In this document: one piece after another, positions 1 through 64,000 of the stretch
Layout: every line of letters starts with the position of its first letter
Position numbering within the stretch: position 1 is the stretch's first letter
Assembly: GCA_934246625.1 (NCBI GenBank)
Contig: CAKQHZ010000001.1
Location: 232,338-296,337 of the forward strand
DNA length: 64,000 nt
Origin: an uncultured Alphaproteobacteria bacterium
GTDB lineage: Bacteria > Pseudomonadota > Alphaproteobacteria > Rs-D84 > CACZYB01
Direction: 5' to 3'
Position numbers and translations under genes: made by a program
The notes under the pieces: generated by a model
Told to the model about the DNA's origin: nothing
What the model saw: the letters and a program-made list of their open reading frames with translations, nothing else
Database searches by the model: none

Positions 1-917
1 TCAATGATTTAGCTAGCCCTGAATCTTCTCTTCACCTTTTAAAATATGATTCTGTTCATGGAAGACTTCCTGTTGAAGCTAAACTTGAAGGCGATATGCT
101 TATTGCTGGAACTCAAAAGGCAAAAATGTTTGCTATCCGTGATCCAAAAGAATATCCATGGAAAGATTTAGATATTGATATCGTTTTTGAATGCACAGGT
201 ATTTTCACTGAAAAAGAAAAAGCTCAAGTTCATTTAGATGCTGGTGCAAAACGTGTTCTCGTTTCTGCTCCTGCAAAAGGTGCTGATTTAACTGTTGTTT
301 ATGGTGTTAACCAAGACAAAATTACTTCTGATATGAGAGTTTTCTCAAATGCAAGTTGCACAACAAACTGCTTGGCTCCTGTTGTTGAAGTATTAAACAG
401 AAACTTTGGTATTTCTCATGGTTATATGACAACTATTCACTCATATACAGGTGATCAAGTAACTCTTGATAGAGATTTAAAAGGTAATCTTTACCGTTCA
501 CGTGCTGCTGCACAAAACATTATTCCTACAACAACTGGTGCTGCAAAAGCTATCGGTCTTGTTATCCCAGAATTGGCTGGAAAACTTGATGGTGCTTCTA
601 CTCGTGTTCCTACACCAGATGTTTCATTGGTTGATTTCAAATTTGTTGTTAAAAAAGATTCAGTTACAGCTGAAGAAATTAACAATGCTATTATCGAAGC
701 ATCAAAGTCAGACAGATATAATGGTATCCTTTGCGTAAATACTGACGCTTTGGTTTCATCTGACTTTATCCATAACCCTGCTTCTTCAACATTTGATTTG
801 AAAGAAACTAAAGTTATGGAAGGTAATTTCGTTCGTATCGTTTCATGGTATGATAACGAATGGGGTTTCTCTAATCGTATGCTTGATACAGCTGTTGCTA
901 TTGCAAAAACTATATAA
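1..917 (+). CDS. gap: Glyceraldehyde-3-phosphate dehydrogenase, 5'-truncated by window edge (in frame from pos 3)
   Basis: Translation carries HLLKYDSVHGR and SNASCTTNCLAP (catalytic Cys region), colinear with GAPDH residues about 40 to the end. The N-terminus lies outside the window. Confidence 0.9.
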   Translation, partial: NDLASPESSLHLLKYDSVHGRLPVEAKLEGDMLIAGTQKAKMFAIRDPKEYPWKDLDIDIVFECTGIFTEKEKAQVHLDAGAKRVLVSAPAKGADLTVVYGVNQDKITSDMRVFSNASCTTNCLAPVVEVLNRNFGISHGYMTTIHSYTGDQVTLDRDLKGNLYRSRAAAQNIIPTTTGAAKAIGLVIPELAGKLDGASTRVPTPDVSLVDFKFVVKKDSVTAEEINNAIIEASKSDRYNGILCVNTDALVSSDFIHNPASSTFDLKETKVMEGNFVRIVSWYDNEWGFSNRMLDTAVAIAKTI

Positions 918-937
918 TAACAACTGTATGAAAAATA

Positions 938-962
938 AAGCCCTCCGATTGGAGGGTTTTTT
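938..962 (+). terminator. Rho-independent terminator after gap
   Basis: The hairpin aagccctcc-gatt-ggagggttt is followed by a T-tract. Confidence 0.5.
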
Positions 963-970
963 ATTATCTT

Positions 971-1579
971 TTATTCTTCAGTATGAAAATACATCACGTT
1001 AGGCACAGTTGCGATATTGTTTGCGAAGAAAACACTTTTCATTAAAAATAATAAATCGTCAACGGAATTTTCTTTATTAAATTTGATTTTGTTTGTTGTT
1101 AAAAAATCTTTTTTGAAAAGATAGCGAAAAATAAATTCGTATTTGTTAAGTTCGGTGATATTAACCTTGTCCTTTATTCTATTATACAATGTGTTGGTTT
1201 TATAAATAATTTTTTCATTGCCGATATTGAACCCACTTATGGCAATGTCGCTGTTGTTTGGCAATACAGAATTTAACATTTTTTCATAATAATCAGGAGA
1301 AATATAATCGCAGGAAGAAATAAAATGAACATAGTCGCCAGTTGCAAGGTTTAAACCCAAATTATTAACATCAGATGAAGTCGTCGTAATGATTTTTATT
1401 CGATTATCCTTTTTTGCAAATTTATTGTAAATATCAGAAAAAATTGGTTTTGGGTGATTATCAATAATTAAAATTTCAAGATTTTTATACGTTTGATTTG
1501 TTATACTTTCCAAACATTTACTTATACACTTTTTTATGCTGTATATAGGAATTATAACAGAGATTAGTTTTTGGCTCAT
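971..1579 (-). CDS. Glycosyltransferase family 2 (short)
   Basis: LISVIIPIYS...ITNQTYKNLEILIIDN is a GT2 N-terminal signature. The likely start is the internal Met (MSQKLISVIIP) rather than the track start at 1618. Confidence 0.6.
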   Translation of the reverse strand: MSQKLISVIIPIYSIKKCISKCLESITNQTYKNLEILIIDNHPKPIFSDIYNKFAKKDNRIKIITTTSSDVNNLGLNLATGDYVHFISSCDYISPDYYEKMLNSVLPNNSDIAISGFNIGNEKIIYKTNTLYNRIKDKVNITELNKYEFIFRYLFKKDFLTTNKIKFNKENSVDDLLFLMKSVFFANNIATVPNVMYFHTEE

Positions 1580-1727
1580 TTGAGTTCCTTTTATTGTATT
1601 TATATAAAAGCAGAACATCGGAGAATTATTATTTAGTATAATCCGTTTTTATAATATATGCCATAAGAAAAAATACTTTTATTTAATGACTTACATATAT
1701 TAGGCAATATATATAGCTTATAAAAAA

Positions 1728-1758
1728 ACTCCCTTCGGAAAAAGAAAGGAGTTTTTAT
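1728..1758 (-). terminator. Hairpin plus U-tract downstream of recA (minus strand)
   Basis: AAAACTCC ... GGAGTTTT forms an 8-bp stem with a long loop, flanked by A/T runs. It sits between the recA stop and the GT2 gene. Confidence 0.35.
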
Positions 1759-1774
1759 TTTTATAAAGATTATT

Positions 1775-2833
1775 TTATTCTTCTACTGGAGCAGGAGTAT
1801 CATCATCAGATTCAATAGAAGATGAGGCTTCTAGCATTTTTTCGTTAATAACGCCAGATTTTTCCATAATCTTTTTAATAAGTTCTTGGGCAATTTTTGG
1901 ATTATCCTTTAACCATTGACGAGCATTTTCCTTTCCTTGACCAATGCGTTCAGAATTATAGGAAAACCATGAACCAGATTTTTCAATAATACCAGCCTTT
2001 ACACCAAGTTCAATAATTTCGCCTTCACGAGAAATTCCTTGATTATACATAATATCAAAATCAACTGTTTTAAATGGTGGAGCAACCTTGTTTTTAACAA
2101 TTTTCACACGTGTTTCATTTCCAATAACATTTTCCTTATCCTTAATTGAACCAACACGGCGGATATCCATACGAACAGATGAATAGAACTTTAGTGCATT
2201 TCCACCAGTTGTTGTTTCAGGATTTCCGAACATCACTCCAATTTTCATACGGATTTGGTTAATAAATACAACCAAAGCATTTGATTTTGCAACTGATGCA
2301 GTTAATTTTCTTAAGGCTTGAGACATAAGACGTGCTTGAAGTCCCATATGACTGTCGCCCATTTCTCCTTCAAGTTCAGCCTTTGGCACAAGGGCAGCAA
2401 CAGAATCGACAATCAAAACATCAATCGCACCAGAACGAACAAGTGTATCTGCAATTTCCAATGCTTGTTCACCAGAATCAGGTTGTGAAATTATAAGATT
2501 ATCAATATCCACACCTATTTTTTTTGCATAAGCAGGATCAAGAGCATGCTCTGCATCAACGAAAGCACATGTGCCACCAGCCTTTTGAGCCTCTGCAACT
2601 ATATGTAAAGTAAGTGTTGTTTTACCAGAGCTTTCAGGTCCATAAATTTCAACAATACGTCCCTTTGGAAGACCACCAATACCAAGCGCAATATCAAGTC
2701 CAAGTGAACCAGTTGAAATTGATGGAATTTTTAATCCAGCTTGTTCACCAAGTTTCATAATACTTCCCTTACCAAAAGATTTTTCAATTTGTGAAAGTGC
2801 AGCTTCTAATGCTTTTTGTTTGTTTTCTGACAT
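1775..2833 (-). CDS. recA: Recombinase RecA
   Basis: Walker [11 protein letters not shown], full-length colinearity with RecA, and a C-terminal acidic tail. Confidence 0.95.
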
Positions 2834-2853
2834 CTTCTTTTCCTCTTTTAATT

Positions 2854-2868
2854 GTTCTTATTATGTTC
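2854..2868. promoter_or_regulatory. Candidate alphaproteobacterial-type SOS (LexA) box GTTC-N7-GTTC in the recA promoter
   Basis: Exact GTTC ttattat GTTC direct repeat lies 20-35 bp upstream of the recA start codon. Confidence 0.5.
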
Positions 2869-2908
2869 TAACACAGATTCGTTTTTATTGCAAGAAAATT
2901 TTCCTATC

Positions 2909-3547
2909 TTAATAACTTCTTATTAACATAGCCAACTGACCTTGAATTTTAACACGTTCAGGTGCAAAAATTCGTGTTTGATAGTTTGGATTTGCTGGCT
3001 TTAATGCAATAGAACCATCCTTTCTGTAAAGATATTTAAGGGTAACTTCCTCATTATCAATAAGTGCAACAACAATAGTGCCATTTTCAGCAGTTGGAGT
3101 TTCCTTTATAATAACTCTATCACCACTGTGAATACCAGCTTCTATCATAGAATCCCCCTCAACACGCAAAGCGTAAAATTTACCAATTCCCAACATATCA
3201 GATGGTATCTCCATTGTTTCAGTTGTATCCGCAATCGCAGCAATAGGTGTTCCAGCAGCAATTTTTCCATATAATGGAATTGTGGTCATTTTCACATTAT
3301 CATTTACAGGTGTTATATTAGGAGGATTAAAGTTTTCTGGATATTTGATAATTTCCAATGCCCTAGCCTTGTTCGGAATTTGTTTTATAAATCCACGTTC
3401 CTCCAAACTTTTAATAAGTCTATGAATACCAGATTTTGACTTTAATCCAATCAAATTTTTCATTTCCTCAAAAGAAGGGCAAATACCATCTTTTTTTAAA
3501 CTTTCATCAATAATCATAAAAAGTTTAAGTTGCTGTTTTGTTAGCAT
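2909..3547 (-). CDS. lexA: LexA repressor
   Basis: N-terminal winged HTH, and a C-terminal S24 peptidase with Ser in GDSM and a downstream Lys (RVIIKET). Confidence 0.9.
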   Translation of the reverse strand: MLTKQQLKLFMIIDESLKKDGICPSFEEMKNLIGLKSKSGIHRLIKSLEERGFIKQIPNKARALEIIKYPENFNPPNITPVNDNVKMTTIPLYGKIAAGTPIAAIADTTETMEIPSDMLGIGKFYALRVEGDSMIEAGIHSGDRVIIKETPTAENGTIVVALIDNEEVTLKYLYRKDGSIALKPANPNYQTRIFAPERVKIQGQLAMLIRSY

Positions 3548-3651
3548 ATTTATCTCCTTAATCTTATTTCAAAACTTACTTATATTCTATATTTGTTCTA
3601 CTTATTTGTCAACTATTAAAATCTATAATTGTATTTTTTATAAAAAATATT

Positions 3652-4047
3652 CTATTTTGAATTTTTTCTCGAATTTTTAGAGAATTTTTGATTTTTGATT
3701 ATATTAAAAAGACGTTCACGATTTTTTTCAGACATACTTTGGACCATTTTGAAACAGTCGATGTAATTATTAAGAACTTTTAAACTTTCAACTATATTTT
3801 TATTTTCTATACCTGTAAGTAAATACATTTTATTAAGTTTTAATAAATCTGCAATTTCTGATAATAAATCAATAGAAATTTTTTGTTTACCCTTTTCAAT
3901 ATTTTCCAAAGCACTTGCAGAAATATTAAGTTGTTTTGCAAAATCACCAAAATCAATATGCAATGCAACTCGTCTTTTGTTTATTCTATTTCCGATTATT
4001 TCATATAAAGATTCATCAGAAATGTTTTTTTTGTTTGTATTTTTCAT
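3652..4047 (-). CDS. XRE-family HTH transcriptional regulator
   Basis: Cro/C1-type HTH (FAKQLNISASALENIEKGKQKISIDLLSEIADLL). Confidence 0.6.
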   Translation of the reverse strand: MKNTNKKNISDESLYEIIGNRINKRRVALHIDFGDFAKQLNISASALENIEKGKQKISIDLLSEIADLLKLNKMYLLTGIENKNIVESLKVLNNYIDCFKMVQSMSEKNRERLFNIIKNQKFSKNSRKNSK

Positions 4048-4199
4048 TTTATCTCCTAAAATAAATAATGCTTATGTATTATAAATATGATATAATATTT
4101 TATGTAAAAAATTATATATTTGTATTATATACATATATTTTTATGTTTGTAAAGTATAAAATACATAATTTTATATGCTTTAAACTTGTTAGGAAAGAA

Positions 4200-4652
4200 A
4201 TGGAAGAAAAATTAAAAAAAATTCGTTTAACATTAAAAAAGACTCAAAAGGAAATGTCTTCTCTTTTAGGACTTGGTGAAATAACATGGCAAAATTACGA
4301 ACGTGGTATTAGTAAGCCTAAACTTGAAACATTAGAAAAATTAGGAAAACTTGGGTTCAATATAAATTGGATTACCTCCATTGATGATGATTCAAATGGT
4401 GAAGTTGAGGAAAGTTTAATTAACAGACTTGCCAATACATCTGTAAATAAAACAAATGTATTTAATACTTTGTTAAATGAATTAAGAGTATTATATGAAA
4501 ATGAAAGTTTAGAAGATAAACCTCAAAATTATTTAGAAGACAAGGCTTTTGAAATGGCTATCAATGTTTCATCTATGGCTCAAAATGACAACGATGCTGT
4601 AAAAATGATTCAACTTTTGATAAACCAAGAAAAGGAAAGTTTAGATAAATAA
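4200..4652 (+). CDS. XRE-family HTH transcriptional regulator (divergent from the previous gene)
   Basis: HTH TQKEMSSLLGLGEITWQNYERG. The start is placed at the ATG at 4200, which has an AGGAAAG RBS. The track ORF start at 4068 is an AT-rich spurious extension. Confidence 0.55.
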   Translation: MEEKLKKIRLTLKKTQKEMSSLLGLGEITWQNYERGISKPKLETLEKLGKLGFNINWITSIDDDSNGEVEESLINRLANTSVNKTNVFNTLLNELRVLYENESLEDKPQNYLEDKAFEMAINVSSMAQNDNDAVKMIQLLINQEKESLDK

Positions 4653-4723
4653 TCATAGGTTTTAACAACTATTGACTTTTATATAAAAGCATAATAAATT
4701 TAAAAAAAATTAAGGAGTAATAA

Positions 4724-5665
4724 ATGTTATATTTAATGTTTGTTTTGGGGTTGATTTTGCTTGCTGTGGGCGGTGATGTTATGGTTTCAAGCTCTGTAGA
4801 AGTAGCAAAAAAATTAAAAGTTTCAACTTTGTTGATTGGTATAGTCCTTATTGGATTTGGAACTTCTACCCCTGAATTAGTGGCAAGTATTATCGCAACT
4901 TTTCAAGAAGTGCCTGCTACTGGTATTGCTGTTGGTAATATTGTTGGAAGTAATATTGCAAATATTTTGCTTATTCTTGGAGTTACATCACTTATATATC
5001 CAATAAAAATTGATAAAAAATCTTTCCTTAAAAGAGATATGTGGTTTTTGATTTTTGCAACTGCTATGGTTCTTTTGATGGCTTTGCTTAAAAAAGTTGG
5101 ATTTGTAATTGGTGGAGTTATGATTTTATCTTTGCTTTTTTATGTATATTATAGTTATATCACAGAAAAAAAGTTTAAAAAGGAAACAAAGGAAATTGCC
5201 AATGAAATTGATGTAAAACATACAAAATCTTTGCCTGTTTCTTTGATTATGGCAGTTATTGGAATTGCGATGACAATTTATGGGGCAAATTTATTGGTAA
5301 ATAGCGCTATTGTTATTGCTAAAAACTTTGGTATTTCAGAAAGTATTATTGGACTTACAATAGTTGCTGTGGGAACATCTCTTCCTGAACTTGCATCTTC
5401 TATTACTGCATCTTTGAAAAAACATAATGACCTTGCATTTGGAAATATTGTTGGAAGCAATATTTATAATGTCTTATTTATCTTGGGTATTGTTGCATTA
5501 TTGCAACCTATTATGTTCCCTGTTGATATGGTAAAAGATGTTTATATCTTAATTGCAACTACAACTCTTTTAATTGCAAATGCTTTTATGGGAGGTATAA
5601 GTAGAAAATTTGGTGTTATCTATTTAATTGCGTATGCGTTTTATGTAGCACATCTTATTGGTTAA
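4724..5665 (+). CDS. Ca2+/Na+ antiporter, CaCA family (YrbG-like)
   Basis: Two alpha-repeat motifs (GTSTPELVASI and GTSLPELASSI) within 10 predicted TM helices. AAGGAG RBS lies 6 nt upstream. Confidence 0.8.
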   Translation: MLYLMFVLGLILLAVGGDVMVSSSVEVAKKLKVSTLLIGIVLIGFGTSTPELVASIIATFQEVPATGIAVGNIVGSNIANILLILGVTSLIYPIKIDKKSFLKRDMWFLIFATAMVLLMALLKKVGFVIGGVMILSLLFYVYYSYITEKKFKKETKEIANEIDVKHTKSLPVSLIMAVIGIAMTIYGANLLVNSAIVIAKNFGISESIIGLTIVAVGTSLPELASSITASLKKHNDLAFGNIVGSNIYNVLFILGIVALLQPIMFPVDMVKDVYILIATTTLLIANAFMGGISRKFGVIYLIAYAFYVAHLIG

Positions 5666-5686
5666 TCGTAAATAAAAGGTTTTTAA

Positions 5687-6292
5687 ATGTTGGAAAATAT
5701 TAAAAAGTTTATAAGAAAGCTATATAAATATATCTTGAAAACTTTTAAGGATAAAAAAAATAAATCACCTGCTTATATGGGAAGAACTTTTTGTGTGGGA
5801 TTTATCGCTGGAATCAATCCTTTTTGGGGACAATCTCTTATTTGCTTTATCCTTTGGAGTATTATTGATAGAGTATTTAAGTTAAGATTTAATCTTATTA
5901 TTGCATGTCTTTTGACATTTATAAGTAATCCTCTTACAACACCTATTATGTTTTATATTTTTTATATTACTGGTCAACTTATGTTAGGTGAAGCATCTAT
6001 TCCATTTGCAACTTTCGTAAATGAAATAAAGGCTTTGCTTATCGAAGATTTTTCTGCAGACCATCTTATTGAAACATTAACTTTATTATTAAAAGGTATT
6101 GGAAAACCTATTTTAATTGGAAATATTCCTTGGACTGTGATTGTTGGAATATTCGGCTATTATCTTGGATACCGTATTTCAATAAGACTTAGAAAACAAA
6201 GAAATAAAAAGAAAAAGCATAGAATAAAACTTATGATTGATTTCTTTCACAAACAAAAACAAAACAAAGTTGCAGTCGAAAAAAAGAAATAA
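5687..6292 (+). CDS. DUF2062-family membrane protein
   Basis: GRTFCVGFIAGINPFWGQSL ... SNPLTTPIMFYIFY pattern with a basic C-terminal tail. Confidence 0.45.
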   Translation: MLENIKKFIRKLYKYILKTFKDKKNKSPAYMGRTFCVGFIAGINPFWGQSLICFILWSIIDRVFKLRFNLIIACLLTFISNPLTTPIMFYIFYITGQLMLGEASIPFATFVNEIKALLIEDFSADHLIETLTLLLKGIGKPILIGNIPWTVIVGIFGYYLGYRISIRLRKQRNKKKKHRIKLMIDFFHKQKQNKVAVEKKK

Positions 6293-6293
6293 A

Positions 6294-8123
6294 TTATATT
6301 AAATTATCAGCAAGTTGTATCCAGTGTTCTTCAATACTGGATATTTCTTTTTGGATTAAACTTAATTCCTTTGAAAGTGCAGTGATTTCATTTGAGGAAA
6401 TTGGAGTTGAAAGCTCCTCGACTATTTCATCCTTTCGAGAATTTAACTCTTCTAATTTATGTTCAAGTTTTTGAAGATTTGCACGAATTTGTCGGATTTC
6501 TTTTTGATTTTGTTGTTTGACTTGAACAACGGGATTTTCCTGTTTTTTCTCAACCAAAACTTCCTTTGGCTTTGAAAGAAGGAAGTTTTTATAATCATTA
6601 AGTGAACCATCAAACATTTGACAAGTATGATTATCAACAAGATATAAATCATCAACTACCATATTTAGAAAATTAAAATCGTGGGTGATAAGCATAACTG
6701 CACCGTTATAATTATTTAATGCTTCAATCAATGCTTCGCGAGCAGAAATATCCAAATGATTTGTTGGTTCATCAAGTATTAAAAGTGATGGAGAATCGAT
6801 TGAAAGTTTTGCAAATACAACACGGCTTTTTTCACCACCAGATAATTGTTTGATTGGTGTAATACTTATATCACCTGTAATTCCAAAATTACCAAGATGC
6901 GAACGAATTTGTGTTTCATTCAAATCAGGTAAAAGTGTTGAAAAGTATTCAAGTGGAGTTTGGTCAAGTGGTAATTCTTCGGATTGGTGTTGGGTAAAAT
7001 ATCCAATTTTTAATTTTGGATTTTTAAATATACTTCCAGACATAAGTTTTAAATCACCATAAATAAGTTTTGCCAATGTTGATTTTCCATTACCATTTTT
7101 ACCAAGGATACCTATTCTGTCGCCCTGTGAAATATTCAAATTTAATTTTGTTAGGACTGGAGTATCAGTATATCCAACCGAACCATTTTCAATTTTTATA
7201 ATTGGTGATGGAATAACAGGAGCTTCCTTAAATTCGAAATGTGAAGATTTATCAAGAGCGGTTATAGTAATATCTTCCATTTTGTTTATCATTTTTAAAC
7301 GGCTTTGAGCTTGCTTTGCCTTGGTGGCCTTATACCTAAATCTATCAACAAAAGATTGAAGATGTGCTTTTTGCTCTGCTTGCCTTTTTGCAAGTTTTTC
7401 TTCGTTTTCGTGTTTTAGTAGATAATTTTTATAAAATCTGTCGTAATTGCCAGAATAAAAAAACAATTTTTTATTTTCAAAATGGATTATATTTTCACAA
7501 ATGTCATTAAGGATATTCTTATCATGACTTATAATTAACAAAGTCCCCTTATATTTTTTCAAATAATTTTCAAGCCAAATTGAGGCCTCTAAATCCAAAT
7601 GGTTTGTAGGTTCATCAAGAAGTAATATTGTTGAATATTTAAACAATGCACCAGCAAGAGCAAGTCGCATTCTCCAACCACCAGAAAAGTCAGATACTGG
7701 ACGATTAAAATCTTCGTTTTTAAAACCTAATCCATTAAGTATGGTTGAAATTTTTGCCTCGGCTTTATCACTATCTAAGACACGAAGTTCTTCATAAATT
7801 TCAGGCAATTCTTCGGGTGTTGCTGTTTCCAATTTTTTACGGGTGTTGATAAGCTCCTTATCCTTACTTAACACAAAATCAATAATTGAAAGGTTGATGT
7901 CGTAAAATTCCTGTTCCACAAATGAAATTTTTTGATTATTCGAAAATATAACCTTGCCATCAGTTGGTTCCAATTCCTTTTTAAGTATTTTAAAAAGTGT
8001 TGATTTTCCACAACCATTTAAACCAACAATACCGATTTTTTGATTATCAAAAATTTGGACTGAGGCATTTTCAAGCAAAGTCCTTGATTGCATATAAACT
8101 GTTATATTTTCTATATTTATCAT
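6294..8123 (-). CDS. ABC-F family ATPase (translation-associated; two ABC domains plus C-terminal coiled coil)
   Basis: Two Walker A motifs (GLNGCGKST, GKNGNGKST), two LSGG signatures, and an inter-domain linker. Confidence 0.85.
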   Translation of the reverse strand: MINIENITVYMQSRTLLENASVQIFDNQKIGIVGLNGCGKSTLFKILKKELEPTDGKVIFSNNQKISFVEQEFYDINLSIIDFVLSKDKELINTRKKLETATPEELPEIYEELRVLDSDKAEAKISTILNGLGFKNEDFNRPVSDFSGGWRMRLALAGALFKYSTILLLDEPTNHLDLEASIWLENYLKKYKGTLLIISHDKNILNDICENIIHFENKKLFFYSGNYDRFYKNYLLKHENEEKLAKRQAEQKAHLQSFVDRFRYKATKAKQAQSRLKMINKMEDITITALDKSSHFEFKEAPVIPSPIIKIENGSVGYTDTPVLTKLNLNISQGDRIGILGKNGNGKSTLAKLIYGDLKLMSGSIFKNPKLKIGYFTQHQSEELPLDQTPLEYFSTLLPDLNETQIRSHLGNFGITGDISITPIKQLSGGEKSRVVFAKLSIDSPSLLILDEPTNHLDISAREALIEALNNYNGAVMLITHDFNFLNMVVDDLYLVDNHTCQMFDGSLNDYKNFLLSKPKEVLVEKKQENPVVQVKQQNQKEIRQIRANLQKLEHKLEELNSRKDEIVEELSTPISSNEITALSKELSLIQKEISSIEEHWIQLADNLI

Positions 8124-8411
8124 AATAGGCTTTATGCTATCAAATAGGATTTTTTATTTCAAGCAATATTATAAAAAGTTTTTCTCTTTTACAAGAAAAA
8201 ATCAATGATATTTTATATTTGGCTACACGACAAAGACTTAATGTATTTGATATTGGTGATAAAACGCATATGCAAAATATTTCAAAGGTCAAAGTTATTT
8301 AAATGTTGCAAATGTTAGCTTTGAACCAAAGTCCAGAAATAATTGGCATATCCATCACAAGGGTGGACAAATCTTGCTTATTACTGGTAGAAATGGATAT
8401 TACCAAGAATG

Positions 8412-8585
8412 GGGAAAGCCTGCTGTAAAATTAAAAAAGGGAGTTACCTCCCTTGCGTATAATTAACAATATATATGGGGTGTGGGAAAGTAACACTTAA
8501 AAAAGGGAGTTACCTCCCTGTATTCACAGGCACCCTTTCAACAATAGGAGGGAAAGTAACACTTAAAAAAGGGAGTTACCTCCCT
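8412..8585. CRISPR. Orphan CRISPR-like mini-array: three 36-bp repeats (the first degenerate) separated by two unique 30-bp spacers
   Basis: GGGAAAGTAACACTTAAAAAAGGGAGTTACCTCCCT is exact at 8484-8519 and 8550-8585. A degenerate copy lies at 8412-8453. Spacers are 8454-8483 and 8520-8549. The repeat contains the hairpin AGGGAG-TTAC-CTCCCT. No cas genes are in the window. Confidence 0.4.
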
Positions 8586-8683
8586 ATTAGAAGAAAAATA
8601 TCCCTAATAATGTGTATTTCCACATAAATCATATTAAAAATTTTAAGAATTTCTAATACTTACTTTTCATTATATTGCCGTTT

Positions 8684-9610
8684 TTATTTTTTACAATAAT
8701 TTTCTTTTTTTGCATCTTCTGTAATTTCTTTTAATTTTATTTTCAAATCTTTATACATTTTAAAAACTATAACTTTAGTTTTTTTTAAATTTTTGTTTGG
8801 ATTTTCATTAATATCTAAAATTATACTTTTAATTTTTTCTTTAAATCGTTTATGAACTGACAAAGATTTATCATTTGAAATTTTTATCGTTAAAATTTCT
8901 TTTTTAACTTTATCTTGTTTTTTATGTTTTTCAAATTCTGTTAAAAGTATTATATTATCTTTCTTTAAAAATAATGACATTAATGCTTTTAATAAATTTA
9001 TTTTTAATTCTTTTGCGTTTTCAAAATTATTATCAAAAAAATCTAAAATTAACAGCAAATTGCTTCTAAATGTATCAAAAAATGACTTCGTAGCATCACT
9101 TTCGTTATAAAAAAATATTTTACCATGACTAATTTGATTTCTGATTTTTGTAATTTTTTCAGGAATAGATCTACACTTTATGTTTTCATAATTATAAACA
9201 AAATGTTTTTGTAGTATTTCACTTATTTTTATAAATAACATAAAAATTTTTTCTTTTTCTTCTAGATAAAATAATTTACGATATTGTGAATATTTTTTCT
9301 TTCCTAATAATGTTTTTAATATACTATCAATTTTATTTAAATTATATGAATTTATAAAATTTTGGCGTTCCAAACAATTAGATATTTTAATAGATTGTAA
9401 ACTTTTTAAAAGCATACGATTGTCTTTTATTAAATCAATTTCTTTTTTATTATAATGATTTTCAAAAATAGTTTTTACATTTTTACTTTTTGTAGATAAA
9501 ACAGATTTGAATAAATCTTCAATATTATAATCAAATTTTCCGTTATTTTTTTCACGTTCAAACAATAATTTAATATCATTAATATAAACATTAGGAAGAA
9601 ATAAAAACAA
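8684..9610 (-). CDS. Hypothetical protein with HEPN-like Rx4HG motif (Abi_2/AbiD-AbiF-like candidate)
   Basis: KIRNQISHG lies mid-protein in an otherwise low-complexity K/N-rich helical protein. Assignment rests on the motif only. Confidence 0.3.
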   Translation of the reverse strand: MFLFLPNVYINDIKLLFEREKNNGKFDYNIEDLFKSVLSTKSKNVKTIFENHYNKKEIDLIKDNRMLLKSLQSIKISNCLERQNFINSYNLNKIDSILKTLLGKKKYSQYRKLFYLEEKEKIFMLFIKISEILQKHFVYNYENIKCRSIPEKITKIRNQISHGKIFFYNESDATKSFFDTFRSNLLLILDFFDNNFENAKELKINLLKALMSLFLKKDNIILLTEFEKHKKQDKVKKEILTIKISNDKSLSVHKRFKEKIKSIILDINENPNKNLKKTKVIVFKMYKDLKIKLKEITEDAKKENYCKK

Positions 9611-9753
9611 ATTTTTTAAAGATTCTTCAACATTTAGTTCCTTCTCAATTCCAGAAACTGTAATAGTTTCCTCTTTCGGTAAATTATTATGTTCAAAATA
9701 ATGTCTTAATAAAGAAATTGATGCAATTTTATTTTTGAAATCTTTAAAATCTT

Positions 9754-10086
9754 TTATATAAATAAGTTTCTTTTTAAATATAAAATAAAAGTATTTTTTA
9801 ATTTCTGACTCTGTTTTGATAAAAATTCTTCTCTAAATACATCTGTCCCAAAAATATCAAAAGGATAACTTGGCAAGTTATTTGAGTTATTTTTTTCTTT
9901 TTTATACCATTTTACAACTTGTTCAAAAGAATTTCTTGCTTCGTTATCAAGCATTTCATACTTATATTCATAATCTTTTGTTGCATCAAAAAAACTATGC
10001 AAAATTGCATTATCTAAAATATAAATATAAGATAATATTTTACTTCTTACTGATTTATTTGAAAAAATCTCCATAATAATTTCCAT
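9754..10086 (-). CDS. Hypothetical protein (possibly the 5' part of a frameshifted gene continuing into 8684-9610)
   Basis: ORF only. It is in a different frame from the downstream ORF and separated by 143 bp with no intervening start. Confidence 0.25.
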   Translation of the reverse strand: MEIIMEIFSNKSVRSKILSYIYILDNAILHSFFDATKDYEYKYEMLDNEARNSFEQVVKWYKKEKNNSNNLPSYPFDIFGTDVFREEFLSKQSQKLKNTFILYLKRNLFI

Positions 10087-10985
10087 TGATAAATAATGCT
10101 TTTATTTTAATCTGTATATATTATCCTTTCAAGAAAAAATAAACACGACCAAATGATGATGTTTAATAAAATATAAATTATTACTGGACCACTTAATCCT
10201 ATTGCGAATCACTCACCTAAAAATGATTATGAGGGATTTTGAAAGATTTTTACTTAAAAGACATTGGAATAAAAAGCACATACCATTCATTGCATTTGCA
10301 GAAAAATGAGTATCTGAAGAATGGCATTTTCACTTGCTTTTCAATGGTGGTGAATTTACTCATCAGGAATTAAAAATAGCAACCTACAGGATAATTTTGA
10401 AACAAAAACTACCCGCATACAGTCTGTAAATAGATGAAATAAAAGATGGTGTTGCAAAGGTTGAATGTTATACGATAAAGGAAATCAAAGTCACAGATTA
10501 TAATCATTTTGACAGTGACAGGATTATACTTTCTCACAATTTATTTAATCTGGAGGTAAAATAATTCAATCCCACCTACCCAATATCAACGAAAAACAAA
10601 ATTATAGTAAATTATAAACCAGAACTGTTTAATCGCAATTCTGGCTTGTTTATGTCATTCTAGATAATATTTAGTATTCTTCTGCTAACATAACTGTCAT
10701 TACTCGTATTGTCTTTGTTATATCAGTTGGGTCGTTCGAATAATAACGAAAATCCCTATCATAATAATCAATCTTCCACATTATCTTTTCACCATAATAA
10801 ATAAAACTTCCATAATCGTGTTCATTATATGGGTCGTTCTTACTATTAAAATTATTAAAAGCTTTTCACTCCCTGCAAAATCTCATTTATTGCTTTTTGT
10901 CCTTTGCTGAAAACACCTCTGGTCAACATCACTTTCCCACCTAAAAGGCTTTTACGGAAGTTATCGTTTAGTGTTTGAATATCCA

Positions 10986-11236
10986 TTATCTACCCTCCTG
11001 AATCAAGAATTTATTGAAGCGACGAAGTGCTTGTTTTACGCTTGTGTGAGAACGATTTCCATAAGCAAATTTTTCACCCGCTTTGTAAATTGGTAAGATT
11101 GAAGTAATGTTTTGTGTGAGAGTTTCAAGGCTGATATTTTACTTCTTACAAAGGCAAGTTATACGACCTTGATAGTCCTTTGCAGTGTTAAGTTTGTAGT
11201 TGTTAGCGATAAGCCAATTTTTAAATTTTTTAAGCA
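10986..11236 (-). pseudogene. Fragment resembling a tyrosine-recombinase N-terminal SAM-like domain, interrupted by an in-frame stop
   Basis: Reads MLKKFKNWLIANNYKLNTAKDYQGRITCLCKK*NISLETLTQNITSILPIYKAGEKFAYGNRSHTSVKQALRRFNKFLIQEGR*. There is no catalytic domain downstream. Confidence 0.3.
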
Positions 11237-11528
11237 TTTTAAAACCCTTTCATTTTTTGTTTTACATAATAAATATGTCGTGTTGTTTTGAGAAAATACG
11301 CAAAAAATGTGAGAAAGATGGCTGTTTTTAGGTATTTTTTGAGTAGGTTTGAATTTTATTGAGAAAAATCAAACCTCGTGTCCACATGGACACAAGATTG
11401 AAATCAATAATTTGTTACCACAAAAACGCTAACAAATGATGCTAAACTGAAAATGTGTTTTATCCGAGAATAAAAAAAGACACCTCATATCGCTAATAAT
11501 ACGAGGAGTCATAATTATGGATTACTTT

Positions 11529-12095
11529 TTAATTCTTCATATATCCATCAATAATTAATACTTCTTCTTTTAAAGTTCCATCATCATTATAAATTTTTTT
11601 TATTCCATCTGCTGTACCATTTTTATAAGGAGTTTTTATATTTATTTTTCCGTTTGGAAAATAACCAATATGATAACCATCTGCCTTTCCATTCTTTAAA
11701 TGAACTATACCAGTAATATAATTTGTTCTCCAATTTAATGAAGGGTGCATCATTTCTTTAAAACGTGTAGCATTTTCATAACTATCTCTACCATAAAGTG
11801 TTATCAAATCAAAAGAATAAGTCTTTACAATACCAGTTATAGGATTTCCGTTTTTATCGGTACAGCTTTCCGTTTCTGGTTCTATAGTTAATATACAATT
11901 AACGTCTTTACCAAGATATACTTTTTCAGAAAACAAAGCATAATATCCAATAAAAAGACAACATAATATTGTCAAAATTTTAACAATTTTATATTGCTTA
12001 TAAGATGAAACACATTTTGCTGTATATTTATTTTTATTTAATTTTTCTTCTATTAAAGATGTGTATTTTTTAAGTTGAGTAAGATATTTTTCCAT
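11529..12095 (-). CDS. Membrane-anchored MORN/YwqK-like repeat protein
   Basis: N-terminal TM helix, then repeated G-x-G-x-x-x-Y / NGK units (GIVHLKNGKADGYHIGYFPNGKI...YKNGTADGIKKIYNDDGTL). Confidence 0.4.
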   Translation of the reverse strand: MEKYLTQLKKYTSLIEEKLNKNKYTAKCVSSYKQYKIVKILTILCCLFIGYYALFSEKVYLGKDVNCILTIEPETESCTDKNGNPITGIVKTYSFDLITLYGRDSYENATRFKEMMHPSLNWRTNYITGIVHLKNGKADGYHIGYFPNGKINIKTPYKNGTADGIKKIYNDDGTLKEEVLIIDGYMKN

Positions 12096-12110
12096 TTTTT
12101 TATCCTTTCA

Positions 12111-13043
12111 TTAAAATCCATTTAAAGTTTCAGCACATAAAGTAAGCCAACTATTATCATTAAGAATCTGCTCCATTCTATCAGGGTTTTCGTAAGCAAG
12201 CTTTACAGATTCTTTCATAAATGTATAAGCTTCAGCTCCATGAGAATAAGTACTTTCTATCATTTTATATGCAATATTAATAGGAGTTCCATTTCTTCTA
12301 TGTCCAACTATAACGTTCATTATAGTAGCAAAATTAGAACATATTCTTCCTCCCATAGTTTCCAATATTCGTTCTTTTTCAGCAAGTCTTTTAGCTTCTT
12401 CAGGATGTTCTTCTGCCCACTTCCGATTTATTTCAGCTTGTCTTGCTAATTCAGCTTCTTTTTCTTTTTTAGCTTTTTCTCTAGCTGCTTTTTCATTGGA
12501 TATACTCTTATCTATTTCAGAAACAATTTTTAAAATTTCAGATAATTTAGCATCTAAACCTGCAATTTGTTCATCAGTTAATGAGCTACTACAAATAAGA
12601 TTTTCAAATTCTTGTATAGCATTTTCAGCTTTATCTATAACTGCTGAAATTTTTTTGTTTGCATCATATCTATTTTCATATCCCAATTGACTTAATTTTT
12701 TTAATGATTCATTAAACTTTTTATTTAAATTTTCAACTTTCCGTATATATTTTAAATAAACTCCAAAATTTTTTCCGAAATTATCATAAAAATTTAAAAA
12801 ATCATATTTATCATCAAATCCCCATTCTTTTTTGTAATCTGTATATTTTTGAAAATATGTTCTTATATCAGCATAAGAATATCCTTGATTCAAATATTTT
12901 TGATATGTTTCTAAATCGAAATGGCAAGAATAATCTCCACAAATAAGACTATATTGTTCTTCATCATCACTTTGAGACCTTGCAAAAACCTCATTAAAAT
13001 TTAAGCAAAATAAACAAAGTATTAAAAAAATTTTTTTTAACAT
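12111..13043 (-). CDS. Secreted coiled-coil protein, hypothetical
   Basis: Signal peptide MLKKIFLILCLFCLNFNEVFA and a Lys/Glu-rich coiled-coil core. The stop overlaps the upstream gene start. Confidence 0.35.
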   Translation of the reverse strand: MLKKIFLILCLFCLNFNEVFARSQSDDEEQYSLICGDYSCHFDLETYQKYLNQGYSYADIRTYFQKYTDYKKEWGFDDKYDFLNFYDNFGKNFGVYLKYIRKVENLNKKFNESLKKLSQLGYENRYDANKKISAVIDKAENAIQEFENLICSSSLTDEQIAGLDAKLSEILKIVSEIDKSISNEKAAREKAKKEKEAELARQAEINRKWAEEHPEEAKRLAEKERILETMGGRICSNFATIMNVIVGHRRNGTPINIAYKMIESTYSHGAEAYTFMKESVKLAYENPDRMEQILNDNSWLTLCAETLNGF

Positions 13044-13681
13044 ATTTTTTCGGCCTCCTTCTTTACTTTTTTAACTGAAAATTTTTTATCCCATTCATCC
13101 AAAACATCGTCATCATCTACAGTTTTCATAAGATACATAAGATGGTCTAAATCTTCATCTGATACATGTGTAATTATATAATTTGTTTGGCAAATACATT
13201 TAAAATCTCCTCCACATGTTGGAACAAAAGCTGTTCTCATTTCTTTTCTAAACTCATCATAATCAACAGGTTTTTCCTCTTTTTTAGGACTATTTGGATT
13301 AAAACATTTTTCTTCAGCTTTCTTAGATATAGCTTGTATAGATGGTTTATTCCAGAAATTATTAAATTTAGGAGTTTTATTTATTTCTATCGCTTTTTGG
13401 AAAATATTTGCAACATCTTTCAAGTCTGTTTCAGATAAATTATTAGCAGTATAATTTGTTTTACATTTACAATCTATATCATCACAAGATTTTAGCATTA
13501 CATCTCTAAACAATTCTCTAATTTCTTCAGAAGAAGCTTCTTGTAAATTTATTTTTTGTTCATTAGATTCTGTTTCTGTTATACTATTAATCCCATTTAA
13601 ACTTTTATCAACAATATCCTTTAATTGAACACATGCTGCAAAACTAAATACCATAGGAATTATAAACAATTTTTTATTCAT
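13037..13681 (-). CDS. Secreted Cys-rich protein with an internal duplication, hypothetical
   Basis: Signal peptide, then two copies of a C-x-C-x-T-N-Y...S-E/D-x-D-L-x module (DIDCKCKTNYTANNLSETDLKDV and GDFKCICQTNYIITHVSDEDLDHL). Confidence 0.35.
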   Translation of the reverse strand: MNKKLFIIPMVFSFAACVQLKDIVDKSLNGINSITETESNEQKINLQEASSEEIRELFRDVMLKSCDDIDCKCKTNYTANNLSETDLKDVANIFQKAIEINKTPKFNNFWNKPSIQAISKKAEEKCFNPNSPKKEEKPVDYDEFRKEMRTAFVPTCGGDFKCICQTNYIITHVSDEDLDHLMYLMKTVDDDDVLDEWDKKFSVKKVKKEAEKIC

Positions 13682-13698
13682 TTTATTTCTCCTTATTC

Positions 13699-14157
13699 TT
13701 ATATTTGTTTAATTAAAAATTTTAGCCCTGAAACTTTTGTATCAAGCCAATTTTCATTAGATAACGGATTTTTCTCTTCATTCTTACGAGAACTTCCATT
13801 ATAATCACATTCCACTTCTGATAAAAATATACCAAAACAATAAGTATTATTAGATTTCAGTTTTTCTAAATTTTTACAATCGTCTATAAAACTACTTCTT
13901 TTATTTGTATTACCTTGATTAATTTTATCATATTTAAATTCAATATAATAATTAATATTATTCACAACAAAATACATATCAACATCATGACCATTACGAT
14001 GCTCTTCTGTATGAAGTTTTTGTAAATTTTGTTTTAATAAACCATCAGATACATAATTTCTGAAATCATTTTCATCTTCTGGGTGAAAATTAAGATTTTC
14101 AATTATTTTAATTAAAACGTTTAACATTGTTCTTCCTTGTTTATAATTAAACTTCAT
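13699..14157 (-). CDS. Hypothetical protein
   Basis: ORF only. It is the first gene of the minus-strand 14157-to-11529 cluster. Confidence 0.3.
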   Translation of the reverse strand: MKFNYKQGRTMLNVLIKIIENLNFHPEDENDFRNYVSDGLLKQNLQKLHTEEHRNGHDVDMYFVVNNINYYIEFKYDKINQGNTNKRSSFIDDCKNLEKLKSNNTYCFGIFLSEVECDYNGSSRKNEEKNPLSNENWLDTKVSGLKFLIKQI

Positions 14158-14195
14158 ATTAAATCCAGTCGATTTTTGCTATTTTTAATATACAC

Positions 14196-14319
14196 AAATC
14201 ACCGTCTATTTGATATAGTCTTATGCAATCATTGGATATGCTAGCTTTTATAGAAATTAGTTGACTTTTAGGGTTAAAATTCCTAAAATGGAAATGTATT
14301 AAATATAGACGGTGGTTTA
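14196..14319. promoter_or_regulatory. Candidate invertible promoter switch: 10-13 bp inverted repeats flanking a near-consensus sigma70 promoter
   Basis: IR-L at 14196-14217 contains CACCGTCTAT. IR-R at 14301-14319 contains ATAGACGGTG. Between them are TTGACT (14261-14266), a 17-bp spacer and TAAAAT (14284-14289). The element lies immediately upstream of a serine recombinase gene. Confidence 0.3.
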
Positions 14320-14405
14320 TTTGTCATATTTAATTTTCACAACAAACATTAGGTAAAATCTGGTAGTTCTTATAGTTGTAAAAACAACAAATAGGAGCTA
14401 AAAAA

Positions 14406-14993
14406 ATGATTTATGGATATACCAGAGTTTCAACTGAACTACAAAACACCGAAAATCAAAAACACGAAATTCAAACCTTTGTAAAGTCGCAGAAAATCAA
14501 GATTGACAAGTGGGTGGATGAAATAATTTCTTCCCGAAAATCATTAAAAGAAAGGCAACTGGGTAAACTTTTAAAACATCTTAAAAAAGGGGATATTTTG
14601 ATTGCTTCGGAACTTTCAAGACTTGGCAGAAATTTGCTTGAAGTTATGGGAATTTTGCAAAGCTGTTTGGAAAAAGATTGCCAAATATGGACCTTAAAAG
14701 AAAACTATAAACTTGGTGCAGATATACAGTCAAAAGTCCTTGCATTTGCGTTTTCGTTGGCTGCTGAAATTGAGCGACAACTTATTTCTCAACGGACAAG
14801 GGAGTCATTAAAAAGGATAAAAGATGAAGGTAAACATCTTGGCCGGCCATTTGGATTTAGTTATAAAAAACTTGATGCAAAGAAAGGTAAAATCCAAGAA
14901 TTACTTTCAAAAGATATTTCCAAAGCCGAAATTGCAAGGCTTCTAGATTGTTCTTGGATAACACTTCACAGGTATATACGAAAGTCATTGTAA
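14406..14993 (+). CDS. Serine recombinase (resolvase/invertase family)
   Basis: N-terminal MIYGYTRVSTELQN with the catalytic Ser, SELSRLGRN, and a C-terminal HTH. Confidence 0.8.
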   Translation: MIYGYTRVSTELQNTENQKHEIQTFVKSQKIKIDKWVDEIISSRKSLKERQLGKLLKHLKKGDILIASELSRLGRNLLEVMGILQSCLEKDCQIWTLKENYKLGADIQSKVLAFAFSLAAEIERQLISQRTRESLKRIKDEGKHLGRPFGFSYKKLDAKKGKIQELLSKDISKAEIARLLDCSWITLHRYIRKSL

Positions 14994-15309
14994 AAAACCT
15001 TGTATTGCTGATAATACAAACTTTATTTATTTGTTATTCATAATCAACTAAATTTTTTTGTAAAAGCATAAGTAATAACCATTAAAATTAGTTCAATAAT
15101 TACACCGTATCGCACTTAACTAATTGCATAATACTTAGTATAAAACCCTTTTTTCTAAAGCAAACAAGTTTTTAATAAAATTAATTTTAATTAACGCATA
15201 AAAAACTCATCTTATAGGGGATACATTTTCCTTCTTATTTTACTTAAATTTTTAACATTAAAATCTTATAACTCATTTTACATATCAAATAAACATTATT
15301 TTTTATTTT

Positions 15310-17901
15310 CTAATATTTCGATAATACTGTAATTATCTCCTGTTTTATTTTCTGTGGAAAATCGTAATTTATCCAATCTGGATTGTTATTAAACCAAGAC
15401 AAGCATTGTTCCTGAGTTAAGTTATCACTTGTCATGTATTCAAATATATAGGATACTGCCGTACGAGAAAAACCTAAATATAACAATGATAACTGTGTTT
15501 TTTGACTAACACCGAATTCCAAGAAAACTGAAAAATCTTGAATTTCTTGAACTAAATCATTTCTATTAATACTCGTCAAATAATATTTCAATACATCTGA
15601 ATAGCATTTAAGATATTTTGGGGCTGTATATCTTGCAAATTTTTCTATTAATTCCATTGTTTCCCTGATCAATGTATTTGTATTTAGTGAATCAGAATAA
15701 TTCCTTGATTTTATATAGTTAATTCTGTTTGTTATAATTCTCTTTAATGGATACCCTCTCATCCAATTCACTACTATAATTGAGCAACTATATAACGAAC
15801 GACTTGAGTAATAAATTCGAGTTAAATGATTATTGATTCTTTGAAACGCTTTGTTATAGATACCAACAGCATTTTCACTAGCAGGATCGCATAGTAATAG
15901 CTCCTCAATATTCTTTTTTTTATTTTTATTGCGTTCTATAAAATAATTATACAGTCTAATTATATGCATAGAATTTATGCCTGGATTATTTTCTATAATA
16001 TCCAAAGGGAAGGGTAAATTTTGATAAATATTTGCAATCTCGCTTTCTATCTCATCAATGTTAGGAAAGAAATTACTCCATTTATATTGTTTTATTGTCT
16101 TATATCTTCCATATTGTGCCACTAAATATGACACAAACTGATCAAATAAATGATTAGGCTGTGCGTTTATATCTTGACATTTTATATAGTTTAAAAAACT
16201 TGTTGTCTTAAACTCTTCATTATCGATAAATTTCCTAATGTAGTATTTCTGTCTTTTCTTTGGAGCTTGTCCATCCGTCCAGATATTTTTATCGTTGGGA
16301 TCAATACAGATTATATTACCTTGAAATTCAGTTCCCCATCGTCCTGCTCGTCCCGCTAAATTCCAAAAATCAGCATTTGACATTAACTGTTGTTTCCCTT
16401 TTTTAGGGCCTCGCATAAATATACTTCTACACGACAAATTAACACCTTCAACCAATGTAGAGGTACAAACTAAATGTGTAATAATATTTTCATTGAATAA
16501 TCGTTCTATTTCTGCTTTTATTAAAATAGGCATATTTCCATAATGAAAAGCTACACCACGTTTTAGAACTTTACATAGAACATATTCTTCATGGATAGTT
16601 TTCTTACATAAATCAATTAATGAATTTAGTGCTTCATCGTTTTTATTGTTATCTTCACCCAACAAATCACATATTAACTGAGCAATCTTTTCAGCATCTG
16701 CAGCACCATTTACATATATAATATTACCTTTAGCAATTATATTTTGATTATGGGTTAATGCATCGACCATATAAGCAATTCTTTTTTGATCAGAATTGGG
16801 GGATGATTTAAGAGAAATATTATTCAAACAATATTCTTCATTACCACTTATCAGCTTCAAAACCCATTTCTTAGATGAATGAGGCTGTTGTTCTACCCAC
16901 AGAATGTTCTGATTAACCGTCAGTTCTTCACCTTTGATACAATGTGTTTGTTTTTTCTCATCTATATCTTCAAGTAATCGTTCTGGATTAGCAGTAAATG
17001 GGCTAACAAAAACTAATTTAAGATTACTATTTTCAAATATTCCCCATTCTATAATTTGTTGCAATAAAAGTCCACGATTATCATCACCTATCTTATAGGC
17101 TTCGTCAATAATCATTGCAAATATATTTAATTCAAAATTCAACGAAGAAAGTAATAGATAAAAACGTTCTTGCGTAAATACGAAAATATTTGATTTATTC
17201 CAATCTAAAATATCATTTATTGGCATAGATGTCACATTGACTTTTTCTTCCAGAGCATTATCGTTTATTAGTTTTTTAAAATCTTCTTCTAATTCATATA
17301 TTAAAGCTCGCGTAGGAACAATATATACTATATTTACTTTGTTATTTTCTTTTATTTGATCGATAATCCATTGTTTTACTATAAATGTTTTACCTGCAGC
17401 TGTTGGAGCTGTAACACTCAAATATTTGTAACATTCCAAACTTCTCCAAAAATTATTTTGAAATTTATTCGCAAATATTTTCTTTCCGTTGTTTGTGTCT
17501 ATAAGATTTTCTTTTCTACATCTTGTCCAAAACATTTTAGATGAAAAATTTAGACGGTTTTCTATATGTCCTTCTATAAGGTTTCTTTTTTCTGCTAAAT
17601 TAATGGCCGGAATGTTAGATAAAGAATTAAGAATAATGGTCGCCATATCTCTATGTTCAGGTGATACAGCACAAGATATACATGTCTGGGTAATTCTTAA
17701 AACCTTATCAAAATTAGAAACATCTTTTGCTAAAATACTTGCACATAGTAGCAAATATCCCCAATCTATATCTGCTTGCGTATCTTTTTCCTTAATAAAT
17801 ATGCCATCGAACTGTTCTTCAACAGATAAAAGGAGAACCTTTAAATACATATTACTAAAGTATTGGTTATTATTTATCCATTCCAATAAAGTTTCTTGCA
17901 T
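15310..17901 (-). CDS. Ski2-like SF2 helicase, candidate Hachiman HamB
   Basis: Helicase motifs are TAPTAAGKT (I), PTRAL (Ia), IIDEAYK (II), SPFTA (III), FHYGNMP, TSTLVEGVNL (V) and QLMSNADFWNLAGRAGR (VI), after a roughly 160-aa N-terminal domain. The start is 3 bp from the upstream DUF1837-like gene. Confidence 0.5.
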   Translation of the reverse strand: MQETLLEWINNNQYFSNMYLKVLLLSVEEQFDGIFIKEKDTQADIDWGYLLLCASILAKDVSNFDKVLRITQTCISCAVSPEHRDMATIILNSLSNIPAINLAEKRNLIEGHIENRLNFSSKMFWTRCRKENLIDTNNGKKIFANKFQNNFWRSLECYKYLSVTAPTAAGKTFIVKQWIIDQIKENNKVNIVYIVPTRALIYELEEDFKKLINDNALEEKVNVTSMPINDILDWNKSNIFVFTQERFYLLLSSLNFELNIFAMIIDEAYKIGDDNRGLLLQQIIEWGIFENSNLKLVFVSPFTANPERLLEDIDEKKQTHCIKGEELTVNQNILWVEQQPHSSKKWVLKLISGNEEYCLNNISLKSSPNSDQKRIAYMVDALTHNQNIIAKGNIIYVNGAADAEKIAQLICDLLGEDNNKNDEALNSLIDLCKKTIHEEYVLCKVLKRGVAFHYGNMPILIKAEIERLFNENIITHLVCTSTLVEGVNLSCRSIFMRGPKKGKQQLMSNADFWNLAGRAGRWGTEFQGNIICIDPNDKNIWTDGQAPKKRQKYYIRKFIDNEEFKTTSFLNYIKCQDINAQPNHLFDQFVSYLVAQYGRYKTIKQYKWSNFFPNIDEIESEIANIYQNLPFPLDIIENNPGINSMHIIRLYNYFIERNKNKKKNIEELLLCDPASENAVGIYNKAFQRINNHLTRIYYSSRSLYSCSIIVVNWMRGYPLKRIITNRINYIKSRNYSDSLNTNTLIRETMELIEKFARYTAPKYLKCYSDVLKYYLTSINRNDLVQEIQDFSVFLEFGVSQKTQLSLLYLGFSRTAVSYIFEYMTSDNLTQEQCLSWFNNNPDWINYDFPQKIKQEIITVLSKY

Positions 17902-17904
17902 GTT

Positions 17905-18873
17905 TTATCCTTTATCTGGAAAAATTCCCAAACATTTATGAAATTCTGTTCTTAATTCATTTACAGATTTAAAAGGAATACAGAAGAAATGTATAACAAA
18001 AGAGTCTAATCCTTTCATTTTTAGTTTATTTTGAATAACTATATTCAATTTCGGTATTTCTTTTCGAATTTTCTTTTCTACATCTGAAATAGTTTCTTGA
18101 TTGGGAGATTGAGGATAATAATTATCTTGTTCAAAGCCAACAAAAGCTATGGCTCTTATTTCGAGTTTATTAAATTTAGGACTATCTCTATCTAAATACT
18201 CCTTAAGTACATCTTCCATTTTTTTATCATTAAGATCTATAAACTGCTTTAATAGAATAAAATCCCTATTATCTGCGGACAAGATACCACCATTCGCATT
18301 AAGTAAGGTATTTAAGCTATTTAAGCAATCTTCAACTGCGGTAGGAAAATCTTTATAAACTTTTGATTCTCCCCAATGTAAAGCTAAATTATTATCCTCT
18401 GTTAATCCAAGATATACTCCATCTGCACCATGGAAGTACATATTATGATTTGTTTTTAAATTCATTTTACATATCACTTGGGGAATTTTTAAAAATTTTT
18501 CTGCTAATACAAATAAAATTAGTTCACCTAATTCACCTGACTTAACACTATCGACAAATGTTTCCTGTGCTTCTTGCCGTAATTTCATCATATTTCTGGT
18601 TGTTGAATTTTGGTTATCCCTATTTTTTGCTTCAACAATACGACTTCTTGGAATTACATAATCAATTATATCACAAACCACACAATCCACAAAATCTTTT
18701 GTTCGATCCCGTCCGTTGCCATCTAATTCAATACAATGCCAATAAGATATTGTTTCTGTTTCATCTATCTTTTTTTCTTTTTCTACAGTGTGTAAGAAAG
18801 CTTCATAGCTATTGAAATCACCCCTAGCTAATCTATTTAATATACTCAATAAAAAATCTTCGTTCTCAGACAT
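17905..18873 (-). CDS. PD-(D/E)xK-like protein, candidate Hachiman HamA (DUF1837-like)
   Basis: The E ... D ... ExK pattern (GELGE, HGADGV, HWGESKVY) sits directly upstream of, and translationally coupled to, the helicase. Confidence 0.45.
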   Translation of the reverse strand: MSENEDFLLSILNRLARGDFNSYEAFLHTVEKEKKIDETETISYWHCIELDGNGRDRTKDFVDCVVCDIIDYVIPRSRIVEAKNRDNQNSTTRNMMKLRQEAQETFVDSVKSGELGELILFVLAEKFLKIPQVICKMNLKTNHNMYFHGADGVYLGLTEDNNLALHWGESKVYKDFPTAVEDCLNSLNTLLNANGGILSADNRDFILLKQFIDLNDKKMEDVLKEYLDRDSPKFNKLEIRAIAFVGFEQDNYYPQSPNQETISDVEKKIRKEIPKLNIVIQNKLKMKGLDSFVIHFFCIPFKSVNELRTEFHKCLGIFPDKG

Positions 18874-18900
18874 ATCTTTTTTCTACCTTATTATGCATTT

Positions 18901-19257
18901 TTATAACTTATTGCAATAGTGCATTAATTCATCGACTTTAGCAACGATACGTTTTTGCTCAGTTAGTGGAAGAAGGGGAATTAAAATATTATGTAACACT
19001 CCAGAGGATAATCTCTGTATTCCAATACCTTTTCCTCCGATAAAACCAGTTATTTTATAAAAGAATAATACATAATCAGCCCTTTTAGGCTCTCCACGTT
19101 TAACTTCCTTACCCCTAATCATTATTCTACCTTTAGTAAAGCTAACTTCTTGCTTTATTTGAGTCTTATTATCCCAACCTCTTTCAATAATGCTTGGTGT
19201 AATTTCAATACGTTTAGTATCCTCTTCGGATAATTTATTATAATCAACTTTAACCAT
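18901..19257 (-). pseudogene. Chimeric remnant of a type I restriction-modification locus (HsdR_N-like N-terminus fused to the HsdS C-terminal conserved tail)
   Basis: LSEEDTKRIEITPSIIERGW...KRADYVLFFY is HsdR_N-like. ILIPLLPLTEQKRIVAKVDELMHYCNKL is the hallmark HsdS C-terminus. Neither domain is complete. Confidence 0.5.
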
Positions 19258-19390
19258 AAGACTAACCTTTTGTTAGGTTAACAACCAATTTTCTCTATTT
19301 TACTTAATTGTATAGCATCTTTCAAGGAAAATAATCTCTTGTTTATGTAAATATTCTTTGATAAAATGTTTCCGTACATGGAGGTAAAAT

Positions 19391-19954
19391 ATGAAAAAGA
19401 AATGGGGATTTTTAAGAGAAACAAAAGAACTTGCTCAAAAAGCAGGAATTGATAAAGATACTGGTTTACACAGAAATGGTTTAGATGAATATTTAAATGT
19501 TATTTTTCCTCATGTTAATGATTGGATTCATGATAAATCTATTGATCTTGATGGAAAAAAATATAGACCAGATTACAGAAGTGAAACATTAAAACTTATT
19601 GTAGAATTTGATGGACTTCCTCACTATACAAACCCTCAAAATATACTAAATGATATTGAAAAAACAGAATTTTACAAAAAACACGAATATAAAGTTGTAA
19701 GAATTCCATACTTTATACAATTATCAAATAGTGTTGTTAAAAGTTTATTTAATGTAAATGTAAAAGAAGAATTATTTGATGAAAAGATACCATCCCTTGG
19801 AATACAAGGTCGAAATACTCCAGCTTTTCTTTGTGTAGCTGGAATTATTAGGATGAAGGAAGAATTTAAAAAATTTCCGAGACAATATGAAGTTAATAAA
19901 AAAGCTCTTATAAAAGAAAACAATCCTTATTTAACAGGCGTAGATTTGATATAA
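19391..19954 (+). CDS. DUF559/Vsr-like (PD-(D/E)xK) endonuclease-domain protein
   Basis: KYRPDYRSETLKLIVEFDGLPHYT ... YKVVRIPYF matches the restriction-endonuclease-like fold pattern. Confidence 0.4.
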   Translation: MKKKWGFLRETKELAQKAGIDKDTGLHRNGLDEYLNVIFPHVNDWIHDKSIDLDGKKYRPDYRSETLKLIVEFDGLPHYTNPQNILNDIEKTEFYKKHEYKVVRIPYFIQLSNSVVKSLFNVNVKEELFDEKIPSLGIQGRNTPAFLCVAGIIRMKEEFKKFPRQYEVNKKALIKENNPYLTGVDLI

Positions 19955-20012
19955 GTCTACATAAAATAAAACATCCCCACAACGACGGGGAGCAAAAAAG
20001 TAGGAAAAAAAT

Positions 20013-20939
20013 CTATTTATGTGTTATCTCAATCTTCTTTTTTGATGCAAGAGGTTCAGCCTTTACAACAACCTCATTTTCTTTCTCTTTAAGTTCAATT
20101 TTTGGCATAGATATAAGGATATTATCCTTAAAAAAATCAGGTTCAAGTTTACATGCAAACTCTACAAATTCCTTTATATATCTTAACTTTTGACGTTTGT
20201 TATCATTTTTAACATTAGGTTGAGCTAAAATATCCTTTGAAATTTTTTGAATATTGTCTGTATTATGAAATTTTGAATAGTCATCATCAAGAGATAGACC
20301 TAACTTATTAAAATTTTCCTTTAAAAAATTTCTTTTTCTTTTGGTTTCAGCCTCCCCGTTATTGGCTTTTAAAAGCATTGAATCCAATATATATTCAAGA
20401 GTATGTTTCGGTGGTTCAATTATTTGAATTCCACCTACTTTTTTGAATAGTTCAGAACCAAAAGTTTTTTCAAGTAGTTTATACTTATATTCCATAGATT
20501 TCAATCTGTCCGATATTTCCTTTTGAACATTGTATTTTGCAATATTTTGATTTAACTCTCCATATAATTTTATAAATTCAGCCATCGTTTGAGGGTCATT
20601 ATCTTTTGCAATAAACCATTCATCAGGAATATTAAGCATAAAGCCCAAATTACAAGAAGATAAAGGCCTTCTATATCTTATAACTTCAATTTCCGAGTAT
20701 AATTTGCATAATCTGTCGAATTTTTCGTTGAAATCCTTAATTTCATTCATTTTGCCTAACGCCTCATAATAACTATTAGTATGTAAGGAATAGCACAAAT
20801 ACCGCCTTTTTCCTTCCACTCTTGACAATTCTATTCTACAGTAAAAGACATTATTCCTCAACCATAAATGTGGTTGGATTTTGCTTTGTGCTATACAGTT
20901 TGCCATGCACTTTTTATCCATTTGCAACTTTCCTAACAT
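20013..20939 (-). CDS. Hypothetical protein with an integrase arm-binding-like N-terminus
   Basis: N-terminal NNVFYCRIELSRVEGKRRYLCYSLHTNSYYEALGKMNEI resembles an arm-type DNA-binding domain. No catalytic R/HxxR/Y motifs were found. Confidence 0.25.
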   Translation of the reverse strand: MLGKLQMDKKCMANCIAQSKIQPHLWLRNNVFYCRIELSRVEGKRRYLCYSLHTNSYYEALGKMNEIKDFNEKFDRLCKLYSEIEVIRYRRPLSSCNLGFMLNIPDEWFIAKDNDPQTMAEFIKLYGELNQNIAKYNVQKEISDRLKSMEYKYKLLEKTFGSELFKKVGGIQIIEPPKHTLEYILDSMLLKANNGEAETKRKRNFLKENFNKLGLSLDDDYSKFHNTDNIQKISKDILAQPNVKNDNKRQKLRYIKEFVEFACKLEPDFFKDNILISMPKIELKEKENEVVVKAEPLASKKKIEITHK

Positions 20940-21050
20940 TTTTAAGGAGTTAAAATTGTTAACTATTTGTTTTTGCTAGTATTTTGCAAAAGATAAAATT
21001 CTTTAAATTGATTAAAGTGAGAAATAAAAAATCAGTAAAATCAAAGATTT

Positions 21051-21103
21051 TTTAGTGGTGCCGGCACACGGACTCGAACCGCGGACCTGATGATTACAAA
21101 TCA
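21051..21103 (-). repeat. Partial copy of the tRNA-Thr 3' end plus 6 flanking nt: direct repeat/att site marking the distal island end
   Basis: The 53-bp stretch ttttagtggtgccggcacacggactcgaaccgcggacctgatgattacaaatca is identical to 38274-38326. The sequences diverge immediately after it. Confidence 0.7.
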
Positions 21104-21349
21104 TAAGGGCTATTATTTTACAATTTTTGATTGTAATTTATTTTATTGTATAATCAATATGTTAAATCGTTTTATGAAAATTTTAAGATTTACCAAAATT
21201 GATGTATTTTGACCTTTTTTGATAAAAAATACGGCAATAATTCGGCAATGAAAATTGAATAAAAATCCTTGATTTTAGCAATGTATATACTTATAATTAA
21301 ATTATGATTCGGCAATAAATGAAACAATTAAGGAACAAAGGGTTAAAAA

Positions 21350-22378
21350 ATGGAAAATAAAGGAAATATTATAATATACAAAGATGAAAATGGCACAGTT
21401 AAGGCTAATGCTTTATTTGCCAATGAAACTATATGGCTTACACAAAAAGGAATGAGTGAACTTTTTGATATAGACCCTTCTGGTATAAGCAAACATATAC
21501 AAAATATATTTAATGACGGAGAATTGGCAGAAAACACGACTCTTGCAAAATTTGCAACTGTCGTAAATCGAGGTTTTCGTGGTCCAATAGAAGAGGAACT
21601 TGATTACTATAATCTTGATATGATTATTGCTGTCGGATATAGAGTAAATTCCAAAAAAGCAACTGCTTTTCGTATTTGGGCGACAAATGTTTTAAAAGAA
21701 TTTATTACAAAAGGCTTTATCCTTGATGATGAACGCTTAAAAAATGGAAATATGTTCGGTAAAGATTATTTTAGAGAATTATTAGAACGTATTCGTGATA
21801 TTAGGATTAGTGAAAAAAGACTATATCAACAATTAAAAGATATTTACGCCCTTTCCGCTGATTATACAAAAGATAATAAAGATGCCTTACGATTTTTTGC
21901 AACAGTCCAAAATAAAGTGCATTTTGCAATTACTGGAAAAACTGCTCCTGAAATTATATATGAAAGAGCAGACTCTGAAAAATCTAATATGGGACTTACA
22001 TCTTGGAAAAATTCACCAAACGGAAAAATCTCCAAATCAGATATTGGTATTGCTAAAAATTATCTTAATGATTCCGAATTACAAGATTTAAGGGGAATAA
22101 TAAATATGTTCCTTGATTATGCAGAAATGCAAACAAGAAATAACAAACTAATTTATATGAAAGATTGGGAAAAACGTCTTGACGACTTTATAAAATTTAA
22201 TGAAAAGCAAGTTTTATCAAATGCCGGAAAGATATCTCGTATGACAGCACTAAGAAAAGCCTTTTCTGAATATGATAAATATAAAGAATTATTAAGAATA
22301 GAAGAAAAGGAACAAGCTGAAAAAGAAATAGAAACAGATATAAAAGAATTAAATGAAATTTTAGTGAAGAATAATTAG
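21350..22378 (+). CDS. RhuM-family protein (virulence/DNA-binding family common on islands)
   Basis: N-terminal IIIYKDENGTVKANALFANETIWLTQKGMSELF pattern, and the family-typical length. Confidence 0.55.
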   Translation: MENKGNIIIYKDENGTVKANALFANETIWLTQKGMSELFDIDPSGISKHIQNIFNDGELAENTTLAKFATVVNRGFRGPIEEELDYYNLDMIIAVGYRVNSKKATAFRIWATNVLKEFITKGFILDDERLKNGNMFGKDYFRELLERIRDIRISEKRLYQQLKDIYALSADYTKDNKDALRFFATVQNKVHFAITGKTAPEIIYERADSEKSNMGLTSWKNSPNGKISKSDIGIAKNYLNDSELQDLRGIINMFLDYAEMQTRNNKLIYMKDWEKRLDDFIKFNEKQVLSNAGKISRMTALRKAFSEYDKYKELLRIEEKEQAEKEIETDIKELNEILVKNN

Positions 22379-22435
22379 CATATCAGTTGTTCGAGATTTT
22401 CGAATAACTGATAATCAATAAAACAGGAATATCTT

Positions 22436-23596
22436 ATGTCAAAACAATTTAACTTCACCAAAAAAGATATTGATGCATTGCCAGTGCCAAACAAAGGTTT
22501 TGCCACCTACTCTGACACAACGGAAAAAGGGTTGAAACTCTACATTACTCCAACAAGGACAAAGACTTTCTTTATTCGTAAATTTATAAATGGGCGGGAT
22601 GAACGGCTTATCATAGGTCCGTATCCGGATTTGACTATTTCACAGGCGAGGGAGAAAGCAAGAATTTTAAAGGGGACTATTGCAAACGGCATCAACCCAG
22701 CGGAGGAGAAAAGAAAACTTCGCCGTGATATGACCGTTGCGGAATTTTTTGATTACTACATTACAAATTACTCCACAAAGAAAAAGCGCCCTAATTCCAT
22801 CAGGTCGGAAAAAACTTTGTATAAAAATCATATTGCAGATTTTCTCGGGTATAAAAAGATGACCTTGGTGCAAAAGGCGGACATTGAACGGATTTTAAAG
22901 CCCTTGGTAAATCAAGGCAACTTTGCCACAGCAAACAGGATACTTGCCCTGTTTTCTGGTATGTATAACAGAGCGATTGAATGGGGTTATCCCGATGAAA
23001 ATCCGACAAAGGGGATAAAAAAGCAACGCGAAAAATCACGGGAGAGATTTTTGCAACCTGATGAATTGCCACGATTTTTTGAGATGTTAAACTCTGTTAA
23101 AAATGAGAATTTTAAAAACTATATATTGCTTTCACTTTTTACGGGGCAACGAAAAAATAATGTGCTTTCAATGAAATGGGAGCAGATAGATTTGTCGCTT
23201 GGGATTTGGTTTATACCACACACGAAAAATGGAGAAAGTTTGAATTGTGCGTTGAGTGATGAGGCAATAAAACTTCTCTCTGATATAAAACAAAATACAA
23301 CCTCCGAGTGGGTTTTGCCAAGTGAAACTTCCTCCAGCGGGCATTATGAAGAGCCGAAACGGGCTTGGAGAACCTTGCTTAAAAATGCAGGGATTGAAAA
23401 TTTACATCTTCATGATTTAAGGCGAACCCTTGGAAGCTATCAGGCGATAGGCGGTTCAAGTTTACAAATAATTGGTCAATCTTTGGGACATAAATCCTTG
23501 CAATCTACACAAATATACGCCCGCCTTATCAAAGCTCCCGTCCGCCAAAGCACAAACATGGCCGTCGCGAAAATTTTGGAGTATGCGAAGAGGTAG
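22436..23596 (+). CDS. int: Tyrosine integrase, P4-like (N-terminal arm-binding DUF4102-type domain)
   Basis: KGLKLYITPTRTKTFFIRKF arm domain. Catalytic motifs are HDLRRT and LGHKSLQSTQIYARL (the Tyr nucleophile). Confidence 0.9.
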   Translation: MSKQFNFTKKDIDALPVPNKGFATYSDTTEKGLKLYITPTRTKTFFIRKFINGRDERLIIGPYPDLTISQAREKARILKGTIANGINPAEEKRKLRRDMTVAEFFDYYITNYSTKKKRPNSIRSEKTLYKNHIADFLGYKKMTLVQKADIERILKPLVNQGNFATANRILALFSGMYNRAIEWGYPDENPTKGIKKQREKSRERFLQPDELPRFFEMLNSVKNENFKNYILLSLFTGQRKNNVLSMKWEQIDLSLGIWFIPHTKNGESLNCALSDEAIKLLSDIKQNTTSEWVLPSETSSSGHYEEPKRAWRTLLKNAGIENLHLHDLRRTLGSYQAIGGSSLQIIGQSLGHKSLQSTQIYARLIKAPVRQSTNMAVAKILEYAKR

Positions 23597-23758
23597 GGAT
23601 ATTCATACAAAGTGTGATTTTATGATTGGTAATTGCAGAGTAATTTCAAACCCTAGAGTATATTAACTATGGCGAAAATCCCCAATGGAACAAGAATGGT
23701 TGTATAATTGAGGTGTAGGAGGATAATGTTTATACTTCATCATTTGGAAATGTTCGTG

Positions 23759-24364
23759 TTATTTCGTATGCTCATCTCCAATTTTTATATATTTTCTATA
23801 AATTTCCACAGGATTTAGTTTAAAAATTTCTGTTAATATATCATGCTCTTCATTTACTATTTTTGTTCGCTCATTGTCGACAGGGAGATCTTCTATTTTA
23901 AAATTTAAAATAAATGCTTTCTTAGCTTTATTTAACCATAGTTCAGTATATTCAACAATATCTTTTGGTAAATAAAGTCTTGCTTCTGAAAATGCTTTAT
24001 AAATATAATTATGAGCTTTTGCATTAACATGACCGGCTCTCCAACATTCTGATATAAATGAATTAACCAAATTATAATTATCCAAAAACAATTTTCTTTC
24101 ATCATCTGTTAATACTTGTTTTTGAGTCATAAAATCAATTTCATAATCTTTAAATTTTATACGAGATAAATCCATATATTTAAATATCCAACAAACAAGA
24201 GCTATAATTCCAAAATAAAAACCTTTTAAATCAAATAAAATTAAAATAAAAGATATGACAGGAATTAGCAATAAAAAGAAATATTTTATTGAAATATTAT
24301 ATTGAGATAAATAACTTTCTAAATTTCCATACCAAATTTCTACTTTATTTACTTTCTTATTCAT
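23759..24364 (-). CDS. Hypothetical membrane protein (two N-terminal TM helices)
   Basis: Hydrophobic segments YFFLLLIPVISFILILF and GIIALVCWIF, with a cytoplasmic C-terminal domain. Confidence 0.3.
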   Translation of the reverse strand: MNKKVNKVEIWYGNLESYLSQYNISIKYFFLLLIPVISFILILFDLKGFYFGIIALVCWIFKYMDLSRIKFKDYEIDFMTQKQVLTDDERKLFLDNYNLVNSFISECWRAGHVNAKAHNYIYKAFSEARLYLPKDIVEYTELWLNKAKKAFILNFKIEDLPVDNERTKIVNEEHDILTEIFKLNPVEIYRKYIKIGDEHTK

Positions 24365-24368
24365 ATTT

Positions 24369-24716
24369 TTATTTTCCTTGAAACAATTTATTTAAAATAA
24401 ATTCAAAACCTTCATCTTTTAATTTATCAACAGCTACATAAAAAGGAATATTGTTAGTAAGATAAACTAATGATTTATAGACTGTATTATAATCAAGTTC
24501 TTCATATTTAACTATTTTAACATTTGTAAATATAGATAATGCGTTGATAGATTGTTTATATCTTTCCATAGATTTATTTAATCTATCTTGTAGTTCATTA
24601 AAATTATTTCTCCTTATAACCTCTATATTTTCATGATAAAAAGATATATCTTCTCCTAAATCATAAGAAGATTTCATTATTTTTAATCCTTCATAGACAT
24701 CATCAAATGTAATCAT
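24369..24716 (-). CDS. Hypothetical protein (upstream partner of the membrane protein)
   Basis: ORF only. It lies 4 bp from the downstream gene. Confidence 0.3.
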   Translation of the reverse strand: MITFDDVYEGLKIMKSSYDLGEDISFYHENIEVIRRNNFNELQDRLNKSMERYKQSINALSIFTNVKIVKYEELDYNTVYKSLVYLTNNIPFYVAVDKLKDEGFEFILNKLFQGK

Positions 24717-25148
24717 ATTCTCTATCCTTTCTGTAATTTATTATAATTCTGTATGTTTTTTAATATTCTATTTACATTTTGTTTATTTACAATATTTTAT
24801 TTCCTTCAAAACATACCACATTCAACCTATTTAGCACCGTTCAGCCACCTTTGTAACCGTTTGCAAGCACTTTGAGACTACTTACAACTGGTAAGTAAAG
24901 TGTTTTTTTATTAAGTATAACATATTGAAAAGATGGAGTAAAACTTGAAGTTGTTTTTTTGACTCGAAAGTAGCTTGCCCTAATTCTGCAACCATTTAGA
25001 ATTTTTTTGAACCAAATACCAACCTGTTTGATAGTTTTTATACCATTAGTTAAAGTTCTATACTAATAAAATCTTTACATCCTATATTGAAATTTAAGGA
25101 CATATTTCTTATATAATAATATATAATTGAATTAAGAAAAGGATTAAA

Positions 25149-26615
25149 ATGTTTTATGCAAATTGGATATTTTTCTTAGGTGATAAAGAAAATAAATATA
25201 AAATTTTTGTATATGGACTTTCTTTACCAACAAATAAAAAAGAAAAATATGTTTCTAAATTACAAAAACTTTGTAAAATTGATAATTATAATTTATATAT
25301 GTTATGTGCAATTACAGAGATAAATAATATTATACAAGATAATACTATAAATTTATCAATTATTTCTGATGAATTACCTCAAATAAAATATTTATGTTCA
25401 AAAAAATTTATTCAACCTGCTGACCCAGGAGAGGCATTGTCATATATTAAAAGTCCTATAAATAGTTTAACAAATATTACTAGCTACTATACTAAAGAAA
25501 TTTTAACAAAAGAGTTTTTAAACGAAGATTTAATTATTCTCTTGAAGCAATTAAATGATATATTAAATCAAAGGTTTTATGGAGAATATTCAAAAAGATT
25601 AGGTTGCTTTGAAATAGGAGAAATACAAACTTGGGCAGAAGATATTATTCCATTTTATTTTAAATTTGATAAAAATAATAATGACTATATTTTTCATAAA
25701 AGAAATGATTTTAAAGAAGATCTTTATATTGTTTTAAAATGTTATTTATCAGATAATGAGAAAATATATGAAAATATAAAATTTGTTTCTAAAACAGATA
25801 ATGATATTCAATTCAATGGAATTAAAGAGCATTGGATATATGAAGCTTCTATATATAATAATACAGGAAATTTAATACATGAGGAAAAATATTTCTATAC
25901 AAAACGTATTTGGTTAAATATATGTCCTAAACCTTCAAATAAAATAAAAATAGAAGATGTATATTCTGAAAAAGATGCTAATTTAAGGACTGTAGATTCT
26001 GCTATATTTACTACTCAATCTATAGTAAATAATCCGTATATTGATATTAAATATGATGAAATAGAAAAATTACATAAAAATATAGAACAGAGAATAAACA
26101 ATTATAAAATCTCTGAAAAAGAAGGAGCATTCTTTTCAGAAAAGGATAAATTAAATTCTATAATAAATTATCTTAATTCTATTAACTTAAAAAATGATAA
26201 AATTATCATTATTGATCCTTATATTGATATAGATTCTTTATCATTAGGGTTGAGATTACATTCAAGCGAATTATTGGTGATTTCTTCAAAAAATCCGCCA
26301 CATATGCCAAAATCCAGTATCAAGCAAAATATACAAAATATACTTAAAGTGAAAAAAGAAAATAATATAAACAGTATTAAAGTTCATTTTATTGAAAAAC
26401 GATTTCATGATAGATTTATTATATTTTTTAATAATCATGAAAAAGATATTTATAGTATATCAAATAGTGTTAACTCCTTAAAAACAAATCCTAATATATT
26501 AATTACAAAATTAAATGGAAAAGTTAGATTTGATGTAGAAAAATATCTTGATACATTAATAGAATTATGTAAACCAGAAAATACAGTTGAAGAAATTTTA
26601 AAAAATGATAAATAA
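25149..26615 (+). CDS. Hypothetical protein (unknown cargo gene A)
   Basis: AT-rich ORF. The C-terminal region KIIIIDPYIDIDSLSLGLRLHSS...FHDRFIIF suggests a possible nucleotide-binding or nuclease-like fold. No confident family was found. Confidence 0.3.
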   Translation: MFYANWIFFLGDKENKYKIFVYGLSLPTNKKEKYVSKLQKLCKIDNYNLYMLCAITEINNIIQDNTINLSIISDELPQIKYLCSKKFIQPADPGEALSYIKSPINSLTNITSYYTKEILTKEFLNEDLIILLKQLNDILNQRFYGEYSKRLGCFEIGEIQTWAEDIIPFYFKFDKNNNDYIFHKRNDFKEDLYIVLKCYLSDNEKIYENIKFVSKTDNDIQFNGIKEHWIYEASIYNNTGNLIHEEKYFYTKRIWLNICPKPSNKIKIEDVYSEKDANLRTVDSAIFTTQSIVNNPYIDIKYDEIEKLHKNIEQRINNYKISEKEGAFFSEKDKLNSIINYLNSINLKNDKIIIIDPYIDIDSLSLGLRLHSSELLVISSKNPPHMPKSSIKQNIQNILKVKKENNINSIKVHFIEKRFHDRFIIFFNNHEKDIYSISNSVNSLKTNPNILITKLNGKVRFDVEKYLDTLIELCKPENTVEEILKNDK

Positions 26616-27858
26616 AAAGTTTTGTTTTAAGAAATTAACTGATACTAAACCAGAAGTTGTATTGACTAATTTAATAAAAAAATTTAACTCTAGGAGAAAT
26701 ATTAAACTTATAAAATATGTTGAAGCATTATCATTATTATCTCATATAAGAAATGAAAAAATTTTTAAGTATCAATTAATAAAAATATTGAAAACAAAAT
26801 TACTTAATAATATTTATAATAAATTAGAGGATTTACCTAGTACTTTTGATGAGATTAATATAGATATATCAGAAATTGATAGTTTAATTAACTCAGAATT
26901 ATCATATAAATTAATAGACAATATTGCAAAAACTGAAATTAATATAAATAAAAATTATAAATATTATGGAATCCGTAACTTATTTCAATATTTATTGGAA
27001 ATAGATTTACAAAATTTTGAAAAATTTATATCAGAAACAAATAGAGATGATTTTAAAATAATATTTGTAAGTATTCTTTTATCTATATTTCCAATATTAG
27101 AAGATATATATAAAAATTGGGATAAAGCTACCTTAGGTATTTTACAGGCATATTATGCAAATATATACTACAATAATAATCCTCACTATTGGCAATTTAA
27201 TTTAAATAAAAATAAAGAGATTAATACAATATTAAAAACAAACTTACCTAATAAAAGTAAATTTATAATATATTTGAAGTATATTATTCAGAAATATCAC
27301 GGTAAAAAATTCACTAATTTATTAAAAGATAGTGAAATTGACAATTTAGTAAATAACCTATTATCTATAGATTATAACTTCACTTGTGAAGAACTATTTG
27401 CTCAATCTCCAGTTTTTTATTCTTCAATATATTTGATAATTATAGATAATGTTTCTGATAAAAAGAAACAATACGAATTTGCTTCTTTCTTATATGAAAA
27501 ACTCATAAATTGTATTGAAAAAAATAATTCAGAATATTATGTTCAATACATAGAATATGCAAATATATTGGGTGATTTAACTATAATTATGAATAATTTT
27601 GATAAACTAGATAAATTATTTAATCAAAATTATAAACAATTATTATTTCCATATAGTTTTTGTAAAAGACAAGATTGGAATGAAAAGATATTATTATTAC
27701 TTTATATACTAATATCAATAAAAATAGTATATGATGGAAATGATATTTCCAACTACTTACATAAATTTAAAGAAGTAAAGGGCAAGCACTTGACAATGCT
27801 AGAAAAAATAAATCCTGATATCTATAATCAGATAATCAAACAATTAGACAATAATTAA
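26605..27858 (+). CDS. Hypothetical protein (unknown cargo gene B, overlapping A by 11 bp)
   Basis: ORF only. It is helical and repeat-like, and translationally coupled to gene A. Confidence 0.3.
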   Translation: MINKKFCFKKLTDTKPEVVLTNLIKKFNSRRNIKLIKYVEALSLLSHIRNEKIFKYQLIKILKTKLLNNIYNKLEDLPSTFDEINIDISEIDSLINSELSYKLIDNIAKTEININKNYKYYGIRNLFQYLLEIDLQNFEKFISETNRDDFKIIFVSILLSIFPILEDIYKNWDKATLGILQAYYANIYYNNNPHYWQFNLNKNKEINTILKTNLPNKSKFIIYLKYIIQKYHGKKFTNLLKDSEIDNLVNNLLSIDYNFTCEELFAQSPVFYSSIYLIIIDNVSDKKKQYEFASFLYEKLINCIEKNNSEYYVQYIEYANILGDLTIIMNNFDKLDKLFNQNYKQLLFPYSFCKRQDWNEKILLLLYILISIKIVYDGNDISNYLHKFKEVKGKHLTMLEKINPDIYNQIIKQLDNN

Positions 27859-27940
27859 AAGAAATAAGCTCTTATAATGGAACATACAAAATATAAATAT
27901 TAAAATCAATGTTAATATATATTTAGATAATTATGTATTA

Positions 27941-29749
27941 TTATGATTCTTTAATCTTATTCAACCAAAATAAATACCATTTATCCTGAATATGTTCTTT
28001 AATTTTATTCTCAATACTAAGAGTATTCAATTTGTTATTTTCTAAACAAAAATTATATAGAATTAAAAATTTAGATAAAGGATAACCCTTTTTATGTTTA
28101 TTTTTAGGAAATAAATATTCTTTTAAATAATGTATATTTTTACATGATCTAATTTCATCCATATTATAAATTACAGAAGATGCATCATTATAGTCACGTT
28201 GTAAAATGAAACTACGTAAATCATTGTATTCATCTTTTAAGTCTGGTAATAAACGAAAAAGAATAGATGAAACTTGTCTAGTTAAAAATGAATTTTTGAT
28301 CCAAAGATTTCGATATTTATTTATATGTTCATAGATAGATTTTGGTGTTTCATATTTAGCAGCAAACCATAAGTAACTATAAAAATTAAATTCTTTATCC
28401 TTAATAGTTAATGATTTTAAATATTTAGATATATAATTTATATTTTCAATATCCACTCTTGAATATCCAATATTCCAATCTATAATTAAAGCAACCAATA
28501 AAAATAACGTTATATCATCATATCTTGTAATATTTATCAATGATTGAAAAATTTTATATGTTTTTTTAGTATATCCTAATTTATATAAATATTGACATAC
28601 ATTAGTTCTCAGATCTGAATATTCTTCAAAAATTCTTGGTAAATATTTTAAGATTTTAGTAAAATTGTTATTTCCAGCAATAGTCAAAAATCTTTTTAAA
28701 ACCTTATCAAAATTTTTATATTGTTTATTCTTGTTCCAATGTCTTCTAAAATATTTCATAAACTCTTTTTCTTTTGGGGGATTTTTGTCAAATATATTTA
28801 ATTGAATATTTTCGTCAAATAAAAAATGTCTTTTTGCCTCAGAAGCATCAAGAATCTTTGTTTTTGACATATTAAGAGACAATCCTCTACTTTTTAAAAC
28901 ATCAGATATATTGCTTAAAATTGACTTAGCCTCCCTTATATCATCAATACCAATAACAATATCATCCATCCATCTTACAAAATTTTCATTTATTTGATAT
29001 TTTAATAAGTAATCAATTTCAAAAAGAAAAGAATGTGCTAATAGTCTAATTGCTTCTAAATTAATTGTAGGCATTCCAATTGATTGATTGGGTAAATAAT
29101 CTGGTTTCCATGATAAATCTTCAATTATATTAAAAATTAAATCTAATAAAACTTCGTCACATTTGATATACCCAGAAACTACACTTCTTAACTCATTTAA
29201 CCGTATACTATCAAAATAATTTGATAAATCTGTTATAATAATATATTTTTTTGTTTTTGTAAATTGAAGAATTTCATTTTGATATATTTTCCATTGTTCA
29301 AACCAATCATTATAATCCGTATTTATTTCATGAGGAAGTTTAATAGAAGAACTTTTATCTCTAGAATAATAAGCATGATTTGAAGGTGCCTGTTTTTCTA
29401 AATCATTACAAAAAGGTTCTATAAGAGCTTGTAAAATAAGAGTGTCACTAGGAGATAAAATAATCATATGGCGACAAATGCCAAATTTTTTCTCTAATGT
29501 ATATATAATTGGTATTTGCGATTTATATTGACCAGAAATAATTTGTTCATTAATTTTACTTGTATTATAATCTATTCTTCTATGAAAATCATAAAAATCA
29601 TGTAAATCAAGAATACTCATACTCCTTACTTGACTCTTAACTTTATGTTTCCATAATGTTTTTAAAGTATCCTTTTTAAATGGATTTTCTAACTGTTTTT
29701 GCCTTTTTTTAAATCTTAACGTTATAGGTTTAGACATTTTAAAACTCAT
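27941..29749 (-). CDS. Reverse transcriptase, stand-alone Abi/defence-type (AbiK/Abi-P2/UG-like), with an RT domain plus a roughly 300-aa helical C-terminal extension
   Basis: RT motifs are FGICRHMIILSPSDTLILQALIEP (1/2), IITDLSNYFDSI (A), GMPTINLEAIRLLAHSF (B'), FVRWMDDIVIG (C, with MDD replacing YxDD) and SLNMSKTKIL (D). There is no maturase, endonuclease or intron-like domain. Confidence 0.8.
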   Translation of the reverse strand: MSFKMSKPITLRFKKRQKQLENPFKKDTLKTLWKHKVKSQVRSMSILDLHDFYDFHRRIDYNTSKINEQIISGQYKSQIPIIYTLEKKFGICRHMIILSPSDTLILQALIEPFCNDLEKQAPSNHAYYSRDKSSSIKLPHEINTDYNDWFEQWKIYQNEILQFTKTKKYIIITDLSNYFDSIRLNELRSVVSGYIKCDEVLLDLIFNIIEDLSWKPDYLPNQSIGMPTINLEAIRLLAHSFLFEIDYLLKYQINENFVRWMDDIVIGIDDIREAKSILSNISDVLKSRGLSLNMSKTKILDASEAKRHFLFDENIQLNIFDKNPPKEKEFMKYFRRHWNKNKQYKNFDKVLKRFLTIAGNNNFTKILKYLPRIFEEYSDLRTNVCQYLYKLGYTKKTYKIFQSLINITRYDDITLFLLVALIIDWNIGYSRVDIENINYISKYLKSLTIKDKEFNFYSYLWFAAKYETPKSIYEHINKYRNLWIKNSFLTRQVSSILFRLLPDLKDEYNDLRSFILQRDYNDASSVIYNMDEIRSCKNIHYLKEYLFPKNKHKKGYPLSKFLILYNFCLENNKLNTLSIENKIKEHIQDKWYLFWLNKIKES

Positions 29750-29819
29750 TAAATATTATTTTGCAAAAATATATTATCTTTATAAGTCTTTTTCAATAAA
29801 AAATATGAATTATTATCTT

Positions 29820-32800
29820 TTATCCAAACAATCTATCCAGTTCTTCTTCTAAAATACCTTCCTTAACAAGAGGAAGTGTATCAACTTGTTTCAAATTATG
29901 TTTTTGAATGAAATTTTCATTATCGAAACCAAGGATATATGATATAGCAATACGATAAATTATTTCTGTCGGTGCTAATCCATAAACTTGCTTTTCAAAA
30001 ATATGCTTTAATCTATCTTTTGAATCAGGATAAATCTTTATCAATTTAGGATTATTATATAATCGTTTTACAATTTCAGTGATATATAATCCTGATTTCA
30101 TATATAAATCAATAAATGTTTTATCTGGATCTGTAAAGCAATCTGGACATTCTTTTTCTAAATTATCTACCATTTCTTTTACTACTTTTTTAGGCGTAAA
30201 GATTTGGTTTGTTTTTTGTGGTGGAATATAATCAAAAATATCCTCAGTGTTATTTTCATCAAAATAATTGGAAAGTTTAGTTTTCAAATTTAAGAATTCC
30301 TTAATGGAATCATTGAAAACAATAGGATCAAATAGATGTCCATCAAAATGCTCCATTTTTCCTGTTTTTTCATCTTTATAATCTCCACCATCACGTAAAA
30401 ACTTAAATTCAGCAAGAGAAATACTTGTAACTTCTTTAAATACTTCATCTGGTATAATTGTATCAAAGTTTTCTAATGTTGTGTTTTCATTACCATAAGC
30501 CATTAAAAATGAAGGTATTGTTCTTGAAAAACCTCTTAAATAGTCTCGAACTGAATCTTCTATGGCTGTTTTTTCTTTTTGCCTTTTATCTGTTTCTACT
30601 CTTTCAATAATTGTATTTCCTGTATTTTGAATAAGTTCAGGAAGTTTATTCTTCAATTCTGAAATAAATGTTGTTTTGTTTTCAGCAACTTTCAAATCAT
30701 ATAGTTCATTAATTTTATCTTTTTCAAAATCAGATGCTGTTTTTAATTCTTTTTTTCGTTCTAATTCTGTCTGATTTTGTAAGATTTTATAATTACCATA
30801 TTCTTTATCAAAAACCTGATTTGTTGTATTTAATATTGTTTGAGTAATTTTCTTTAAAGAGCTGGTTGTTACAGCATTTTTGTAGTTTGTTTTTACTGTA
30901 TCAACAAAAGTTTCTTCAACTTTAGCTTTAAATGTATCTTTTAATTCTTTTAATTTCTCATCATCTTGTTCAGGTTGGTTATTTTGCAATTCATTTACAG
31001 TTTCAACTAAATCTTTATTAATACTTTCATAAATCTTATCTCCAAATATTTCATTCGCTTGACCAATAATAAAGTTTTGTGAAAGTTCTACTTCTCCATC
31101 TTCATTTAAAGATAAATCATCTTTTGTATTTTGATTAATTGGTAAAGGTTCTTTTGTCTTTTCAAATTTTTTTATAATATCAACAACTTCTTGTGGTGCA
31201 TTGAATATGTTTCCAATATTCTGGAATAAGAAATTACTCATAAAACCACGTTGAACGACTTCTTGTGCATGGATTTTACGAGGAATAGATAATACCTGTT
31301 CAGCCTTAAGAAGTATCATTTCACCATCCTCATCTTCACCATAAACAGGGAAAAAGTTTAAAAGTTCTCTAACATTTTGTTTCCTTGTATCACTATCACC
31401 TTGTCCACTTGTTGTATTTATACTTAAATCGTTAGCAAATTTTTCAACAATTTCCAAAGTTCTTGCTGGATCAAAATCAAATACATAAGCATTTTCTTTT
31501 CTAAAGAATTGTCTATCTTTATGGAATATACAAGGATTTTGCGACCTGAAAGCTGTTTGCATATATAATGCTGGACTTTTAACATTACCAAGCATTAAAA
31601 CTGCTGTCCATTCAGGAATTGTAATTCCAGTAGTTAATTGTCCTACAGATAGAGTAATTGTCTTTTCATAATTCTTTATGCCATTAACAACTTTATTAAA
31701 TGCATTTTCACGTTCTTCGTCTTCATTAAGTTTACCATCCCCAGCGGCAACAATAATTTCATAATTTTTAAATATAGGGTGATTTTTTAATTTTTTTGCC
31801 AAAGCTTTAACACTACCAACTCTATCTAAAAACCAGAATGTATGATTAAGTTCATCTCTTAATTCTTGAGTTGAAAATGGAAATTTAGTTTTTATAGTTA
31901 ATGCATCCAAAAATTTATCAACGGCTTCATCATACTTAAAACTTCCATTTTCATTTGTTGAAAAGAATTCATTCAAATCAAAAGCATATTCTCTAATATC
32001 ATCATCAGATAAATTGCATCCCTGTTTTACCTTGTCTTCAATAATATCTGACATCTTATATGTATAAAGATTTAATTGAGGTAAGTTTTGATAAGGATTT
32101 TCTTCTTCGTTTGATGTATCCCAATTTTTTTTTGCATTTTGTTCATCAGCATAAGTCCAATTAAATATAGCTTTCTCTTCAAATTTATTATTTGCTAAAG
32201 CTTTAAATGGCGTTCCAGATAAATGAAGTGTAAATTTTCTTTTTATTTGATCAAAGGCAATGTCAGTATGATATGTATCAACACCTTCATGTGCTTCATC
32301 AATTACTAATAAATCCCAGTCTAAATCTTTAATCTCTTTAAGTTTATCATATTTTCCACCAAAGTAGATTGACCCTTTTAAATCTTGTAATGATACAAAT
32401 TCAATACATCCTTTATGATTTCCATCGTTAAGTTTATTTAAGTATTCTTCTCTTGATAGAACATATTCTTTACTTTTCAAAGTACTAACTTGACTAACAA
32501 AATAATATCCTGAATTGGTACCTAAAAACCTTTCATAATCAGCATACCAAGAATTAGCAATAGCTGGTCTATTCGTTACAATTAAAACTTTTTTTGCATT
32601 TATCTGTTTGCATAAGTCATAAGTTGATAATGTTTTACCAAATCTAGGTTTTGCATTCCATAAAAATTCTGGTTCATCATCTTTATGACTTTCAAAATAT
32701 TCTTTTGTTTGAGAAACAGCATTAAATTGCTCATTTCTAAGTTTGTATTCTATTACAGGTTTTGTTTCTAAAATTCCTCTGTTTTCTTTAAATTCATAAA

Positions 32801-33119
32801 ATTTTTCTTTTGAATCTTTTGGGGATATTTTAAACCATTCTGTATCCGGTTTTCTTTCAATATTGTTTTTCTTAAGGTAAGCGTGAAAATCTGTATCATG
32901 GAAAACCTCGCCAGAACCATCCTCATATATAGCATTAGATTTCCATTCCAATACAAATTTTACATCTGCAGTTTGAGTTTGCTGTTTTATACGAGTTTCG
33001 ACATCTTGTTCTGTAAAACCAATCTTTGTCCATCCATCATGTTCTTTAATCTCAGGAGTTGTATATGCATAACACATAGGGACAATTTTCTTTAATGTTT
33101 TAATATTTAGTTTTACCAT
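29820..33119 (-). CDS. Multidomain protein: N-terminal T5orf172 (GIY-YIG-like) domain, SF2 helicase (ResIII-type, DEAH), long linker, and a C-terminal degenerate MTase N-lobe
   Basis: CYAYTTPEIKEHDGWTKIGFT...VETRIKQ is T5orf172-like. Helicase motifs are Walker A NAKPRFGKT, LLVIDEAHEG and LSGTPF. The C-terminus carries IFTPKKVVKEMV (motif X), FIDLYMKSGLYI (degenerate motif I) and QVYGLAPTEIIYRIA (motif II), with no NPPY. The start is taken at the internal MVKLNIK, 1 nt after the upstream gene's stop. The track start at 33155 overlaps the upstream gene. Confidence 0.7.
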   Translation of the reverse strand: MVKLNIKTLKKIVPMCYAYTTPEIKEHDGWTKIGFTEQDVETRIKQQTQTADVKFVLEWKSNAIYEDGSGEVFHDTDFHAYLKKNNIERKPDTEWFKISPKDSKEKFYEFKENRGILETKPVIEYKLRNEQFNAVSQTKEYFESHKDDEPEFLWNAKPRFGKTLSTYDLCKQINAKKVLIVTNRPAIANSWYADYERFLGTNSGYYFVSQVSTLKSKEYVLSREEYLNKLNDGNHKGCIEFVSLQDLKGSIYFGGKYDKLKEIKDLDWDLLVIDEAHEGVDTYHTDIAFDQIKRKFTLHLSGTPFKALANNKFEEKAIFNWTYADEQNAKKNWDTSNEEENPYQNLPQLNLYTYKMSDIIEDKVKQGCNLSDDDIREYAFDLNEFFSTNENGSFKYDEAVDKFLDALTIKTKFPFSTQELRDELNHTFWFLDRVGSVKALAKKLKNHPIFKNYEIIVAAGDGKLNEDEERENAFNKVVNGIKNYEKTITLSVGQLTTGITIPEWTAVLMLGNVKSPALYMQTAFRSQNPCIFHKDRQFFRKENAYVFDFDPARTLEIVEKFANDLSINTTSGQGDSDTRKQNVRELLNFFPVYGEDEDGEMILLKAEQVLSIPRKIHAQEVVQRGFMSNFLFQNIGNIFNAPQEVVDIIKKFEKTKEPLPINQNTKDDLSLNEDGEVELSQNFIIGQANEIFGDKIYESINKDLVETVNELQNNQPEQDDEKLKELKDTFKAKVEETFVDTVKTNYKNAVTTSSLKKITQTILNTTNQVFDKEYGNYKILQNQTELERKKELKTASDFEKDKINELYDLKVAENKTTFISELKNKLPELIQNTGNTIIERVETDKRQKEKTAIEDSVRDYLRGFSRTIPSFLMAYGNENTTLENFDTIIPDEVFKEVTSISLAEFKFLRDGGDYKDEKTGKMEHFDGHLFDPIVFNDSIKEFLNLKTKLSNYFDENNTEDIFDYIPPQKTNQIFTPKKVVKEMVDNLEKECPDCFTDPDKTFIDLYMKSGLYITEIVKRLYNNPKLIKIYPDSKDRLKHIFEKQVYGLAPTEIIYRIAISYILGFDNENFIQKHNLKQVDTLPLVKEGILEEELDRLFG

Positions 33120-33120
33120 A

Positions 33121-33501
33121 TTACACCATCTCCTTTTTATCCAATTGAATTCCATTTACTTTTGTTTTTAATTGTTCAATTAGTTTATATTTATGTTTTT
33201 TGATATAATATTTACGTAAAAATAAAGAAATAATTTCTATAAATAATCCAATAAAATAAATATACACGTTATCTATATATAAAGTTTCAAAAATATTAGA
33301 AATGGTAAAAGATAAGATACCAACACATTTTAAATATCTTTCTTTTAAATATTCTTCTATCAAATTTGTATTACAATCTAAATATGTTGAACTTTTTGCT
33401 AAAATATGCTCATCTGAATCTAAATTACATATTATTAATATAATACCAAATATTTGCAAAATAAGTTTTAATACAGTAGATAAACTTAAATAAATAAACA
33501 T
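33121..33501 (-). CDS. Small membrane protein (3 predicted TM), translationally coupled to the helicase gene
   Basis: Hydrophobic segments LILQIFGIILIICNL, VGILSFTISNIF and IYFIGLFIEIISLF. The TAA stop lies 1 nt before the downstream ATG. Confidence 0.35.
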   Translation of the reverse strand: MFIYLSLSTVLKLILQIFGIILIICNLDSDEHILAKSSTYLDCNTNLIEEYLKERYLKCVGILSFTISNIFETLYIDNVYIYFIGLFIEIISLFLRKYYIKKHKYKLIEQLKTKVNGIQLDKKEMV

Positions 33502-33516
33502 TTTTACTCATCTCCT

Positions 33517-34506
33517 TTAGACAGTTTTTTGTTCAATATACTTTATTTCTTCTAATGTAAGATTATATTTTTCATATAAATCTTTGTTGTTCCATTTCTT
33601 TGAAAAATCTTGGATAGGTACAAATTTATAAACATTTCTTGCTGCATTTTGTGATTTTTTTATTTGAGATATTAAGTATTTATATAGATTAGTATTCATA
33701 TATGAAATAACATTTTCACATATTTCTTTACTATCAAATGGTCCCACAACTAAATATGTTTCATTACAAGCTGTTCCTGGTGCTCCATAGAATGGTAATC
33801 CATTAAATTTTGCAGAAATTTCTCCTGCTTTTGATACATAAACTTTATGCTGATCAATCCATTCTTTTTTAGAAATAATTTTATTTCTATCTATATATGC
33901 AAACTTTTCATCTGAACGATCTCGAGAAAATCTATAAATTTTAATGGAATTTTTTTCTTTTTTATTTGAAAAATAATTTTTATAATTTCCAACTTTTCCA
34001 TTAGCAAAAGGAGAATATGTTGAAACTAAATCCATAAATGATGCAAAATCTTTAGAATATATTCCAACTTTAGTTACTATTTCATCAGCTTTTGGATCTC
34101 TTATAAAAAATTCTGTTCCATGTTCAGCCATGTTCCTAATATCTGTTTTCACTATATCGCCATCTATATAGGTATATTTTGTATGTGCTGTAACATTTTT
34201 ATCATATATAAAGTATGATACACCACCAGCTAAGGAAATATTTGTTTGAAAAACCTTATTTGCATCAGTATAATCAACCATAGATGAAATATGATTATTT
34301 TTTAACATAAATTTTCTAAATTCATCTAAACCAGTTCCACCTGTCATCCATAAACTTGGTGTAATCATAGAAACATAATTAGCTTTTAAATTAATTGCAC
34401 TTTGTACAAAATGATGATAAACAGGATTTGCTTGAGAAATAGATCCTGAATTATTTGCAACTAATTCCTGATAAGGTGGGTTTCCAATTATAACATCAAA
34501 CTTCAT
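33517..34506 (-). CDS. N6-adenine DNA methyltransferase catalytic and target-recognition half (gamma-class, Eco57I/TaqI-like)
   Basis: The protein begins at motif IV: MKFDVIIGNPPYQ. It lacks the AdoMet-binding motifs X and I, which are found in the upstream ORF. Confidence 0.75.
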   Translation of the reverse strand: MKFDVIIGNPPYQELVANNSGSISQANPVYHHFVQSAINLKANYVSMITPSLWMTGGTGLDEFRKFMLKNNHISSMVDYTDANKVFQTNISLAGGVSYFIYDKNVTAHTKYTYIDGDIVKTDIRNMAEHGTEFFIRDPKADEIVTKVGIYSKDFASFMDLVSTYSPFANGKVGNYKNYFSNKKEKNSIKIYRFSRDRSDEKFAYIDRNKIISKKEWIDQHKVYVSKAGEISAKFNGLPFYGAPGTACNETYLVVGPFDSKEICENVISYMNTNLYKYLISQIKKSQNAARNVYKFVPIQDFSKKWNNKDLYEKYNLTLEEIKYIEQKTV

Positions 34507-35438
34507 TTTTTAGCTCCTTTCAAATCTTTGAAATAGATAGTTTTTCCACTACGCCAATCTTTGATTTTGCAAAGTATTGGTGTCGAAAGTTGTATATCTG
34601 TATTAAATAAATCTGGTTGAAAATAATCTTCTTCTGTTGTTGCAAATGGTACAGTATCGTTTAAACCATCCATCTGCCATATATTCCATGAAATAATATT
34701 TGCAATTTGCTCAATCTGTATAAGACTTGGTTCTTTATGATATTTATTCTGATAGTAATCAATAAAAGTCCAAAGCAAATTTTCCCTTGCCAATAATAAA
34801 TTATCGCCTTGGTATTCATAACCATAGGTACTTTCAAATGCTCGCTTAACCCAATTAAACCAATCTGTATCATTATTTGTGTTTTCGTTAACGACACGAA
34901 GTTTTCTATCTAAAATACCTATACGTTTTATGATTGGTAAGATTTCACCAGTTGTGGTATCATATCTTGAAACTAAATATGGTGCCTCACCACAAGTAAT
35001 TTCAAGTCTTCTTGAATCGACATAACTTTTCCAATCCTTGTCGTTAAAATCTATAAATCTTTCATTTGGTATCCAATCTTGATTTTGTTGGATATTGAAT
35101 ACATTTTTGTAACCAAACCATTCTTCATCACAAAGATTATTCATTTCATTACAAATCCAAGATGGAGTGAAAACTTCTGCTGATTTATGGGTACGATTTT
35201 TTTGTTCTTCTTTGTTTTTGGCAATTCTTGGCTGAATAATAGAGGTATTCTTATCAATAATTAATTCAGGTAAGATTTCTTTTTCTTTTGAATAATCATC
35301 ACCATATTTTAGATATTCATCGCATGCCCAATGGATATATCTCCCTGTTGTCTTATCCCTTAGTAATATCTTTAAAAGATAAGGACTTAAGACATGTATA
35401 TATTGCTCAAGAATATCTATGTTACTTTCAATAACCAT
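34503..35438 (-). CDS. N6-adenine MTase N-terminal (AdoMet-binding) half; a split MTase or a frameshift-separated gene
   Basis: AEVFTPSWICNEM is motif X-like and LEITCGEAPYL is motif I-like. The ORF overlaps the NPPY ORF by ATGA. Confidence 0.5.
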   Translation of the reverse strand: MVIESNIDILEQYIHVLSPYLLKILLRDKTTGRYIHWACDEYLKYGDDYSKEKEILPELIIDKNTSIIQPRIAKNKEEQKNRTHKSAEVFTPSWICNEMNNLCDEEWFGYKNVFNIQQNQDWIPNERFIDFNDKDWKSYVDSRRLEITCGEAPYLVSRYDTTTGEILPIIKRIGILDRKLRVVNENTNNDTDWFNWVKRAFESTYGYEYQGDNLLLARENLLWTFIDYYQNKYHKEPSLIQIEQIANIISWNIWQMDGLNDTVPFATTEEDYFQPDLFNTDIQLSTPILCKIKDWRSGKTIYFKDLKGAKK

Positions 35439-35554
35439 CTTTTTAGATGCGGAAAATAATATCCACCCATATTAATTTTCATTGATTATTGAGAATTTTT
35501 TGCTAAAATATTGAGAGAATTTTATTAATAGAACAGTAAAATATATGGGTCATT

Positions 35555-36163
35555 TTATATATGCTTTTGTAAATGATTTTTTATATATTTATTGAGTGTT
35601 GGTTTAGTAATTTTTAGTTTTTTTGCAACAATATATTTGGGTAATCCTAATCTTAAAAGACTAATGATTTTATCTTTTTTCTCTTCAAGTTTATTGTGCT
35701 TATTTTTACTTCCCTTCGGTCTTCCAATTGTGGAACCTTCTAAAAGTCTGCGTTTCAATCCCTCTATAGTCCTTTGACTTATCAAATCTCTTTCCATCTC
35801 TGCAAATGCACTTAAGATTGCTATCATCATCTTTCCCATAGGGGTGTTATCAATCGACATTCCTTGCTTTACAAGATAACAATTCACACCTTTTTTCACA
35901 AGCAACTGACAAGTATTTATAACATCACTTGTTGATCTTCCAAGTCTAGATAGTTCTGATGTTATAAGCACGTCTCCTTTATCCAATATTTTTAGTAAGG
36001 TTCCCAGTTTACGTTTCTTTGCAAGAATTGTGCCACTGACACCTTCATCAATATATTCTTTATCTATTTTCCAATTCATTCTGTTTACAAAATCTATTAC
36101 TCCAAGTTTTTGACTTTCATAGTTTTGCAATTCTGTAGATACTCTGTAATATGCATATATCAA
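35555..36163 (-). CDS. Serine recombinase (resolvase/invertase), paralogue of the 14406-14993 gene
   Basis: MIYAYYRVSTELQN, SELSRLGRS, and a C-terminal HTH. Confidence 0.8.
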   Translation of the reverse strand: MIYAYYRVSTELQNYESQKLGVIDFVNRMNWKIDKEYIDEGVSGTILAKKRKLGTLLKILDKGDVLITSELSRLGRSTSDVINTCQLLVKKGVNCYLVKQGMSIDNTPMGKMMIAILSAFAEMERDLISQRTIEGLKRRLLEGSTIGRPKGSKNKHNKLEEKKDKIISLLRLGLPKYIVAKKLKITKPTLNKYIKNHLQKHI

Positions 36164-36495
36164 TTATCTTTCTCCTGTTCCATTTCTAAAAGTTCTTGGA
36201 TTTCTTTAAAGTTTTCAATATCCTTTATTTTTTCTTCCTCATCAATAAACTGTAAAATAAGACAAATAGCCCTTACATCTCCATTTAATCCCTTTTGTAT
36301 AAGTGATATACATAATTTCTCTTTAAAACTAATTCCATCAGGTGATTTATTTTCCAATAAGTCATTTAATATTTTCTTAAATTTTCGTTTTTCTCTTCTT
36401 ACTTTACCGCTGGCAATACCACCTTTTTGAGCAATTTTTCTTTGTTCTTCCGTGGTTCGTTTATTTATTGGTATTAAGTTTTTATTATTTGACAA
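36160..36495 (-). CDS. Small basic protein, hypothetical (overlaps the recombinase by 4 bp)
   Basis: TEEQRKIAQKGGIASGKVRREKRK basic patch. It may be DNA-binding. Confidence 0.3.
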   Translation of the reverse strand: MSNNKNLIPINKRTTEEQRKIAQKGGIASGKVRREKRKFKKILNDLLENKSPDGISFKEKLCISLIQKGLNGDVRAICLILQFIDEEEKIKDIENFKEIQELLEMEQEKDN

Positions 36496-36663
36496 TTTTA
36501 ATATCCTTTATTAAATCCTACATGGTATATTATATGTTTCCCAAAATTTAATACTTTGGTATGAATAAAAAGTATAAGATAAATATCAATTTTTGAACTT
36601 ATCAAACATATATAAATTAAATGAAGTTTTAAAATTTGATACATACAATAGTAAAAAATGATA

Positions 36664-37056
36664 CTATCTTGCATTTTTATATTCTTTCCATTCATTAGTT
36701 GGCGGATTATTATTATAATTTAGAAATGTAAGAATATAAGTAGTGGCCATTTTATATGTAAACATACCCTTTTTATTAACCTTTATAAAACCTTTATCTA
36801 TTAGTTCATGCGATGCTTTACTAAAAGTATTCTTTGATAAATTACATAACTTAGCACCTTCTGCAATCCCTACTCCAATTTCTCCATTATTCATCCCATT
36901 ATATCTGCGAATAAATAATAGCAAAACAGTTTTTGCAGATGATGATAACCTTATATAATTAATATTATCAAACATTTGATGTGTGATTTTTATAAATCTC
37001 TCTTTATTTTTTCTTCCCATTGTTTTTTCAAATTTATTAACTTTGCGTTTAATCAT
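36664..37056 (-). CDS. Hypothetical winged-helix-like protein
   Basis: LSKNTFSKASHELIDKGFIKV is an HTH-like segment. The ORF overlaps the AlpA gene by 8 bp. Confidence 0.3.
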   Translation of the reverse strand: MIKRKVNKFEKTMGRKNKERFIKITHQMFDNINYIRLSSSAKTVLLLFIRRYNGMNNGEIGVGIAEGAKLCNLSKNTFSKASHELIDKGFIKVNKKGMFTYKMATTYILTFLNYNNNPPTNEWKEYKNAR

Positions 37057-37264
37057 AATAAACCTCCGTATTTATAGTTTTACTTTTCAACCATTCATAG
37101 AATTTGTCTTCCGGATAAAGAATAATTTTACCAAGTTTTATATATGGTAAATCTTCCCATCCTTTTGCTTTGATACAGCGGTGATGATTAAGGGTTGATA
37201 ATTTTATGCCTAATATTGTGGCTACTTCTTTTTGAGTTAGATATTGTGTTTTCATATCAATCAT
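37049..37264 (-). CDS. AlpA/excisionase-family HTH regulator
   Basis: LTQKEVATILGIKLSTLNHHRCIKAKG...PYIKLGKIILYPEDKFYEWL matches the HTH_17/AlpA pattern. It is positioned near the att/tRNA end of the island. Confidence 0.7.
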   Translation of the reverse strand: MIDMKTQYLTQKEVATILGIKLSTLNHHRCIKAKGWEDLPYIKLGKIILYPEDKFYEWLKSKTINTEVYYD

Positions 37265-37381
37265 ATTTTATCTCCTCTTTTTTTTATTAATATTAAGGAA
37301 TTATCTCATTCCTTTGTTTATAAGAGGTAATATAGATTGATATTTTTAAAAAGAAATCCCAAAAGGCGCTTTTGGGGTCAA

Positions 37382-38071
37382 TTATTTTTTTATAAGTTTA
37401 CTATAATATTTTTCTGCGGTCTTATCACAAACATCTTCTTTTTCCATAATATAGTTTATTTTACTCATATACTTAGTACAATATTTCGGAAAATATGCAT
37501 CTGGATTTGCTAAGTATGTTTTCTTGAATTTTCTAAATTTATTAACTCCCTTTTTTGCTCCATTATTTCTATTATGCTTAGTAATAATTGGCTTTGTATC
37601 TTCTTTGATGACACTTCTAAATCCTGTATATATTAAAATACTTTCTAATTTAGCCAATAATATTATATAATTATAAGCCTCTGAGTTAGTGTAAATTTCT
37701 TTTTCAATATCGTAATTATTTTCAATTTCAAAACTTGCTATTATAAAAATTGAAATTATAACAGTTTCAAAAGTTCCTAATAAAGATACGCCTATTATTT
37801 TTTCATATTTTTGCTCAAAATCTTCTCTAATACTTACATGAGAATAACGAGATTCTACACTAAAATATTCAATTAAATTAAATATATTTTCATATTCTTT
37901 ACTAATATCTTTAATAATCGTAATTATCTTATTTATGTAATCATCATCAAATGAAGATGTTACAAATAAAATTCTATCTATATCTTTACTTAAATAAGAA
38001 TAAATTTGAGATTGTTTTAAATGACATCTTTCTTTTAAATATTTTGAATAAAGTGATTCGTCAATTAACAT
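37382..38071 (-). CDS. Hypothetical protein
   Basis: ORF only. Confidence 0.3.
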   Translation of the reverse strand: MLIDESLYSKYLKERCHLKQSQIYSYLSKDIDRILFVTSSFDDDYINKIITIIKDISKEYENIFNLIEYFSVESRYSHVSIREDFEQKYEKIIGVSLLGTFETVIISIFIIASFEIENNYDIEKEIYTNSEAYNYIILLAKLESILIYTGFRSVIKEDTKPIITKHNRNNGAKKGVNKFRKFKKTYLANPDAYFPKYCTKYMSKINYIMEKEDVCDKTAEKYYSKLIKK

Positions 38072-38278
38072 AATATACCCTTCTATTTTAAAATAGATAC
38101 AGCTACTATTCTACTTCTTATATCCAGCTCTATTTTAAATATAATTCCACAATAATCAAATCTTTTTCCCCTGCAAATTTCTGCAAAAATTCGGCAATGA
38201 TTCGGCAATGGAAATTTTGCACGCAAAACTCATCGTTCTTACTAACTTCATAACTCATTGATTTTTGGATGGTTTTAG

Positions 38279-38354
<76 letters not shown>

Positions 38355-38408
38355 AATCAAGATAGCTATAATAATAACAATATTTTTTCAAAAATCAAGA
38401 AAAATTTA

Positions 38409-39731
38409 TTATTTTTTATCAATCAGCATTTCATATAGGTCAAATGATGGATAGCCATCTGGAATTATTGGGTTTCCAGATTTATATGTTGTAATTTCTT
38501 CGCCCGTTGGTGAAACATCTTTATCCCCATCTAAAAGCATATTTTGATACTTTTTTATCGCCTTCATTGTCAACTTACCATACAAACCTGAAATCTTTGC
38601 ATTATAAATGTCAAGTTTTGCAAGTTTTTCCTGTATTTCCTTTATTTGATTTGTGCTCATGGGCTTTATTTTATCCCAATTTGCAGGACGATCAAATAAT
38701 GGTGTAGAGTTTGATACTATTGCATCTGAAAGAAGCCCGATTGATAAAGCATAATTAGTTGAAAAATTCCAACGCATAATATATTTAAAATTGTTATACA
38801 CAAGAAAAACTGGACCATTCACACCATCAGGAGCAATCAAAGATGCACTTATATCTGAAGAAGGAAGTGGTGAACCATCATATTTTTTTACTCCAAGAGA
38901 TTTGAAAAAATTAACATCTTTCCACTCATTAGAATTTACATATTGCCAAACATTTTTATCCTTTTTATCAACAAGAACAGGTCTTCCCCATTTATATTTT
39001 CCATTCCAACCCATTTTTGATAAATAGTTGGCAGCTGAATTTACTGCGTCTTCAAGATTATTGATTAAATCGATTTTTCCATCACCATTTCCATCAACGG
39101 CATAAGCCATAAAGGTTGATGGCATAAATTGGAAATTGCCAAAGGCTCCTGCCCATGAACCTTTCAATGATTTTATACTTATATGACCAGCATTTACGAT
39201 TTGCAAAGCCTTTATAAGTTCTGAGGTAAAGAAATCTGAACGTCGAGGGTCAAATGCCAAAGTTGTAAGGGCTGGAATTATTGAATGATTACCCATATAT
39301 TTCCCATAATTGGTTTCCATTCCCCAAAATGCAATCAAAATTTGTGGTTGGACATTATATTTTTCAGCAACAGAATAAAATAACTTTGCATTTTGTTTGA
39401 GCTTTATTTTTCCATTTGCTACACGTTCAGGCTTTAATGCAGAATCGTAATAGTTCCAAAACGTTTTCATAAATTCAGGTTGTTTTCTGTCGTAATTGAT
39501 AATTTTTGGTTCGTATTTAATATCACGAAAAGCCTCATCAACAATGGATTGCTTTATTTTATATTTTTTTACGGCTGTTTTTTTGAAATCTTCCACCCAT
39601 TCTTTAAATTCCTTATCATCAAAGGTTTCGACATCTTCTGTGGCAGTTGCCAAAGCATTTATTGCTGGGGCTTCCTGTGCCAAAGAAATGTGTGAAAATA
39701 AACATAATATAAATAAAATTAAATACTTCAT
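38409..39731 (-). CDS. mltB: Lytic murein transglycosylase (MltB/Slt35 family) with a C-terminal peptidoglycan-binding domain
   Basis: Signal peptide, GSWAGAFGNFQFMPSTF, and a C-terminal PG_binding_1-like repeat. Confidence 0.8.
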   Translation of the reverse strand: MKYLILFILCLFSHISLAQEAPAINALATATEDVETFDDKEFKEWVEDFKKTAVKKYKIKQSIVDEAFRDIKYEPKIINYDRKQPEFMKTFWNYYDSALKPERVANGKIKLKQNAKLFYSVAEKYNVQPQILIAFWGMETNYGKYMGNHSIIPALTTLAFDPRRSDFFTSELIKALQIVNAGHISIKSLKGSWAGAFGNFQFMPSTFMAYAVDGNGDGKIDLINNLEDAVNSAANYLSKMGWNGKYKWGRPVLVDKKDKNVWQYVNSNEWKDVNFFKSLGVKKYDGSPLPSSDISASLIAPDGVNGPVFLVYNNFKYIMRWNFSTNYALSIGLLSDAIVSNSTPLFDRPANWDKIKPMSTNQIKEIQEKLAKLDIYNAKISGLYGKLTMKAIKKYQNMLLDGDKDVSPTGEEITTYKSGNPIIPDGYPSFDLYEMLIDKK

Positions 39732-39740
39732 TGTAATACC

Positions 39741-41540
39741 TTATATCTTCGCAATATCGTCAATTATAAATTGAATATAATGTTTGCCGTTCCAATCATT
39801 TGCACGAATCTTTCCTGCAAGTTTGAAACGTGAACCAACTTCGGATAATAACACCTCACCAACCTCTGTATCAACTGCTTTATAACAAATAGCTGAAATT
39901 GACTTGCCATTATCAGATGCAAAATAGCACCTTATATTACCACCACCTATTGCATCGCTTCCTGTGAGTTTTGCATTTAAAATTGCGAATCGAGGTTCTT
40001 CGTTTGCAGTTCCAAATGGTTCCAAAATTTTTAATTTATTTATTAACTCATTATTTATACCAGTTATGTCAATCACAGAATCTATGTTTAACACAGGTAT
40101 AATTTTTTGTGATTTAGTTGATGATTCAATATAATCATGTAAGAATTTTTTGAATTCTTCTATCTTTGATTCTTCAAGTGTGAATCCCGCAGCCATAGAA
40201 TGTCCGCCACCTTCCTTAAGGATACCTATTTCCTTTGCCTTTATAATAGCACTGCCCAAATCAATTTCTGGAATACTACGTCCACTTCCATTTGCAATAC
40301 CATTTTCGTCAATGGTTGCCACACAGGTTGGAAGGTTGTATCGCTCCTTTAATCTTCCTGCGATAATTCCAATAACTCCAGTATGCCAATTATTACCACT
40401 TACAAAAATAAAGTTATCATCAGGTTTAAGTTCACTTGATACCTTTTGAAAAGCCTGCTCTAAAACAGAGGCTTCTATATCCTTTCTTTCCAAATTAAAA
40501 TTATTTAATTTTTGAGCAAGGCTGTCCGCTGTCAATGGATTACGTGTAGTTAAAAGTTGTGCAGCAATACTTGAATTTCCAACACGACCACCGGCATTTA
40601 TTCTTGGACCTAAAACATAACCCAAATGATATATTGATGGAGAAGTGCTTACACCTGATACATCACAAAGAGATTTTAAACCAATATTTTGGCGTCGAGC
40701 CATAACCTTTACACCCACAGAAACAAATGCTCGATTAACACCAACAAGTGGAACAACATCACATACAGTGCCAAGTGCAACCAAATCCAAATATGAAAAT
40801 AAATCAGGTTCTTCGATACCCTTTTTCTTATAAAAACCACGTTCACGCAAAGTTTTATTAAGGGCAACTGTTAAAAGAAATACTACGCCACAAGCCGCCA
40901 AATATGTTAAACCAGAATCATCATCAACACGTTTTGGGTCCACAACTGCAACGGCATTAGGAATGCCAACTTCGGCTTCGTGATGGTCAGCAATCACAAT
41001 ATCTAAATCCATTTGATTTGCCAAATCAACTGCATCAAACCCAGTTATTCCACAATCAACTGCAACAACCAAAGTGCAACCAGCGGACATAAGTTTTTTT
41101 AATCCATCGGAGCTTAAACCATAACCATCATTTTGACGATCAGGGATAAAAATTTGAATATTTTTTACACCAACATCATATAAAAATTTATAAAGTATTG
41201 AAGATGAAGTCGCACCATCAACATCATAATCTCCAAAAATACCAATGGCCTCATTTGATTCAATGGCACGAACAATTCGATTAACTGCCTTGTCCATATC
41301 TTTTAAAATAAATGGCGACGGCAACAAACTTTTTATTTGTGGAGAAATATAAGTATCCGTTTTTTCAAAAGGAACCTTTCTTGAATTTATAATTTTTGCA
41401 ATTATATCTGGTAAATTATATTTTTGGCAAACCGCCTGAACAAATCGTTCATCGGGGGTAAACAATCTCCACCTAAACCCATTAAATGAAGTATTTTCAT
41501 CGGTTAAAAATTCGCTTTTATCACCACCTGAGGGAATCAT
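39741..41540 (-). CDS. recJ: Single-stranded-DNA-specific exonuclease RecJ
   Basis: DHH motifs (GDYDVDGATSS, DCGIT, ADHHE) plus a DHHA1 C-terminal region. Confidence 0.9.
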   Translation of the reverse strand: MIPSGGDKSEFLTDENTSFNGFRWRLFTPDERFVQAVCQKYNLPDIIAKIINSRKVPFEKTDTYISPQIKSLLPSPFILKDMDKAVNRIVRAIESNEAIGIFGDYDVDGATSSSILYKFLYDVGVKNIQIFIPDRQNDGYGLSSDGLKKLMSAGCTLVVAVDCGITGFDAVDLANQMDLDIVIADHHEAEVGIPNAVAVVDPKRVDDDSGLTYLAACGVVFLLTVALNKTLRERGFYKKKGIEEPDLFSYLDLVALGTVCDVVPLVGVNRAFVSVGVKVMARRQNIGLKSLCDVSGVSTSPSIYHLGYVLGPRINAGGRVGNSSIAAQLLTTRNPLTADSLAQKLNNFNLERKDIEASVLEQAFQKVSSELKPDDNFIFVSGNNWHTGVIGIIAGRLKERYNLPTCVATIDENGIANGSGRSIPEIDLGSAIIKAKEIGILKEGGGHSMAAGFTLEESKIEEFKKFLHDYIESSTKSQKIIPVLNIDSVIDITGINNELINKLKILEPFGTANEEPRFAILNAKLTGSDAIGGGNIRCYFASDNGKSISAICYKAVDTEVGEVLLSEVGSRFKLAGKIRANDWNGKHYIQFIIDDIAKI

Positions 41541-41604
41541 TTAAAACTATCCTTATAATCAATAAAAATAAAAGGCAGATAAAATACACTGCCCTTATAT
41601 AACA

Positions 41605-42492
41605 CTAATAATTTATATATACTTCTGTTCGTCTGTTTATTGCTTCGTTGATTGGCATATTTTCTTCAACAACCTTTTCTGTATCTGCAACGGCATCAAT
41701 AAATATTTTATCAGAAGGAACACCTTGAGAAATCAACACATCACGAACCTTTTGTGCACGAAGAATTGATAATTCAAAGTTTTTAAGTTTGTTTTGTATT
41801 TCCTTCATATTCTTTGAACGGCTTGAAGAATTTCCAACAACACGAATTGTGCCATTATTCTTCTTTACAAATTCAGCAACTGATTTCAAAGCCTTTATAT
41901 CCTTTGCAGAAATATCAGCTTGTGCATTTGAATGATAAATAATTGTGCTTAAAAATGTAATGCTTTGATTTGAAGTTTTTGTGTCTTCTTTTACATCAAC
42001 AATATTAAATTTTAAATTCTTTGATGATTGTGTTTTTTTAGCTTCAACCTTTTTTGGCATTGTGATAGGACGAGAAACGTGTTTTATACCACGGCTTTCT
42101 TCTGCTTGACGAACAGCCATTTCAAATTCTAAATCAGTATCTGCTACTGGCATTGTTGTATCTTCGACATAAACATCTTCTACAAATGAAACAACTTCAT
42201 CATTATTTGCAACTGGTGCTGTAATAATTTCAACATCGTTTTTTGTATCTTCAGAAATGATAACTGTATCATCAGCTACCTCCTTGTGTTCTTCGATTTT
42301 TTTATCCAAAGAATGCACAGGAGCATTTTCAACTTCAACCTTTACAGTTTCACTTTTGTAGACAACATTTGTATCGATAAGGTCATTAGAATTAACAGGA
42401 ATATTGTTATTTATATCTGATGATGTGCAACCGACAATCGCCAAAAGCATAACTATTGGTAAAGATAAACATTTTTTGATTTCAAATTTCAT
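41605..42492 (-). CDS. OmpA-family lipoprotein
   Basis: Lipobox LAIVGCTSS and a C-terminal OmpA-like domain (NRRTEVYI). Confidence 0.6.
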   Translation of the reverse strand: MKFEIKKCLSLPIVMLLAIVGCTSSDINNNIPVNSNDLIDTNVVYKSETVKVEVENAPVHSLDKKIEEHKEVADDTVIISEDTKNDVEIITAPVANNDEVVSFVEDVYVEDTTMPVADTDLEFEMAVRQAEESRGIKHVSRPITMPKKVEAKKTQSSKNLKFNIVDVKEDTKTSNQSITFLSTIIYHSNAQADISAKDIKALKSVAEFVKKNNGTIRVVGNSSSRSKNMKEIQNKLKNFELSILRAQKVRDVLISQGVPSDKIFIDAVADTEKVVEENMPINEAINRRTEVYINY

Positions 42493-42581
42493 ATTAAAAC
42501 CCTCGTATAAATTATATTTATAAAATATAATACCCCAATTATTACTTTGTTTTCAACAGTTTTCTTTAAAATTTGTATTTT

Positions 42582-43268
42582 TTATTTTTTTACAAATGAA
42601 AGATAGATTGGTTTTCGTAATTCTTTAAGGGCTTTTTGTTCATATTTTGTGGTTTCCCAATCATTTGGAGGATTAACAAAATCTGATGATTTGGTTGCCA
42701 ACCATTCAAATAAATTACTATCCTTCATACAAAATAAAACCCATGGGATATAAATTGGGTGGTCGCTTGCAACAAAAAGATTTCCTCCTTTTGTTAAAAA
42801 TTTATGAAACAAAGTTAAATTTGTTTTATTTATCATACGACGATTTTCATTTCTGTTTTTTGGCCATGGATCAGGATATAAAACAAAAATTCGAGAAAAA
42901 GTTTCGTCCTTGATAAATGGGAATAACAAATTTACATCGTCTGGAAAAATTCGAATATTTTTTATATTATTTTCAAGAATCTTTTTTAAAATTGACGCAT
43001 TTCCATTTACAAAAACTTCGGTTCCAATAAAACCAACATCTGGATTTTTAAGTGCCATTTGAACGATATGGTCGCCATCGCCATAACCAATTTCAAAAAT
43101 AAGTTTTGATGGTGTAAAGTCAAATAATTTATTAAAATCTATAGTTCCAGATTTTGGTAATTTTATTTCAAATTTTGGCATTTCAGAGGAGATTAAATCT
43201 TCCTTTGCCTTACTCATTCCCTTACCTTTACGGCGTCCAAAAAAAGTTTTTTGTTTTATATCAATCAT
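42582..43268 (-). CDS. trmB: tRNA (guanine-N7)-methyltransferase
   Basis: EIGYGDGDHIV AdoMet motif and colinearity with TrmB. Confidence 0.8.
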   Translation of the reverse strand: MIDIKQKTFFGRRKGKGMSKAKEDLISSEMPKFEIKLPKSGTIDFNKLFDFTPSKLIFEIGYGDGDHIVQMALKNPDVGFIGTEVFVNGNASILKKILENNIKNIRIFPDDVNLLFPFIKDETFSRIFVLYPDPWPKNRNENRRMINKTNLTLFHKFLTKGGNLFVASDHPIYIPWVLFCMKDSNLFEWLATKSSDFVNPPNDWETTKYEQKALKELRKPIYLSFVKK

Positions 43269-44043
43269 TGTAATTTACCATTTCTTTTACAAGTTTTACA
43301 TCTTCGGCTGTGGCACCATATTTTACAAATTCATTTAACAGAATTTTAACATAATTCATTTTTTTGATTGTTTCCTTTGTTGCATCAAAATATATGTCAT
43401 TTACCCAAGAAATGACTATTGCAATATGGTCAGAAATAGTTTTTAAATTTTTGTTATCAATAAATTCTTTTTTTATAATGGATTGTCTTACAATATCCGT
43501 CAATGAACCATTTGGATGATGAAATACAGGAATTCCGTGAAGTATAAAGTTTTCCATATTTTCAAGTTTATCTGCATCACGCAAAATTTTTGCAACTATA
43601 TCTGCAATTTTTTTATCCTTGTCGGAAAGTGAAGTATAGTATTCTGAATTATAATCTATACTTATTAAATCGTGTGAAGAAATTGCAAAAAGCAATATTG
43701 GATTATTAAACAATGGATTTGCTTTTAATATATCAACAGCCTTTGCTCCATGATGAAAGATATAATTTGGAATAAAGTTTCCATTTTCATCACATTGATA
43801 GAATCGTGCCAAATCGTGAAGAATTGCAGATAATTCAATAAGCTCCTTAACCTCGGTGGTTAAATATGGCTGTATGCTATCTTCTCTTATCATTATATCA
43901 ATAATTGTATGTGCAACTGCAAAAGTATGTTTCAACTTATGAAGAAAATATTTTTCACAATCTTCTTTTGTTTTGAACTTTGCATATTGAGAAGAATACG
44001 CATTGCAAATAAGTTTTGTTGCCTCATAAATTTTGTCTAACAT
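43261..44043 (-). CDS. HD-domain phosphohydrolase
   Basis: H...HD motif (HTFAVAHT, LHDLARF). Confidence 0.6.
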   Translation of the reverse strand: MLDKIYEATKLICNAYSSQYAKFKTKEDCEKYFLHKLKHTFAVAHTIIDIMIREDSIQPYLTTEVKELIELSAILHDLARFYQCDENGNFIPNYIFHHGAKAVDILKANPLFNNPILLFAISSHDLISIDYNSEYYTSLSDKDKKIADIVAKILRDADKLENMENFILHGIPVFHHPNGSLTDIVRQSIIKKEFIDNKNLKTISDHIAIVISWVNDIYFDATKETIKKMNYVKILLNEFVKYGATAEDVKLVKEMVNYND

Positions 44044-44044
44044 A

Positions 44045-45526
44045 TTATCCTCCTATATTTATAATTGGTAATAACAAAATTGTTATAATAATAAGTAATG
44101 TTGTTATTTGATTTGTAAGTGGAATTACATTATTCCTTATTATATTATTAACGTCCATATCCAAAGATTGATTACTATAAATTACATCTATTGCATTTAT
44201 TCCGATAAGGGAAACCAAAGATGTCATAATTATCAATCCTAAAACAAAAGATGCAAGAACTTCATAATTTATATATGGAAATACGAAATAAAGGCATACA
44301 CAGAATAAAAAGATGTATAAAGAGCTTCTGAAAAATAAATATACACTTTTGCGATTTAATTCCATATATTTTGTTAAATTAAAAATCTTTAATAAATTAA
44401 ATATGACAAGAACTATACTTAAAAACAAACCAATAATAACATTTGTTGAAAATATGTTTATATCAAGTTGTCTTCGTGCAACAAATTCCAATGTTTCAAA
44501 AAAGATATAAAATAACACTATGTTGTTAAGTGATTTTGCAACATATCTATAGCTGTCTGAATTATTATAAATTGATGATGTTGTGTATTTTAAGAATCTG
44601 TTGCCTATCATTGAAAGACATACAACTGCAAGTCCATAAAAATTTCCGAAATTAAGGGAAATAAAAATAATAGCAACCATCAAAAGTCCCGCCCAAAATG
44701 TAGAAGATACTATATTTGAAATAGGATATAAATATCTTAAATTTACTGGAATCTTCCTTTTATCACCAAGTTTATTTATATTCAAATATGTCGCAAATTT
44801 TGTAATAAGATATGTTCCCAAAATTCCTATCATCAAGATAATAAAGATATTATAACTTAATGAAAAAGCAAATATAATCCAAAATGAAACCAAGATAAAA
44901 CAAAATAAATCAAAGAATTCGTTCACATATTGTCTTACTTGTCTTTCAAATTTGTTTGTAAAATATTCTAATATCAACCCAACATTTGAAAGCAAAAGAT
45001 AAACTATACTTATAAAAAATGGGAAATTGATAAGTGTTGTTCGCTTTAATCCCGCACCAAAATAACGTGTAATATCAACAATAGGTATAAGAGAAGCAAG
45101 AATCGCTGTTGTTTCTGTGATAACGATAAATAAAAATGTATTATCAATACCTTTTAAAATAATATTTGAAAAAAGTATTGAAAATTTTGACTTATATTTT
45201 GTAACTATATTGATAATTTTTATAATAATATTACAAAGTATCAAACCTCCAAGAATAAGCAATGATGATAAAATACTATCAAGATTTTCAAAATAGTGAT
45301 TATAGAGGAAATATAAACCTAAAACAGAGATTCCAGAAAAAAACACACTTGAAATCTCACTTAGTTTATATGCAAGGTTTTCATCTATATTTTTAAAAAA
45401 TGTTTTATCCTTAAACCTTTTAAATAAAAGACTTAACAACAAAACAACGAATTCAAAAGAAAAAATCACACCTGCTATATTCATAATAGTCAATACTTGC
45501 ATTGATGAAATTTCACTTAAAAGCAT
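44045..45526 (-). CDS. Polytopic membrane protein, hypothetical
   Basis: About 12 hydrophobic segments. No recognised motif. Confidence 0.4.
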   Translation of the reverse strand: MLLSEISSMQVLTIMNIAGVIFSFEFVVLLLSLLFKRFKDKTFFKNIDENLAYKLSEISSVFFSGISVLGLYFLYNHYFENLDSILSSLLILGGLILCNIIIKIINIVTKYKSKFSILFSNIILKGIDNTFLFIVITETTAILASLIPIVDITRYFGAGLKRTTLINFPFFISIVYLLLSNVGLILEYFTNKFERQVRQYVNEFFDLFCFILVSFWIIFAFSLSYNIFIILMIGILGTYLITKFATYLNINKLGDKRKIPVNLRYLYPISNIVSSTFWAGLLMVAIIFISLNFGNFYGLAVVCLSMIGNRFLKYTTSSIYNNSDSYRYVAKSLNNIVLFYIFFETLEFVARRQLDINIFSTNVIIGLFLSIVLVIFNLLKIFNLTKYMELNRKSVYLFFRSSLYIFLFCVCLYFVFPYINYEVLASFVLGLIIMTSLVSLIGINAIDVIYSNQSLDMDVNNIIRNNVIPLTNQITTLLIIITILLLPIINIGG

Positions 45527-45670
45527 TTAATACTCCTTTTAAACTTTAATTTTATGTTATAATAATCGTAATTTAATTATTTTGCAACTAACCAATTATT
45601 TTTTTGACTTTAAAAGAAGTATTTGCTAACATAGTTAAATCAAAAATATATAAGAGGCTAAAAGAGTAAA

Positions 45671-47068
45671 ATGATTTTAAACAGTATTAGCATTGCAGGG
45701 AAAGAAATTCTCCCTATTATAGAAGGTGGTAAAGGCGTAAATGTTTCAACTGGACTTACTTCTGGAAGATGGGCGAATTGCGGTGGTGCTGGCACATTTT
45801 CTGGTGTAAATCCTGATTTTTATGATAAAGATGGTAATTTTGAAAAACCTGTATTTTATGGAAAAACTCGTCAGGAAAGACAAAAGGAACTTATTGAATA
45901 TGGTATAAGAGGTTGTCTTGACCAAGCAGGTATTGCACACGAAGAATCTCGTGGAAATGGACTTGTATTTATGAATGTGCTTTGGGAACAAGGTGGTTCT
46001 CAAGAATTACTTACAAATGTTCTTGAAAAAGCAAAGGGCACAATAAAGGCTATTTCTTGCGGTGCTGGTATGCCTTTTAAACTTGCTGATATATGTGCTG
46101 CAAACAAAACTTTCTTTAACCCAATTATATCTTCTGCAAGAGTTTTGCAACTTCTTTGGAAACGTTCTTATTATCGTTTCAAGGAATGGATTGGTGCTGT
46201 TATTTATGAAGATCCATGGCTTGCTGGTGGACATAATGGTTTATCAAATGCAGATAATCCTTTGGCTCCTGAAAAACCTTTGGCAAGACTTCTTGAAATA
46301 AGAAAGTTTATGAATGAAGTTGGACTTAAAACTGTCCCTATAATAATAGCAGGTGGTATTTGGTGGCTTTCTGAATGGATTGACTATATTAACAACAAAG
46401 AAATTGGTCCTGTTGGTTTTCAATTTGGAACAAGACCTATGGTAACAATGGAAAGTCCATTAAAGGATAAAGTTAAACAAAAACTTTTAAATATTGATAA
46501 TGGTGGCGTTAAACTTCAACAATTTAGCCCTACTGGACTTTATTCTTCTGCTGTGGAAAATAATTTCCTTAAGGATTTAGAAGCTCAACTTGAACGACAA
46601 ATTCCATTTGCTGAAGAACAAAATGATTCTGAAAACTTTAATGTCGCAGTCGAATTAACTGTGAATAAAAAAACTGTATTTATAAATAAAAATGATGAAG
46701 TCAAATTTAAACAATTTATAAATAACGGTTTTAACCACATTTTAAAAACACCATCAAAAACTTTGCTTTTTGTTTCAAAGGAACGTTTTGATGAAATTCT
46801 TGGTGATATGAAAAATTGTGTTGGTTGTCTTTCAAATTGTATGTTTTCTGGATGGACACAACGCGAAAATGCAATTATTCAACCTGATCCAAGAAGTTTT
46901 TGTATTCAAAAATCTTTGCAACAAATTTCTCATACTGATGATGTAGAAGGAAATCTTTTGTTTGCTGGTCAAATTGTTCACAGATTTAAAACCGACCCAT
47001 TCTATAAAAATGGGACATTTATCCCAACTGTGAAAGAATTGGTTGAACAAATAAAAACAGGTTATTAA
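45671..47068 (+). CDS. Nitronate monooxygenase (NMO)/FabK-like FMN-dependent oxidoreductase family protein
   Basis: TIM-barrel NMO-like motifs (PIIEGGKG, IIAGGIW, GFQFGTRPM). Confidence 0.5.
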   Translation: MILNSISIAGKEILPIIEGGKGVNVSTGLTSGRWANCGGAGTFSGVNPDFYDKDGNFEKPVFYGKTRQERQKELIEYGIRGCLDQAGIAHEESRGNGLVFMNVLWEQGGSQELLTNVLEKAKGTIKAISCGAGMPFKLADICAANKTFFNPIISSARVLQLLWKRSYYRFKEWIGAVIYEDPWLAGGHNGLSNADNPLAPEKPLARLLEIRKFMNEVGLKTVPIIIAGGIWWLSEWIDYINNKEIGPVGFQFGTRPMVTMESPLKDKVKQKLLNIDNGGVKLQQFSPTGLYSSAVENNFLKDLEAQLERQIPFAEEQNDSENFNVAVELTVNKKTVFINKNDEVKFKQFINNGFNHILKTPSKTLLFVSKERFDEILGDMKNCVGCLSNCMFSGWTQRENAIIQPDPRSFCIQKSLQQISHTDDVEGNLLFAGQIVHRFKTDPFYKNGTFIPTVKELVEQIKTGY

Positions 47069-47072
47069 AACG

Positions 47073-47097
47073 AATCCTCCGAATGGAGGATTTTTTA
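47073..47097 (+). terminator. Rho-independent terminator
   Basis: aatcctcc-gaat-ggaggatt hairpin followed by a T-tract. Confidence 0.55.
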
Positions 47098-47315
47098 TTT
47101 TCTATTTAGCAAAAAAAATACCATTTTATTAGCAAGGATATTATTACAGCACCTTGTTCGTTTAATAGCGATTACAATCAAAAAGAACGTAATACGATAA
47201 TACAAGAAATAAAAAAAGTATAAAAATATTTAGAAAATAAATCTATAACGTTAGGTTTAGATTATTAAAAAAATCCCCCTAGAAAGTTCTAGGGGGCATA
47301 ATTTAATTATTATAC

Positions 47316-48821
47316 TTAATTATAAAACCTTGATATGGCTTTATCATTTCTTTTTACACCATATTTTTTATATAAGTTAAATAAATAATCATCAAAAATA
47401 TTTTCTGAAATAGTCCTTTGTTCTGTAGATGCAAAGTTATCAAAATCATCTTTGTTTGTAATTTCTGGAAGAATTATTTTCTTTATTGTTGCAACATAGT
47501 ATATGTCTCCAGATTTTGAAACAAATGGTTTATTGATGTCTTCTGCAAATACTTTGGTTAAAAAGTTTGCATCATAAGAATTGTTAAATCTTCCTGTTTT
47601 TGCATCTAATGAAGGTTTTGCAACTTTATCAACAGAAGATACTGCCATTGCAAAATTTGCTCCATTATTAAGGTTTGAAAGAATTTTATTTACCTTATCT
47701 GATGCTTGTGAAACTTGCATATTATGTTTCCACATTTTTACAAGTTCAGATTTCACATTTTCAAATGATTTTGGTTTTGGTTCAAATACCTTTTCAACAT
47801 AAACCAACATTATATTATCACCATTATCCATAACATCACTTATACCATTTTCATCAAGTGCAAAGAAAGCTATATCACGATATTTTTGTGTGAAAGTTTT
47901 ATCTTTGAATGTTGAACCATCACGTTTTTTGCCTTCTACACTTAAATCAGGAAGTGATGTTTTTGAAACAGAAAAACTTTTTACAATATCATTTATATTT
48001 GAACCACCATTGATTTCATCAATTATATTTTCACCCATTTCAACCATTGTTTTATAGATTTTATCGGTATCGTCCTTTTTAATATCCTTATATTTTACAG
48101 CATCATCAGATGTAATTGTTATATAAGAAATTTTTCTGTATTCTGGTTGTTGGAATTTTGTAATGTTAAGTTTGTAAATTTCTTCAAGCTCTTCTGTTTT
48201 TGGTGAAGAAGCGATTTGTTCATTATCAACTTTGAAACTTACAACATCAATAATACGTTGTTCATTTTTTTGTTTGTAAAGAATTTCTGCTATATTTGTA
48301 ATATTAAAATTACTTACAACTGCATTTATCAAAAGTTCACGTGCAATATTGTTTGAAATTTCAGCAATAAAGTCAGCTTCGCTTACATTGTTTGCATCTA
48401 AAATATATGCAAATTTTTCAGGAGAGAAATTTCCCTTTTCATCTTGGAATTCCTTTGTATTTTGAATTATTTCATAAATTTTTGAATCGCTTACATAAAT
48501 GCCTTGTTTTTTTGCCTCTGTATCAAGCAAAATTCTATACACCATATTATTGATAACTTGGTCAAGGAGGCCCATTTGGATTGCTTGTTTATAATTAAAG
48601 TTTATGTTTGGTCCCATTGCAGATTGCATTTGTGCAATTTGTCGTTTAAGTTCGGTTTCAAGCTCTATTGTTGAAACACTTCGTCCTGCAACCTTTAATG
48701 CGACATCGGCACCAGACATATTGTTCCCACTTATGCCCCAAAAAACAAAACTTGCACCAATTACAAATAATAAAATTCTGCTTATCCAGGTTTCAGAACA
48801 ATTTCTTAATTTATTTAACAT
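47316..48821 (-). CDS. ppiD: Periplasmic chaperone PpiD-like (SurA_N plus PPIase-like)
   Basis: N-terminal TM anchor and a domain layout colinear with PpiD. Confidence 0.6.
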   Translation of the reverse strand: MLNKLRNCSETWISRILLFVIGASFVFWGISGNNMSGADVALKVAGRSVSTIELETELKRQIAQMQSAMGPNINFNYKQAIQMGLLDQVINNMVYRILLDTEAKKQGIYVSDSKIYEIIQNTKEFQDEKGNFSPEKFAYILDANNVSEADFIAEISNNIARELLINAVVSNFNITNIAEILYKQKNEQRIIDVVSFKVDNEQIASSPKTEELEEIYKLNITKFQQPEYRKISYITITSDDAVKYKDIKKDDTDKIYKTMVEMGENIIDEINGGSNINDIVKSFSVSKTSLPDLSVEGKKRDGSTFKDKTFTQKYRDIAFFALDENGISDVMDNGDNIMLVYVEKVFEPKPKSFENVKSELVKMWKHNMQVSQASDKVNKILSNLNNGANFAMAVSSVDKVAKPSLDAKTGRFNNSYDANFLTKVFAEDINKPFVSKSGDIYYVATIKKIILPEITNKDDFDNFASTEQRTISENIFDDYLFNLYKKYGVKRNDKAISRFYN

Positions 48822-48935
48822 TTGAACTTCCTTTCGTAAAAATTTTCACTTTTATATAGAAATAACAAAATAAATATGTTAAAACAAGAAAAATATTTAA
48901 TAAATTTTAACAAACAAACTTAGAAGGAGAAAAAT

Positions 48936-49697
48936 ATGGCTTTTTCAAATAAAAAAATTATTGCTGGTAATTGGAAAATGAACGGTCTTAAACAAGATAG
49001 TTGGCAATTAACAAACGATTTACTTAATAAATTTGAAACACCTGATGGTAATTTGGGTTTTGAAATGATTGTTTGCCCTCCTGCAACTCTTTTGTCTGAA
49101 ATTACCGCTATGGTAGAAGGTTCACCAATTAAAACAGGTGCACAAAATTGTTATGACAAATTAAGTGGTGCTTATACTGGTGAAATTTCACCTATGATGG
49201 TAAAAGATGTTGGTGCTAAATTCGTAATTCTTGGTCATTCAGAAAGAAGAAGTTATTTTTGTGAAACAAATGAAATTGTTGCTCGTAAAGCTCAAGCTGT
49301 ATTGGAACAATCTTTAACTCCTATTATTTGTCTTGGCGAATCATTAGAACAAAAAGAAGCTGGTATTGCAGGTGATGTAATTGAAGAACAATTCTTAAAT
49401 TCTGTGCCTGAAAATGCAACTGTTGATAATATTATTATTGCATACGAACCAGTATGGGCAATCGGAACTGGTAAAGTTGCAACTCTTCAAGATATTATTG
49501 ATATTCATTCAAAAATTCGTGAAGTTTCAGAAAAGAAACTTGGTTCAAAAGATATTACAATTCTTTATGGTGGAAGTGTAAAACCATCAAATGCAGAAGA
49601 AGTATTTTCAACTGATGAAGTAAATGGTGTGCTTGTTGGTGGTGCATCACTTAAGGCTGATGATTTTTGGAATATCGCAATGGCTAGTATAAAATAA
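48936..49697 (+). CDS. tpiA: Triosephosphate isomerase
   Basis: AYEPVWAIGTG and ILYGGSV active-site motifs. Confidence 0.9.
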   Translation: MAFSNKKIIAGNWKMNGLKQDSWQLTNDLLNKFETPDGNLGFEMIVCPPATLLSEITAMVEGSPIKTGAQNCYDKLSGAYTGEISPMMVKDVGAKFVILGHSERRSYFCETNEIVARKAQAVLEQSLTPIICLGESLEQKEAGIAGDVIEEQFLNSVPENATVDNIIIAYEPVWAIGTGKVATLQDIIDIHSKIREVSEKKLGSKDITILYGGSVKPSNAEEVFSTDEVNGVLVGGASLKADDFWNIAMASIK

Positions 49698-49722
49698 AAA
49701 CACTATACCGAAAATAAAAGAA

Positions 49723-49747
49723 AAGCTCCATAATGGAGCTTTTTTTA
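49723..49747. terminator. Bidirectional hairpin terminator between tpiA and the ankyrin gene
   Basis: aaagctcc-ataa-tggagcttt, with A/T tracts on both sides. Confidence 0.5.
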
Positions 49748-50233
49748 TCTTTGATTTGTATTTAGATTTATAACTTGTTTTACCTGATGTTCATAATTTT
49801 CCAAAATTGATACAATCTTAGCAGAACTTTCCTTTAACTCATCATCTGCAAATTTATTTGTTATTTTGGCATAGGAAAGAGGAGTCATATCATAAGTATC
49901 CTTTGATAAAATATCAATTTTATTTTTTACAAGAAAATCAACCATTTCTATTTTTTGATTGATAATTGCAATATACAATGCTGTGCGTTTATCAATATCA
50001 ACTGAATTAACATTTAAACCAAGTTGCAATAAAAGTTTTGCAATTTCAGTATTACCAAAGTAAGCAGCATAATGAAGGTATGACCAATGCAAAGCATCTT
50101 GTTCCAAAACCACTGATTCTGATGCAAGCAATTTTTTCAAAGTTGCTACATCATTATATCTAATACAATCCAAAATCATTGAAAATTTTGATTGTGAAAT
50201 GTCGTTATCAACTTTTTCCATAGTATGCTCCAT
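49745..50233 (-). CDS. Ankyrin-repeat protein
   Basis: At least three ANK repeats (LHYAAYFGNTEIAKLLLQLGLNVN and TALYIAIINQKIEMVDFLVKN). Confidence 0.75.
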   Translation of the reverse strand: MEHTMEKVDNDISQSKFSMILDCIRYNDVATLKKLLASESVVLEQDALHWSYLHYAAYFGNTEIAKLLLQLGLNVNSVDIDKRTALYIAIINQKIEMVDFLVKNKIDILSKDTYDMTPLSYAKITNKFADDELKESSAKIVSILENYEHQVKQVINLNTNQR

Positions 50234-50367
50234 ATTTTTATTACTACCCTAATTATAAACTAAAAAAAAAAGTTGTCAATATTTTTATAAAAAATAGAGA
50301 ATACGTTAAATTTTGTTTGGAAAAGAGTAAAAAATAATGTATAATAAAACTCAAATAGGAGAGAACT

Positions 50368-51057
50368 ATGAAAAAATATATTACAAAATTTATGATTGTA
50401 TGTGCTTGTCTTTTGCAAACTGTAAATGCAAATGCTAGTGTTTTTTCTTTGTGGGAAAACGAAGATGAAGAATACAAAATGAAGGTTGGGTCAAAAGAAA
50501 CAACAAAAAAAACGGAAACAACTCCTCTCAAAACACCTACAGAAACTCTTAAATCTTCTTTACAAGAAACTGTTGTAATGCCTTCTCAAGTTAATAACAC
50601 TATTGCTTTACCAAATTATTATACAAGCAATAATAACGACAATTATAATATGATTGACTATGATACTATTCAAGCAGAACGCAGTATCCAAGATTCCGAA
50701 GTTTTAAATTCTATTGATAAATGGCAACTTGGTATCAAAAATGTGTTTTGGGAAAACTATCGTGGCAATAATATAAGAATTGAAATGTTAAGAAATAATC
50801 GTGATTTAAAGGAAATGCGTCTTAAATTCGTTCAATCTCAAGATATGATTGCGGACCCTGATGGTTCAATTTCCGATATGTTGAATAAAGTTGCTGAACA
50901 AGTTATGAAAAGAACTTGCGGTAAAAAATCAAAACAATCAATTATCCTTTATGAACGCCCATCTATCGAGCTTGTAAAGGAAACAACTTATGATAATTAT
51001 AAGATAATTGCAAAGGGAACTTCCTTAAAAGAATATGGTTTTAGATGTATTTATTAA
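50368..51057 (+). CDS. Secreted hypothetical protein
   Basis: Signal peptide MKKYITKFMIVCACLLQTVNANA. Confidence 0.35.
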   Translation: MKKYITKFMIVCACLLQTVNANASVFSLWENEDEEYKMKVGSKETTKKTETTPLKTPTETLKSSLQETVVMPSQVNNTIALPNYYTSNNNDNYNMIDYDTIQAERSIQDSEVLNSIDKWQLGIKNVFWENYRGNNIRIEMLRNNRDLKEMRLKFVQSQDMIADPDGSISDMLNKVAEQVMKRTCGKKSKQSIILYERPSIELVKETTYDNYKIIAKGTSLKEYGFRCIY

Positions 51058-51133
51058 AAAAAATAAAAAAATGCTTGCTTTTTTTTTAAATATAGTGTTT
51101 AATACCTCTATCTTTTAAAGATAGCCCTTAAGT

Positions 51134-51211
51134 GGGGGTGTAGCTCAGCTGGTTTAGAGCGCTTGCCTGTCACGCAAGAGGTCGAGGGTTCGAGCCCCTT
51201 CACTCCCGCCA
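51134..51211 (+). tRNA. tRNA-Asp (anticodon GUC)
   Basis: Cloverleaf with acceptor GGGGGUG/CACUCCC, anticodon loop CUGUCAC, GGUUCGAGC T-loop, G73 and an encoded CCA. Confidence 0.85.
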
Positions 51212-51231
51212 CTTAAAATTTAGGCTTTTCA

Positions 51232-52194
51232 ATGAAAAAATCAAAATTTAATTTAGTATCTGTGTTAAAGGCTTTTGGAATAACTCCTCAATTCCTTATA
51301 ATCTCTTTATTTATCATTTTTATATTTGGTATTGGTTTGGGTTTGTTTTTTAAAAATAGCTATTCCCCAAAAAAGAAAGTTGTCGTTGTTGAAACAGAAA
51401 TAAAGGAGCCAACAGAGGCAACCGTTCCTAAATCTGAAAATGACAACCAAACACTTGATATATTTGCAGAACTAAGCAATACTCCATTCGTGAAAAATGC
51501 AGTTATTATTGATAAGGAAATAAAAACTCCTGTGGTGGCGATTATCATTGATGATATGGGGATTGATATGCTTAAATCTCGTCAAATTTTAGAGTTTAAT
51601 TTACCATTCAATGTTTCATTTTTAACTTATGCTCCAAATATTCAATCACAAATTGACTTTGCCCGTAAATCAGGAAAGGAAATTATGCTTCACGTCCCTA
51701 TGCAGGCTTTACATGACAACTATGATTATGGTGGGGATTATCTTTCAACTGATAAATCTCGATTTGAAAATCTTGAAATTTTAAATACTCAACTTGATAA
51801 AGCAAAGGGATACATTGGCATAAATAATCATATGGGAAGCAAATTTACTGCGGATATGGCTCAAATGACTGCTGTAATGGAGGAATTAACTAAACGAGGA
51901 TTAGCCTTTATCGACTCAAAAACAAATTCCGAATCAAAAGGAGATGAAATTGCAAGTTTCCTAAAACTCCCTTATGTTGCTCGTGATGTATTTTTAGACG
52001 ACAGCAATAAGGAAGAAGATATTATAAAAAGCCTTATCAAACTTGAAACTATTGCAAAAAAACGTGGCTATGCTGTGGCAATAGGACACCCAAGAAAAAA
52101 TACTATCAAAGTTTTAAAGCAATGGTTTGATACTATTTCTCAACGTGGAATTGAAATAGTTCCTATTTCCTATATTATAAAAAATTATCGTTAA
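51232..52194 (+). CDS. Divergent polysaccharide deacetylase (YibQ family)
   Basis: N-terminal TM helix, and AIIIDDMG and HPR motifs typical of YibQ. Confidence 0.7.
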   Translation: MKKSKFNLVSVLKAFGITPQFLIISLFIIFIFGIGLGLFFKNSYSPKKKVVVVETEIKEPTEATVPKSENDNQTLDIFAELSNTPFVKNAVIIDKEIKTPVVAIIIDDMGIDMLKSRQILEFNLPFNVSFLTYAPNIQSQIDFARKSGKEIMLHVPMQALHDNYDYGGDYLSTDKSRFENLEILNTQLDKAKGYIGINNHMGSKFTADMAQMTAVMEELTKRGLAFIDSKTNSESKGDEIASFLKLPYVARDVFLDDSNKEEDIIKSLIKLETIAKKRGYAVAIGHPRKNTIKVLKQWFDTISQRGIEIVPISYIIKNYR

Positions 52195-52266
52195 GTTTTG
52201 TGATTTTGTTCTTATAGCTAACACCTTGAATTTATGTTATTATTTCCTTAACACAAGGAGAAATAA

Positions 52267-52872
52267 ATGGCAAATATTTTACTTATCTATGGACACCCCA
52301 AAACACCAAAAAGTTTTAATTTTGATTTAAAAGAAAAATTGGTAGAGGCATTGAAACAACACGGACACAATGTCCTTGTTCGTGATTTATATGAAATAAG
52401 TTTCAATCCGTTATTATCATCAAAAGATTTGGAACTTATTCACAACGGACAAATTTCCGAAGATATAAGAAAAGAGCAAGAATTTATTAAAAATGCAGAC
52501 ACTATTATATTTATCTATCCTATATGGTGGGCGGGACAACCTGCAATTATAAAGGGATATATTGACCGAGTATTCAGCTATGGTTTTGCCTATATGTATA
52601 AGGGTGGCAAAGTCATAGGACTTCTTCCAGATAAAAAAGCAATTATCATAAATTCAAATGGAAACCCAAGTGCACTTTATAAAAAAAATGATTTTTACAA
52701 TGCTATAAAGTTGCTTGTGGATAAGGGAATTTTTGCCTTTTGTGGATTTTCAAAAATAAAGCATTTATTTTATGGTGATATGTCAACAAAAAGTGATGAT
52801 GATAAAAGCAAGGATATAAACAACGCTATTGATGAAACAATTATTGAAATAGAAGCAAAAAATATGGATTAA
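52267..52872 (+). CDS. Flavodoxin-like fold NAD(P)H dehydrogenase (quinone) family
   Basis: ILLIYGHPKTPKSFN ... IFIYPIWW pattern of Flavodoxin_2/NQO-like proteins. Confidence 0.7.
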   Translation: MANILLIYGHPKTPKSFNFDLKEKLVEALKQHGHNVLVRDLYEISFNPLLSSKDLELIHNGQISEDIRKEQEFIKNADTIIFIYPIWWAGQPAIIKGYIDRVFSYGFAYMYKGGKVIGLLPDKKAIIINSNGNPSALYKKNDFYNAIKLLVDKGIFAFCGFSKIKHLFYGDMSTKSDDDKSKDINNAIDETIIEIEAKNMD

Positions 52873-52908
52873 AAAATACCCCCTGTTATTGCTAAGGGGG
52901 TATAATTT

Positions 52909-53553
52909 TTAATAACAATTAAAACTTATCGTTATTGAAGCTCCTTCTAAACATTTTTTATACTTTTCCCTTCTTTCGGACATTATACTGGAACAACTTT
53001 GTTCATTACAATATGTGTTTATCGTGCAAGAAGTTGAAATAATATCCCTTATACTAAATTCAGACAGACTAGCACTTTGCCCATGGTATTCAGTTGATTT
53101 TATATATCTCTTTTGTGAGTTTTCTGTAGAATCCCAGGTTATTTTATATGTTTTGTTGCTAGCATCTAGTGTTGCAACCAATGTATATGATGAATCATCT
53201 TTTTCTTTATACACATATACTATTGTGCAACAGAGATTACCGGATTGAGAGAAACCGGAATCGCAAGCCCAGGAGCAAGAGTCGGAGGTTGCGTTAGAAG
53301 TGAAGTGGGAGTTTGCTGGTTTGCTTTGGCATGGGGAACAGAAAGAGGCTGAACTGCTTGAGTAAGTGCCTGTTGGACAGGCTTCACAGCTTGAGGCGGC
53401 TCCCTTTGAAAATGTGCCTGCACTACAACTTTTGCATTGACCACTTTCTGCATAAGTGCCGGCTGGGCATGGTGTGCATTGATAAAAATTTTGGGCGAAG
53501 GCTGGGCTTGACATTACTCCCATTATGCCCGCTATTAGTATTTCTTTTTTCAT
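52909..53553 (-). CDS. Secreted Cys-rich protein with tandem eukaryote-like C-x2-C-x-x-G-T-Y/F repeats (GCC2_GCC3/ephrin-receptor-like)
   Basis: Signal peptide, then CTPCPAGTYAESGQCKSCSAGTFSKGAASSCEACPTGTY. Confidence 0.5.
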   Translation of the reverse strand: MKKEILIAGIMGVMSSPAFAQNFYQCTPCPAGTYAESGQCKSCSAGTFSKGAASSCEACPTGTYSSSSASFCSPCQSKPANSHFTSNATSDSCSWACDSGFSQSGNLCCTIVYVYKEKDDSSYTLVATLDASNKTYKITWDSTENSQKRYIKSTEYHGQSASLSEFSIRDIISTSCTINTYCNEQSCSSIMSERREKYKKCLEGASITISFNCY

Positions 53554-53677
53554 ATTTTTCTCCTTTGGTTCGTTCTTATTCGGGGGACTTTTTGCCTTTG
53601 AAACCTCCCCTTTTCGGTTTCAATTCGGGAGGGTGGAAGCGAAGACCATGAACAAAAAAAAACTTCCACCCATAACT

Positions 53678-54100
53678 TTAAAAACTTTTTGTGTCTGGGT
53701 TGTATCGCCTTAACAAATACCCATTTTGGTTTGTGCAAGTTGATGAGTTTTTGAGTTGTAAAATTCGTCCAGAAGGGCAGTTGCCGTTGGATACATAAAT
53801 TCTTATGTATCCGTTTGGGCAAACTAAAGGTTCGCAACTTTTGTAATCAGAGGTTGCGAAGGAGCCGGAAGTGCAATTTTCGCAAAGTCGAGAAGAGGGG
53901 CTGTAGAATTTAGAGCGGTTTTCACAGTCGCAGATACCGTTTTTGTAAGCGACTTTTTGATGGCAGTTGCCAGGTGTTGGCACGCAGTATTTAGCGAGCA
54001 CATCGGAAAGAGGAGATGCTGTTGCGATTGAGGTTGTGGCGATATTTATGGCGAAAGTGCCACATAGGACAGCCACTGCGAGTTGAAATTTTTTATACAT
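53678..54100 (-). CDS. Secreted Cys-rich protein (similar repeat style)
   Basis: Signal peptide. CENCTSGSFATSDYKSC and CPNGY units. Confidence 0.4.
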   Translation of the reverse strand: MYKKFQLAVAVLCGTFAINIATTSIATASPLSDVLAKYCVPTPGNCHQKVAYKNGICDCENRSKFYSPSSRLCENCTSGSFATSDYKSCEPLVCPNGYIRIYVSNGNCPSGRILQLKNSSTCTNQNGYLLRRYNPDTKSF

Positions 54101-54543
54101 TTTACTACCCCCTTTTTTTATTTAAAGGATTGAAGGTCCCGCATTGGCATAGAGTTGATGTTGCACTTGCTTTTGCGAAGGTCCTACCCCCTTTATAAAA
54201 ATAATTCCACGTATCAAAGATAGTGGTCGGGCAGTTCAGAAATCACAAAAAAGAATGATCCTATAGCTTTTAGAGTATAAAGAATATACTCCTGTTGTAT
54301 GACTATATGCTCCCCAACCAACAAAGGCTGGGGCTTTGGGTATAAAAAAAAGATACTGCAAGAGTATCTGATGGTTATTTTTTAATACCCTCTTTTTTGA
54401 AAGGCTTCTGACGGCCCACATCATCTTTGATGCTAAATACAGATATTTCCTGTATCTAAAATTTGCTATAACATAGATTCGGAAAAAACAATAAAAAAAA
54501 TCCCCTTTTAAACAAGGGGATTTAAAATTTTAAAGATTATGAC

Positions 54544-55698
54544 TTATTTTTCGAATACACGAACTTCATCTGTCATTACATCATCTGTTTGCATTGTTAA
54601 TGCTACACGTGATGCAGGAAGTCCCATTTCTGTTAATGTTGTCATTACATCTTTTACATTTTTCTTTATTGAACCATTTGCTTTGCCTTGTGGAGCTACA
54701 CCAACAACTTCAAATGTTGCAGATGGGTTTCTTTCCAATACACGGCTTAATGCTTGGTATAAAGGTTCTGCGAAATCAACTGATGCCTTATCGAATTTTA
54801 CAACGATTACTGGACGAGTTGATGAAGGAGCAACAATTTCTACTGGTGTAGATGTTGCACGCATTGGTTTTAATGAAAAAGAATCTCTTTCTTTTAGCAT
54901 TACTTTACGAGAAGGACGATTTGCCTTTCGTGGAGCCATACCATAATCTTGAGCTGTTTCATTTACAAATGCTTCGTATGATTCATCACTTGAAAACATT
55001 GAGCCACCATCAGCAAAGAAATCTGTTGAACCTGCTGCACCATAAAGTTTTCCATTTTTAATGTTAAGAGCAACATCATTTAAGTTGAATTTTTCATTAT
55101 CAACGTATGCTTGTTGTCTGTCAGCTTCTTGATTTAATTGACGAGCAAAAATTGCAATGTTTGAACCAATTTGTTTTGCTTCTTCTTCAAGAGCCTTTAA
55201 TTGTTTGTGGTCATCTTCTGTTGCACCACGGATTTTGTATGATGCTTGGATAGAACCAACCATATAATCAACCATTGATTGATCAGATTCAACATCTGCT
55301 ACAAGACGTTTAATGTCAAATGCAATATTGTTAATTTTTTCTAATTTAGCACGTGCATCTTTCCATTCGTCCATAAGTTCAGGATTTCCAGGTGTTGTGC
55401 CAAGTTGCAATTTTGAATTGATTTGAGCAACTGCAGTTCTGTAATCTGATACTGCTGTGTTTGTATCATTTCTCATTTGTTGAAGAGTTGTTTTTCTTCC
55501 ATCAACTAAACTTTTTAATTGTTCTTGTTCTGATTTGAAATTAGCAATTTTATTTTTCATAAATGTGCCATCAAATGCAGTATGTTTTGGTTGATTTGCT
55601 TCTACCTTTTTTTCACCACCAAAAAGAGTATCTGAAGTAGAAGAACATGCCCCTAAGATTACTACTGATAGTAATGCAAGTATGTTTTTTATTTTCAT
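54544..55698 (-). CDS. Lipoprotein with coiled-coil region, hypothetical
   Basis: Lipobox LGACSST and a Q/K/E-rich coiled coil. Confidence 0.4.
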   Translation of the reverse strand: MKIKNILALLSVVILGACSSTSDTLFGGEKKVEANQPKHTAFDGTFMKNKIANFKSEQEQLKSLVDGRKTTLQQMRNDTNTAVSDYRTAVAQINSKLQLGTTPGNPELMDEWKDARAKLEKINNIAFDIKRLVADVESDQSMVDYMVGSIQASYKIRGATEDDHKQLKALEEEAKQIGSNIAIFARQLNQEADRQQAYVDNEKFNLNDVALNIKNGKLYGAAGSTDFFADGGSMFSSDESYEAFVNETAQDYGMAPRKANRPSRKVMLKERDSFSLKPMRATSTPVEIVAPSSTRPVIVVKFDKASVDFAEPLYQALSRVLERNPSATFEVVGVAPQGKANGSIKKNVKDVMTTLTEMGLPASRVALTMQTDDVMTDEVRVFEK

Positions 55699-55794
55699 TT
55701 ATTAACCCCTAAGTTATTATGTTAGCAAACTGTTTTTAATACAGATTGATTAAATAATATAATCTTTATTATTAAAAATCAACACTTTCTTATA

Positions 55795-56400
55795 TTATTT
55801 TTTTATATACTTTTTTACAAGTTTTATCGCTTCTTCTGGTGTATCAACAAGTTTATACATCTTTTTATTATCCTTTGACATAAAGCCTTCTTTGATAATA
55901 GAATCAAGCAATGTTTCAAATGGTTTGAAGAAATTTTTATAATTAATTAAAATAATAGGTCTTGTTTCTGAAAGTTTGCTTCCTGGAACAACTTCTTTAT
56001 GTTTTTCATAAATTTCTTTGCCTACTAATAAATCAAATAATTCATCGAATGTGCCAAAGCCTCCTGGTAAAACAATAAAAGCATTTGAATTGTCGATAAA
56101 TTCTTTTTTTCTTCTTTGAAGAGATTTTACAATTTTTGTTTTTGTTTTTTTGATTGGTTGTTCAAATGCTGCAATTACTTCGGTTGTAATACCATAGATG
56201 TCCCCACCATTATCAAGAACACCATTTGCTACACCACCCATAAGTCCACGACCACCTGCTCCATAAATAAGACGCATATTATTTTTTGCAAGGAGTGTTC
56301 CAACGTGATAAGCAAGCTCCATATATTCCTTTTTATTTCCATTGCGAGAACCGCAAAATACACTTACTGATGTTTTTTTATTTTTGTTAAATAGTCCCAT
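55795..56400 (-). CDS. LOG-family protein (TIGR00730; nucleotide 5'-monophosphate nucleosidase-like)
   Basis: PGGFGTFDELFD motif and an N-terminal VFCGSRNG Rossmann start. Confidence 0.8.
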   Translation of the reverse strand: MGLFNKNKKTSVSVFCGSRNGNKKEYMELAYHVGTLLAKNNMRLIYGAGGRGLMGGVANGVLDNGGDIYGITTEVIAAFEQPIKKTKTKIVKSLQRRKKEFIDNSNAFIVLPGGFGTFDELFDLLVGKEIYEKHKEVVPGSKLSETRPIILINYKNFFKPFETLLDSIIKEGFMSKDNKKMYKLVDTPEEAIKLVKKYIKK

Positions 56401-56507
56401 TTTTTCTCCTTTTTGACTTTATACTTGAAATAATATATCGTAAAAATGTATTTCTTTCAACTAAATATATTGCAATTTGAAATTTATTTGTTTATAATAT
56501 CCCCTAT

Positions 56508-56581
56508 GGTCGGTTGGCAGATTGGCTATGCAGAGGACTGCAAATCCTTGTAGACTGGTTCGATTCCGGTACCGACCTCCA
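56508..56581 (+). tRNA. tRNA-Cys (anticodon GCA)
   Basis: Acceptor GGUCGGU/ACCGACC, U73, anticodon loop CUGCAAA, GGUUCGAUUCC T-arm and an encoded CCA. Confidence 0.85.
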
Positions 56582-56607
56582 TAATAAAACAATAAAGGAG
56601 TATATGT

Positions 56608-57132
56608 TTGGCAAATAAAGATAATGGTATTTCATTAAATGTTAATGAAAAAATTCGTGCTCGTGAAGTAAGACTTATTGGTGCTGATGGCAACAATGTT
56701 GGTGTCGTTTCAATAAATGAAGCATTAAATATGGCTCGTGATGCTGGTCTTGATCTTTTGGAAATTGCCCCTCAATCAAATCCTCCTGTTTGCAAAATTA
56801 TGGATTATGGCAAATGGAAATACGAAGAACAAAAAAAATTAAAAGAAGCCAAATCTAATCAAAAAGTTGTTGAAACAAAGGAACTTAAAATCCGTCCAAA
56901 TATTGATGTGCATGATTTTGATGTTAAAATGAAATCTGCAAAACGTTTTATCGAAGATGGCAATAAAGTTAAGTTTTCTGTTAGATTTAAAGGTCGTGAA
57001 ATCACAAATCAAGAATCTGGTCTTTCTCTTCTTAATCGTATAAAGGAAGAATTAGGTGATACTATCAAGGTTGATAAAGAACCTTTGATGGAAGGAAGAC
57101 AAATGATTATGTTTGTGTCTCCTGCAAAATAA
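56608..57132 (+). CDS. infC: Translation initiation factor IF-3 (TTG start 7 nt after AAGGAG)
   Basis: Full-length colinearity with IF-3 (IRAREVRLIGADG ... GRQMIMFVSPAK). An in-frame TAA 15 nt upstream restricts the start to a non-AUG codon. Confidence 0.9.
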   Translation: MANKDNGISLNVNEKIRAREVRLIGADGNNVGVVSINEALNMARDAGLDLLEIAPQSNPPVCKIMDYGKWKYEEQKKLKEAKSNQKVVETKELKIRPNIDVHDFDVKMKSAKRFIEDGNKVKFSVRFKGREITNQESGLSLLNRIKEELGDTIKVDKEPLMEGRQMIMFVSPAK

Positions 57133-57176
57133 TTAAATACTTGACCACAATTTTTTAATGTGTAATCTTTTTAATT

Positions 57177-58178
57177 ATGATAACACAAGAATTATTTAAT
57201 AAAAATTTAGAATCTATTTTAAAAGCAAAACCAAAAAAGATTGCTGTGGCAGTATCTGGTGGTTCGGATAGTCTTGCTCTTACCTTACTTTCTTCTTTTT
57301 GGGCAAAGGAAAATAATGTTGAAGTTGTGGCAATTACTGTGGACCATAATTTAAGGAAAAATTCTGCAAAAGAGGCTTTGCTTGTAAATAAATGGCTTCA
57401 AAAATATAAAATAAATCATACCATTTTGACCTATAATGGTGAAATTCCAACTTCAAATATAGAGGCAGTGGCAAGACAATATCGCTATCAAATGCTTTTT
57501 GATTATTGTAAAAAAAATAAAATCAAATATTTGTTTGTTGCACATAATGCGGACGAACAAAGAGAAACTTTCTTTTTAAACCTTTCTCGAGGAAGTGGCG
57601 TTTATGGACTTTGCGGAATGCAAAAAATTCAACAAAGAAACGAAATAACTATTGTTCGTCCGATGCTTTGCTTTACAAAAGATGAAATAAAAGCATATCT
57701 TAAATCATTAAAACAAAAATGGGTTGAGGACCCATCAAACAAAGATAACAAATATAAACGTGTCAGAATAAGAAAATTAAAAAAACTTATTGATACTTTG
57801 GAACTTTCAAATGAACGAATTTCTAATACCTTAGAAAATATGAAACGAGCTCGTGATGCTATTGATTTTTTTGTAAATGATTTGATTGAAAAATCAATAA
57901 TTGAAAGCAAAAACGAATCACTTCTTTTTAAAGCAGAACTTTTTCAAACTTATCCAGAAGAAGTTGTTATTCGTGCGATTGCAAAGATTTTTCAAAATCT
58001 GTCTAGAAAAGATTATCCTCCACGATTTGAAAATTTGGAAAATATCTATACAAAAATAAAAGATAAATCTTTGACTGGTTCAACTTTGTATAATCTTAAA
58101 ATTTCGACAAAGAAAAATGATACTATTCTTATTGAAAAAGAAAAAGGCAAAGGTAAAAAAACTACTGGTAAAAAATGA
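57177..58178 (+). CDS. tilS: tRNA(Ile)-lysidine synthetase
   Basis: PP-loop VAVSGGSDSLAL. Confidence 0.8.
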   Translation: MITQELFNKNLESILKAKPKKIAVAVSGGSDSLALTLLSSFWAKENNVEVVAITVDHNLRKNSAKEALLVNKWLQKYKINHTILTYNGEIPTSNIEAVARQYRYQMLFDYCKKNKIKYLFVAHNADEQRETFFLNLSRGSGVYGLCGMQKIQQRNEITIVRPMLCFTKDEIKAYLKSLKQKWVEDPSNKDNKYKRVRIRKLKKLIDTLELSNERISNTLENMKRARDAIDFFVNDLIEKSIIESKNESLLFKAELFQTYPEEVVIRAIAKIFQNLSRKDYPPRFENLENIYTKIKDKSLTGSTLYNLKISTKKNDTILIEKEKGKGKKTTGKK

Positions 58179-58229
58179 TTTTATAATATAAACTAGGTCT
58201 GTTAAAAATACATATAAAAGGATATTGAA

Positions 58230-60110
58230 ATGAGAAAATATTGGAAATATTTATATCTGATTGCTGTGATTTTTTTATTTTTCAATCTTATAAGTGATAA
58301 CAAATCAAATGTTTCAAATAAAAAATCAAATGAAATAAAGTTTTCTGATTTTATTGATAAAGCCAAAAATGGTGAAATAGAATCTGTTGTTATAAGGGGT
58401 GATATGGTTGAAGGAACCCTTAAAGCCAAAAATAAAGATAGCAAAGAAGAAAAATTTATGGCAAAAACCATATTTTATCCTCGTGTATTTGATATTTTAG
58501 AGGAAAATAAGGTTTCAACAGAAGTGAAACTTCCTGATACTCAAGGTTTTAGTGTTTGGAAAATAATTGATGTATTTGGTTCTGTATTATGGATTGTGAT
58601 TTTAGTTCTTCTTTTCAAAAGTATGAAAGGGGATAAATTTGGCATTGGAAAATCCAATATTAAAATGTTCACACCTGATATGCAAAAGGTAAGATTTTCT
58701 GATGTATTAGGGGCAGATGAAGCGAAACAAGAAGTCAGTGAAATTGTGGACTTTCTTGCCGACCCAAAGAAATATTCTAGACTTGGGGCAAAAATTCCAA
58801 AGGGAGTTTTGCTTGTAGGTTCTCCTGGAACTGGAAAAACTTTACTTGCAAAGGCTATTGCTGGTGAAGCTGGCGTTCCATTTTTTTCAACAAGCGGTTC
58901 TGAATTTGTGGAAATGTTTGTTGGTGTAGGTGCAAGCCGTGTAAGAGCTTTGTTTGAACAAGCCCAAAAGAATGCTCCTTGTCTTGTTTTCATTGATGAA
59001 ATTGATGCAGTTGGTCGTCATCGTGGTTCTGGATATGGCGGTGGCAATGATGAACGTGAACAAACCCTTAATCAATTACTTGTTGAAATGGATGGATTTG
59101 AAACAAACAATGGAATTATTGTAATCGCAGCAACAAATCGTGTTGATGTATTAGATGATGCCCTACTCCGTCCAGGTAGATTTGATAGACAAGTTTATAT
59201 TGATTTGCCTGACTTAAAAGGACGTGAAGCAATACTTAAAAAATACATAAGTGAAGTGAAAATACTTTCAGATGTAGATATTGTTTCTGTGGCTCGTGGC
59301 ACACCTGGATTTAGTGGTGCAGAACTTGCAAACCTTGTGAACGAGGCAGCAATTATCGCCGCAAGAAAAAATGAAAAAATGATTTCCCAAGCGGATTTTG
59401 AATATGCAAGAGATAAACTTCTTATGGGATTAGAACATAAATCAAAAACTATGGCTCCTGAAGAAATAAAAAATACTGCTTATCATGAAGCTGGTCATGC
59501 TCTTTGCTCTGTCCTTCTTCCAGAAGTTGACCCTATACACAAGGCAACAATTATTCCACGTGGTCAAGCTCTTGGCTTGGTGCAACAACTTCCTGAAAGA
59601 GACAAGGTTAGTGTAAATATTACCGAAATTCGTTCTAATATTGCGGTTGCTCTTGCTGGCCGTATAAGTGAAGAAACTTTCTTTGGTAAAGATAAAATTA
59701 CAACTGGGGCTTCTTCTGATATACAATCTGCAACAAGATATGCAAGAAATGCGGTTGTATTTTGGGGATTATCACCAAAAGTTGGCACTGTTTATTATGG
59801 TGAAAGAGATAAATACCCTATTTCTGAAGCAACTGCACGTGAAATAGATGAAGAAGTTAAAAGAATGATTGATGAAGGATATAAGCTCGCAAAATCAACT
59901 ATTTCAAAAAACAAAGCAACTTTAGAAAAACTTGCAAAGGCACTTTTAGAATATGAAACATTGACAGGAGATGAAGTTCGTGCAATAGTAAAAGGGAAAA
60001 AAGTAAAATTAACAAAAAAGGTTGATATTGCTAAAAATAGGATAGAAAGAACATCTTCTGTTCCTTTGACAATAAAAAAAATAAATAAAAAAGAAGAAAA
60101 GAAACAATAA
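58230..60110 (+). CDS. ftsH: ATP-dependent zinc metalloprotease FtsH
   Basis: AAA+ motifs ([15 protein letters not shown]), HEAGH zinc site, and two N-terminal TM helices. Confidence 0.95.
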
Positions 60111-61903
60111 TGTCATTATTTAAGAAAAAAGATAAACAAAATAGTAAAAAACTTAATACAACTATACTTCATCGTATTTGGCGTGAACATACAAAAAAAT
60201 ATATATGGGCATTGATTGGAGCAATGATTATCACATCATTGACTGCTGCAACAGAAGCCTTTTCTGTATCACTTTTAAAACCAATATTTGATAAGGGATT
60301 TATTGACCACAACAGTCATGTATTGTTTGTATTATGTGCCCAAATTGTTGGTCTTTATTTTATAAAGGGTTGGTTTTATTTCGCACAAACTATGATACTT
60401 ACACACATAAGTGCAAGAACTGTGCAAGCAATTCAACAACGTGTTTATTCTCATTTAATTTCTCTTGATATGGGATTTTTCAGTAAAACAACAAGCGGTC
60501 AAATGCTATCTAGAATCTTAAATGATTGTAATTCTATTACAAATATCGCAATTAACTTTATTACAAATATTTTCAAAGATTTGATTACATTTATTGCTAT
60601 GTTTAGCTTGATGTTATATTATTCATGGAAAATGTGTTTGGTTATATTTATATTTTTCCCTGTGGGTGCAATTGCAATATCTGTGATTATGAAAAAAACT
60701 AAACGTATTGCAAAACAAGCTACTCAAGAAGCATCTGATTTCATCAGTCAATTAAACGAATCTCTTCAAAGTATTAAGATTATTCAATCTTATTGTATGG
60801 AAAAATTTGAAACAAAAAGAATGAAGGGACGTCTTACAAACCTTTTTAATCTTCAAATGAAATCTGTAAAAACAACAACTATGACAACCCCGATTATTGA
60901 AAGTTTATCTGGTTTAATTATGGCTGGAATTATTATTTTTGGTGGTTGGCAAATCGCAAATGGATACCTTACAACTGGTGGATTTATAACTTTCCTTGGG
61001 GCTTGGGTATCAGTTTATAAACCATTAAAATCTTTGCTTGGGTTCCGTGTGCAACTTCAAACTGCTCTTGTCAGTGCGGAACGTGTGTATGAAATTATTG
61101 ATACAAAGCCATCTATCAAAGATTCTGATGATGCGATTGAACTTAAAAATGTTGTTGGGGATATTGAAATTAAAAATGTTTCATTTGAATATGAAGCTGG
61201 AAAACCAATTATCAAAAACCTTAATATAACTATCCCACATGGAAAAACTATTGCTCTTGTTGGAGCAAGTGGTGGTGGTAAAACAACTATTGTTAATTTA
61301 ATTCCACGATTTTTTGAACCAACAAGTGGTGAAATTTTAATTGATGGAGTTAATATTAAAAAATATACTCAATCATCACTTAGAAAAAATACATCTCTTG
61401 TAAGCCAAGATATTATCCTTTTTGATGATACAATAAGAAATAATATCGCTTATGGTAAAGGTGAAAATGACTTTGATACCGTTTCTGATGAAGAAATTTT
61501 TGAAGCATCAAAAAGTGCGAATGCCTATGACTTTATTATGAATATGTCCGAAGGTTATAACACAAAAATAGGAGAAAAAGGTGTAAGACTTTCAGGCGGT
61601 CAAAAACAAAGAATTTCGATTGCTCGTGCTATTATTAAAAATGCGCCTATACTTCTTCTTGATGAAGCAACTTCCGCACTTGATACCGAATCAGAACACG
61701 AAGTTCAAACTGCTCTTGATAATTTGATGAAAAATAAAACTACTATTGTGATTGCTCACAGACTTTCAACAATCAAAAATGCTGACAAAATTTATGTGAT
61801 TGAAAATGGTAAAGTTGTGGAAAGCGGAACTCACGATGAACTTATCAAGGAAAATGGCGAATATTCAAAACTTTACAATATGCAATTTTCAAATAAGAAA
61901 TAG
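60110..61903 (+). CDS. ABC transporter permease/ATPase fusion (MsbA-like lipid exporter)
   Basis: Six-TM domain plus NBD (GASGGGKTT, LSGGQKQRISIARA, LLLDEATSALD). Confidence 0.8.
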   Translation: MSLFKKKDKQNSKKLNTTILHRIWREHTKKYIWALIGAMIITSLTAATEAFSVSLLKPIFDKGFIDHNSHVLFVLCAQIVGLYFIKGWFYFAQTMILTHISARTVQAIQQRVYSHLISLDMGFFSKTTSGQMLSRILNDCNSITNIAINFITNIFKDLITFIAMFSLMLYYSWKMCLVIFIFFPVGAIAISVIMKKTKRIAKQATQEASDFISQLNESLQSIKIIQSYCMEKFETKRMKGRLTNLFNLQMKSVKTTTMTTPIIESLSGLIMAGIIIFGGWQIANGYLTTGGFITFLGAWVSVYKPLKSLLGFRVQLQTALVSAERVYEIIDTKPSIKDSDDAIELKNVVGDIEIKNVSFEYEAGKPIIKNLNITIPHGKTIALVGASGGGKTTIVNLIPRFFEPTSGEILIDGVNIKKYTQSSLRKNTSLVSQDIILFDDTIRNNIAYGKGENDFDTVSDEEIFEASKSANAYDFIMNMSEGYNTKIGEKGVRLSGGQKQRISIARAIIKNAPILLLDEATSALDTESEHEVQTALDNLMKNKTTIVIAHRLSTIKNADKIYVIENGKVVESGTHDELIKENGEYSKLYNMQFSNKK

Positions 61904-61923
61904 TAAAGTTTCGTATAAAAAGA

Positions 61924-61950
61924 TAAAGGGAGGTTTTGCCTCCCCTTTTT
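61924..61950. terminator. Bidirectional hairpin terminator
   Basis: gggagg-ttttg-cctccc, with T-tract downstream and A-rich upstream. Confidence 0.5.
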
Positions 61951-63985
61951 ATTTTCGTTCTTTTTTAACTTCCTTTATAAAGTCCTTAATAAAATCTAAA
62001 TTTTTTAAATTATCTGTTGTAAATGGCAACTTAATTCGCCAATTTGGATATTCATCAACAGTGCTTGGAACATTTTGCATAAGGGTTTGCCCAACAATAT
62101 CTTCTATACGAATCATAAATAAGGCACTTTTGCTTTTTGCACCGTATTTATTAAATGATAGTGCAAGGTTTTCAGGCACACAATCACCACTTAGGCAATA
62201 TTGAAACAAATCCGCATTATCCACAAAACAATTTTCCCTTTTTAATGCCCTTATAACCGCAATTCGTTCAGTATTCCTTGTTTCCAAACTGGTTTCATAT
62301 TGTGATTTTTTAGGGTAAAGATGGCAAGAATTATTTGCCTTTATATCCTCGGCAATCCAAAAACCACAGCTTGTTGCTTGGTCATGAGTTGATACCTGTG
62401 CCAATGAAAAGTATGGGTATTTTGTGGTGGAAAGAAAAGCTCCATCTTTGTCCTTTTGCCTAAATAAAATTTTATTTGAAAGGATTTTATGTTGTGCCAT
62501 AAATTCCCTAAAACCATCTGGAACATTACCTAAATCCTCACCAATAACAATACATTTATGCTTATGGCTTTCAAGGGTTAATATTGCAACCAAATCTTTC
62601 ATATTATAATAGATATAAGCGCCCTTACCGTTTTTATTTACCCAAAAAAGTCGCATAAGGCTGAAGGAATGGTCCAAGCGAATCGCACCTGCATATTGCA
62701 TAGTTTGTGTAATAAGTGAAATAAATACTTGATAATTTTGTTGAAGTTCAAATGGCTTTAATGGAGTTAAACCCCATGTTTGTCCCTTTGGTCTTATTGT
62801 ATCAGGAGGAGTTCCTATATCATAATCAAGTGCAAACATATTTTTGTTTTGCCAAACTTCTGCACTATTGGAACTTGCACCTGTAGGAATATCAAGATAA
62901 AGTCCAACCTTCATTTTTAATTTTTCACAAAGAGCTTTTATTTTTTTAATTTCTATATCACAAAGCCAATGTGTATAAGCATAGAAATATATTTTATTTT
63001 GATATTTCTTTTTTAATTTTTCCAAATTATCAGGTGTTATATTTTTTAATTCTGTTTTCCATTTACCCCAAAACGAATCGTTTGTTTCAAGCAAACTTTC
63101 AAATAAACATAAATTTACAAGGTTCGTATCAGATGCAAATTTATAAAACTTTTTTGCACGTGATGAATTTTTTAAAAGCTCGGTTTTATAAAAGTGATTA
63201 AACATCATTTTAAGGATTTTTGTTTTAATTTGAAATGTTTTAAAATAATCAACCTTGTCCGAATTTTCTAAAATATTTACCTGTTTTTTATATGATAAAG
63301 ACTTGATAAACTTGCTTACTTCTTCTGATTGTTTAAAATCATTTTGTTTTGGTAAATCAAGATAAAGATAGTTCAAATATTCACGGGATAAAGCACGATA
63401 AGGAGATACATCTGATTTGCTTTTGTTATACATTGCACCCAGCGGATTTAAGCCAACAAAATCACAGTCCTTGTCCGCAACATATTTTATCAAATTTTCA
63501 AGAGCGGTAAAGTTTCCAACACCCATATCATTTTTTGAACGAAGTGCATAAAGTTGAATCCCAAGCCCCAATAATTTTTTTTGCTTTGCTTCTATTTGTT
63601 TTGGGAAATAAGCATATTGTGGGGCATATATGATAAATGAATTTAATACCATCTTTCCAACAAAAACTTTCAAAGAATAATATCCAAAATCCTTTGGTAA
63701 AGGAAGTTCAAATTGAATATGGGTTAAATTTTTCTTATCAATACGTTTATTCTCCTTTGTTTGAAAATTTTTGATAACACCTGTTTTTATAACTTTGTCA
63801 TTTTGTAAAATTTTATATACAATTTGTGAATCAAGCAATGTGGTATCAAGATATAAATCAATCAACTTTTTATCATTTTCAAAAAATGATATACTTGGCG
63901 AAATACCATTATACCAACAAAAATTCGGTATGGTTTTCATATCCATTTTTGAAAGATGAAAGGATTTAATAAATAAATTCCTCAT
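61949..63985 (-). CDS. malQ: 4-alpha-glucanotransferase (GH77 amylomaltase)
   Basis: GH77 motifs (IGTPPDTIRPKGQTWGLTPL, DHSFSLMRLFWV) with an N-terminal extension. Confidence 0.8.
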   Translation of the reverse strand: MRNLFIKSFHLSKMDMKTIPNFCWYNGISPSISFFENDKKLIDLYLDTTLLDSQIVYKILQNDKVIKTGVIKNFQTKENKRIDKKNLTHIQFELPLPKDFGYYSLKVFVGKMVLNSFIIYAPQYAYFPKQIEAKQKKLLGLGIQLYALRSKNDMGVGNFTALENLIKYVADKDCDFVGLNPLGAMYNKSKSDVSPYRALSREYLNYLYLDLPKQNDFKQSEEVSKFIKSLSYKKQVNILENSDKVDYFKTFQIKTKILKMMFNHFYKTELLKNSSRAKKFYKFASDTNLVNLCLFESLLETNDSFWGKWKTELKNITPDNLEKLKKKYQNKIYFYAYTHWLCDIEIKKIKALCEKLKMKVGLYLDIPTGASSNSAEVWQNKNMFALDYDIGTPPDTIRPKGQTWGLTPLKPFELQQNYQVFISLITQTMQYAGAIRLDHSFSLMRLFWVNKNGKGAYIYYNMKDLVAILTLESHKHKCIVIGEDLGNVPDGFREFMAQHKILSNKILFRQKDKDGAFLSTTKYPYFSLAQVSTHDQATSCGFWIAEDIKANNSCHLYPKKSQYETSLETRNTERIAVIRALKRENCFVDNADLFQYCLSGDCVPENLALSFNKYGAKSKSALFMIRIEDIVGQTLMQNVPSTVDEYPNWRIKLPFTTDNLKNLDFIKDFIKEVKKERK

Positions 63986-64000
63986 TTGATTATCGGTATT

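Follow-up and report, generated by a model that had tools for sequence, protein, structure and literature searches.

A probable minimal type VI CRISPR locus of the Cas13an kind, with a frameshifted effector gene, in an uncultured gut alphaproteobacterium

Positions 8418-10086 (minus strand) of the 64,000-nucleotide stretch of alphaproteobacterial DNA analysed here, called the window throughout, probably constitute a minimal type VI CRISPR locus of the Cas13an kind (subtype VI-E, Cas13e-like), the effector gene of which is broken in this genome; the probability of this reading is put at about 0.82. The locus would comprise one small gene for an effector with two HEPN domains, a short promoter-bearing leader, and a mini-array of the order R-S2-R-S1-R, the last repeat being degenerate. 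The evidence obtained here concerns the association of gene and array, the homology and fold of the protein, its catalytic motifs, the structure of the repeat, and variation in the units at the leader end of the array. The original prediction had described an orphan array with no cas genes within 64 kb, a description that no longer holds given the frameshifted Cas13an homologue adjoining the array on the minus strand. The features of the locus and its immediate flank are as follows.

8263-8442, plus strand: cupin (mandelonitrile-lyase-like) pseudogene fragment (NCBIfam NF049940, E 9.5e-11).
8418-8453, minus strand: degenerate, leader-distal terminal repeat, AGGGAGGTAACTCCCTTTTTTAA followed by TTTTACAGCAGGC; the first ~23 nt (hairpin and U-run) are repeat and the remainder is antisense cupin remnant.
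8454-8483, minus strand: spacer S1, the older one, ACACCCCATATATATTGTTAATTATACGCA in crRNA sense; also present in L006 and, with three small differences, in L007.
8484-8519, minus strand: repeat 2, AGGGAGGTAACTCCCTTTTTTAAGTGTTACTTTCCC, 36 nt, an exact repeat match.
8520-8549, minus strand: spacer S2, leader-proximal, TCCTATTGTTGAAAGGGTGCCTGTGAATAC; private to the window's strain and absent from L007 and L023-L027.
8550-8585, minus strand: repeat 1, leader-proximal, same sequence as repeat 2.
8586-8683, minus strand: leader, AT-rich intergenic sequence of 20% GC, conserved in related loci.
8696-8691 (-35, TTGTAA) and 8674-8669 (-10, TATAAT), minus strand: predicted sigma-70-like promoter with a 16-nt spacer, matching at 10 of 12 positions.
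8684-10086, minus strand: frameshifted cas13an-like effector gene, ~98 nt upstream of the array.
8684-9610, minus strand: remaining frame of that gene, called as a 308-aa ORF, with its stop codon at 8684-8686.
9125-9142, minus strand: HEPN2 catalytic motif R-N-Q-I-S-H, which aligns to the iRNxiAH motif of Cas13an.
9689-9706, minus strand: HEPN1 catalytic motif R-H-Y-F-E-H, which aligns to the RnyLEH motif of Cas13an.
9757-9763 (~9759), minus strand: 4-nt deletion, TATA being lost in ...TTTATA[TATA]TAAAAG..., from alignment with the intact locus L007.
9754-10086, minus strand: N-terminal ORF of 110 aa; the start equivalent to that of the intact alleles is at 10074.

The sequence at 8418-8585 is a real two-spacer CRISPR array that is read on the minus strand. 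Its 36-nt repeat (GGGAAAGTAACACTTAAAAAAGGGAGTTACCTCCCT on the plus strand) is found exactly at 8484-8519 and 8550-8585, a match of any kind was obtained in 0 of 100 shuffles, and the intervening spacers, each of 30 nt, are unrelated to one another and occur only once in the window; the geometry is therefore real and not a product of chance. These exact repeats and unique spacers, together with variation among strains, bear out the original prediction of a CRISPR array, including its two exact 36-bp repeats and its two unrelated 30-bp spacers (8454-8483 and 8520-8549). S2 has a GC content of 43%, compared with 29% for the genome. The predicted degenerate terminal copy is likewise present, at 8418-8453, with the correction that the array starts at 8418 and not 6 nt earlier, at 8412. 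This third copy shares with the full repeats a core formed by the 3' 21-23 nt on the plus strand (72% overall), in which the hairpin and the A/T run are kept, and outside this core 5 of 15 positions match, which is chance level. An origin of repeats 2 and 3 from the cupin gene, proposed on account of a GGGAAAG that is found upstream of copy 1 but is 6 nt out of register, was rejected on this same count. The truncated terminal copy is found in every strain of the window's species (L005, L006, L007, and L023-L027). Cupin homology ends at ...KLKKG, the start of the repeat core, and the junction of cupin and terminal repeat is identical in L007 and L023-L027; this cut-off point marks the edge of the inserted locus. 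The short plus-strand ORF ending KKGVTSLAYN, which the first repeat had been said to overlap, does exist, but as a remnant of the cupin gene rather than as a gene in its own right.

A dispersed repeat of the MITE/REP type, for which a check had been proposed with the original prediction, or a chance duplication would fit the small copy number of the unit and nothing more. No extra copy of the repeat, sense or antisense, was found in the window at up to three mismatches, the 20-nt repeat core gave four unrelated single chance matches in 596 Gb of representative genomes, and repeat-pattern scans of metagenome and viral sets returned single-copy phage terminators only. The unit is thus not dispersed in the window or in representative genomes, the array reading stands, and a dispersed or chance repeat is scarcely credible. 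The 36/30 geometry had also been taken as evidence of a type II array, and an orphan array derived from a lost or distant cas9 locus would account for it, this geometry being typical of type II as well; in addition, type II adaptation genes are present in trans in some Cas13an-bearing genomes (PMC12165695). However, published Cas13an systems, with effectors of 421-577 aa and no other cas genes, have the same 36-nt repeats and 30-nt spacers (Yoon et al., Science 2024, PMC12165695), so that the geometry is no evidence for type II. Furthermore, neither cas9, cas1, nor cas2 is among the called genes of the 64-kb window, which also contains no tracrRNA-like anti-repeat, the array always accompanies a Cas13an-like gene and never cas9 in the loci retrieved, and its repeats are like those of Cas13an. 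An orphan type II-like array is highly improbable on these grounds, and a type VI array of the Cas13an kind is preferred.

The association of the array with the effector gene is consistent across loci. In every locus retrieved, the array lies on the same strand as the gene, 75-230 nt downstream of its stop codon, and the two are found side by side at six distinct loci (the window, L007, L008, L009-12, L020, and L022). The window and five further loci contain near-identical direct repeats separated by unique spacers of constant length, with a period of ~66 nt (60/65 nt in the decayed array of L009). L007 combines one spacer with an intact gene, L008 has at least two spacers on a contig that ends within a repeat, and the array is decayed in L009-L012. 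L020 encodes a protein (P0012) of 26% identity by local BLASTP and carries at least eight repeats with seven different spacers; L022 encodes one (P0013) of 23% identity, again by local BLASTP, and carries three repeats with GC-rich spacers. The first and last spacers of L020 (3996-4025 and 4458-4487) are identical and its contig ends within a repeat, most likely reflecting an assembly loop through the repeats, with seven distinct spacers in the true array of this contig. A foreign origin is suggested for the L022 spacers at 7205-7234 and 7271-7300 by their GC content of ~57-67%, the locus around them being AT-rich; they match nothing in the phage and plasmid collections.

Strains of the window's species differ in the number of spacers, which is zero in L023-L027, one in L007, and two in the window and L005, and in the state of the effector gene, which is intact in L023-L027 and L007 and broken in the window and L005. 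These strains do not differ in the leader, the truncated terminal repeat, or the cupin junction, and extra units are found only in the leader-proximal position. This series of zero, one, and two spacers is CRISPR-like turnover, in which gain and loss are indistinguishable, such that it may reflect deletion rather than acquisition. In L023-L027 (e.g., L023, 2994-3029), an intact 464-aa gene is accompanied by a 23-nt hairpin/U-run remnant fused to the cupin fragment and by no spacer, from which it follows that the gene persists without any guide. The tiny arrays in the window's species, its one pseudogene allele, and the lack of cas1 and cas2 in the 64 kb count against the type VI reading. The comparison of spacers with phage and plasmid databases that had been recommended yielded no match: 15 spacers had no credible protospacer among GenBank phages, PLSDB plasmids, or the window itself, and three had none in IMG/VR when searched as exact 22-mers. 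This is weak negative evidence, since the databases probably lack the phages of this uncultured host.

The effector belongs to a rare protein family. Only three relatives were found among 5.8 billion proteins (P0001, P0002, and P0003), all of them intact, 464-469 aa in length, and spanning both ORFs of the window; P0001 (464 aa) is 93% identical to the broken gene, P0002 83%, and P0003 63%. An exhaustive HMM search of 1.84 billion (1.84e9) representatives produced nine additional matches, eight of which are full-length (465-599 aa), and the family amounts to ~10 clusters in this set. No further loci were found in GTDB representative genomes or by protein-based searches of JGI metagenomes and IMG/VR. 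R125, H130, and H318 never vary in the family, and at least 90% of its 12 members have R313. As expected of type VI (Cas13) effectors, two HEPN domains, each with an Rx4H motif, are found in one protein. Alignment by hhalign of an 11-member family alignment with the 13 published Cas13an sequences, which were taken from Table S3 of PMC12165695 and are available to residue 400 only, gave probabilities of 98.7-99.6% (E 2e-16 to 1.5e-22) over 360-371 collinear columns, with both Rx4H motifs in register; three family members alone sufficed for probabilities of 96-98%. Identity to Cas13an is only ~13%, the best pairwise value being 20% over 291 aa, and HMMER with the family profile retrieved 0 of the 13 published Cas13an sequences in a search of 1.84e9 proteins. 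Scans of the broken ORFs against Pfam, NCBIfam, and PADLOC returned nothing meaningful, a sequence search of the PDB gave no match, and Foldseek against the PDB gave nothing significant. The low identity and these silent searches weigh against the Cas13an assignment. The AF2 model built from 12 sequences (a three-sequence model, with a pLDDT of 52, was set aside) predicts a Cas13-like fold with an intramolecular HEPN pair, and a conserved C-terminal block, KSSF..ALKAL..RKDY, forms β strands in this model. The compact size of the intact alleles (464-469 aa), the lack of insertions the size of a REC lobe, and the lack of other cas genes at the loci, as read from the Pfam labels of neighboring genes, are likewise those of Cas13an.

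An AbiF-like type III toxin-antitoxin module would also place a HEPN protein beside hairpin RNAs, the protein acting as toxin, the RNAs as antitoxin or regulatory elements, and the 30-nt segments as linkers. AbiF/AbiD (Abi_2) proteins differ from the family described here in having a single HEPN domain in ~300 aa and in forming homodimers, and their RNA motifs have no variable spacers between them. The abiF ncRNA motif RF03085 gave no match at the locus, nor did Pfam Abi_2. A toxin-antitoxin module is considered unlikely relative to a Cas13an-like effector.

In the window, the two ORFs of the Cas13an-like gene lie in different frames, and the two R-x4-H motifs are found in the frame translations. 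The frame is broken after approximately codon 105, before the first HEPN motif, and HEPN1 has no usable start codon upstream of it in the window's strain. The truncated 308-aa product (P0045) is encoded on 12 contigs from three sources (NCBI, Logan, and ENA), which makes the lesion a genuine allele rather than an artefact of assembly. An alternative genetic code was considered as the cause of the broken ORF and rejected in view of the 4-nt deletion and the long neighboring genes that are intact in table 11. Because the deletion shifts the frame of all that follows from shortly ahead of HEPN1, the effector is almost certainly inactive in this genome. The array of the window is therefore almost certainly a recently orphaned relic, the gene having been retained intact in other strains of the same species. 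Upstream of the effector, at 10100-11500 (minus strand), there is no ORF of more than 60 aa, and fragments of a DUF3768-like gene (~10590-10760) and of other genes are present. The counterparts of these genes in L007 and L023, located upstream of an effector gene that is itself unbroken, are intact, which indicates that the whole cassette is decaying in the window's strain.

The AT-rich sequence at 8586-8680, originally proposed to be leader-like, does behave as a leader and has been conserved among related loci. The predicted -35 element falls within the last codons of the effector gene, and the -10 element TATAAT lies just past the stop codon; the -10 element and blocks at the 3' end of the leader are kept in L007, L008, and L009. 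A small palindrome, ATGTGGAAATACACAT (~8610-8625, minus strand), is conserved even between loci with only 63% protein identity. We infer that 8586-8683 carries the array's own promoter.

The crRNA sense is assigned to the minus strand of the window because both the stable tetraloops of the repeat's hairpin and its likeness to Cas13an repeats are confined to the gene strand. On this strand, the repeat reads AGGGAG-GUAA-CUCCCU followed by a U-run. The 5' hairpin is held in 36 of 36 pair cells across six repeat types, with compensatory G-C to A-U swaps at two of its pairs between subclades, and stable tetraloops (GNRA, UUCG, and CUUG) occur on the gene strand only. Likeness to the repeats of Cas13an2 and Cas13an9 is likewise seen in the gene-strand sense only (z up to 4.8), with a summed score against Cas13an repeats of +8.5 versus -165 for the reverse complement. 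The minus strand being functional, the hairpin lies at the 5' end of the repeat; the AGGGAG-TTAC-CTCCCT hairpin of the original prediction is thus present, but its placement at the 3' end is to be reversed. The minimum free energy fold in the window's subclade is an end-to-end hairpin with a central U-rich loop, of the kind published for Cas13an (-12.4 kcal/mol), with which the 5' tetraloop hairpin (-9.7 kcal/mol) competes, and pair 8:29 of the end-to-end fold varies between U-A, C-G, and A-U. L020 and L022 are unable to form the end-to-end fold, a departure from the published repeats that counts against the Cas13an reading, and the 5' tetraloop hairpin is the sole fold conserved in all six repeat types. 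Rfam gave only a sub-threshold hit on the minus strand, to CRISPR-DR34 (16.9 bits, the threshold being 35; E 1.7).

Every repeat of the clade (window 8418-8585, minus strand; L020 3960-4497; L022 7169-7336) resembles an intrinsic terminator, with a tetraloop hairpin followed by U5-6. A terminator scan of the minus strand identified three sites, corresponding to all three repeat copies, where 0.4 would be expected; each has a GC-rich stem of 6-7 bp before its U5-6, and all lie directly downstream of the gene. These properties would be accounted for if the repeats were tandem intrinsic terminators of the upstream minus-strand gene, arisen by duplication of its 3'-UTR and devoid of guide function. 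This reading is nevertheless very unlikely: the 20 nt past the U-run are also conserved, like the 3' halves of Cas13an repeats, a fixed 66-nt period with unique 30-nt inserts recurs at six divergent loci, and L022 has a separate strong terminator of its own after the array, stronger than its repeats. For the guide array that is favored here, the terminator-like repeats are an awkward feature, as they pose a difficulty for transcription past the first repeat to the spacers.

By analogy with Cas13an (PMC12165695), minus-strand transcription of the array would start in the leader. The effector would bind the repeat as a 3' handle, giving a crRNA composed of spacer and then repeat, as in Cas13an crRNAs, where the spacer is 5' of the repeat (PMC12165695), and the HEPN site may trim the pre-crRNA at a point within the spacer. 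Once the 30-nt spacer had paired with a phage transcript, the HEPN RNase would be switched on, in cis and with collateral activity, and immunity would result. A more doubtful extension, which can be offered only tentatively, is that the clade constitutes a type VI subtype of its own, not yet described, with a repeat remodelled as a self-contained tetraloop hairpin and U-tract that doubles as handle or antitoxin of the effector and as leaky terminator. If so, termination, and not nuclease processing alone, would set the 3' ends of crRNAs and the polarity of the array, and both the very short arrays and the hairpin-only remnant beside intact genes in spacerless strains would be explained.

The host genome is low in GC (29%) and comes from an uncultured alphaproteobacterium, samples of which include Hadza and Nepali gut metagenomes. 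The RecA of this host shares 92-95% identity with RecA from MAGs labelled "Alphaproteobacteria bacterium". A ~30-kb island, at the margin of which the locus is situated, carries genes for defence and of mobile elements, namely Hachiman, resolvases, an integrase, and a reverse transcriptase accompanied by a helicase; it ends at a tRNA-Thr gene (38279-38354). Within the island, a Hachiman-like pair at 15310-18873 (minus strand), made up of a HamA-domain protein (17905-18873) and a DEAD/ResIII helicase (15310-17901), adjoins a resolvase (14406-14993). A RhuM-family gene and a tyrosine integrase lie mid-island at 21350-23596 (plus strand), suggesting at least two nested mobile elements. Two overlapping genes (488 and 417 aa) at 25149-27858 (plus strand) have no Pfam match and lie where the window is at its most AT-rich (20.6% GC). 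The cassette at 27941-35438 (minus strand) encodes an RVT_1 reverse transcriptase (27941-29749), a 1111-aa MUG113/ResIII protein (29820-33155), a 126-aa protein, an Eco57I-like methyltransferase or endonuclease (33517-34506), and a 311-aa protein; beyond it lie a resolvase (35555-36163) and then the tRNA-Thr gene. This cassette has the appearance of a second defence system carried by an integrated element.

Cas13b and Cas13bt (type VI-B) are among the closest characterized systems, but their effectors measure 775-1150 aa, carry large insertions of helical and lid type, and have no detectable sequence similarity to the window family; csx27/csx28 accessory genes are absent at the window locus. 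With Cas13an, the locus has in common the 36-nt repeat and 30-nt spacer. Subtype VI-E/Cas13e, the smallest Cas13 in the 2025 classification, appears to be the same kind as Cas13an. The repeats of the window's clade differ from the published Cas13an repeats, which form one end-to-end hairpin, in that they open with a self-contained tetraloop hairpin and a U-run; within the clade, the end-to-end fold survives in the window's subclade only. The hosts also differ, those of the clade being uncultured, low-GC gut alphaproteobacteria. Signature peptides of the clade are absent from the 13 published Cas13an sequences and the accompanying tables, while an earlier description in the Cell 2025 Cas13e paper is possible. 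A 2025 preprint contains two Cas13an-like proteins which, at 32-50% identity to Cas13an2, represent a different branch. The window family is thus apparently an undescribed branch of the Cas13an-like kind, rare and very divergent, with a remodelled repeat.

Cas13an/Cas13e effectors are the smallest known RNA-guided nucleases; their interest lies in the link that they form between AbiF toxin-antitoxin modules and type VI CRISPR systems, and in their use as RNA-editing tools small enough for delivery. The clade supplies orthologues to this group, with intact 464-aa alleles, a natural series of zero, one, and two spacers, and a different repeat design, and at ~13% identity it is so divergent that HMM and Foldseek searches miss it. 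For annotation, the lesson is that "orphan" mini-arrays can adjoin effectors that are unrecognised or even broken. With its terminator-like repeat, the clade poses a concrete question about the transcription of such arrays and, set beside Cas13an, is a natural experiment in which the guide-RNA handle has been rebuilt and the effector kept.

Follow-up and report, generated by a model that had tools for sequence, protein, structure and literature searches.

Organization of the locus

The window, the whole stretch of 64,000 nucleotides of DNA that was analysed, is derived from an uncultured alphaproteobacterium and has a G+C content of 29%. An A+T-rich host from human gut metagenomes is indicated by the NCBI names of FtsH relatives and by where the samples came from. 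A gene for a small serine recombinase is located on its plus strand next to a cluster of four genes on the minus strand, and the two are separated by a gap of 248 bp (14158-14405). A sequence-only reading of this DNA had placed a candidate promoter switch between these genes, and a cassette of 127 bp (14194-14320), including both recombinase sites, was indeed found in the gap. The features are listed in Table 1. For comparison, about 50 related loci (designated L) were fetched by exact-protein look-ups with ten recombinase variants (designated P) and the first cargo gene.

Table 1. Coordinates of the proposed promoter switch and its neighbouring genes in the window
Feature	Position	Strand	Description
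Cargo cluster, four genes	11529..14157	-	152-aa cytoplasmic protein, 214-aa lipoprotein, 310-aa secreted protein, 188-aa membrane-anchored MORN-repeat protein
Cargo-side leader	14128..14193	-	Between left site and cargo ribosome-binding site; homology to L044, L067, L058 and L090 reaches 14124-14158
Left recombination site	14194..14209	+	ACAAAT-CACC-GTCTAT, 16-bp imperfect dyad; conserved in 11 cassettes
Invertible segment	14202..14312		Site centre to site centre, 111 bp; from the window vs L058 alignment and BLAST of L058 and L090
Inner box TTGATATAG	14210..14218	+	Adjoins promoter-distal site; 0.96 identity
Sigma-70-type promoter, predicted	14261..14289	+	TTGACT-17-TAAAAT, 10/12 matches; points at recombinase gene
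Inner box TATTAAAT	14297..14304	+	Adjoins promoter-proximal site; 1.00 identity
Right recombination site	14305..14320	-	ATAAAC-CACC-GTCTAT on minus strand, inverted relative to left site; mean column identity 0.81
Recombinase-gene leader and ribosome-binding site	14321..14405	+	Conserved; much of it (from about 14333) also upstream of the cassette-less paralogue
Small serine recombinase, Mpi-like, 195 aa	14406..14993	+	N-terminal catalytic domain, C-terminal helix-turn-helix

The cluster had been described as one of secreted, Cys-rich and coiled-coil proteins. When the N-termini are read by eye, the products of genes two to four are predicted to be a lipoprotein, a secreted and a membrane-anchored protein, but the 152-aa product of the first gene has no signal peptide. 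Also by eye, the signal of the 214-aa lipoprotein ends in FSFAAC, and the first gene probably starts at the ATG at 14127 (Met11), after AGGAAG. The cargo proteins gave no family matches except MORN_2. The same cluster was found linked to the switch in L001, L002, L086 and L087.

The recombinase gene is followed on its right by a complete Hachiman defence system, which is encoded on the minus strand (15310-18873; HamB helicase, 863 aa, and HamA, 322 aa). L086 carries the same cargo, switch and recombinase, followed by HATPase_c_3 and DNA-methylase genes in place of Hachiman, and the switch is thus situated at a variable defence island. A probable integrated island further to the right (27941-38354), beside tRNA-Thr (38279-38354), contains a reverse transcriptase, a 1111-aa ResIII helicase, a split Eco57I-like methylase, a Rep_O/HTH_36-like protein and a second recombinase gene, described below. 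On the other side of the cargo cluster, 1.4 kb (10087-11528) contain no ORF longer than 60 aa. Within this region MLKKFKNWLIANNYKLNTAKDYQGRITCLCKK (11139-11237, minus strand) resembles by eye the N-terminal SAM-like domain of tyrosine integrases and may be the remains of a decayed integrase gene.

The serine recombinase

The recombinase matched the Pfam Resolvase family at 2.3e-31. Over its full length it matched NCBIfam NF009949, the master DNA invertase Mpi family, with 268.5 bits (E = 3.4e-80), which is 3.5 bits under the curated cut-off of 272. Homologues that are 84-89% identical to it bear the NCBI name Mpi family, and its architecture, a catalytic domain with an active-site serine followed by a C-terminal helix-turn-helix, is that of the Mpi family. 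The closest solved structure was the Gin invertase, with whose active site the YTRVST motif (Ser9) was aligned.

Two further recombinases of this kind were encountered. A 199-aa paralogue (P0116; L068 1838-2437 and L044 10915-11514) has RNase T and NDK as neighbours in a conserved housekeeping context. Its identity to the window recombinase is 83% for the protein and about 78% for the DNA, and it has kept the same leader of about 70 nt, with the cassette absent. This paralogue could supply invertase in trans. The second Mpi-like serine recombinase of the window (35555-36163) is 44% identical to the first and scored 170 bits on NF009949. The repeat core of the cassette, for which a check near this gene had been proposed, was looked for there and was absent, as was any cassette. 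The window contains one cassette, and in L044 and L081 two cassettes were found around one recombinase gene.

Inverted repeats of the cassette

The repeats had been described as a perfect 10-bp core with an imperfect extension, and this was borne out. The core, CACCGTCTAT at 14200-14209, is matched by its complement ATAGACGGTG at 14305-14314, and a repeat search extended the arms to 14 nt (14196-14209 / 14305-14318), 13 of the 14 positions being complementary (93%), with 95 nt between the arms. Perfect 10-bp inverted-repeat pairs whose arms are 30-150 nt apart number 64 in the window, and a 10-bp repeat is therefore by itself unremarkable. The pair of the cassette is G+C-rich, however, in a window of 29% G+C, and ranks second in information content among these pairs. 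An equally or more informative pair occurred in only 0.11% of 20,000 Markov-1 sequences of 248 bp. First in information content in the window is CGGACGAACAA (57550-57560 / 57652-57662), a perfect inverted repeat inside a PP-loop ATPase gene (TilS-like, 57177-58178), which is probably coincidental.

No other copy of the repeat core was found in the window except one copy with a single mismatch at 45719, inside a gene. Scans of genome and metagenome contig collections for CACCGTCTAT-N80-110-ATAGACGGTG returned only unrelated chance matches of differing G+C content, and a 16-mer scan of viral contigs returned no real cassette. In the plasmid collection only distant Mpi-family genes were found, with the cassette absent. 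An Rfam search of the cassette region gave zero family matches.

Promoter, inner boxes and leaders

A near-consensus sigma-70 promoter between the repeats, aimed at the recombinase gene, had also been proposed and was recovered in the present analysis. In a promoter scan of 13000-15500 it was one of the two best sites, and the number of promoter-like sites in this interval (17) was close to the shuffle expectation of 16.1. Support for the promoter came from the comparison of the 11 cassettes, in which TTGACTTT of the cassette promoter had a column identity of 1.00 and the -10 hexamer of 0.90. The -35, -10 and inner boxes were conserved at 0.90-1.00, compared with 0.52-0.64 for the remainder of the cassette. 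The promoter is thus predicted from consensus match and conservation.

The TTGATATAG box may be the outer part of a recombinase half-site. It may also be a TGn-TATAGT extended -10, as the promoter scan also listed TACACA-17-TATAGT with TG at 14191-14219. The leader of the recombinase gene contained no promoter with at least 9 of 12 matches and no convincing independent recombinase promoter.

Recombination sites in related loci

The 11 distinct cassettes of the comparison set could be aligned end to end once they had been oriented by their promoters. The spacing between site centres was 109-115 bp. Both arms of the repeat were kept in all cassette-bearing loci despite 20-30% divergence of the DNA around them. 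The consensus of the site in each arm was MYARAC-NNNN-GTYTRK, a 16-bp imperfect dyad, with a column identity of 0.80-0.81 across the 11 cassettes. The central four bases differed among cassettes (CACC, CAAC, GACC, and GAAC with CAAG), and the changes were present in both arms. The central dinucleotide was identical between partner sites in all 11 cassettes, being AC in nine and AA in two.

Serine recombinases such as Hin, Gin and the resolvases make 2-bp staggered cuts at the dyad centre, and matching overhangs are needed for re-ligation. The matched central dinucleotide fits this requirement well. Crossover in the left site of the window would accordingly be expected at the central AC (14201/14202).

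Orientation of the cassette

Loci with the recombinases P0118 and P0117, which are 82% identical to the window recombinase, carried the cassette in 10 of 11 cases, and in all ten it was inverted relative to the window; the eleventh locus, L066, has a single site. The inversion was seen in a comparison of the window with L058. Aligned in the same direction, the flanks were 71% (left) and 78% (right) identical, whereas the inner segment matched better in reverse (77%) than in the same direction (63%). Collinear, reversed and again collinear segments were found independently by BLAST for L058 and L090. In L058, L064 and L090 the cassette is flipped exactly between collinear flanks. The inner half-sites and their adjoining boxes are swapped in the flipped loci and the outer half-sites have remained in place, which puts the inversion breakpoints in the site cores. 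The cassette promoter of L058 occupies the other strand, faces a lipoprotein gene and is the sole promoter of the gap with at least 9 of 12 matches. The prediction that the flipped promoter would face the neighbouring cargo was thus supported by homologous loci (L058, L064 and L090).

In the other seven cassette-bearing recombinase groups (that of the window, P0010, P0011, P0017, P0042, P0075 and P0101) the promoter faces the recombinase gene in all contigs. Both orientations within one locus type were not found among the approximately 50 related loci, which are represented by assembled consensus contigs. Likewise, no opposite orientation of the window locus was seen among the five contigs listed of 13 with the cargo gene. 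Four of these five match the window orientation over all or part of the cassette, and the fifth, L088, is without a cassette. The window locus is also present in the samples behind the assemblies ERZ27286984 and ERZ27241620 and the runs ERR7738215, SRR13378613 and SRR31228106, and one of the junctions predicted for its flipped state reads ...ACACAAATCACCGTCTATATTTAATACATTTCC... Contigs ending at or in the cassette (L065, L084 and L089) were no more frequent than chance allows. ORFs spanning the cassette junctions in the orientations found were never called as genes.

Truncated cassettes facing cargo, with a single site and with the recombinase-proximal site missing, were observed in L075 (3453-3545), L079 (3879-3964) and L066 (103-194). 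The recombinase of L066 is P0118, as in L058-type loci. These three may be derivatives that have become locked in nature. In L079 the recombinase gene is also flanked by an inverted repeat of 33 nt (73%), which was judged to be a chance product of A+T-rich sequence.

Cargo genes and the shared module

Homology between loci, as determined by BLAST, begins at 14124-14191 and ends at 14977-15019. From the shared start and end, the leader, the cassette and the recombinase gene were recognized as a module of about 0.87 kb, which adjoins different divergent cargo in different loci. In L044 and L081 the cargo consists of an HTH gene, two lipoproteins and a Slam homologue, in L048 of a 1205-aa Eco57I-type (type IIG) restriction-modification enzyme, and in L067 of lipoproteins with LpoB-like and CsgG-like proteins. 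L058 and L073 carry single lipoproteins or small membrane proteins. Phase variation typically affects cargo of the kinds seen in these loci, namely a type IIG restriction-modification enzyme, a CsgG/LpoB cluster, and surface lipoproteins together with Slam, and the proposed phase-variation context of the switch was in this respect supported.

A second, more diverged cassette was observed 3' of the recombinase gene in L044 (6902-7026) and L081 (about 4903-5027). The conserved leader of this cassette is situated at its right-hand side, towards a 35-aa ORF and genes for a HAD hydrolase and a cytidylyltransferase. As found, the promoter is directed towards the recombinase gene, whose 3' end it would read in antisense. 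The central dinucleotide is AA in the second cassette, compared with AC in the first. L088 (1-112), a contig of 1.8x coverage, carries the identical 152-aa cargo gene and its leader, departs from the window directly after ACAAATC, inside the left-site core, and continues into a hairpin resembling a terminator (AATCGCACGATTT...AAATCGTGCGATT). This contig may represent a module-free allele, or it may be chimeric.

Proposed mechanism and alternative explanations

The region 14194-14320 is best explained as an invertible promoter cassette (inverton) operated by the adjacent Mpi-like serine invertase, a reading to which we assign a probability of slightly under 0.8. Inverted repeats bracket a short segment, and the predicted promoter faces different genes in the two orientations. 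Both orientations between the same flanks were seen across homologous loci, not within a single locus type. In the proposed mechanism, recombinase dimers would bind the two inverted 16-bp dyad sites and then synapse. Cleavage at the matching central AC and strand exchange would flip the 111-bp segment together with the only strong promoter of the gap. In the window orientation, transcription would run from the promoter through the right site and the 85-nt leader into the recombinase gene, leaving the cargo OFF. After inversion, the minus-strand cluster of lipoprotein, secreted and membrane protein genes would be transcribed by way of the left site and the conserved leader, and the cargo would be ON. 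The window recombinase would be the catalyst of the reaction, and its expression would be coupled to the orientation of an active promoter.

Three other explanations were considered. The cassette could be an autoregulated recombinase promoter, with the sites serving as operators for autorepression, the flip in L058 being one ancient rearrangement and each locus now being fixed. The orientation of every locus type is uniform across samples and, in all but one of the eight cassette-bearing recombinase groups, the promoter is directed at the recombinase gene, as this explanation would have it. A dimer bound to the right site, between promoter and gene, could block transcription, and the single-site cassettes of L075, L079 and L066 are apparently locked. 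However, autorepression needs neither inverted sites, nor a matching asymmetric central dinucleotide, nor core changes in both arms. Inversion breakpoints exactly in the site cores, a conserved cargo-side leader adjoining the left site and cargo typical of phase variation also speak against autoregulation, which we regard as improbable. Less probable still is a role in mobility or resolution, in which att-like or res-like sites would serve the insertion, excision or exchange of the 0.87-kb module and inversion of the promoter would be a by-product. Homology sets in at the left site or slightly to its left (14183-14191; L048, L073 and L081) and runs as far as the stop codon of the recombinase gene, unrelated cargo is found beside the module in different loci, and L088, with the same cargo gene, diverges from the window within the left-site core, all of which would suit a mobile module. 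Against this, no transposase, no directly repeated sites, no three-subsite res architecture and no site at the right boundary of the module were seen, and L088, with its low coverage and only 112 nt upstream, may be chimeric. The presence of only two sites, in inverted orientation, would give inversion and not excision.

Finally, an inverted repeat could by chance surround an ordinary promoter in A+T-rich DNA. Perfect 10-bp pairs at similar spacing are common in the window, as noted, and promoter-like hexamer pairs are no commoner than in shuffled sequence. The probability of such a pair in the gap is nevertheless about 0.001, and both arms are conserved in all cassette-bearing loci, with matched core changes and 20-30% divergence around them. 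On account of this conservation chance was excluded as an explanation, being the least credible of the three.

Among the points that count against the inverton reading itself is the uniform orientation of each locus type, since a single ancient inversion would give the same pattern. The short loop and the NCBIfam score just under the cut-off count against it as well. As no locus with both orientations was found, we infer, and have not observed, active and reversible switching at the window locus. Furthermore, if the recombinase used the cassette promoter alone, cargo-ON loci should accumulate, yet most loci are cargo-OFF. Possible explanations for the recombinase-facing majority are autorepression via the right site, selection against cargo expression, or recombinase supplied in trans from paralogues.

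A more far-reaching and rather doubtful suggestion is that the module (about 14124-14996) is a portable phase-variation unit that contains its own toggle. Either the invertase or the cargo would be served by the one promoter, and the supply of invertase would be set by its own switch state; in some loci (e.g. L044) a second cassette would contribute antisense input. The unit would be exchanged between chromosomal contexts at the left-site core, and the difference between AC and AA might keep the cassettes of one genome from recombining with each other.

Comparison with known systems

Mpi of Bacteroides fragilis is the closest parallel to the window system. Both recombinases are small serine recombinases of about 195-200 aa, and the window protein comes close to the cut-off of the Mpi-family model. 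The Bacteroides Mpi repeat core, ARACGTWCGT, resembles ARAC-NNNN-GT of the window-type sites. The targets of B. fragilis Mpi are about 170-190 bp long, and the window-type loop of 109-115 bp is short by comparison. As proposed for the window system, Mpi flips short promoter segments between short inverted repeats, thereby controlling surface structures (PMC4747536, PMC10403206). Mpi acts remotely on 13 regions and has no adjacent inverton of its own, its neighbour being the tyrosine recombinase Tsr19 (PMC4747536). In contrast, the window recombinase gene shares the 0.87-kb module with its target, and the promoter reads in one orientation into the recombinase gene itself. The window system also differs in its shorter segment, its sigma-70-type promoter and its alphaproteobacterial host.

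Hin with hix of Salmonella and Gin with gix of phage Mu are likewise small serine invertases acting on dyad-symmetric inverted sites with an asymmetric 2-bp crossover, and in the case of Hin the flipped segment carries a promoter. In these systems the recombinase gene is located inside or beside an invertible segment of 1-3 kb and a Fis-bound enhancer is required. The window system does not have this layout, as its recombinase gene is located outside the 111-bp segment and not in, or abutting, a kilobase-sized one. The fimS element of Escherichia coli is also a short invertible promoter that adjoins recombinase genes and controls a surface structure, and expression of FimE depends on the orientation of the switch; an analogous coupling is proposed for the window. 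FimB and FimE are tyrosine recombinases, and fimS has a length of 314 bp, 9-bp repeats and a dependence on IHF and Lrp. In Tn3 and gamma-delta, a small serine recombinase binds to res sites that overlap the tnpR promoter, from which it is itself expressed, resulting in autoregulation. A res site differs from the window arrangement in having three subsites, in being recombined only as directly repeated copies (resolution) and in being accompanied by a transposase; none of these was seen in the window. Invertons as a class have been catalogued across phyla (PMC11602134). No description of a window-type system was found in a literature search.

Significance

If the inverton reading is right, the range of promoter switches of Mpi-like serine invertases would reach beyond the Bacteroidales and include an A+T-rich lineage of uncultured alphaproteobacteria from the human gut, with a recombination site defined to the base as a 16-bp dyad with a matched central dinucleotide. 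To our knowledge the switch, with about 111 bp between crossover points, would be among the shortest serine-recombinase promoter invertons known, and the cassette could be put to use as a compact synthetic switch. With the flipped reference sequences, orientation ratios become directly measurable in existing gut metagenomes. Within the lineage, one compact type of switch would serve lipoproteins with Slam, a CsgG/LpoB cluster, a type IIG restriction-modification enzyme and a secreted-protein cluster.

Follow-up and report, generated by a model that had tools for sequence, protein, structure and literature searches.

Two adjacent genes in a 64-kb stretch of DNA (hereafter the window, 64,000 nucleotides in full) from an uncultured alphaproteobacterium of the gut (29% G+C) very probably constitute, judging from their sequences, a canonical Hachiman system for anti-phage defence, of type I and, as classified by Cui et al. 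2025, of subtype I-A. This kind of system is already known, and standard defence-system profiles recognise the pair at once. The assignment is supported here by family and fold membership, intact catalytic and ATPase motifs, tight coupling of the genes, purifying selection and conservation as a mobile cassette; complex formation, a trigger, DNA degradation and phage protection would be expected by analogy with published systems. The genes are arranged as follows:

17905..18873, minus strand: hamA, encoding a 322-aa DUF1837 PD-(D/E)xK nuclease with a putative effector role
15310..17901, minus strand: hamB, encoding an 863-aa Ski2-like SF2 helicase with a putative sensor/regulator role

hamA lies directly upstream of hamB on the same strand with a gap of 3 bp (17902-17904, 'AAC'), and a Shine-Dalgarno-like AAAGGA is located inside the end of hamA. 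The gene order is identical in relatives L081-L090, with gaps of 0-3 bp. The initial annotation had described two tightly coupled genes (3-bp gap, 322 and 863 aa) with the HamA/HamB architecture; the ORF list agrees with the layout, and the architecture is borne out by the PADLOC profiles HamA1 (3.5e-106) and HamB1 (1.5e-278). With these E-values and full-length coverage of both profiles, the resemblance is far beyond chance.

The 322-aa protein, for which a DUF1837 profile search had been proposed as a check, gave a significant match to Pfam PF08878 (HamA/DUF1837; 6.2e-55, 187 bits with a cut-off of 25, profile positions 1-230 of 230) besides the end-to-end match to HamA1. DUF1837 is the only Pfam domain that it carries and there is no N-terminal fusion; an NCBIfam search matched it to no model. 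Its fold is that of the solved HamA proteins, with a restriction-endonuclease-like core. A single-sequence PDB search with HamA returned nothing at E<=0.01. By sequence, the characterised systems are distant from the present pair: the HamA of E. coli ECOR31 was not detected by a sequence profile of the present HamA clade even at E<=1, and ECOR31 HamB is matched in RecA2 only. The E...D...ExK pattern reported in the initial annotation is present in the following three motifs, with conservation given for 27 HamA homologs:

18523..18537, minus strand: HamA motif 1, G113-E-L-G-E117, with acidic E114/E117; G113, E114, G116 and E117 invariant
18418..18432, minus strand: HamA motif 2, H148-G-A-D151-G, with the predicted catalytic Asp; G149 and D151 invariant
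18361..18372, minus strand: HamA motif 3, G168-E169-S-K171, the ExK of PD-(D/E)xK; K171 invariant, E169 conserved in at least 90%

The counterparts of E169/K171 have been mutated and found essential in ECOR31 (E138/K140; PMC12278908), in E. coli DEC14B (E150/K152; PMC11914072) and in S. thermophilus (E147/K149; PMC13064477). The spacing E117-34-D151-18-E169-x-K171 parallels that of the essential S. thermophilus residues, E93-34-D127-20-E147-x-K149 (PMC13064477).

The HamB profile check that had likewise been proposed gave an end-to-end match to PADLOC HamB1 (PDLC00186), with residues 3-861 aligned to positions 4-859 of 864, and Pfam matches to DEAD, ResIII and Helicase_C. In the AF2 model (pLDDT 85.8), an N-terminal helical domain (1-131) is followed by RecA1, a beta insertion (319-363), RecA2 and an all-alpha C-terminal part (566-862) without an OB-like barrel. 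The helicase ATPase motifs Q, I, II and VI are intact, and the Q-motif glutamine, Q148, is invariant among 30 homologs, the same set to which the following conservation refers:

17386..17409, minus strand: HamB motif I / Walker A, APTAAGKT, aa 165-172; A165, P166, T167, G170 and K171 invariant
17095..17106, minus strand: HamB motif II / Walker B, DEAY, aa 266-269; D266, E267 and A268 invariant
16528..16548, minus strand: HamB FHYGNMP, Ski2-type motif IV region, aa 452-458; F452-N456 and P458 invariant
16339..16362, minus strand: HamB motif VI, NLAGRAGR, aa 514-521; N514-R521 all invariant

FHYGNMP and the GRAGR core (517-521) had been noted before and stand, whereas the earlier reading of motif VI as QxxGRAGR does not, the actual residue being N514. 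Motif II reads DEAY, not DExH.

It is hardly credible that this gene encodes a housekeeping Hel308- or Lhr-type DNA-repair helicase located by chance beside an unrelated small nuclease. Clustering with the Lhr/Hel308 clades had been named beforehand as the outcome that would speak against Hachiman, and HamB falls outside both families. With the NCBIfam Hel308 equivalogs it scores 73-80 bits against cut-offs of 887-1216, and with the ligase-associated Lhr-like DEXH model TIGR04121 43 bits against 850; these values are more than 10-fold below cut-off, in contrast to 924 bits for HamB1 over the whole protein, N-terminal helical domain included. Hel308 and Hjm structures align with the HamB model over ~550 residues only, whereas ECOR31 HamB (8vx9_B) aligns over 767. 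Archaeal Hel308/Hjm and bacterial Lhr lack an N-terminal HamA-binding helical domain and a partner nuclease and do not reside on mobile islands, whereas hamB is always paired with a HamA homolog, on mobile elements instead of in conserved core synteny, and related genomes are without hamB at the corresponding site. The homologs of this helicase have HamA homologs as neighbours in genomes that are unrelated to one another.

HamC/DUF3223, which defines type II Hachiman, was found by Pfam and PADLOC in none of the ORFs between 8.7 and 24.4 kb, and the same profiles found no Lactamase_B (MBL) or trypsin/protease family among the neighbouring ORFs. The spacer between hamB and the neighbouring invertase gene holds no ORF of at least 30 aa; the only ones reaching into it are the end of the invertase gene itself and two ORFs that overlap the 3' end of this gene. 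The features of types I-B, I-C and I-D and of the trypsin-MBL systems are likewise absent, with HamA free of extra domains, its active site intact and no Lactamase_B or protease gene near. With HamC, a fused effector domain and a neighbouring MBL gene all lacking, the pair is assigned to type I (I-A) Hachiman. The alternative is a non-canonical system, either type II with HamC/DUF3223 or type I-B/C/D, in which DUF1837 serves as an inactive scaffold and the killer is another protein, such as a Cap4 nuclease or an MBL DNase activated by trypsin. In PADLOC, the type I models outscore those of type II by a small margin (HamA1 353 versus HamA2 333 bits; HamB1 924 versus HamB2 872 bits), the closest solved HamB by sequence (9wh1_B, 2.9e-37 over residues 148-819) comes from the trypsin-HamAB-MBL system of K. 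pneumoniae, and the solved HamA nearest in fold (8zue_A) is a Cap4-fused, inactive type I-B protein. Nevertheless, the present HamA consists of DUF1837 alone and retains every catalytic residue, at positions whose equivalents are lost in 9wh1_A, and with the families of the additional components missing from the neighbourhood a non-canonical system is highly improbable.

By description, the type I-A system of E. coli DEC14B (Cui et al. 2025, PMC11914072) likewise has two genes, a DUF1837-only HamA and an SF2 helicase HamB, and its (D/E)xK site, E150/K152, is intact as is E169/K171 here; the present host differs in being an uncultured low-G+C gut alphaproteobacterium. The DEC14B complex is reported to degrade DNA non-specifically in an ATP-dependent manner (PMC11914072). 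AbpAB of E. coli K-12, type I-B (PDB 8ZUE, PMC11914072), differs in that AbpA combines an N-terminal Cap4 nuclease with an inactive DUF1837, whereas the present HamA is unfused with an intact site. The K. pneumoniae trypsin-HamAB-MBL system (PDB 9WH1, bioRxiv 10.1101/2025.09.03.673762) shares with the present HamB the FHYGxxP and NLAGRAGR motifs and an alpha-helical C-terminal domain; its HamA, however, is a 528-aa protein with an N-terminal trypsin domain and a dead DUF1837 that acts with a separate MBL DNase effector, unlike the stand-alone HamA described here. This system prefers 3'-overhang DNA as its trigger (bioRxiv 10.1101/2025.09.03.673762). In ECOR31 HamAB (Tuck et al. 2024, PDB 8VX9/8VXA/8VXC/8VXY, PMC12278908), HamB has 1174 aa and an OB-like C-terminal barrel, in contrast to 863 aa with a C-terminal third predicted to be all helical, and sequence similarity between the two is limited to RecA2 (1.3e-13).

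By homology to these systems (PMC12278908, PMC11914072, PMC13064477, bioRxiv 10.1101/2025.09.03.673762), HamA and HamB, the latter as a 3'-5' DNA helicase, would form a 1:1 complex in which the N-terminal helical domain of HamB grips and restrains HamA. Phage infection or DNA damage would provide free 3' single-stranded DNA ends that enter the helicase channel, and ATP hydrolysis would drive movement by which HamA is released or activated. HamA would then degrade phage and host DNA indiscriminately, resulting in abortive infection. The activator is disputed among published systems, with both 3' ssDNA and dsDNA proposed (PMC11914072). The details of DNA sensing may differ from ECOR31, because the modelled HamB is all helical over residues 566-862 without the OB-like barrel that ECOR31 HamB possesses (PMC12278908). 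With this locus, a family already known as widespread gains one more Hachiman system, in an uncultured low-G+C alphaproteobacterium of the gut, and nothing new is learnt about the mechanism. The well-populated clade of 860-aa HamB and 315-aa HamA proteins to which the locus belongs, though, contains no solved or characterised member whose HamA is active; the solved HamB nearest to the clade belongs to a trypsin-MBL system, and the OB-like domain of ECOR31 seems to be absent from the clade. The clade would be a reasonable candidate for testing the generality of the 3'-ssDNA trigger model.

hamA and hamB lie side by side in seven or more distinct genomic contexts, which include:

L082-L087: type I R-M operons
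L088: type III R-M island
L081: ICE-like region
L089: filamentous prophage
L090: P2-like prophage

The closest relatives (HamA identity 81-86%) have the gene order hsdR-(ATPase)-hsdM-rhuM-hsdS-hamA-hamB, with an hsdS-hamA spacing of 19-82 bp and at least three operon variants; in L082/L084, hsdR-hsdM-rhuM-x-hsdS-hamA-hamB is intact. The window holds a natural deletion derivative of this repeated, operon-like linkage to type I R-M:

18901..19257, minus strand: 118-aa leader ORF 27 bp upstream of hamA, an hsdR'-'hsdS in-frame fusion left as a scar by the deletion of a type I R-M operon
19297..19325, minus strand: sigma-70-like site TTGAAA-17-TAAAAT, the best of the region (10/12 matches); candidate promoter, formerly that of hsdR, for the leader ORF, hamA and hamB

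Residues 1-67 of the leader ORF match positions 1-67 of 807 in PADLOC REase_I (1.5e-16) and residues 76-118 match the end of PADLOC Specificity_I (444-486 of 488). In tblastn against L082/L084, residues 4-66 align with the start of HsdR at 78% identity and residues 76-118 with the end of HsdS at 51%. hamAB is probably transcribed from the promoter of the since-deleted type I R-M operon. In the promoter and terminator scan, site counts were at or below the shuffled expectation (23 vs 30.5), so the assignment of the promoter itself is a suggestion only.

It is possible, but rather doubtful, that in the present clade Hachiman is not a free-standing pair but forms the distal end of an operon composed of type I R-M and Hachiman genes. 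Functional coupling is conceivable: when unmodified phage DNA is cut by type I restriction, the resulting ends would serve as the 3'-ssDNA/DNA-damage signal firing HamAB, with Hachiman as a backstop behind restriction. If such a composite operon exists, the window would represent a natural 'uncoupled' derivative that lost the R-M genes by in-frame deletion and kept the promoter and the 118-aa leader ORF. Defence genes co-located inside R-M operons are common, e.g. TgvAB (PMC11411939), and we found no specific report in the literature of Hachiman nested in type I R-M.

Decay of the surroundings raises the question of whether hamAB is a non-functional or silent remnant, with genes that are intact by chance and expression or activity gone. 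The neighbouring R-M operon is deleted down to the 118-aa scar, the DUF3768 gene downstream is frameshifted, no integrase was found in the 8.6-21 kb segment, and the promoter and terminator scan revealed nothing convincing; the scar and the frameshift are signs of a decaying neighbourhood. On the other hand, both ORFs are full length relative to their homologs (HamA 322 vs 322 aa; HamB 863 vs 863-869 aa) with all catalytic residues kept. The R-M deletion is in frame and leaves the 5' region of hsdR immediately upstream of hamA. dN/dS against four relatives is 0.15-0.23 for hamA and 0.08-0.12 for hamB, values that cover the whole divergence and not only the period since the R-M deletion. The identical HamB protein is present with the same neighbours on eight independent assembled contigs, four of which are 0.2-1 Mb long. 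A dead or silent locus is accordingly improbable, and we favour an intact type I Hachiman pair.

hamAB sits on a decayed mobile island adjoining tRNA-Thr. Synteny with 9 related alphaproteobacterial MAGs confirmed 8-38 kb as variable but gave no position for the older island's left border; a search allowing <=3 mismatches turned up no third tRNA-Thr att copy. PADLOC, Pfam, NCBIfam and PHROGs gave nothing usable for the ORFs at 8684..9610, 9754..10086, 12111..14157, 20013..20939 and 25149..27858. A promoter switched through inversion by the neighbouring Mpi-like invertase was considered and rejected: the inverted repeats between 8.0 and 21.2 kb are AT-rich pairs, 70-91% complementary, inside coding sequence, and none flanks the region upstream of hamAB. 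The window illustrates, in compact form, the accretion of a defence island at a tRNA-Thr site.

The initial annotation had described two tightly coupled genes whose order and sizes match a Hachiman pair, and the six-frame ORF list bore this out:

17905..18873, minus strand: hamA, 322 aa, ATG start
15310..17901, minus strand: hamB, 863 aa, ATG start

With the last stop-codon base of hamA at 17905 and the hamB start at 17901, only 3 bp (AAC) separate the two genes, and AAAGGA lies inside the final codons of hamA ahead of hamB, a layout typical of translational coupling. When the 322-aa protein was checked for DUF1837, it matched the full length of the Pfam HamA profile (PF08878; 6.2e-55), as well as 23 PADLOC HamA models, the top one being HamA1 PDLC00163 (3.5e-106, nearly end to end). 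The 863-aa protein matched PADLOC HamB1 PDLC00186 at 1.5e-278 (residues 3-861), and Pfam added nothing beyond the general helicase domains DEAD, ResIII and Helicase_C. Clustering with the housekeeping Hel308/Lhr clades had been raised as a refutation; the NCBIfam Hel308 equivalogs scored 73-80 bits, far below their cut-offs of 887-1216. A ligase-associated DEXH helicase was likewise rejected (43 bits vs a cut-off of 850). hamAB is a real Hachiman system of a known kind, as originally interpreted; PADLOC-type profiles call the pair at once, and in public assemblies the identical protein already carries a Pfam tag.

Close relatives of HamA (62-89% identity) come from metagenome assemblies only. 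The next tier (39-44% identity, 313-320 aa) is found in Serratia, Ewingella, Yersinia, Klebsiella, Morganella and Ferribacterium, under the NCBI names "HamA C-terminal domain-containing protein" or "DUF1837 domain-containing protein". The E...D...ExK pattern noticed earlier is present as G113-ELG-E117, H148-GA-D151-G and G168-E169-S-K171; across 27 aligned sequences G113, E114, G116, E117, D151 and K171 never vary, and at least 90% keep E169. These residues are counterparts of defence-essential residues in three systems, in which mutation of ECOR31 HamA E138/K140 (PMC12278908), DEC14B HamA E150/K152 (PMC11914072) or Streptococcus thermophilus HamA D90, E93, D127, E147 and K149 (PMC13064477) abolishes defence. 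A Foldseek search with the AlphaFold2 model of HamA (mean pLDDT 87.6, pTM 0.88) returned a single significant match, 8zue_A of the type I-B system AbpAB. In a separate fold comparison 8zue_A was the closest solved HamA, and the PD-(D/E)xK restriction endonucleases AspBHI, MspJI, PaqCI, N.BspD6I and FokI ranked below the solved HamA structures.

HamB has 1852 homologues below 1e-10, which among the matches listed are uniformly 855-890 aa long with ~40-44% identity. HamB and HamA homologues share contigs in Ferribacterium (103,529 bp), Ewingella (264,498 bp) and Morganella (32,756 bp), and the HamB homologues of Lelliottia and Yersinia likewise lie on contigs of HamA homologues. We also observed hamAB (~42% identical) as cargo of a filamentous (Zot/secretin/CRI) prophage in Ferribacterium and, at similar identity (~42%), between the replication and portal genes of a P2-like prophage in Ewingella. 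The helicase motifs (Q148; APTAAGKT, 165-172; DEAY, 266-269; FHYGNMP, 452-458; NLAGRAGR, 514-521) are all invariant in the homologue alignment. FHYGNMP was thus read correctly at first, but motif VI is NLAGRAGR and not QxxGRAGR, its initial N being invariant in 30 homologues, and motif II is DEAY, not DExH. The model of HamB (pLDDT 85.8) comprises a helical N-terminal domain (1-131), RecA1, a beta insertion (319-363), RecA2 and an all-helical C-terminal third (566-862), a predicted fold that confirms the Ski2-like class. The nearest solved HamB by sequence is 9wh1_B (2.9e-37, residues 148-819), a chain that is actually the HamB from trypsin-HamAB-MBL of Klebsiella pneumoniae. The PDB sequence file names this chain "DNA polymerase theta (Helicase domain only)", a mislabel that could misdirect automated annotation.

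No HamC (DUF3223) match was found among the ORFs neighbouring hamAB, so by the definition of Payne et al., which PMC11914072 summarises, the system is not type II. These neighbours include no MBL or protease gene, and HamA has no N-terminal fusion. Because HamA carries DUF1837 only, with an intact active site, the pair is type I-A in the PMC11914072 scheme, a subtype to which 86% of the HamA sequences in that study belong. ECOR31, the I-A/III-A system studied best, differs in that its HamB has 1174 aa and an OB-like barrel, whereas the HamB here has 863 aa and no predicted barrel; similarity between the two is confined to RecA2, and a sequence profile of this HamA clade does not recover ECOR31 HamA. 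It is of mild interest that the 860-aa HamB clade is without a characterised representative bearing an active HamA.

In the ECOR31 heterodimer, HamA is held in check by the N-terminal helical domain of HamB until a 3' ssDNA end enters the helicase; this sets off ATP hydrolysis, and the activated HamA degrades the DNA of phage and host alike. Exposure to DNA-damaging agents can by itself be enough to trigger the system (PMC12278908). In the DEC14B and S. thermophilus systems, too, DNA cleavage is largely non-specific and depends on both HamB and ATP (PMC11914072, PMC13064477), and HamB of K. pneumoniae, the nearest solved relative of the present one, prefers 3'-overhang DNA (bioRxiv 10.1101/2025.09.03.673762). 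Given this shared logic, we expect that HamB would be the sensor helicase and HamA the effector nuclease here too, with the caveat that the DNA-handling C-terminal part of HamB is predicted to differ from ECOR31.

Both ORFs equal those of relatives in length, and pairwise dN/dS against four relatives was 0.15-0.23 for hamA and 0.08-0.12 for hamB. The identical 863-aa protein occurs on eight assembled contigs, of which four span 0.2-1 Mb; the same neighbours recur in six further places.

Comparison with related loci linked hamAB to type I restriction-modification (R-M). The order is hsdR-hsdM-rhuM-x-hsdS-hamA-hamB-...-DUF3768-...-resolvase-...-integrase in L082-L084 (HamA 81% identical) and hsdR-(AAA ATPase)-hsdM-rhuM-hsdS-hamA-hamB-DUF3768 in L085-L087 (86%), with only 19-82 bp between hsdS and hamA. 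The window holds the following counterparts:

18901..19257, minus strand: HsdR-HsdS fusion ORF, 118 aa, 27 bp upstream of hamA
10674-10989, minus strand: DUF3768 gene remnant, frameshifted
19325..19297, minus strand: candidate sigma-70-like promoter TTGAAA-17-TAAAAT, best site of the region, upstream of the 118-aa ORF

In the 118-aa ORF, aa 1-67 correspond to the N-terminal ~66 residues of the relatives' HsdR (78% identical) and aa 76-118 to the last 43 residues of their HsdS (51% identical), joined in frame. Such a fusion indicates that ~6.8 kb of the R-M operon was deleted and its 5' end left on hamAB; from its sequence, the ORF is the scar of the operon that precedes hamAB in L082-L087. The promoter of this region is only a suggestion, since site counts do not exceed the shuffled expectation. 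DUF3768 is intact after hamB in L081, L082 and L085. Among more distant relatives, hamAB lies in a type III R-M island (L088), an ICE-like region (L081) or the two prophages described above; the pair behaves as a mobile cassette of two genes. Of mild interest is that hamAB of this clade repeatedly adjoins type I R-M in an operon-like arrangement, of which the window is a natural deletion derivative.

The window, with 29% G+C, comes from an uncultured alphaproteobacterium of the animal gut. Its recJ (39741..41540, minus strand) is 91% identical to genes of "Alphaproteobacteria bacterium" MAGs from rumen and gut samples. Related MAGs have recJ-mltB-tRNA-Thr in common, but none of those compared carries 8-38 kb of the window. 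A perfect 54-nt direct repeat (21050-21103 = 38273-38326) copies the 3' part of tRNA-Thr (38279..38354, minus strand) and bounds a 17.2-kb integrated island (21050-38326), which contains:

21350..22378: RhuM
22436..23596: P4-type tyrosine integrase
35555..36163: second resolvase
34503..35438, minus strand: type II methyltransferase-like gene
33517..34506, minus strand: type II methyltransferase-like gene, Eco57I-type
29820..33155, minus strand: 1111-aa protein with T5orf172 (GIY-YIG-like) and ResIII/helicase domains
27941..29749, minus strand: defence-associated reverse transcriptase, class UG13a (PADLOC 2.3e-178)

Arm-type repeats TTCGGCAAT(G/A) occur near both island ends (21226-21251, 38175-38211), and a related island sits at the tRNA-Thr of L012. 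The last four genes, with a 126-aa ORF, form a candidate second defence operon (27941-35438, minus strand); we know of no established mechanism for UG13 systems. Two ORFs that overlap each other (488 and 417 aa; 25149-27858, plus strand), in the window's most AT-rich part (19-21% G+C), had no match in Pfam, PADLOC or PHROGs.

hamAB lies just outside the island, 2.2 kb past the distal att copy, in an older segment (~8.6-21 kb) in which no integrase is left. Relative to homologous loci, an inserted block at 11529-14993 separates hamB from the DUF3768 remnant:

14406..14993: serine recombinase near the Mpi "master DNA invertase" family (268.5 bits vs a cut-off of 272)

The recombinase is divergent from a minus-strand cluster of four genes (152, 214, 310 and 188 aa), which had no family match except a MORN_2 repeat in the last; a search of 8.0-21.2 kb found no inverted repeats suggestive of an invertible element. 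Finally, three copies of the 36-nt repeat GGGAAAGTAACACTTAAAAAAGGGAGTTACCTCCCT, two identical and one 72% identical, lie at 8418-8585. The repeat was not found outside this genome among the loci compared, no cas gene was detectable nearby, and the adjoining 308-aa and 110-aa ORFs had no Pfam or PADLOC match. The copies are spaced 66 nt start to start, giving two unrelated 30-nt spacers, a CRISPR-like geometry that could equally represent repeated terminator hairpins.

Follow-up and report, generated by a model that had tools for sequence, protein, structure and literature searches.

Do five co-oriented genes on the minus strand of an uncultured Alphaproteobacteria bacterium, coding for the two halves of a DNA methyltransferase (MTase), a small membrane protein, a nuclease-helicase and a reverse transcriptase (RT), form one defence system or several? 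The genes occupy positions 27,941-35,438 of the stretch of DNA that was analysed (64,000 nt, GCA_934246625.1 CAKQHZ010000001.1:232338-296337), here referred to as the window. The original prediction considered them a candidate for a new restriction-like system coupled to an unclassified RT, or else a decaying composite of two systems. All five ORFs are present and their Pfam domain assignments hold (Table 1). We consider it probable (roughly 85%) that they represent two independent, adjacent defence modules on a tRNA-Thr island of 17.2 kb that carries its own integrase, namely a restriction-modification (R-M) cassette (29820-35438) and a stand-alone UG13a RT.

Table 1. Features of the tRNA-Thr island, in positions counted from the first nucleotide of the window.
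Feature	Position	Strand	Description and evidence
Second att copy, island left end	21050-21103	.	Perfect 54-nt direct repeat
RhuM gene	21350-22378		Just inside left att
P4-type integrase (tyrosine integrase)	22436-23596		Just inside left att
UG13a reverse transcriptase	27941-29749	-	602 aa, or 598 aa from 29737 in the database call; PADLOC RT_UG13a
Helicase-RT spacer	29750-29819	-	Right-hand limit of conserved R-M cassette; DNA homology with L187 and L004 stops at helicase stop codon
Predicted restriction subunit (helicase)	29820-33119 (ORF to 33155)	-	1099 aa from M13; T5orf172, SF2 motor, variable coiled-coil linker, MTase N-lobe
126-aa hydrophobic ORF (membrane ORF)	33121-33501	-	Own AAGGAG ribosome-binding site
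MTaseC	33517-34506	-	329 aa; NPPY, motifs IV-VIII and target-recognition region
MTaseN	34503-35438	-	311 aa; N-terminal helical domain and SAM-binding first half, motifs X, I, II, III
Serine recombinase/invertase (Resolvase, Mpi-like)	35555-36163	-	Upstream of cassette; Pfam Resolvase 4e-35
att copy inside tRNA-Thr, island right end	38273-38326	.	ARAGORN, Rfam tRNA, 54-nt direct repeat
tRNA-Thr	38279-38354	-	ARAGORN, Rfam tRNA

The island is tRNA-integrated, as had been proposed: a perfect 54-nt direct repeat marks its ends, one copy lying inside the tRNA-Thr gene, and a P4-type integrase is encoded at the other end. The neighbours of the cassette on this mobile island include Hachiman and further defence genes. 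In an Rfam scan of 22-39 kb the tRNA alone was matched, with no ncRNA adjoining the RT gene, whose flanking intergenic DNA amounts to 70-82 nt only. The recombinase encoded upstream of the cassette matches the NCBIfam Mpi family (3e-50, under the curated cut-off), and similar recombinases also flank the cassette in another locus (L001). Inverted repeats of the kind that could serve an invertase-driven switch were sought around the resolvase and MTase genes, and imperfect AT-rich matches were all that appeared.

The short or overlapping junctions described previously are also found. MTaseN and MTaseC overlap by 4 nt, 15 nt separate MTaseC from the 126-aa ORF, and a single nucleotide lies between this ORF and the helicase gene when the latter is started at M13, the start seen in all homologues and in the database gene call. 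The gap to the RT gene measures 70 nt, which becomes 82 nt if the database start is taken. A terminator scan yielded three weak sites, compared with 1.6 ± 1.5 in shuffled sequences, and none of them is intergenic, which agrees with the reported lack of terminators between the genes. The 126-aa ORF is annotated as a gene in NCBI/ENA, sits within a ~385-bp lineage-specific insertion and had no match in Pfam, PHROG or PADLOC. It is present in L187/L188 and missing from L004, where the cassette is 95% identical, as well as from 98 of 98 helicase loci; on this distribution it is a lineage-specific insertion outside the conserved cassette.

MTaseN and MTaseC are predicted, based on their motifs, to constitute one gamma-class N6-adenine DNA methyltransferase in two halves. 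MTaseC, which starts with MKFDVIIGNPPYQ, contains an Eco57I domain (Pfam, residues 73-171, 8e-24) and is matched by the PADLOC models MTase_II (PDLC03375, 2e-46) and REase_MTase_IIG (PDLC03626, positions 1011-1324). The division of the MTase into separate ORFs noted earlier recurs in 40 of 80 relatives, always at the same point between motif III and NPPY (the III/IV boundary) and with short overlaps, while the other 40 have a fused gene. A broken or pseudogenised MTase can be ruled out based on these splits in the same register, the full-length PADLOC model that exists for each half and the MTase motifs, which are invariant among homologues. Hence, as judged from these comparisons, the split is a recurrent natural state and not decay; the composite part of the earlier description stands and the decaying part does not.

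MTaseC, the presumed specificity cassette, is hypervariable between conserved ends, MTaseN and the helicase being conserved. Its identity is 24-36% in related loci where helicase identity is 55-66%, and conservation is confined to the first and last 30 aa. The order MTaseN, MTaseC, helicase is identical in all related loci with upstream DNA; among 98 helicase loci, MTaseN was found in 86 and MTaseC in 97, with no conserved fourth gene. This family comprises at least 8000 protein clusters and is frequent in human-gut metagenomes. It is uncharacterised, yet already in databases, and T5orf172 plus ResIII are already among the listed R-M-associated families.

The helicase protein contains a T5orf172 domain (residues 29-117; GIY-YIG-like, Pfam 2e-4 in the window protein and 2e-7 in its relative P0455), followed by ResIII (137-317) and Helicase_C. 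Across the family, the motifs of the nuclease, the motor and the MTase show neither loss nor variation. The C-terminus had been described as a degenerate MTase N-lobe without NPPY. NPPY is indeed missing, together with motifs IV-VIII as a whole, but the term degenerate does not apply: since the C-terminus shares motifs X, I and II with complete single-chain relatives, we regard it as a genuine N-lobe that is truncated. It ends exactly ahead of motif IV, where MTaseC begins, and is the best-conserved part of the protein (71-77% identity). Pfam searches with 20 isolated N-lobes gave just two weak N6_Mtase matches (E 0.06), sequence searches of PDB chains with the helicase, MTaseN and an N-lobe profile gave nothing significant, and the structure model of the full-length helicase is poor (pLDDT 60.7). 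MTaseN and the helicase C-terminus, compared by hhalign and BLASTP, share no similarity past the FTP motif (Prob 1.3%), so recent paralogy between the two N-lobes is ruled out.

The origin of this arrangement is illuminated by 27 long relatives of 1300-1530 aa (for example P0455, P0427 and P0435), which were compared by BLASTP. In 26 of the 27 (all ≥ 1290 aa), the homology first spans the whole helicase, in most cases up to query residue 1110 or 1111, and homology to MTaseC, beginning at MTaseC residue 1, sets in 0-10 residues later. At this junction P0427 reads '...LEERFGEEMKFDVIIGNPPYQ', whereas the window has '...LDRLFG*' plus 'MKFDVIIGNPPYQ'. These single-chain T5orf172/SF2 helicase/Eco57I-type MTase/TRD proteins thus resemble the window proteins in homology across the whole helicase and MTaseC, in domain order, in N-lobe motifs X, I and II and in the NPPY start of the C-lobe. 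They differ in that the break in the window chain falls between motif III and motif IV, that the C-lobe/TRD gene lies upstream and not downstream of the helicase part, and that the window possesses an additional N-lobe protein, MTaseN, found in none of the single-chain forms. The relatives match PDLC03626, a PADLOC model built from REBASE 'Type IIG' entries, in line with the proposed Type ISP/IIG resemblance; the window helicase does not match this model at E < 0.01, and its restriction and modification domains, unlike those of PDLC03626 enzymes, are not on one chain. Because the N-lobe runs into an MTaseC-like half in 26/27 single-chain relatives, the most fitting description of the cassette is a Type ISP-like restriction enzyme distributed over three proteins, for which we infer restriction, methylation and a recognition site. 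Type ISP enzymes consist of one polypeptide each, which includes an Mrr/PD-(D/E)xK nuclease [PMC3553950, PMC4666363]. Their order of SF2 motor, gamma-class N6A MTase and TRD would be reproduced if the helicase-N-lobe chain assembled in trans with the C-lobe and TRD of MTaseC. Unlike in Type ISP enzymes, the functions are spread over three proteins, and the N-terminus is T5orf172 instead of an Mrr-family nuclease. No similarity to PDB chains was detected by sequence.

In such a system, MTaseN, as the SAM-binding half, and MTaseC, as the half providing NPPY and target recognition, would form a methyltransferase that marks host DNA. Nuclease activity of the GIY-YIG type (T5orf172) and an SF2 motor acting on double-stranded DNA would both come from the 1099-aa protein, whose N-lobe would pair with MTaseC or the M complex, thereby borrowing sequence recognition. 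At unmethylated sites, ATP-driven translocation would then lead to cleavage by the N-terminal nuclease; in Type ISP enzymes, cleavage after such translocation depends on collision and takes place away from the site.

How the N-lobe would make this contact can be envisaged in two ways. It may serve only for docking or SAM sensing, binding a complete MTaseN-MTaseC enzyme in a way comparable to HsdR-M2S or Res-Mod2, with no complementation of MTaseC, an option to which we give a little under an even chance. MTaseN-MTaseC is one fused ORF in half of the relatives, and the N-lobe is conserved alike in fused (68.7%) and split (70.0%) loci; the idea that the N-lobe is needed only where MTaseC is free was rejected based on the same values. 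A docking domain does not account for an end exactly at the III/IV boundary and for motifs as in complete single-chain enzymes, nor for the ATG (32/37) and the Shine-Dalgarno-like motif (92%) with which the MTaseC part of fused MTase ORFs is still equipped at its start and which may allow free MTaseC to be made. These features, as well as the high conservation of the N-lobe and of the first 30 aa of MTaseC, fit a more tentative proposal, which we rate as possible though rather unlikely: MTaseC could be a shared subunit completing either of two sequence-unrelated SAM-binding N-lobes, with MTaseN giving a protective methyltransferase and with the helicase N-lobe a Type ISP-like restriction enzyme.

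It is improbable that the cassette acts instead as an orphan or epigenetic methyltransferase whose helicase-nuclease part is inert baggage, a view put forward for DnmA-YeeB-YeeC of Bacillus subtilis. This MmeI-like MTase, SF2 helicase and T5orf172 protein form one conserved operon on defence islands, the MTase having a non-palindromic site, and restricted neither plasmids nor phages [PMC9973331]. However, homologues in Vibrio crassostreae affected phage sensitivity [PMC9973331], and the intact and invariant nuclease, motor and MTase motifs, the mobile island with Hachiman and other defence genes, and a huge, strongly conserved family with a hypervariable specificity cassette, a signature of diversifying selection on R-M specificity, all argue against inert baggage. 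By description, both systems combine an MmeI/Eco57I-like N6A MTase, an SF2 helicase and T5orf172. In DnmA-YeeB-YeeC the T5orf172 and helicase proteins are separate and encoded downstream of an unsplit MTase [PMC9973331], whereas in the window T5orf172 is fused N-terminally to the helicase, which also bears an additional N-lobe, and the MTase comes in two halves. Type III R-M enzymes are also different, as Res has a C-terminal PD-(D/E)xK nuclease and no MTase lobe, and Mod belongs to the beta class of MTases, its TRD being internal. MANTIS, which is related to BREX and combines methylation with cleavage, is probably distinct as well, since the search listing for its preprint contains no mention of GIY-YIG.

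The RT, which had been regarded as unclassified, is a full-length member of UG13a: residues 10-598 align with positions 3-588 of the 589 in the PADLOC RT_UG13a profile (2.3e-178, 592.8 bits), the next group being UG21 (8e-28). It also matches Pfam RVT_1 (4.5e-10), and 15 homologues show no variation in motif A (TDLSNY.D, with D174) or motif C (RWMDD). The nearest PADLOC groups (UG21, Drt8/UG7, UG13b, UG20 and UG19) suggest a Class 1 UG/Abi placement, a class in which the RT carries a C-terminal alpha-helical repeat (alphaRep) domain. By analogy with other RTs of this class, it is probably an abortive-infection-type single-gene defence. Among 80 UG13a loci no neighbour is conserved, the best-shared family occurring in six, and the window copy shows no structural difference from the group, which likewise lacks a conserved partner gene. 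The three closest relatives (67-70% identity) stand alone next to serine recombinases, with cassette genes near none of them. The cassette, in turn, has sharp boundaries: DNA homology with L187 begins at the MTaseN ATG and, as with L004, stops at the helicase stop codon. The slot downstream of these 90-95% identical cassettes holds a Dsr1-like gene in L004 and a convergent retron type VI RT+HTH in L187. An RT-based system of some kind adjoins two of the three near-identical cassettes (UG13a in the window, retron VI in L187), which counts against independence. The last ~45 nt of the window helicase gene form a divergent patch, and the RT-bearing DNA may therefore have come by recombination within a helicase allele. 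Since no UG13a-like RT was found at any of the 98 helicase loci, homology ends at the helicase stop and slot contents vary, we regard the RT as a neighbour that would fill the variable slot by chance, and not as a component; the proposed new RT-coupled restriction-like system is consequently unsupported.

Read-through into the RT gene may occur, because it is co-oriented and 70-82 nt downstream with no terminator between. The spacer also contains a promoter-like TTGAAA-17-TATATT (29796-29768; 10/12 matches), although such matches are not more frequent in the region than in shuffled sequences. That all five genes form one system, in which the RT product or activity feeds or answers the helicase-nuclease/MTase machinery, is very improbable and largely refuted by the neighbourhood analysis, in which co-occurrence elsewhere is essentially lacking, the outcome named beforehand as refuting the original prediction. 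In addition to co-orientation and proximity, this reading could draw on an arrangement that is constant in at least 15 contigs, all of which represent the same island in the same organism, on the precedent of UG groups that pair with methylases and helicases, such as UG35 with a methylase-RT and a UvrD helicase [PMC9226505], to which the RT matches at just 3e-10, and on the one exception to the lack of co-occurrence, a UG13a locus (L012; 1/80) with a distant, differently built MTase and T5orf172-helicase pair 1.7 kb off inside a defence island.

The RT beside the cassette is thus a typical defence-island juxtaposition, and it places UG13a in a concrete defence-island setting, the founding survey (Mestre et al. 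2022) having rated the defence prediction for this group 'inconclusive' [PMC9226505]. The analysis also sets out the anatomy of an R-M family that is abundant and experimentally untouched; its members are Type ISP-like enzymes whose nuclease is of the GIY-YIG type, and they occur in single-chain, two-gene and three-gene forms. If MTaseC is indeed shared, one swappable gene would set both modification and restriction specificity via split-Rossmann-fold complementation. The split-Rossmann arrangement suggests, in a form open to testing, how a single exchangeable specificity cassette may serve both restriction and modification.

The five co-oriented minus-strand ORFs of the original prediction were recovered by ORF calling at the same coordinates. 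Homologues and database gene calls place the start of the helicase protein at M13 (position 33119; 1099 aa) and that of the reverse transcriptase (RT) at M5 (29737; 598 aa). Successive genes, from MTaseN to the RT, are separated by -4, 15, 1 and 70-82 nt, and a terminator scan likewise found no terminator between them; the helicase-RT spacer contains a promoter-like TTGAAA-17-TATATT.

The 1111-aa helicase protein contains T5orf172, ResIII and Helicase_C domains (Pfam) and ends in the SAM-binding half of a methyltransferase (N-lobe). A search of 1.84 billion representative proteins with residues 860-1111 gave 914 matches. Of these, 27 are 1290 aa or longer, and 26 of the 27 align with the whole helicase and then, 0-10 residues further on, with MTaseC, the NPPY half, from its residue 1, as at the junction "...LEERFGEEMKFDVIIGNPPYQ", the counterpart of which in the window is "...LDRLFG(stop)" plus "MKFDVIIGNPPYQ". 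MTaseN is absent from all of these. The long single-chain relatives match PADLOC REase_MTase_IIG; besides T5orf172 and ResIII they possess an entire Eco57I domain. The N-lobe, previously regarded as degenerate, is instead truncated: complete enzymes share its motif I (F.DLY.KSG.Y) as well as its motifs X and II, and it is the best-conserved segment of the helicase protein (71-77% identity). As single-chain relatives join the helicase to MTaseC and the N-lobe motifs are intact, the MTaseN-MTaseC-helicase cassette is, judged from sequence, a divided Type ISP-like enzyme, spread over three polypeptides, whose nuclease is of the GIY-YIG type. One helicase relative, P0378 (1381 aa), has no MTase C-lobe after its N-lobe but another domain. 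This domain matches PADLOC PDC-S61 (3e-97); a weaker match is to RTasPDDEXK (1e-12), a model of RT-associated PD-(D/E)xK effectors.

The 311-aa MTaseN has no Pfam match and aligns end-to-end with a 327-position PADLOC "MTase_II" model (3e-102); the 329-aa MTaseC, which starts MKFDVIIGNPPYQ and carries Eco57I at positions 73-171 (Pfam), aligns end-to-end with another, 348-position MTase_II model. Homologues of the helicase and of MTaseN each form at least 8000 clusters. Metagenomes and IMG/VR supplied 98 related loci, in which the MTaseN-MTaseC-helicase order is kept wherever upstream DNA exists (MTaseN in 86/98, MTaseC in 97/98), and no conserved fourth gene was found. MTaseC is 24-36% identical where the helicase reaches 55-66% and MTaseN 42-65%, with conservation confined to its first 30 and last 30 residues, which, at the sequence level, is how a specificity cassette that can be exchanged would look. 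That the two MTase ORFs are a frameshifted, broken single gene does not hold: they are separate in 40 loci and fused in 40, and the boundary always lies between motif III and NPPY, so the split is a standard state.

MTaseN and MTaseC would together reconstitute a methyltransferase, and the nuclease-motor protein would obtain site recognition via its own N-lobe. The N-lobe could do so by completing MTaseC, as in the single-chain relatives; the fission point is exact, and a start for MTaseC is kept even in fused ORFs (L089-L186), in which the aligned codon is ATG in 32/37 and is preceded by a purine-rich Shine-Dalgarno-like motif (92%), hinting at internal initiation. Alternatively, the N-lobe could dock on the assembled MTaseN-MTaseC complex, consistent with the fused MTase in half of the loci and with N-lobe conservation that is equal in fused and split loci. 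The closest described system to this divided enzyme is DnmA-YeeB-YeeC of B. subtilis, an MmeI-like MTase with an SF2 helicase and a T5orf172 protein, for which no restriction was seen in B. subtilis; Vibrio homologues altered phage sensitivity (PMC9973331). T5orf172/ResIII proteins are already among R-M-associated families, and a literature search turned up no description of the split three-protein form.

The 126-aa hydrophobic ORF has no homologues in Pfam, PHROGs or PADLOC. It lies inside an insertion of ~385 bp that repeats the ribosome-binding context of the helicase start, AGGAGATG..ATG. Two lineages with near-identical cassettes carry the ORF; it is missing from L004, a 95% identical cassette, and 98 other loci (0/98 of the cassette set).

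The 602-aa RT (RVT_1, Pfam) was originally left unclassified, yet it matches PADLOC RT_UG13a over its full length (2.3e-178; next group only 8e-28). UG13a was defined by Mestre et al. 2022, where its defence prediction was "inconclusive" (PMC9226505). Clustering of the flanking ORFs of 80 UG13a loci from species-representative genomes revealed no common neighbour, the largest family occurring in 6/80. The three closest relatives (67-70% identity) stand alone, with serine-recombinase genes adjoining two of them; there is little non-coding DNA around the RT, and no RNA beside it matches Rfam. Hence, the RT is a single-gene module. The proposed RT-coupled restriction-like system thus finds no support, as a UG13a-like RT occurs in 0/98 cassette loci and no partner is common to the 80 RT loci; both RT and cassette are of known kinds, and the RT is only a neighbour. 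In the sole co-occurrence among the RT loci, L012, the MTase (486 aa) is unsplit and the helicase (821 aa; 31% identity) lacks an N-lobe; the pair lies 1.7 kb from the RT, and SIR2 and GIY-YIG genes are on the same island.

Other cassettes have different neighbours. In L004 a convergent Dsr1-like gene follows the helicase, and in L187 and L188, with cassettes at least 90% identical including the 126-aa ORF, a convergent type VI retron (RT_VI 1.6e-70, HTH_VI 5.9e-27). DNA homology between the window, L004 and L187 ends at the helicase stop codon, and between L187 and the window it begins at the MTaseN ATG. Across these three near-identical cassettes (window, L004, L187), the slot right after the helicase stop is filled by three different defence systems and resembles a hotspot of cassette exchange. 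The last ~45 nt of the helicase gene are ~60% identical to L004 and L187 (the rest ~95%), which suggests a recombination breakpoint within its 3' end.

Coordinates of features in the window and, where a locus is named, in compared loci
Feature	Coordinates	Strand	Remark
MTaseN	34503-35438	-	
MTaseC	33517-34506	-	
126-aa ORF	33121-33501	-	
126-aa ORF, L187	L187:2781-3161		
Helicase protein	29820-33155	-	
Divergent helicase 3' patch	29820-29865		
RT	27941-29749	-	
Dsr1-like gene	L004:5636-8920		
Type VI retron	L187:6465-7686		
54-nt direct repeat copies, tRNA-Thr 3' part	21050-21103; 38273-38326		perfect match
AAAATTCGGCAATGA-like motif copies	21226-21251; 38175-38211		
Divergent flanks of identical island	L190:17960-19797; L189:17817-19347		
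488-aa and 417-aa genes	25149-27858	+	
HamA, Hachiman	17905-18873	-	Pfam HamA 6e-55
HamB-like DEAD helicase, Hachiman	15310-17901	-	
Second resolvase	14406-14993		
Recurring serine recombinases	L085:4114-7321; L087:667-1506; window 35555-36163; L001:7170-7763, 13629-14237		

The tRNA-integrated island itself is real: the repeat of the tRNA-Thr 3' part flanks 17.2 kb, and the cargo includes a P4-type integrase and a RhuM gene. Motifs like AAAATTCGGCAATGA lie ~100-170 nt inside each end, in tandem at the tRNA end, and could be integrase arm-type binding sites. The identical 17-kb island was seen in at least 15 contigs, all the same element and organism from human-gut samples. Past its integrase-side end these contigs diverge: a C5 DNA methylase and an HNH gene in one correspond in position to unrelated ORFs in another, so what adjoins this tRNA site varies, perhaps in the form of tandem islands. 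Two overlapping genes converge on the RT and may be a further defence pair on the island; with 81.3 bits the 488-aa product clears the cut-off (80) of the NCBIfam model for the VPA1262 N-terminal domain, and the 417-aa product has no match in any library. A Hachiman pair (15310-18873) sits just outside the left att copy, and in L001 Hachiman and a resolvase likewise adjoin a copy of the MTase/helicase cassette. Genes for serine recombinases, whether large or of the small invertase type, are found repeatedly beside both UG13a RTs and MTase/helicase cassettes, and may mobilise these modules.

Follow-up and report, generated by a model that had tools for sequence, protein, structure and literature searches.

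Class 1 UG/Abi reverse transcriptases (RTs) are defined by a C-terminal alpha-helical HEAT-like (alphaRep) domain, which the RTs of Class 2 lack (PMC9226505). In AbiK, DNA is linked to Tyr44 in the N-terminal loop and extended without a template, while the helical domain holds the nascent strand (PMC9508834). DRT4 forms a dimer of trimers, primes on Tyr125 in a segment of the palm (109-156) and makes random ssDNA; T5 ORF55 shields this ssDNA from exonucleases, resulting in abortive infection, and DRT6 behaves alike (PMC12783706). DRT3b primes on Tyr666 and gives a poly(dCdA) product that is dictated by the protein (PMC13174585). UG13 was split into UG13a and UG13b by Mestre et al. 2022, who rated the prediction of a defence role for UG13a as 'inconclusive' (PMC9226505). 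Beyond that study, a full-text literature search returned no other relevant paper naming UG13a. The group is already catalogued and has a PADLOC model but is experimentally uncharacterised, and the locus described here adds one more member to it.

In the window, the whole stretch of 64,000 nt that was analysed, an uninterrupted open reading frame extends over 27941..29749 on the minus strand and encodes at most 602 aa from the ATG at 29749. Since gene callers and alignments of homologue N-termini favour the second ATG, the start is likely to be at 29737, corresponding to 598 aa, and all residue numbers given here refer to this form. Against the PADLOC model RT_UG13a (PDLC03749) the protein scored 592.8 bits (E=2.3e-178), with residues 10-598 aligned to positions 3-588 of the 589 in the profile. 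The runner-up, UG21, reached 95.5 bits (E=7.9e-28) and was followed by Drt8, UG13b (87 bits), UG20 and UG19. Its length of 598 aa and its organisation as a single gene are also those of UG13a, the longer of the two UG13 subgroups with about 600 aa; full-length members have about this size throughout, homologues ranging from 590 to 620 aa. Judged by its sequence, the protein is a full-length UG13a member within the Class 1 UG/Abi RT group.

The gene is an intact and ordinary UG13a copy. Compared to the UG13a reference group, with which it has the size of about 600 aa, the combination of RT and helical repeat, the stand-alone organisation and the motifs RWMDD, SWxPDYLP and DxxDxYDF common to 178 homologues, it exhibits no substantive difference. 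With Pfam, RVT_1 was the sole match (E=4.5e-10), and neither Pfam nor NCBIfam gave any sign of a maturase, HNH or RNase H domain. None of the NCBIfam models was passed: the group II intron RT/maturase model (TIGR04416) gave 59.9 bits with a cut-off of 300, AbiA 43.1 bits (cut-off 250), Drt4 29.3 bits (cut-off 450) and Drt5 22.4 bits (cut-off 550). The gene and the parts of its product are arranged as follows.

27941..29737, minus strand: UG13a RT gene, 598 aa plus stop, likely start at the second ATG (29737)
29576..29737, minus strand: N-terminal extension, residues 1-54, with the acidic loop D-L-H-D-F-Y-D-F (translation; loop 39-54 in the model)
28847..29575, minus strand: RT fingers and palm, residues 55-297, motifs 1-7 (RVT_1, alignment to group II intron RTs, model)
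29306..29392, minus strand: flexible loop before the helix preceding motif A, residues 116-144, QAPSNHAYYSRDK... (translation; pLDDT <50 at 127-141)
29216..29245, minus strand: motif A YIIITDLSNY with the predicted catalytic Asp170 (translation, conservation)
29090..29113, minus strand: family loop motif S-W-x-P-D-Y-L-P, residues 209-216, just upstream of motif B (conservation; loop in the model; coordinates from the verified frame)
28961..28975, minus strand: motif C R-W-M-D-D with the predicted catalytic Asp258 and Asp259, Trp in place of the usual Tyr/Phe (translation)
27944..28846, minus strand: all-helical alphaRep (HEAT-like) domain, residues 298-598, in place of a thumb/maturase

An AlphaFold2 monomer model was calculated from a 38-sequence alignment (pLDDT 87.1, pTM 0.86). 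From the N-terminus, it shows a helical extension that includes a loop (residues 39-54), then fingers and palm as far as about residue 297, with a low-confidence loop at 127-141, and finally an uninterrupted helical domain over residues 298-597. The fusion to alphaRep in place of the thumb, by which Class 1 is recognised, is thus predicted by the model. In a profile search, each of the motifs 1-7 was aligned with its counterpart in structures of group II intron RTs (E about 1e-11). With Foldseek, the model matched DRT6, DRT4, Abi-P2, AbiK and AbiA over both domains, with TM-scores of just 0.45-0.54, whereas the ncRNA-dependent RTs (DRT2, DRT9, retrons) matched over the RT core only. The structural matches over both domains were obtained with the following pairs of values.

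DRT6 (9wy8): 21.6; 424
DRT4 (9vdo): 20.8; 418
Abi-P2 (7r08): 19.9; 388
AbiK: 16.3; 440
AbiA: 16.3; 370

When PDB sequences were searched with the profile (E up to 10), the only matches were cores of group II intron RTs, DGR RTs and Cas-RTs, with AbiK, DRT4 and DRT6 undetected. As there is no sequence match at HMMER level to the solved Class 1 enzymes, the kinship to them rests on the comparison of folds. DRT6 (UG12) and DRT4 (UG15) are likewise single-gene Class 1 defence RTs (PDB 9wy8, 9vdo, 9l9s; PMC12783706); their identity to the RT in the window amounts to 13-14%, and the UG13a protein is about 100 aa longer. AbiK, Abi-P2 and AbiA (PDB 7r06/7r07, 7r08, 8oz7; PMC9508834, PMC11077055) belong to UG/Abi groups other than UG13a, and the large form of AbiA carries a HEPN domain, which the UG13a protein does not have.

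Conservation was counted in an alignment of 178 UG13a sequences. The RT has D170, D258 and D259 as its predicted catalytic residues, each at least 97% conserved in the group; by sequence, the polymerase catalytic triad is intact. Motif C reads R-W-[MLNC]-D-D in all 178 homologues, with an invariant Trp (W256) and a conserved R255, in comparison to YIDD in DRT4 and YADD in group II intron RTs. Since the Trp occurs without exception, WMDD represents a family signature of UG13a, an exchange of Tyr for Trp, and not a quirk of a single copy. It may signal an active-site behaviour different from that of DRT4. Two further motifs are characteristic of the family: D44-x2-D47-x-Y49-D50-F51, in which D44, D47 and D50 are at least 97% conserved, and S-W-x-P-D-Y-L-P, in which the same holds for W210, P212, D213, Y214, L215 and P216.

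Most of what the initial annotation had stated about the protein agrees with these results. The RT motifs 1-7 it described are confirmed by the RVT_1 match and the alignment to group II intron RT structures, the helical C-terminal extension of roughly 300 aa corresponds to residues 298-597 of the model, all of them helical, and a maturase, HNH, RNase H or intron-like domain is indeed missing according to Pfam and NCBIfam. The non-canonical WMDD is real (28961-28975), but it is not peculiar to this gene. Of the suggested placement with AbiK/Abi-P2 or among unclassified UG RTs, the resemblance in fold and the assignment to a UG group stand, whereas the group is not unclassified but catalogued as UG13a.

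Since fold and architecture are alike, UG13a most likely follows the same basic chemistry as the solved Class 1 enzymes. By analogy to these, we propose with a probability of roughly 0.7 that the RT is a stand-alone Class 1 UG13a polymerase, which would act as an oligomer and perform tyrosine-primed, untemplated ssDNA synthesis in abortive-infection defence. The protein would assemble into trimers or hexamers, and the first nucleotide would be attached to one of its own tyrosines. The ssDNA would then be extended without a nucleic-acid template, with the nascent strand held by the helical domain in the place otherwise taken by a template. In the uninfected cell, host exonucleases would keep the amount of product low. 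Upon infection, a phage ssDNA-binding or annealing protein would stabilise or unleash the product, and the cell would die or arrest before phage release.

Several tyrosines can be considered for priming. Y49 in the N-terminal loop, present in 170 of 178 sequences, is by position a candidate analogue of AbiK Tyr44. Y123 and Y124 are putative positional analogues of DRT4 Tyr125 and make up a loosely conserved counterpart, Y124 being found in 163 of 178 sequences and eight of the 178 having no Tyr at either position. Y214 in the SWxPDYLP loop (177/178) as well as Y383, Y462 and Y541 in the helical domain (178/178 each) are further candidates. Among the 178 sequences, no unique candidate emerged from conservation or positional analogy, and no loop tyrosine is strictly invariant. 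As the priming site differs between AbiK (Y44), DRT4 (Y125) and DRT3b (Y666) and several candidates are available, its position is not transferable to UG13a.

The genomic setting of the gene points towards defence. The 3' half of tRNA-Thr (38279-38354) is repeated in a perfect 54-nt direct repeat (21050-21103 and 38273-38326), which chance would not be expected to produce. The two copies bound an integrative island of 17.2 kb, and the RT is part of its cargo. Besides the RT, the island contains RhuM/PDC-S05, a tyrosine integrase, two small ORFs, a protein with a VPA1262 N-terminal domain and its 417-aa partner, a 1111-aa T5orf172/ResIII helicase, a 126-aa ORF, two type II/IIG-like methyltransferase genes and a serine recombinase of the Mpi family. 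A resemblance of the C-terminus of the 1111-aa helicase to the N-terminal methyltransferase part was also considered and rejected, the match being limited to 16 residues at an FTP motif and not significant (E=0.049). The Hachiman pair HamA and HamB is located directly outside the island. In another assembly, a cytosine methylase and an HNH protein occupy the HamA/HamB position, which marks it as a variable defence spot.

With the island, its RM-like genes and Hachiman, the defence-type reading given in the initial annotation is well supported at this locus. For UG13a as a whole it is unproven, in line with the rating by Mestre et al., and the family-wide link to defence is weak. Among 133 neighbours at 27 other UG13a loci, type I RM, Shedu SduA, AbiEii and PDC are scattered, and many or most of the neighbours are housekeeping genes (RtcB, MreB, tRNA synthetase). 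The same untemplated, protein-primed polymerase could have a role other than anti-phage defence, either in DNA-damage tolerance or as a selfish, addiction-type gene that moves alone. This would be compatible with the inconclusive prediction and with the predominance of housekeeping neighbours, as well as with the position of close homologues, which adjoin metabolic genes or serine recombinases. For a related PrimPol-RT, a contribution to an oxidative-damage response is reported (PMC12439943). Nevertheless, the RT in the window resides in an integrative island together with RM-like genes and adjoins Hachiman, all tested single-gene Class 1 relatives (AbiK, Abi-P2, DRT4, DRT5 and DRT6) are reported to be anti-phage, and type I RM, Shedu SduA or AbiEii adjoin some of the other UG13a loci. 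We therefore regard a non-defence role as unlikely, if still worth serious consideration.

A related possibility concerns the chemistry itself. The Trp in motif C and the SWxPDYLP and DxxDxYDF motifs are absent from the solved Class 1 enzymes, and the link to defence islands is weak, which leaves room for a chemistry or role distinct to UG13a. Such a difference might consist in a sequence-biased or protein-templated product, as in DRT3b, in an unusual priming site or substrate preference, or in a non-defence role; we consider this prospect doubtful. The group would gain in importance if its product or role turned out to be distinctive, and the sole hints of this are the invariant Trp and the family motifs. 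As it stands, the locus represents the correct recognition of a catalogued family and leaves the current understanding unchanged. With an intact gene, a promoter-like site and a delimited mobile island near defence genes in a human-gut alphaproteobacterium, the copy is a reasonable representative of the group for the questions it raises, namely whether UG13a protects from phage and which product is made by an active site that has Trp where Tyr is canonical. Polymerases that need no template and are primed by protein also attract interest as DNA-writing enzymes.

The neighbourhood was compared across 80 loci from GTDB species representatives, in which ORFs were called and clustered. Apart from the synteny of four near-identical Nostoc loci, no gene other than the RT is conserved among them, and three homologues with 67-70% identity are situated in unrelated contexts, next to an autotransporter, glycosyltransferases or serine recombinases. 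The RT is stand-alone and has no conserved partner gene, as had been supposed initially. At the locus itself, the gap upstream of the RT measures 70 nt, or 82 nt if counted from the likely start, and the one downstream 82 nt. The upstream gap contains one candidate element.

29768..29796, minus strand: promoter-like site TTGAAA, 17 nt spacer, TATATT (consensus scan, 10/12 matches)

This site is weak evidence, since shuffled versions of the AT-rich region contain such matches at about the same frequency. A terminator-like hairpin is located at the end of the helicase gene upstream of the RT.

These observations bear on whether the RT is part of a multi-gene system, either with the upstream helicase-methyltransferase cluster (29820-35438) or with the convergent VPA1262-like pair (25149-27858). 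The RT lies on the same strand as the 1111-aa T5orf172/ResIII gene and only 70 nt downstream of it, and it has an unusually low GC content of 19-22% in common with the convergent pair. A Bdellovibrio locus (L015) likewise carries, at a distance of 2-6 kb from its RT, a homologous methyltransferase and a helicase at 31% identity. As this is one case in 63 well-flanked loci, co-residence in defence islands fits better than a functional link. Moreover, neither partner occurs at the other 79 GTDB loci or beside the 67-70% homologues, a promoter-like site is located in the gap and a terminator-like hairpin at the end of the helicase gene, and in PADLOC the methyltransferases fall among the ordinary RM components of type II or IIG. 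A multi-gene system is thus highly improbable.

An RNA partner was searched for in the flanking DNA. Folding of both flanks on both strands was no better than that of shuffled sequence (z = +0.05 to +1.8). Rfam at E<=1 over 20-40 kb revealed tRNA-Thr alone, and in an all-against-all blastn of 400-nt flanks from about 60 loci nothing was held in common except between close relatives. An adjacent conserved structured RNA, as in retrons and the ncRNA-dependent DRT2, DRT3a, DRT9 and DRT10, did not emerge from these searches. This agrees with the initial annotation, which had identified no structured ncRNA immediately upstream of the gene and had named a placement in group II intron or retron clades, with intron RNA or msr/msd structures nearby, as the sign that would speak against its reading; the Rfam search over 20-40 kb found neither kind of RNA.

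The RT might still be RNA-templated by an unrecognised ncRNA in or overlapping the neighbouring sequence, similar to retrons, DRT2, DRT9 and DRT10. By sequence its RT domain is nearest to group II intron RTs (E about 1e-11; TIGR04416 59.9 bits), and an RNA conserved in structure alone could have escaped these searches. However, the short flanks of 70-82 nt fold like shuffled sequence, lack an Rfam match and share no conserved DNA over about 60 loci. In addition, alphaRep and the whole-length fold matches are those of the untemplated Class 1 enzymes, whereas ncRNA-dependent RTs match the core only. We give this explanation hardly any credence in comparison to untemplated synthesis by a Class 1 polymerase.

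Group II intron and retron RTs have the fingers/palm motifs 1-7 in common with the RT and provide the best plain-sequence matches to the UG13a RT core, but such generic similarity of the RT domain is all that would favour a degenerate or fragmentary RT of this kind, an identity that is effectively refuted by the domain, score and RNA results: TIGR04416 gives 59.9 instead of 300 bits, a 300-aa helical repeat takes the place of maturase/X or endonuclease domains, neither intron RNA nor msr/msd accompanies the gene, and UG13a proteins of bacteria and archaea alike keep to one layout of 600 aa, in which the helical domain is conserved.

The distribution of UG13a was followed in several collections. 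A word-indexed search returned 605 relatives of the RT, the nearest beyond its identical cluster at 63-70% identity and most at 40-45%, and the RT in the window is at most 70% identical to every other cluster found. In an exhaustive profile search of 1.84 billion cluster representatives (50% identity), 378 proteins were obtained at E<=1e-30 and 989 at E<=1e-10. Hosts of UG13a include Bacteroidota, Proteobacteria, Chloroflexota, Cyanobacteria, Bacillota, Nitrospirota and some archaea. There were no UG13a matches among 50,697 records of a phage collection and seven among 72,556 plasmids, which adds to the weakness of the family-wide evidence for defence. The identical 598-aa protein was called on 15 metagenome contigs with the start at the second ATG. 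The host of the RT, an uncultured alphaproteobacterium of the gut, has an FtsH with 83% identity to proteins labelled as Alphaproteobacteria MAGs. Among the contigs, one originates from a gut metagenome labelled Hadza.

The 17.2-kb integrative island is limited by a perfect direct repeat of 54 nt (21050-21103 and 38273-38326 of the window), which copies the 3' half of a tRNA-Thr gene. A second, imperfect family of AAAATTCGGCAATGA-like repeats lies just within both island ends (21226-21251 and 38175-38211), and these may represent arm sites of the integrase. Besides the UG13a reverse transcriptase (RT) gene, the following features were assigned.

Features of the island and its tRNA gene
21350-22378, plus strand: RhuM-family gene (Pfam, E=1.4e-104), adjoining the integrase gene at the island edge
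22436-23596: tyrosine integrase gene, inside the island
25149-27858, plus strand: two-gene operon, convergent to the RT gene
within 29820-35438, minus strand: gene of 1111 aa, T5orf172/MUG113 and ResIII helicase (RM-like cluster)
within 29820-35438, minus strand: hydrophobic ORF of 126 aa (RM-like cluster)
33517-34506, minus strand: second methyltransferase gene, NPPY motif at its start
34503-35438, minus strand: first methyltransferase gene (RM-like cluster)
35555-36163: Mpi-family serine recombinase gene, within the island
38279-38354, minus strand: tRNA-Thr

Base composition is not uniform across the island. Over 24000-29000, the region of the RT gene and the convergent, VPA1262-like gene pair, the GC content amounts to 19-23% in comparison to 28-35% in the remaining island and the flanking chromosome. 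This drop suggests that the gene pair and the RT gene were gained separately from the RM-like cluster, which is located directly upstream of the RT gene. The two closest divergent RT homologues with available context (67-70% identity) are found at the loci L091 (5657-9791) and L088 (667-3366). At both, a serine recombinase carrying a zinc-ribbon domain is encoded directly upstream of the RT gene, which suggests small recombinase-borne elements as the vehicles of this RT sub-clade.

The genes of the VPA1262-like operon overlap by 11 nt and exhibit a very low GC content of 19-21%. With 81.3 bits the 488-aa protein scores barely above the cut-off of 80 for the VPA1262 N-terminal domain (NCBIfam), and its 417-aa partner matched none of the models searched. 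Together, both could constitute an uncharacterised defence pair. In the RM-like cluster, the two methyltransferase genes are adjacent with an overlap of 4 nt. A homologous pair of methyltransferase and helicase (31% identity) occurs near a UG13a gene in a Bdellovibrio MAG (L015, 11490-15419). The RhuM-family protein corresponds to the PADLOC candidate defence gene PDC-S05 (E=1e-134).

Defence genes were also found outside the island.

Defence and possible defence genes beyond the island
6294-8123, minus strand: gene of a 609-aa protein (PADLOC mad3, E=1.7e-46)
15310-17901, minus strand: HamB helicase gene (E=1.5e-278)
17905-18873, minus strand: HamA gene (E=3.5e-106)

HamB and HamA form a complete Hachiman system (15310-18873, minus strand) just beyond the island. 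Another assembly from this organism, L002, has a DNA methylase and an HNH protein in place of the Hachiman genes, and the site is therefore a variable defence hotspot. Farther from the island, the 609-aa protein, to which the AriA and ATPase-Toprim models match more weakly than mad3, may be part of another defence system.
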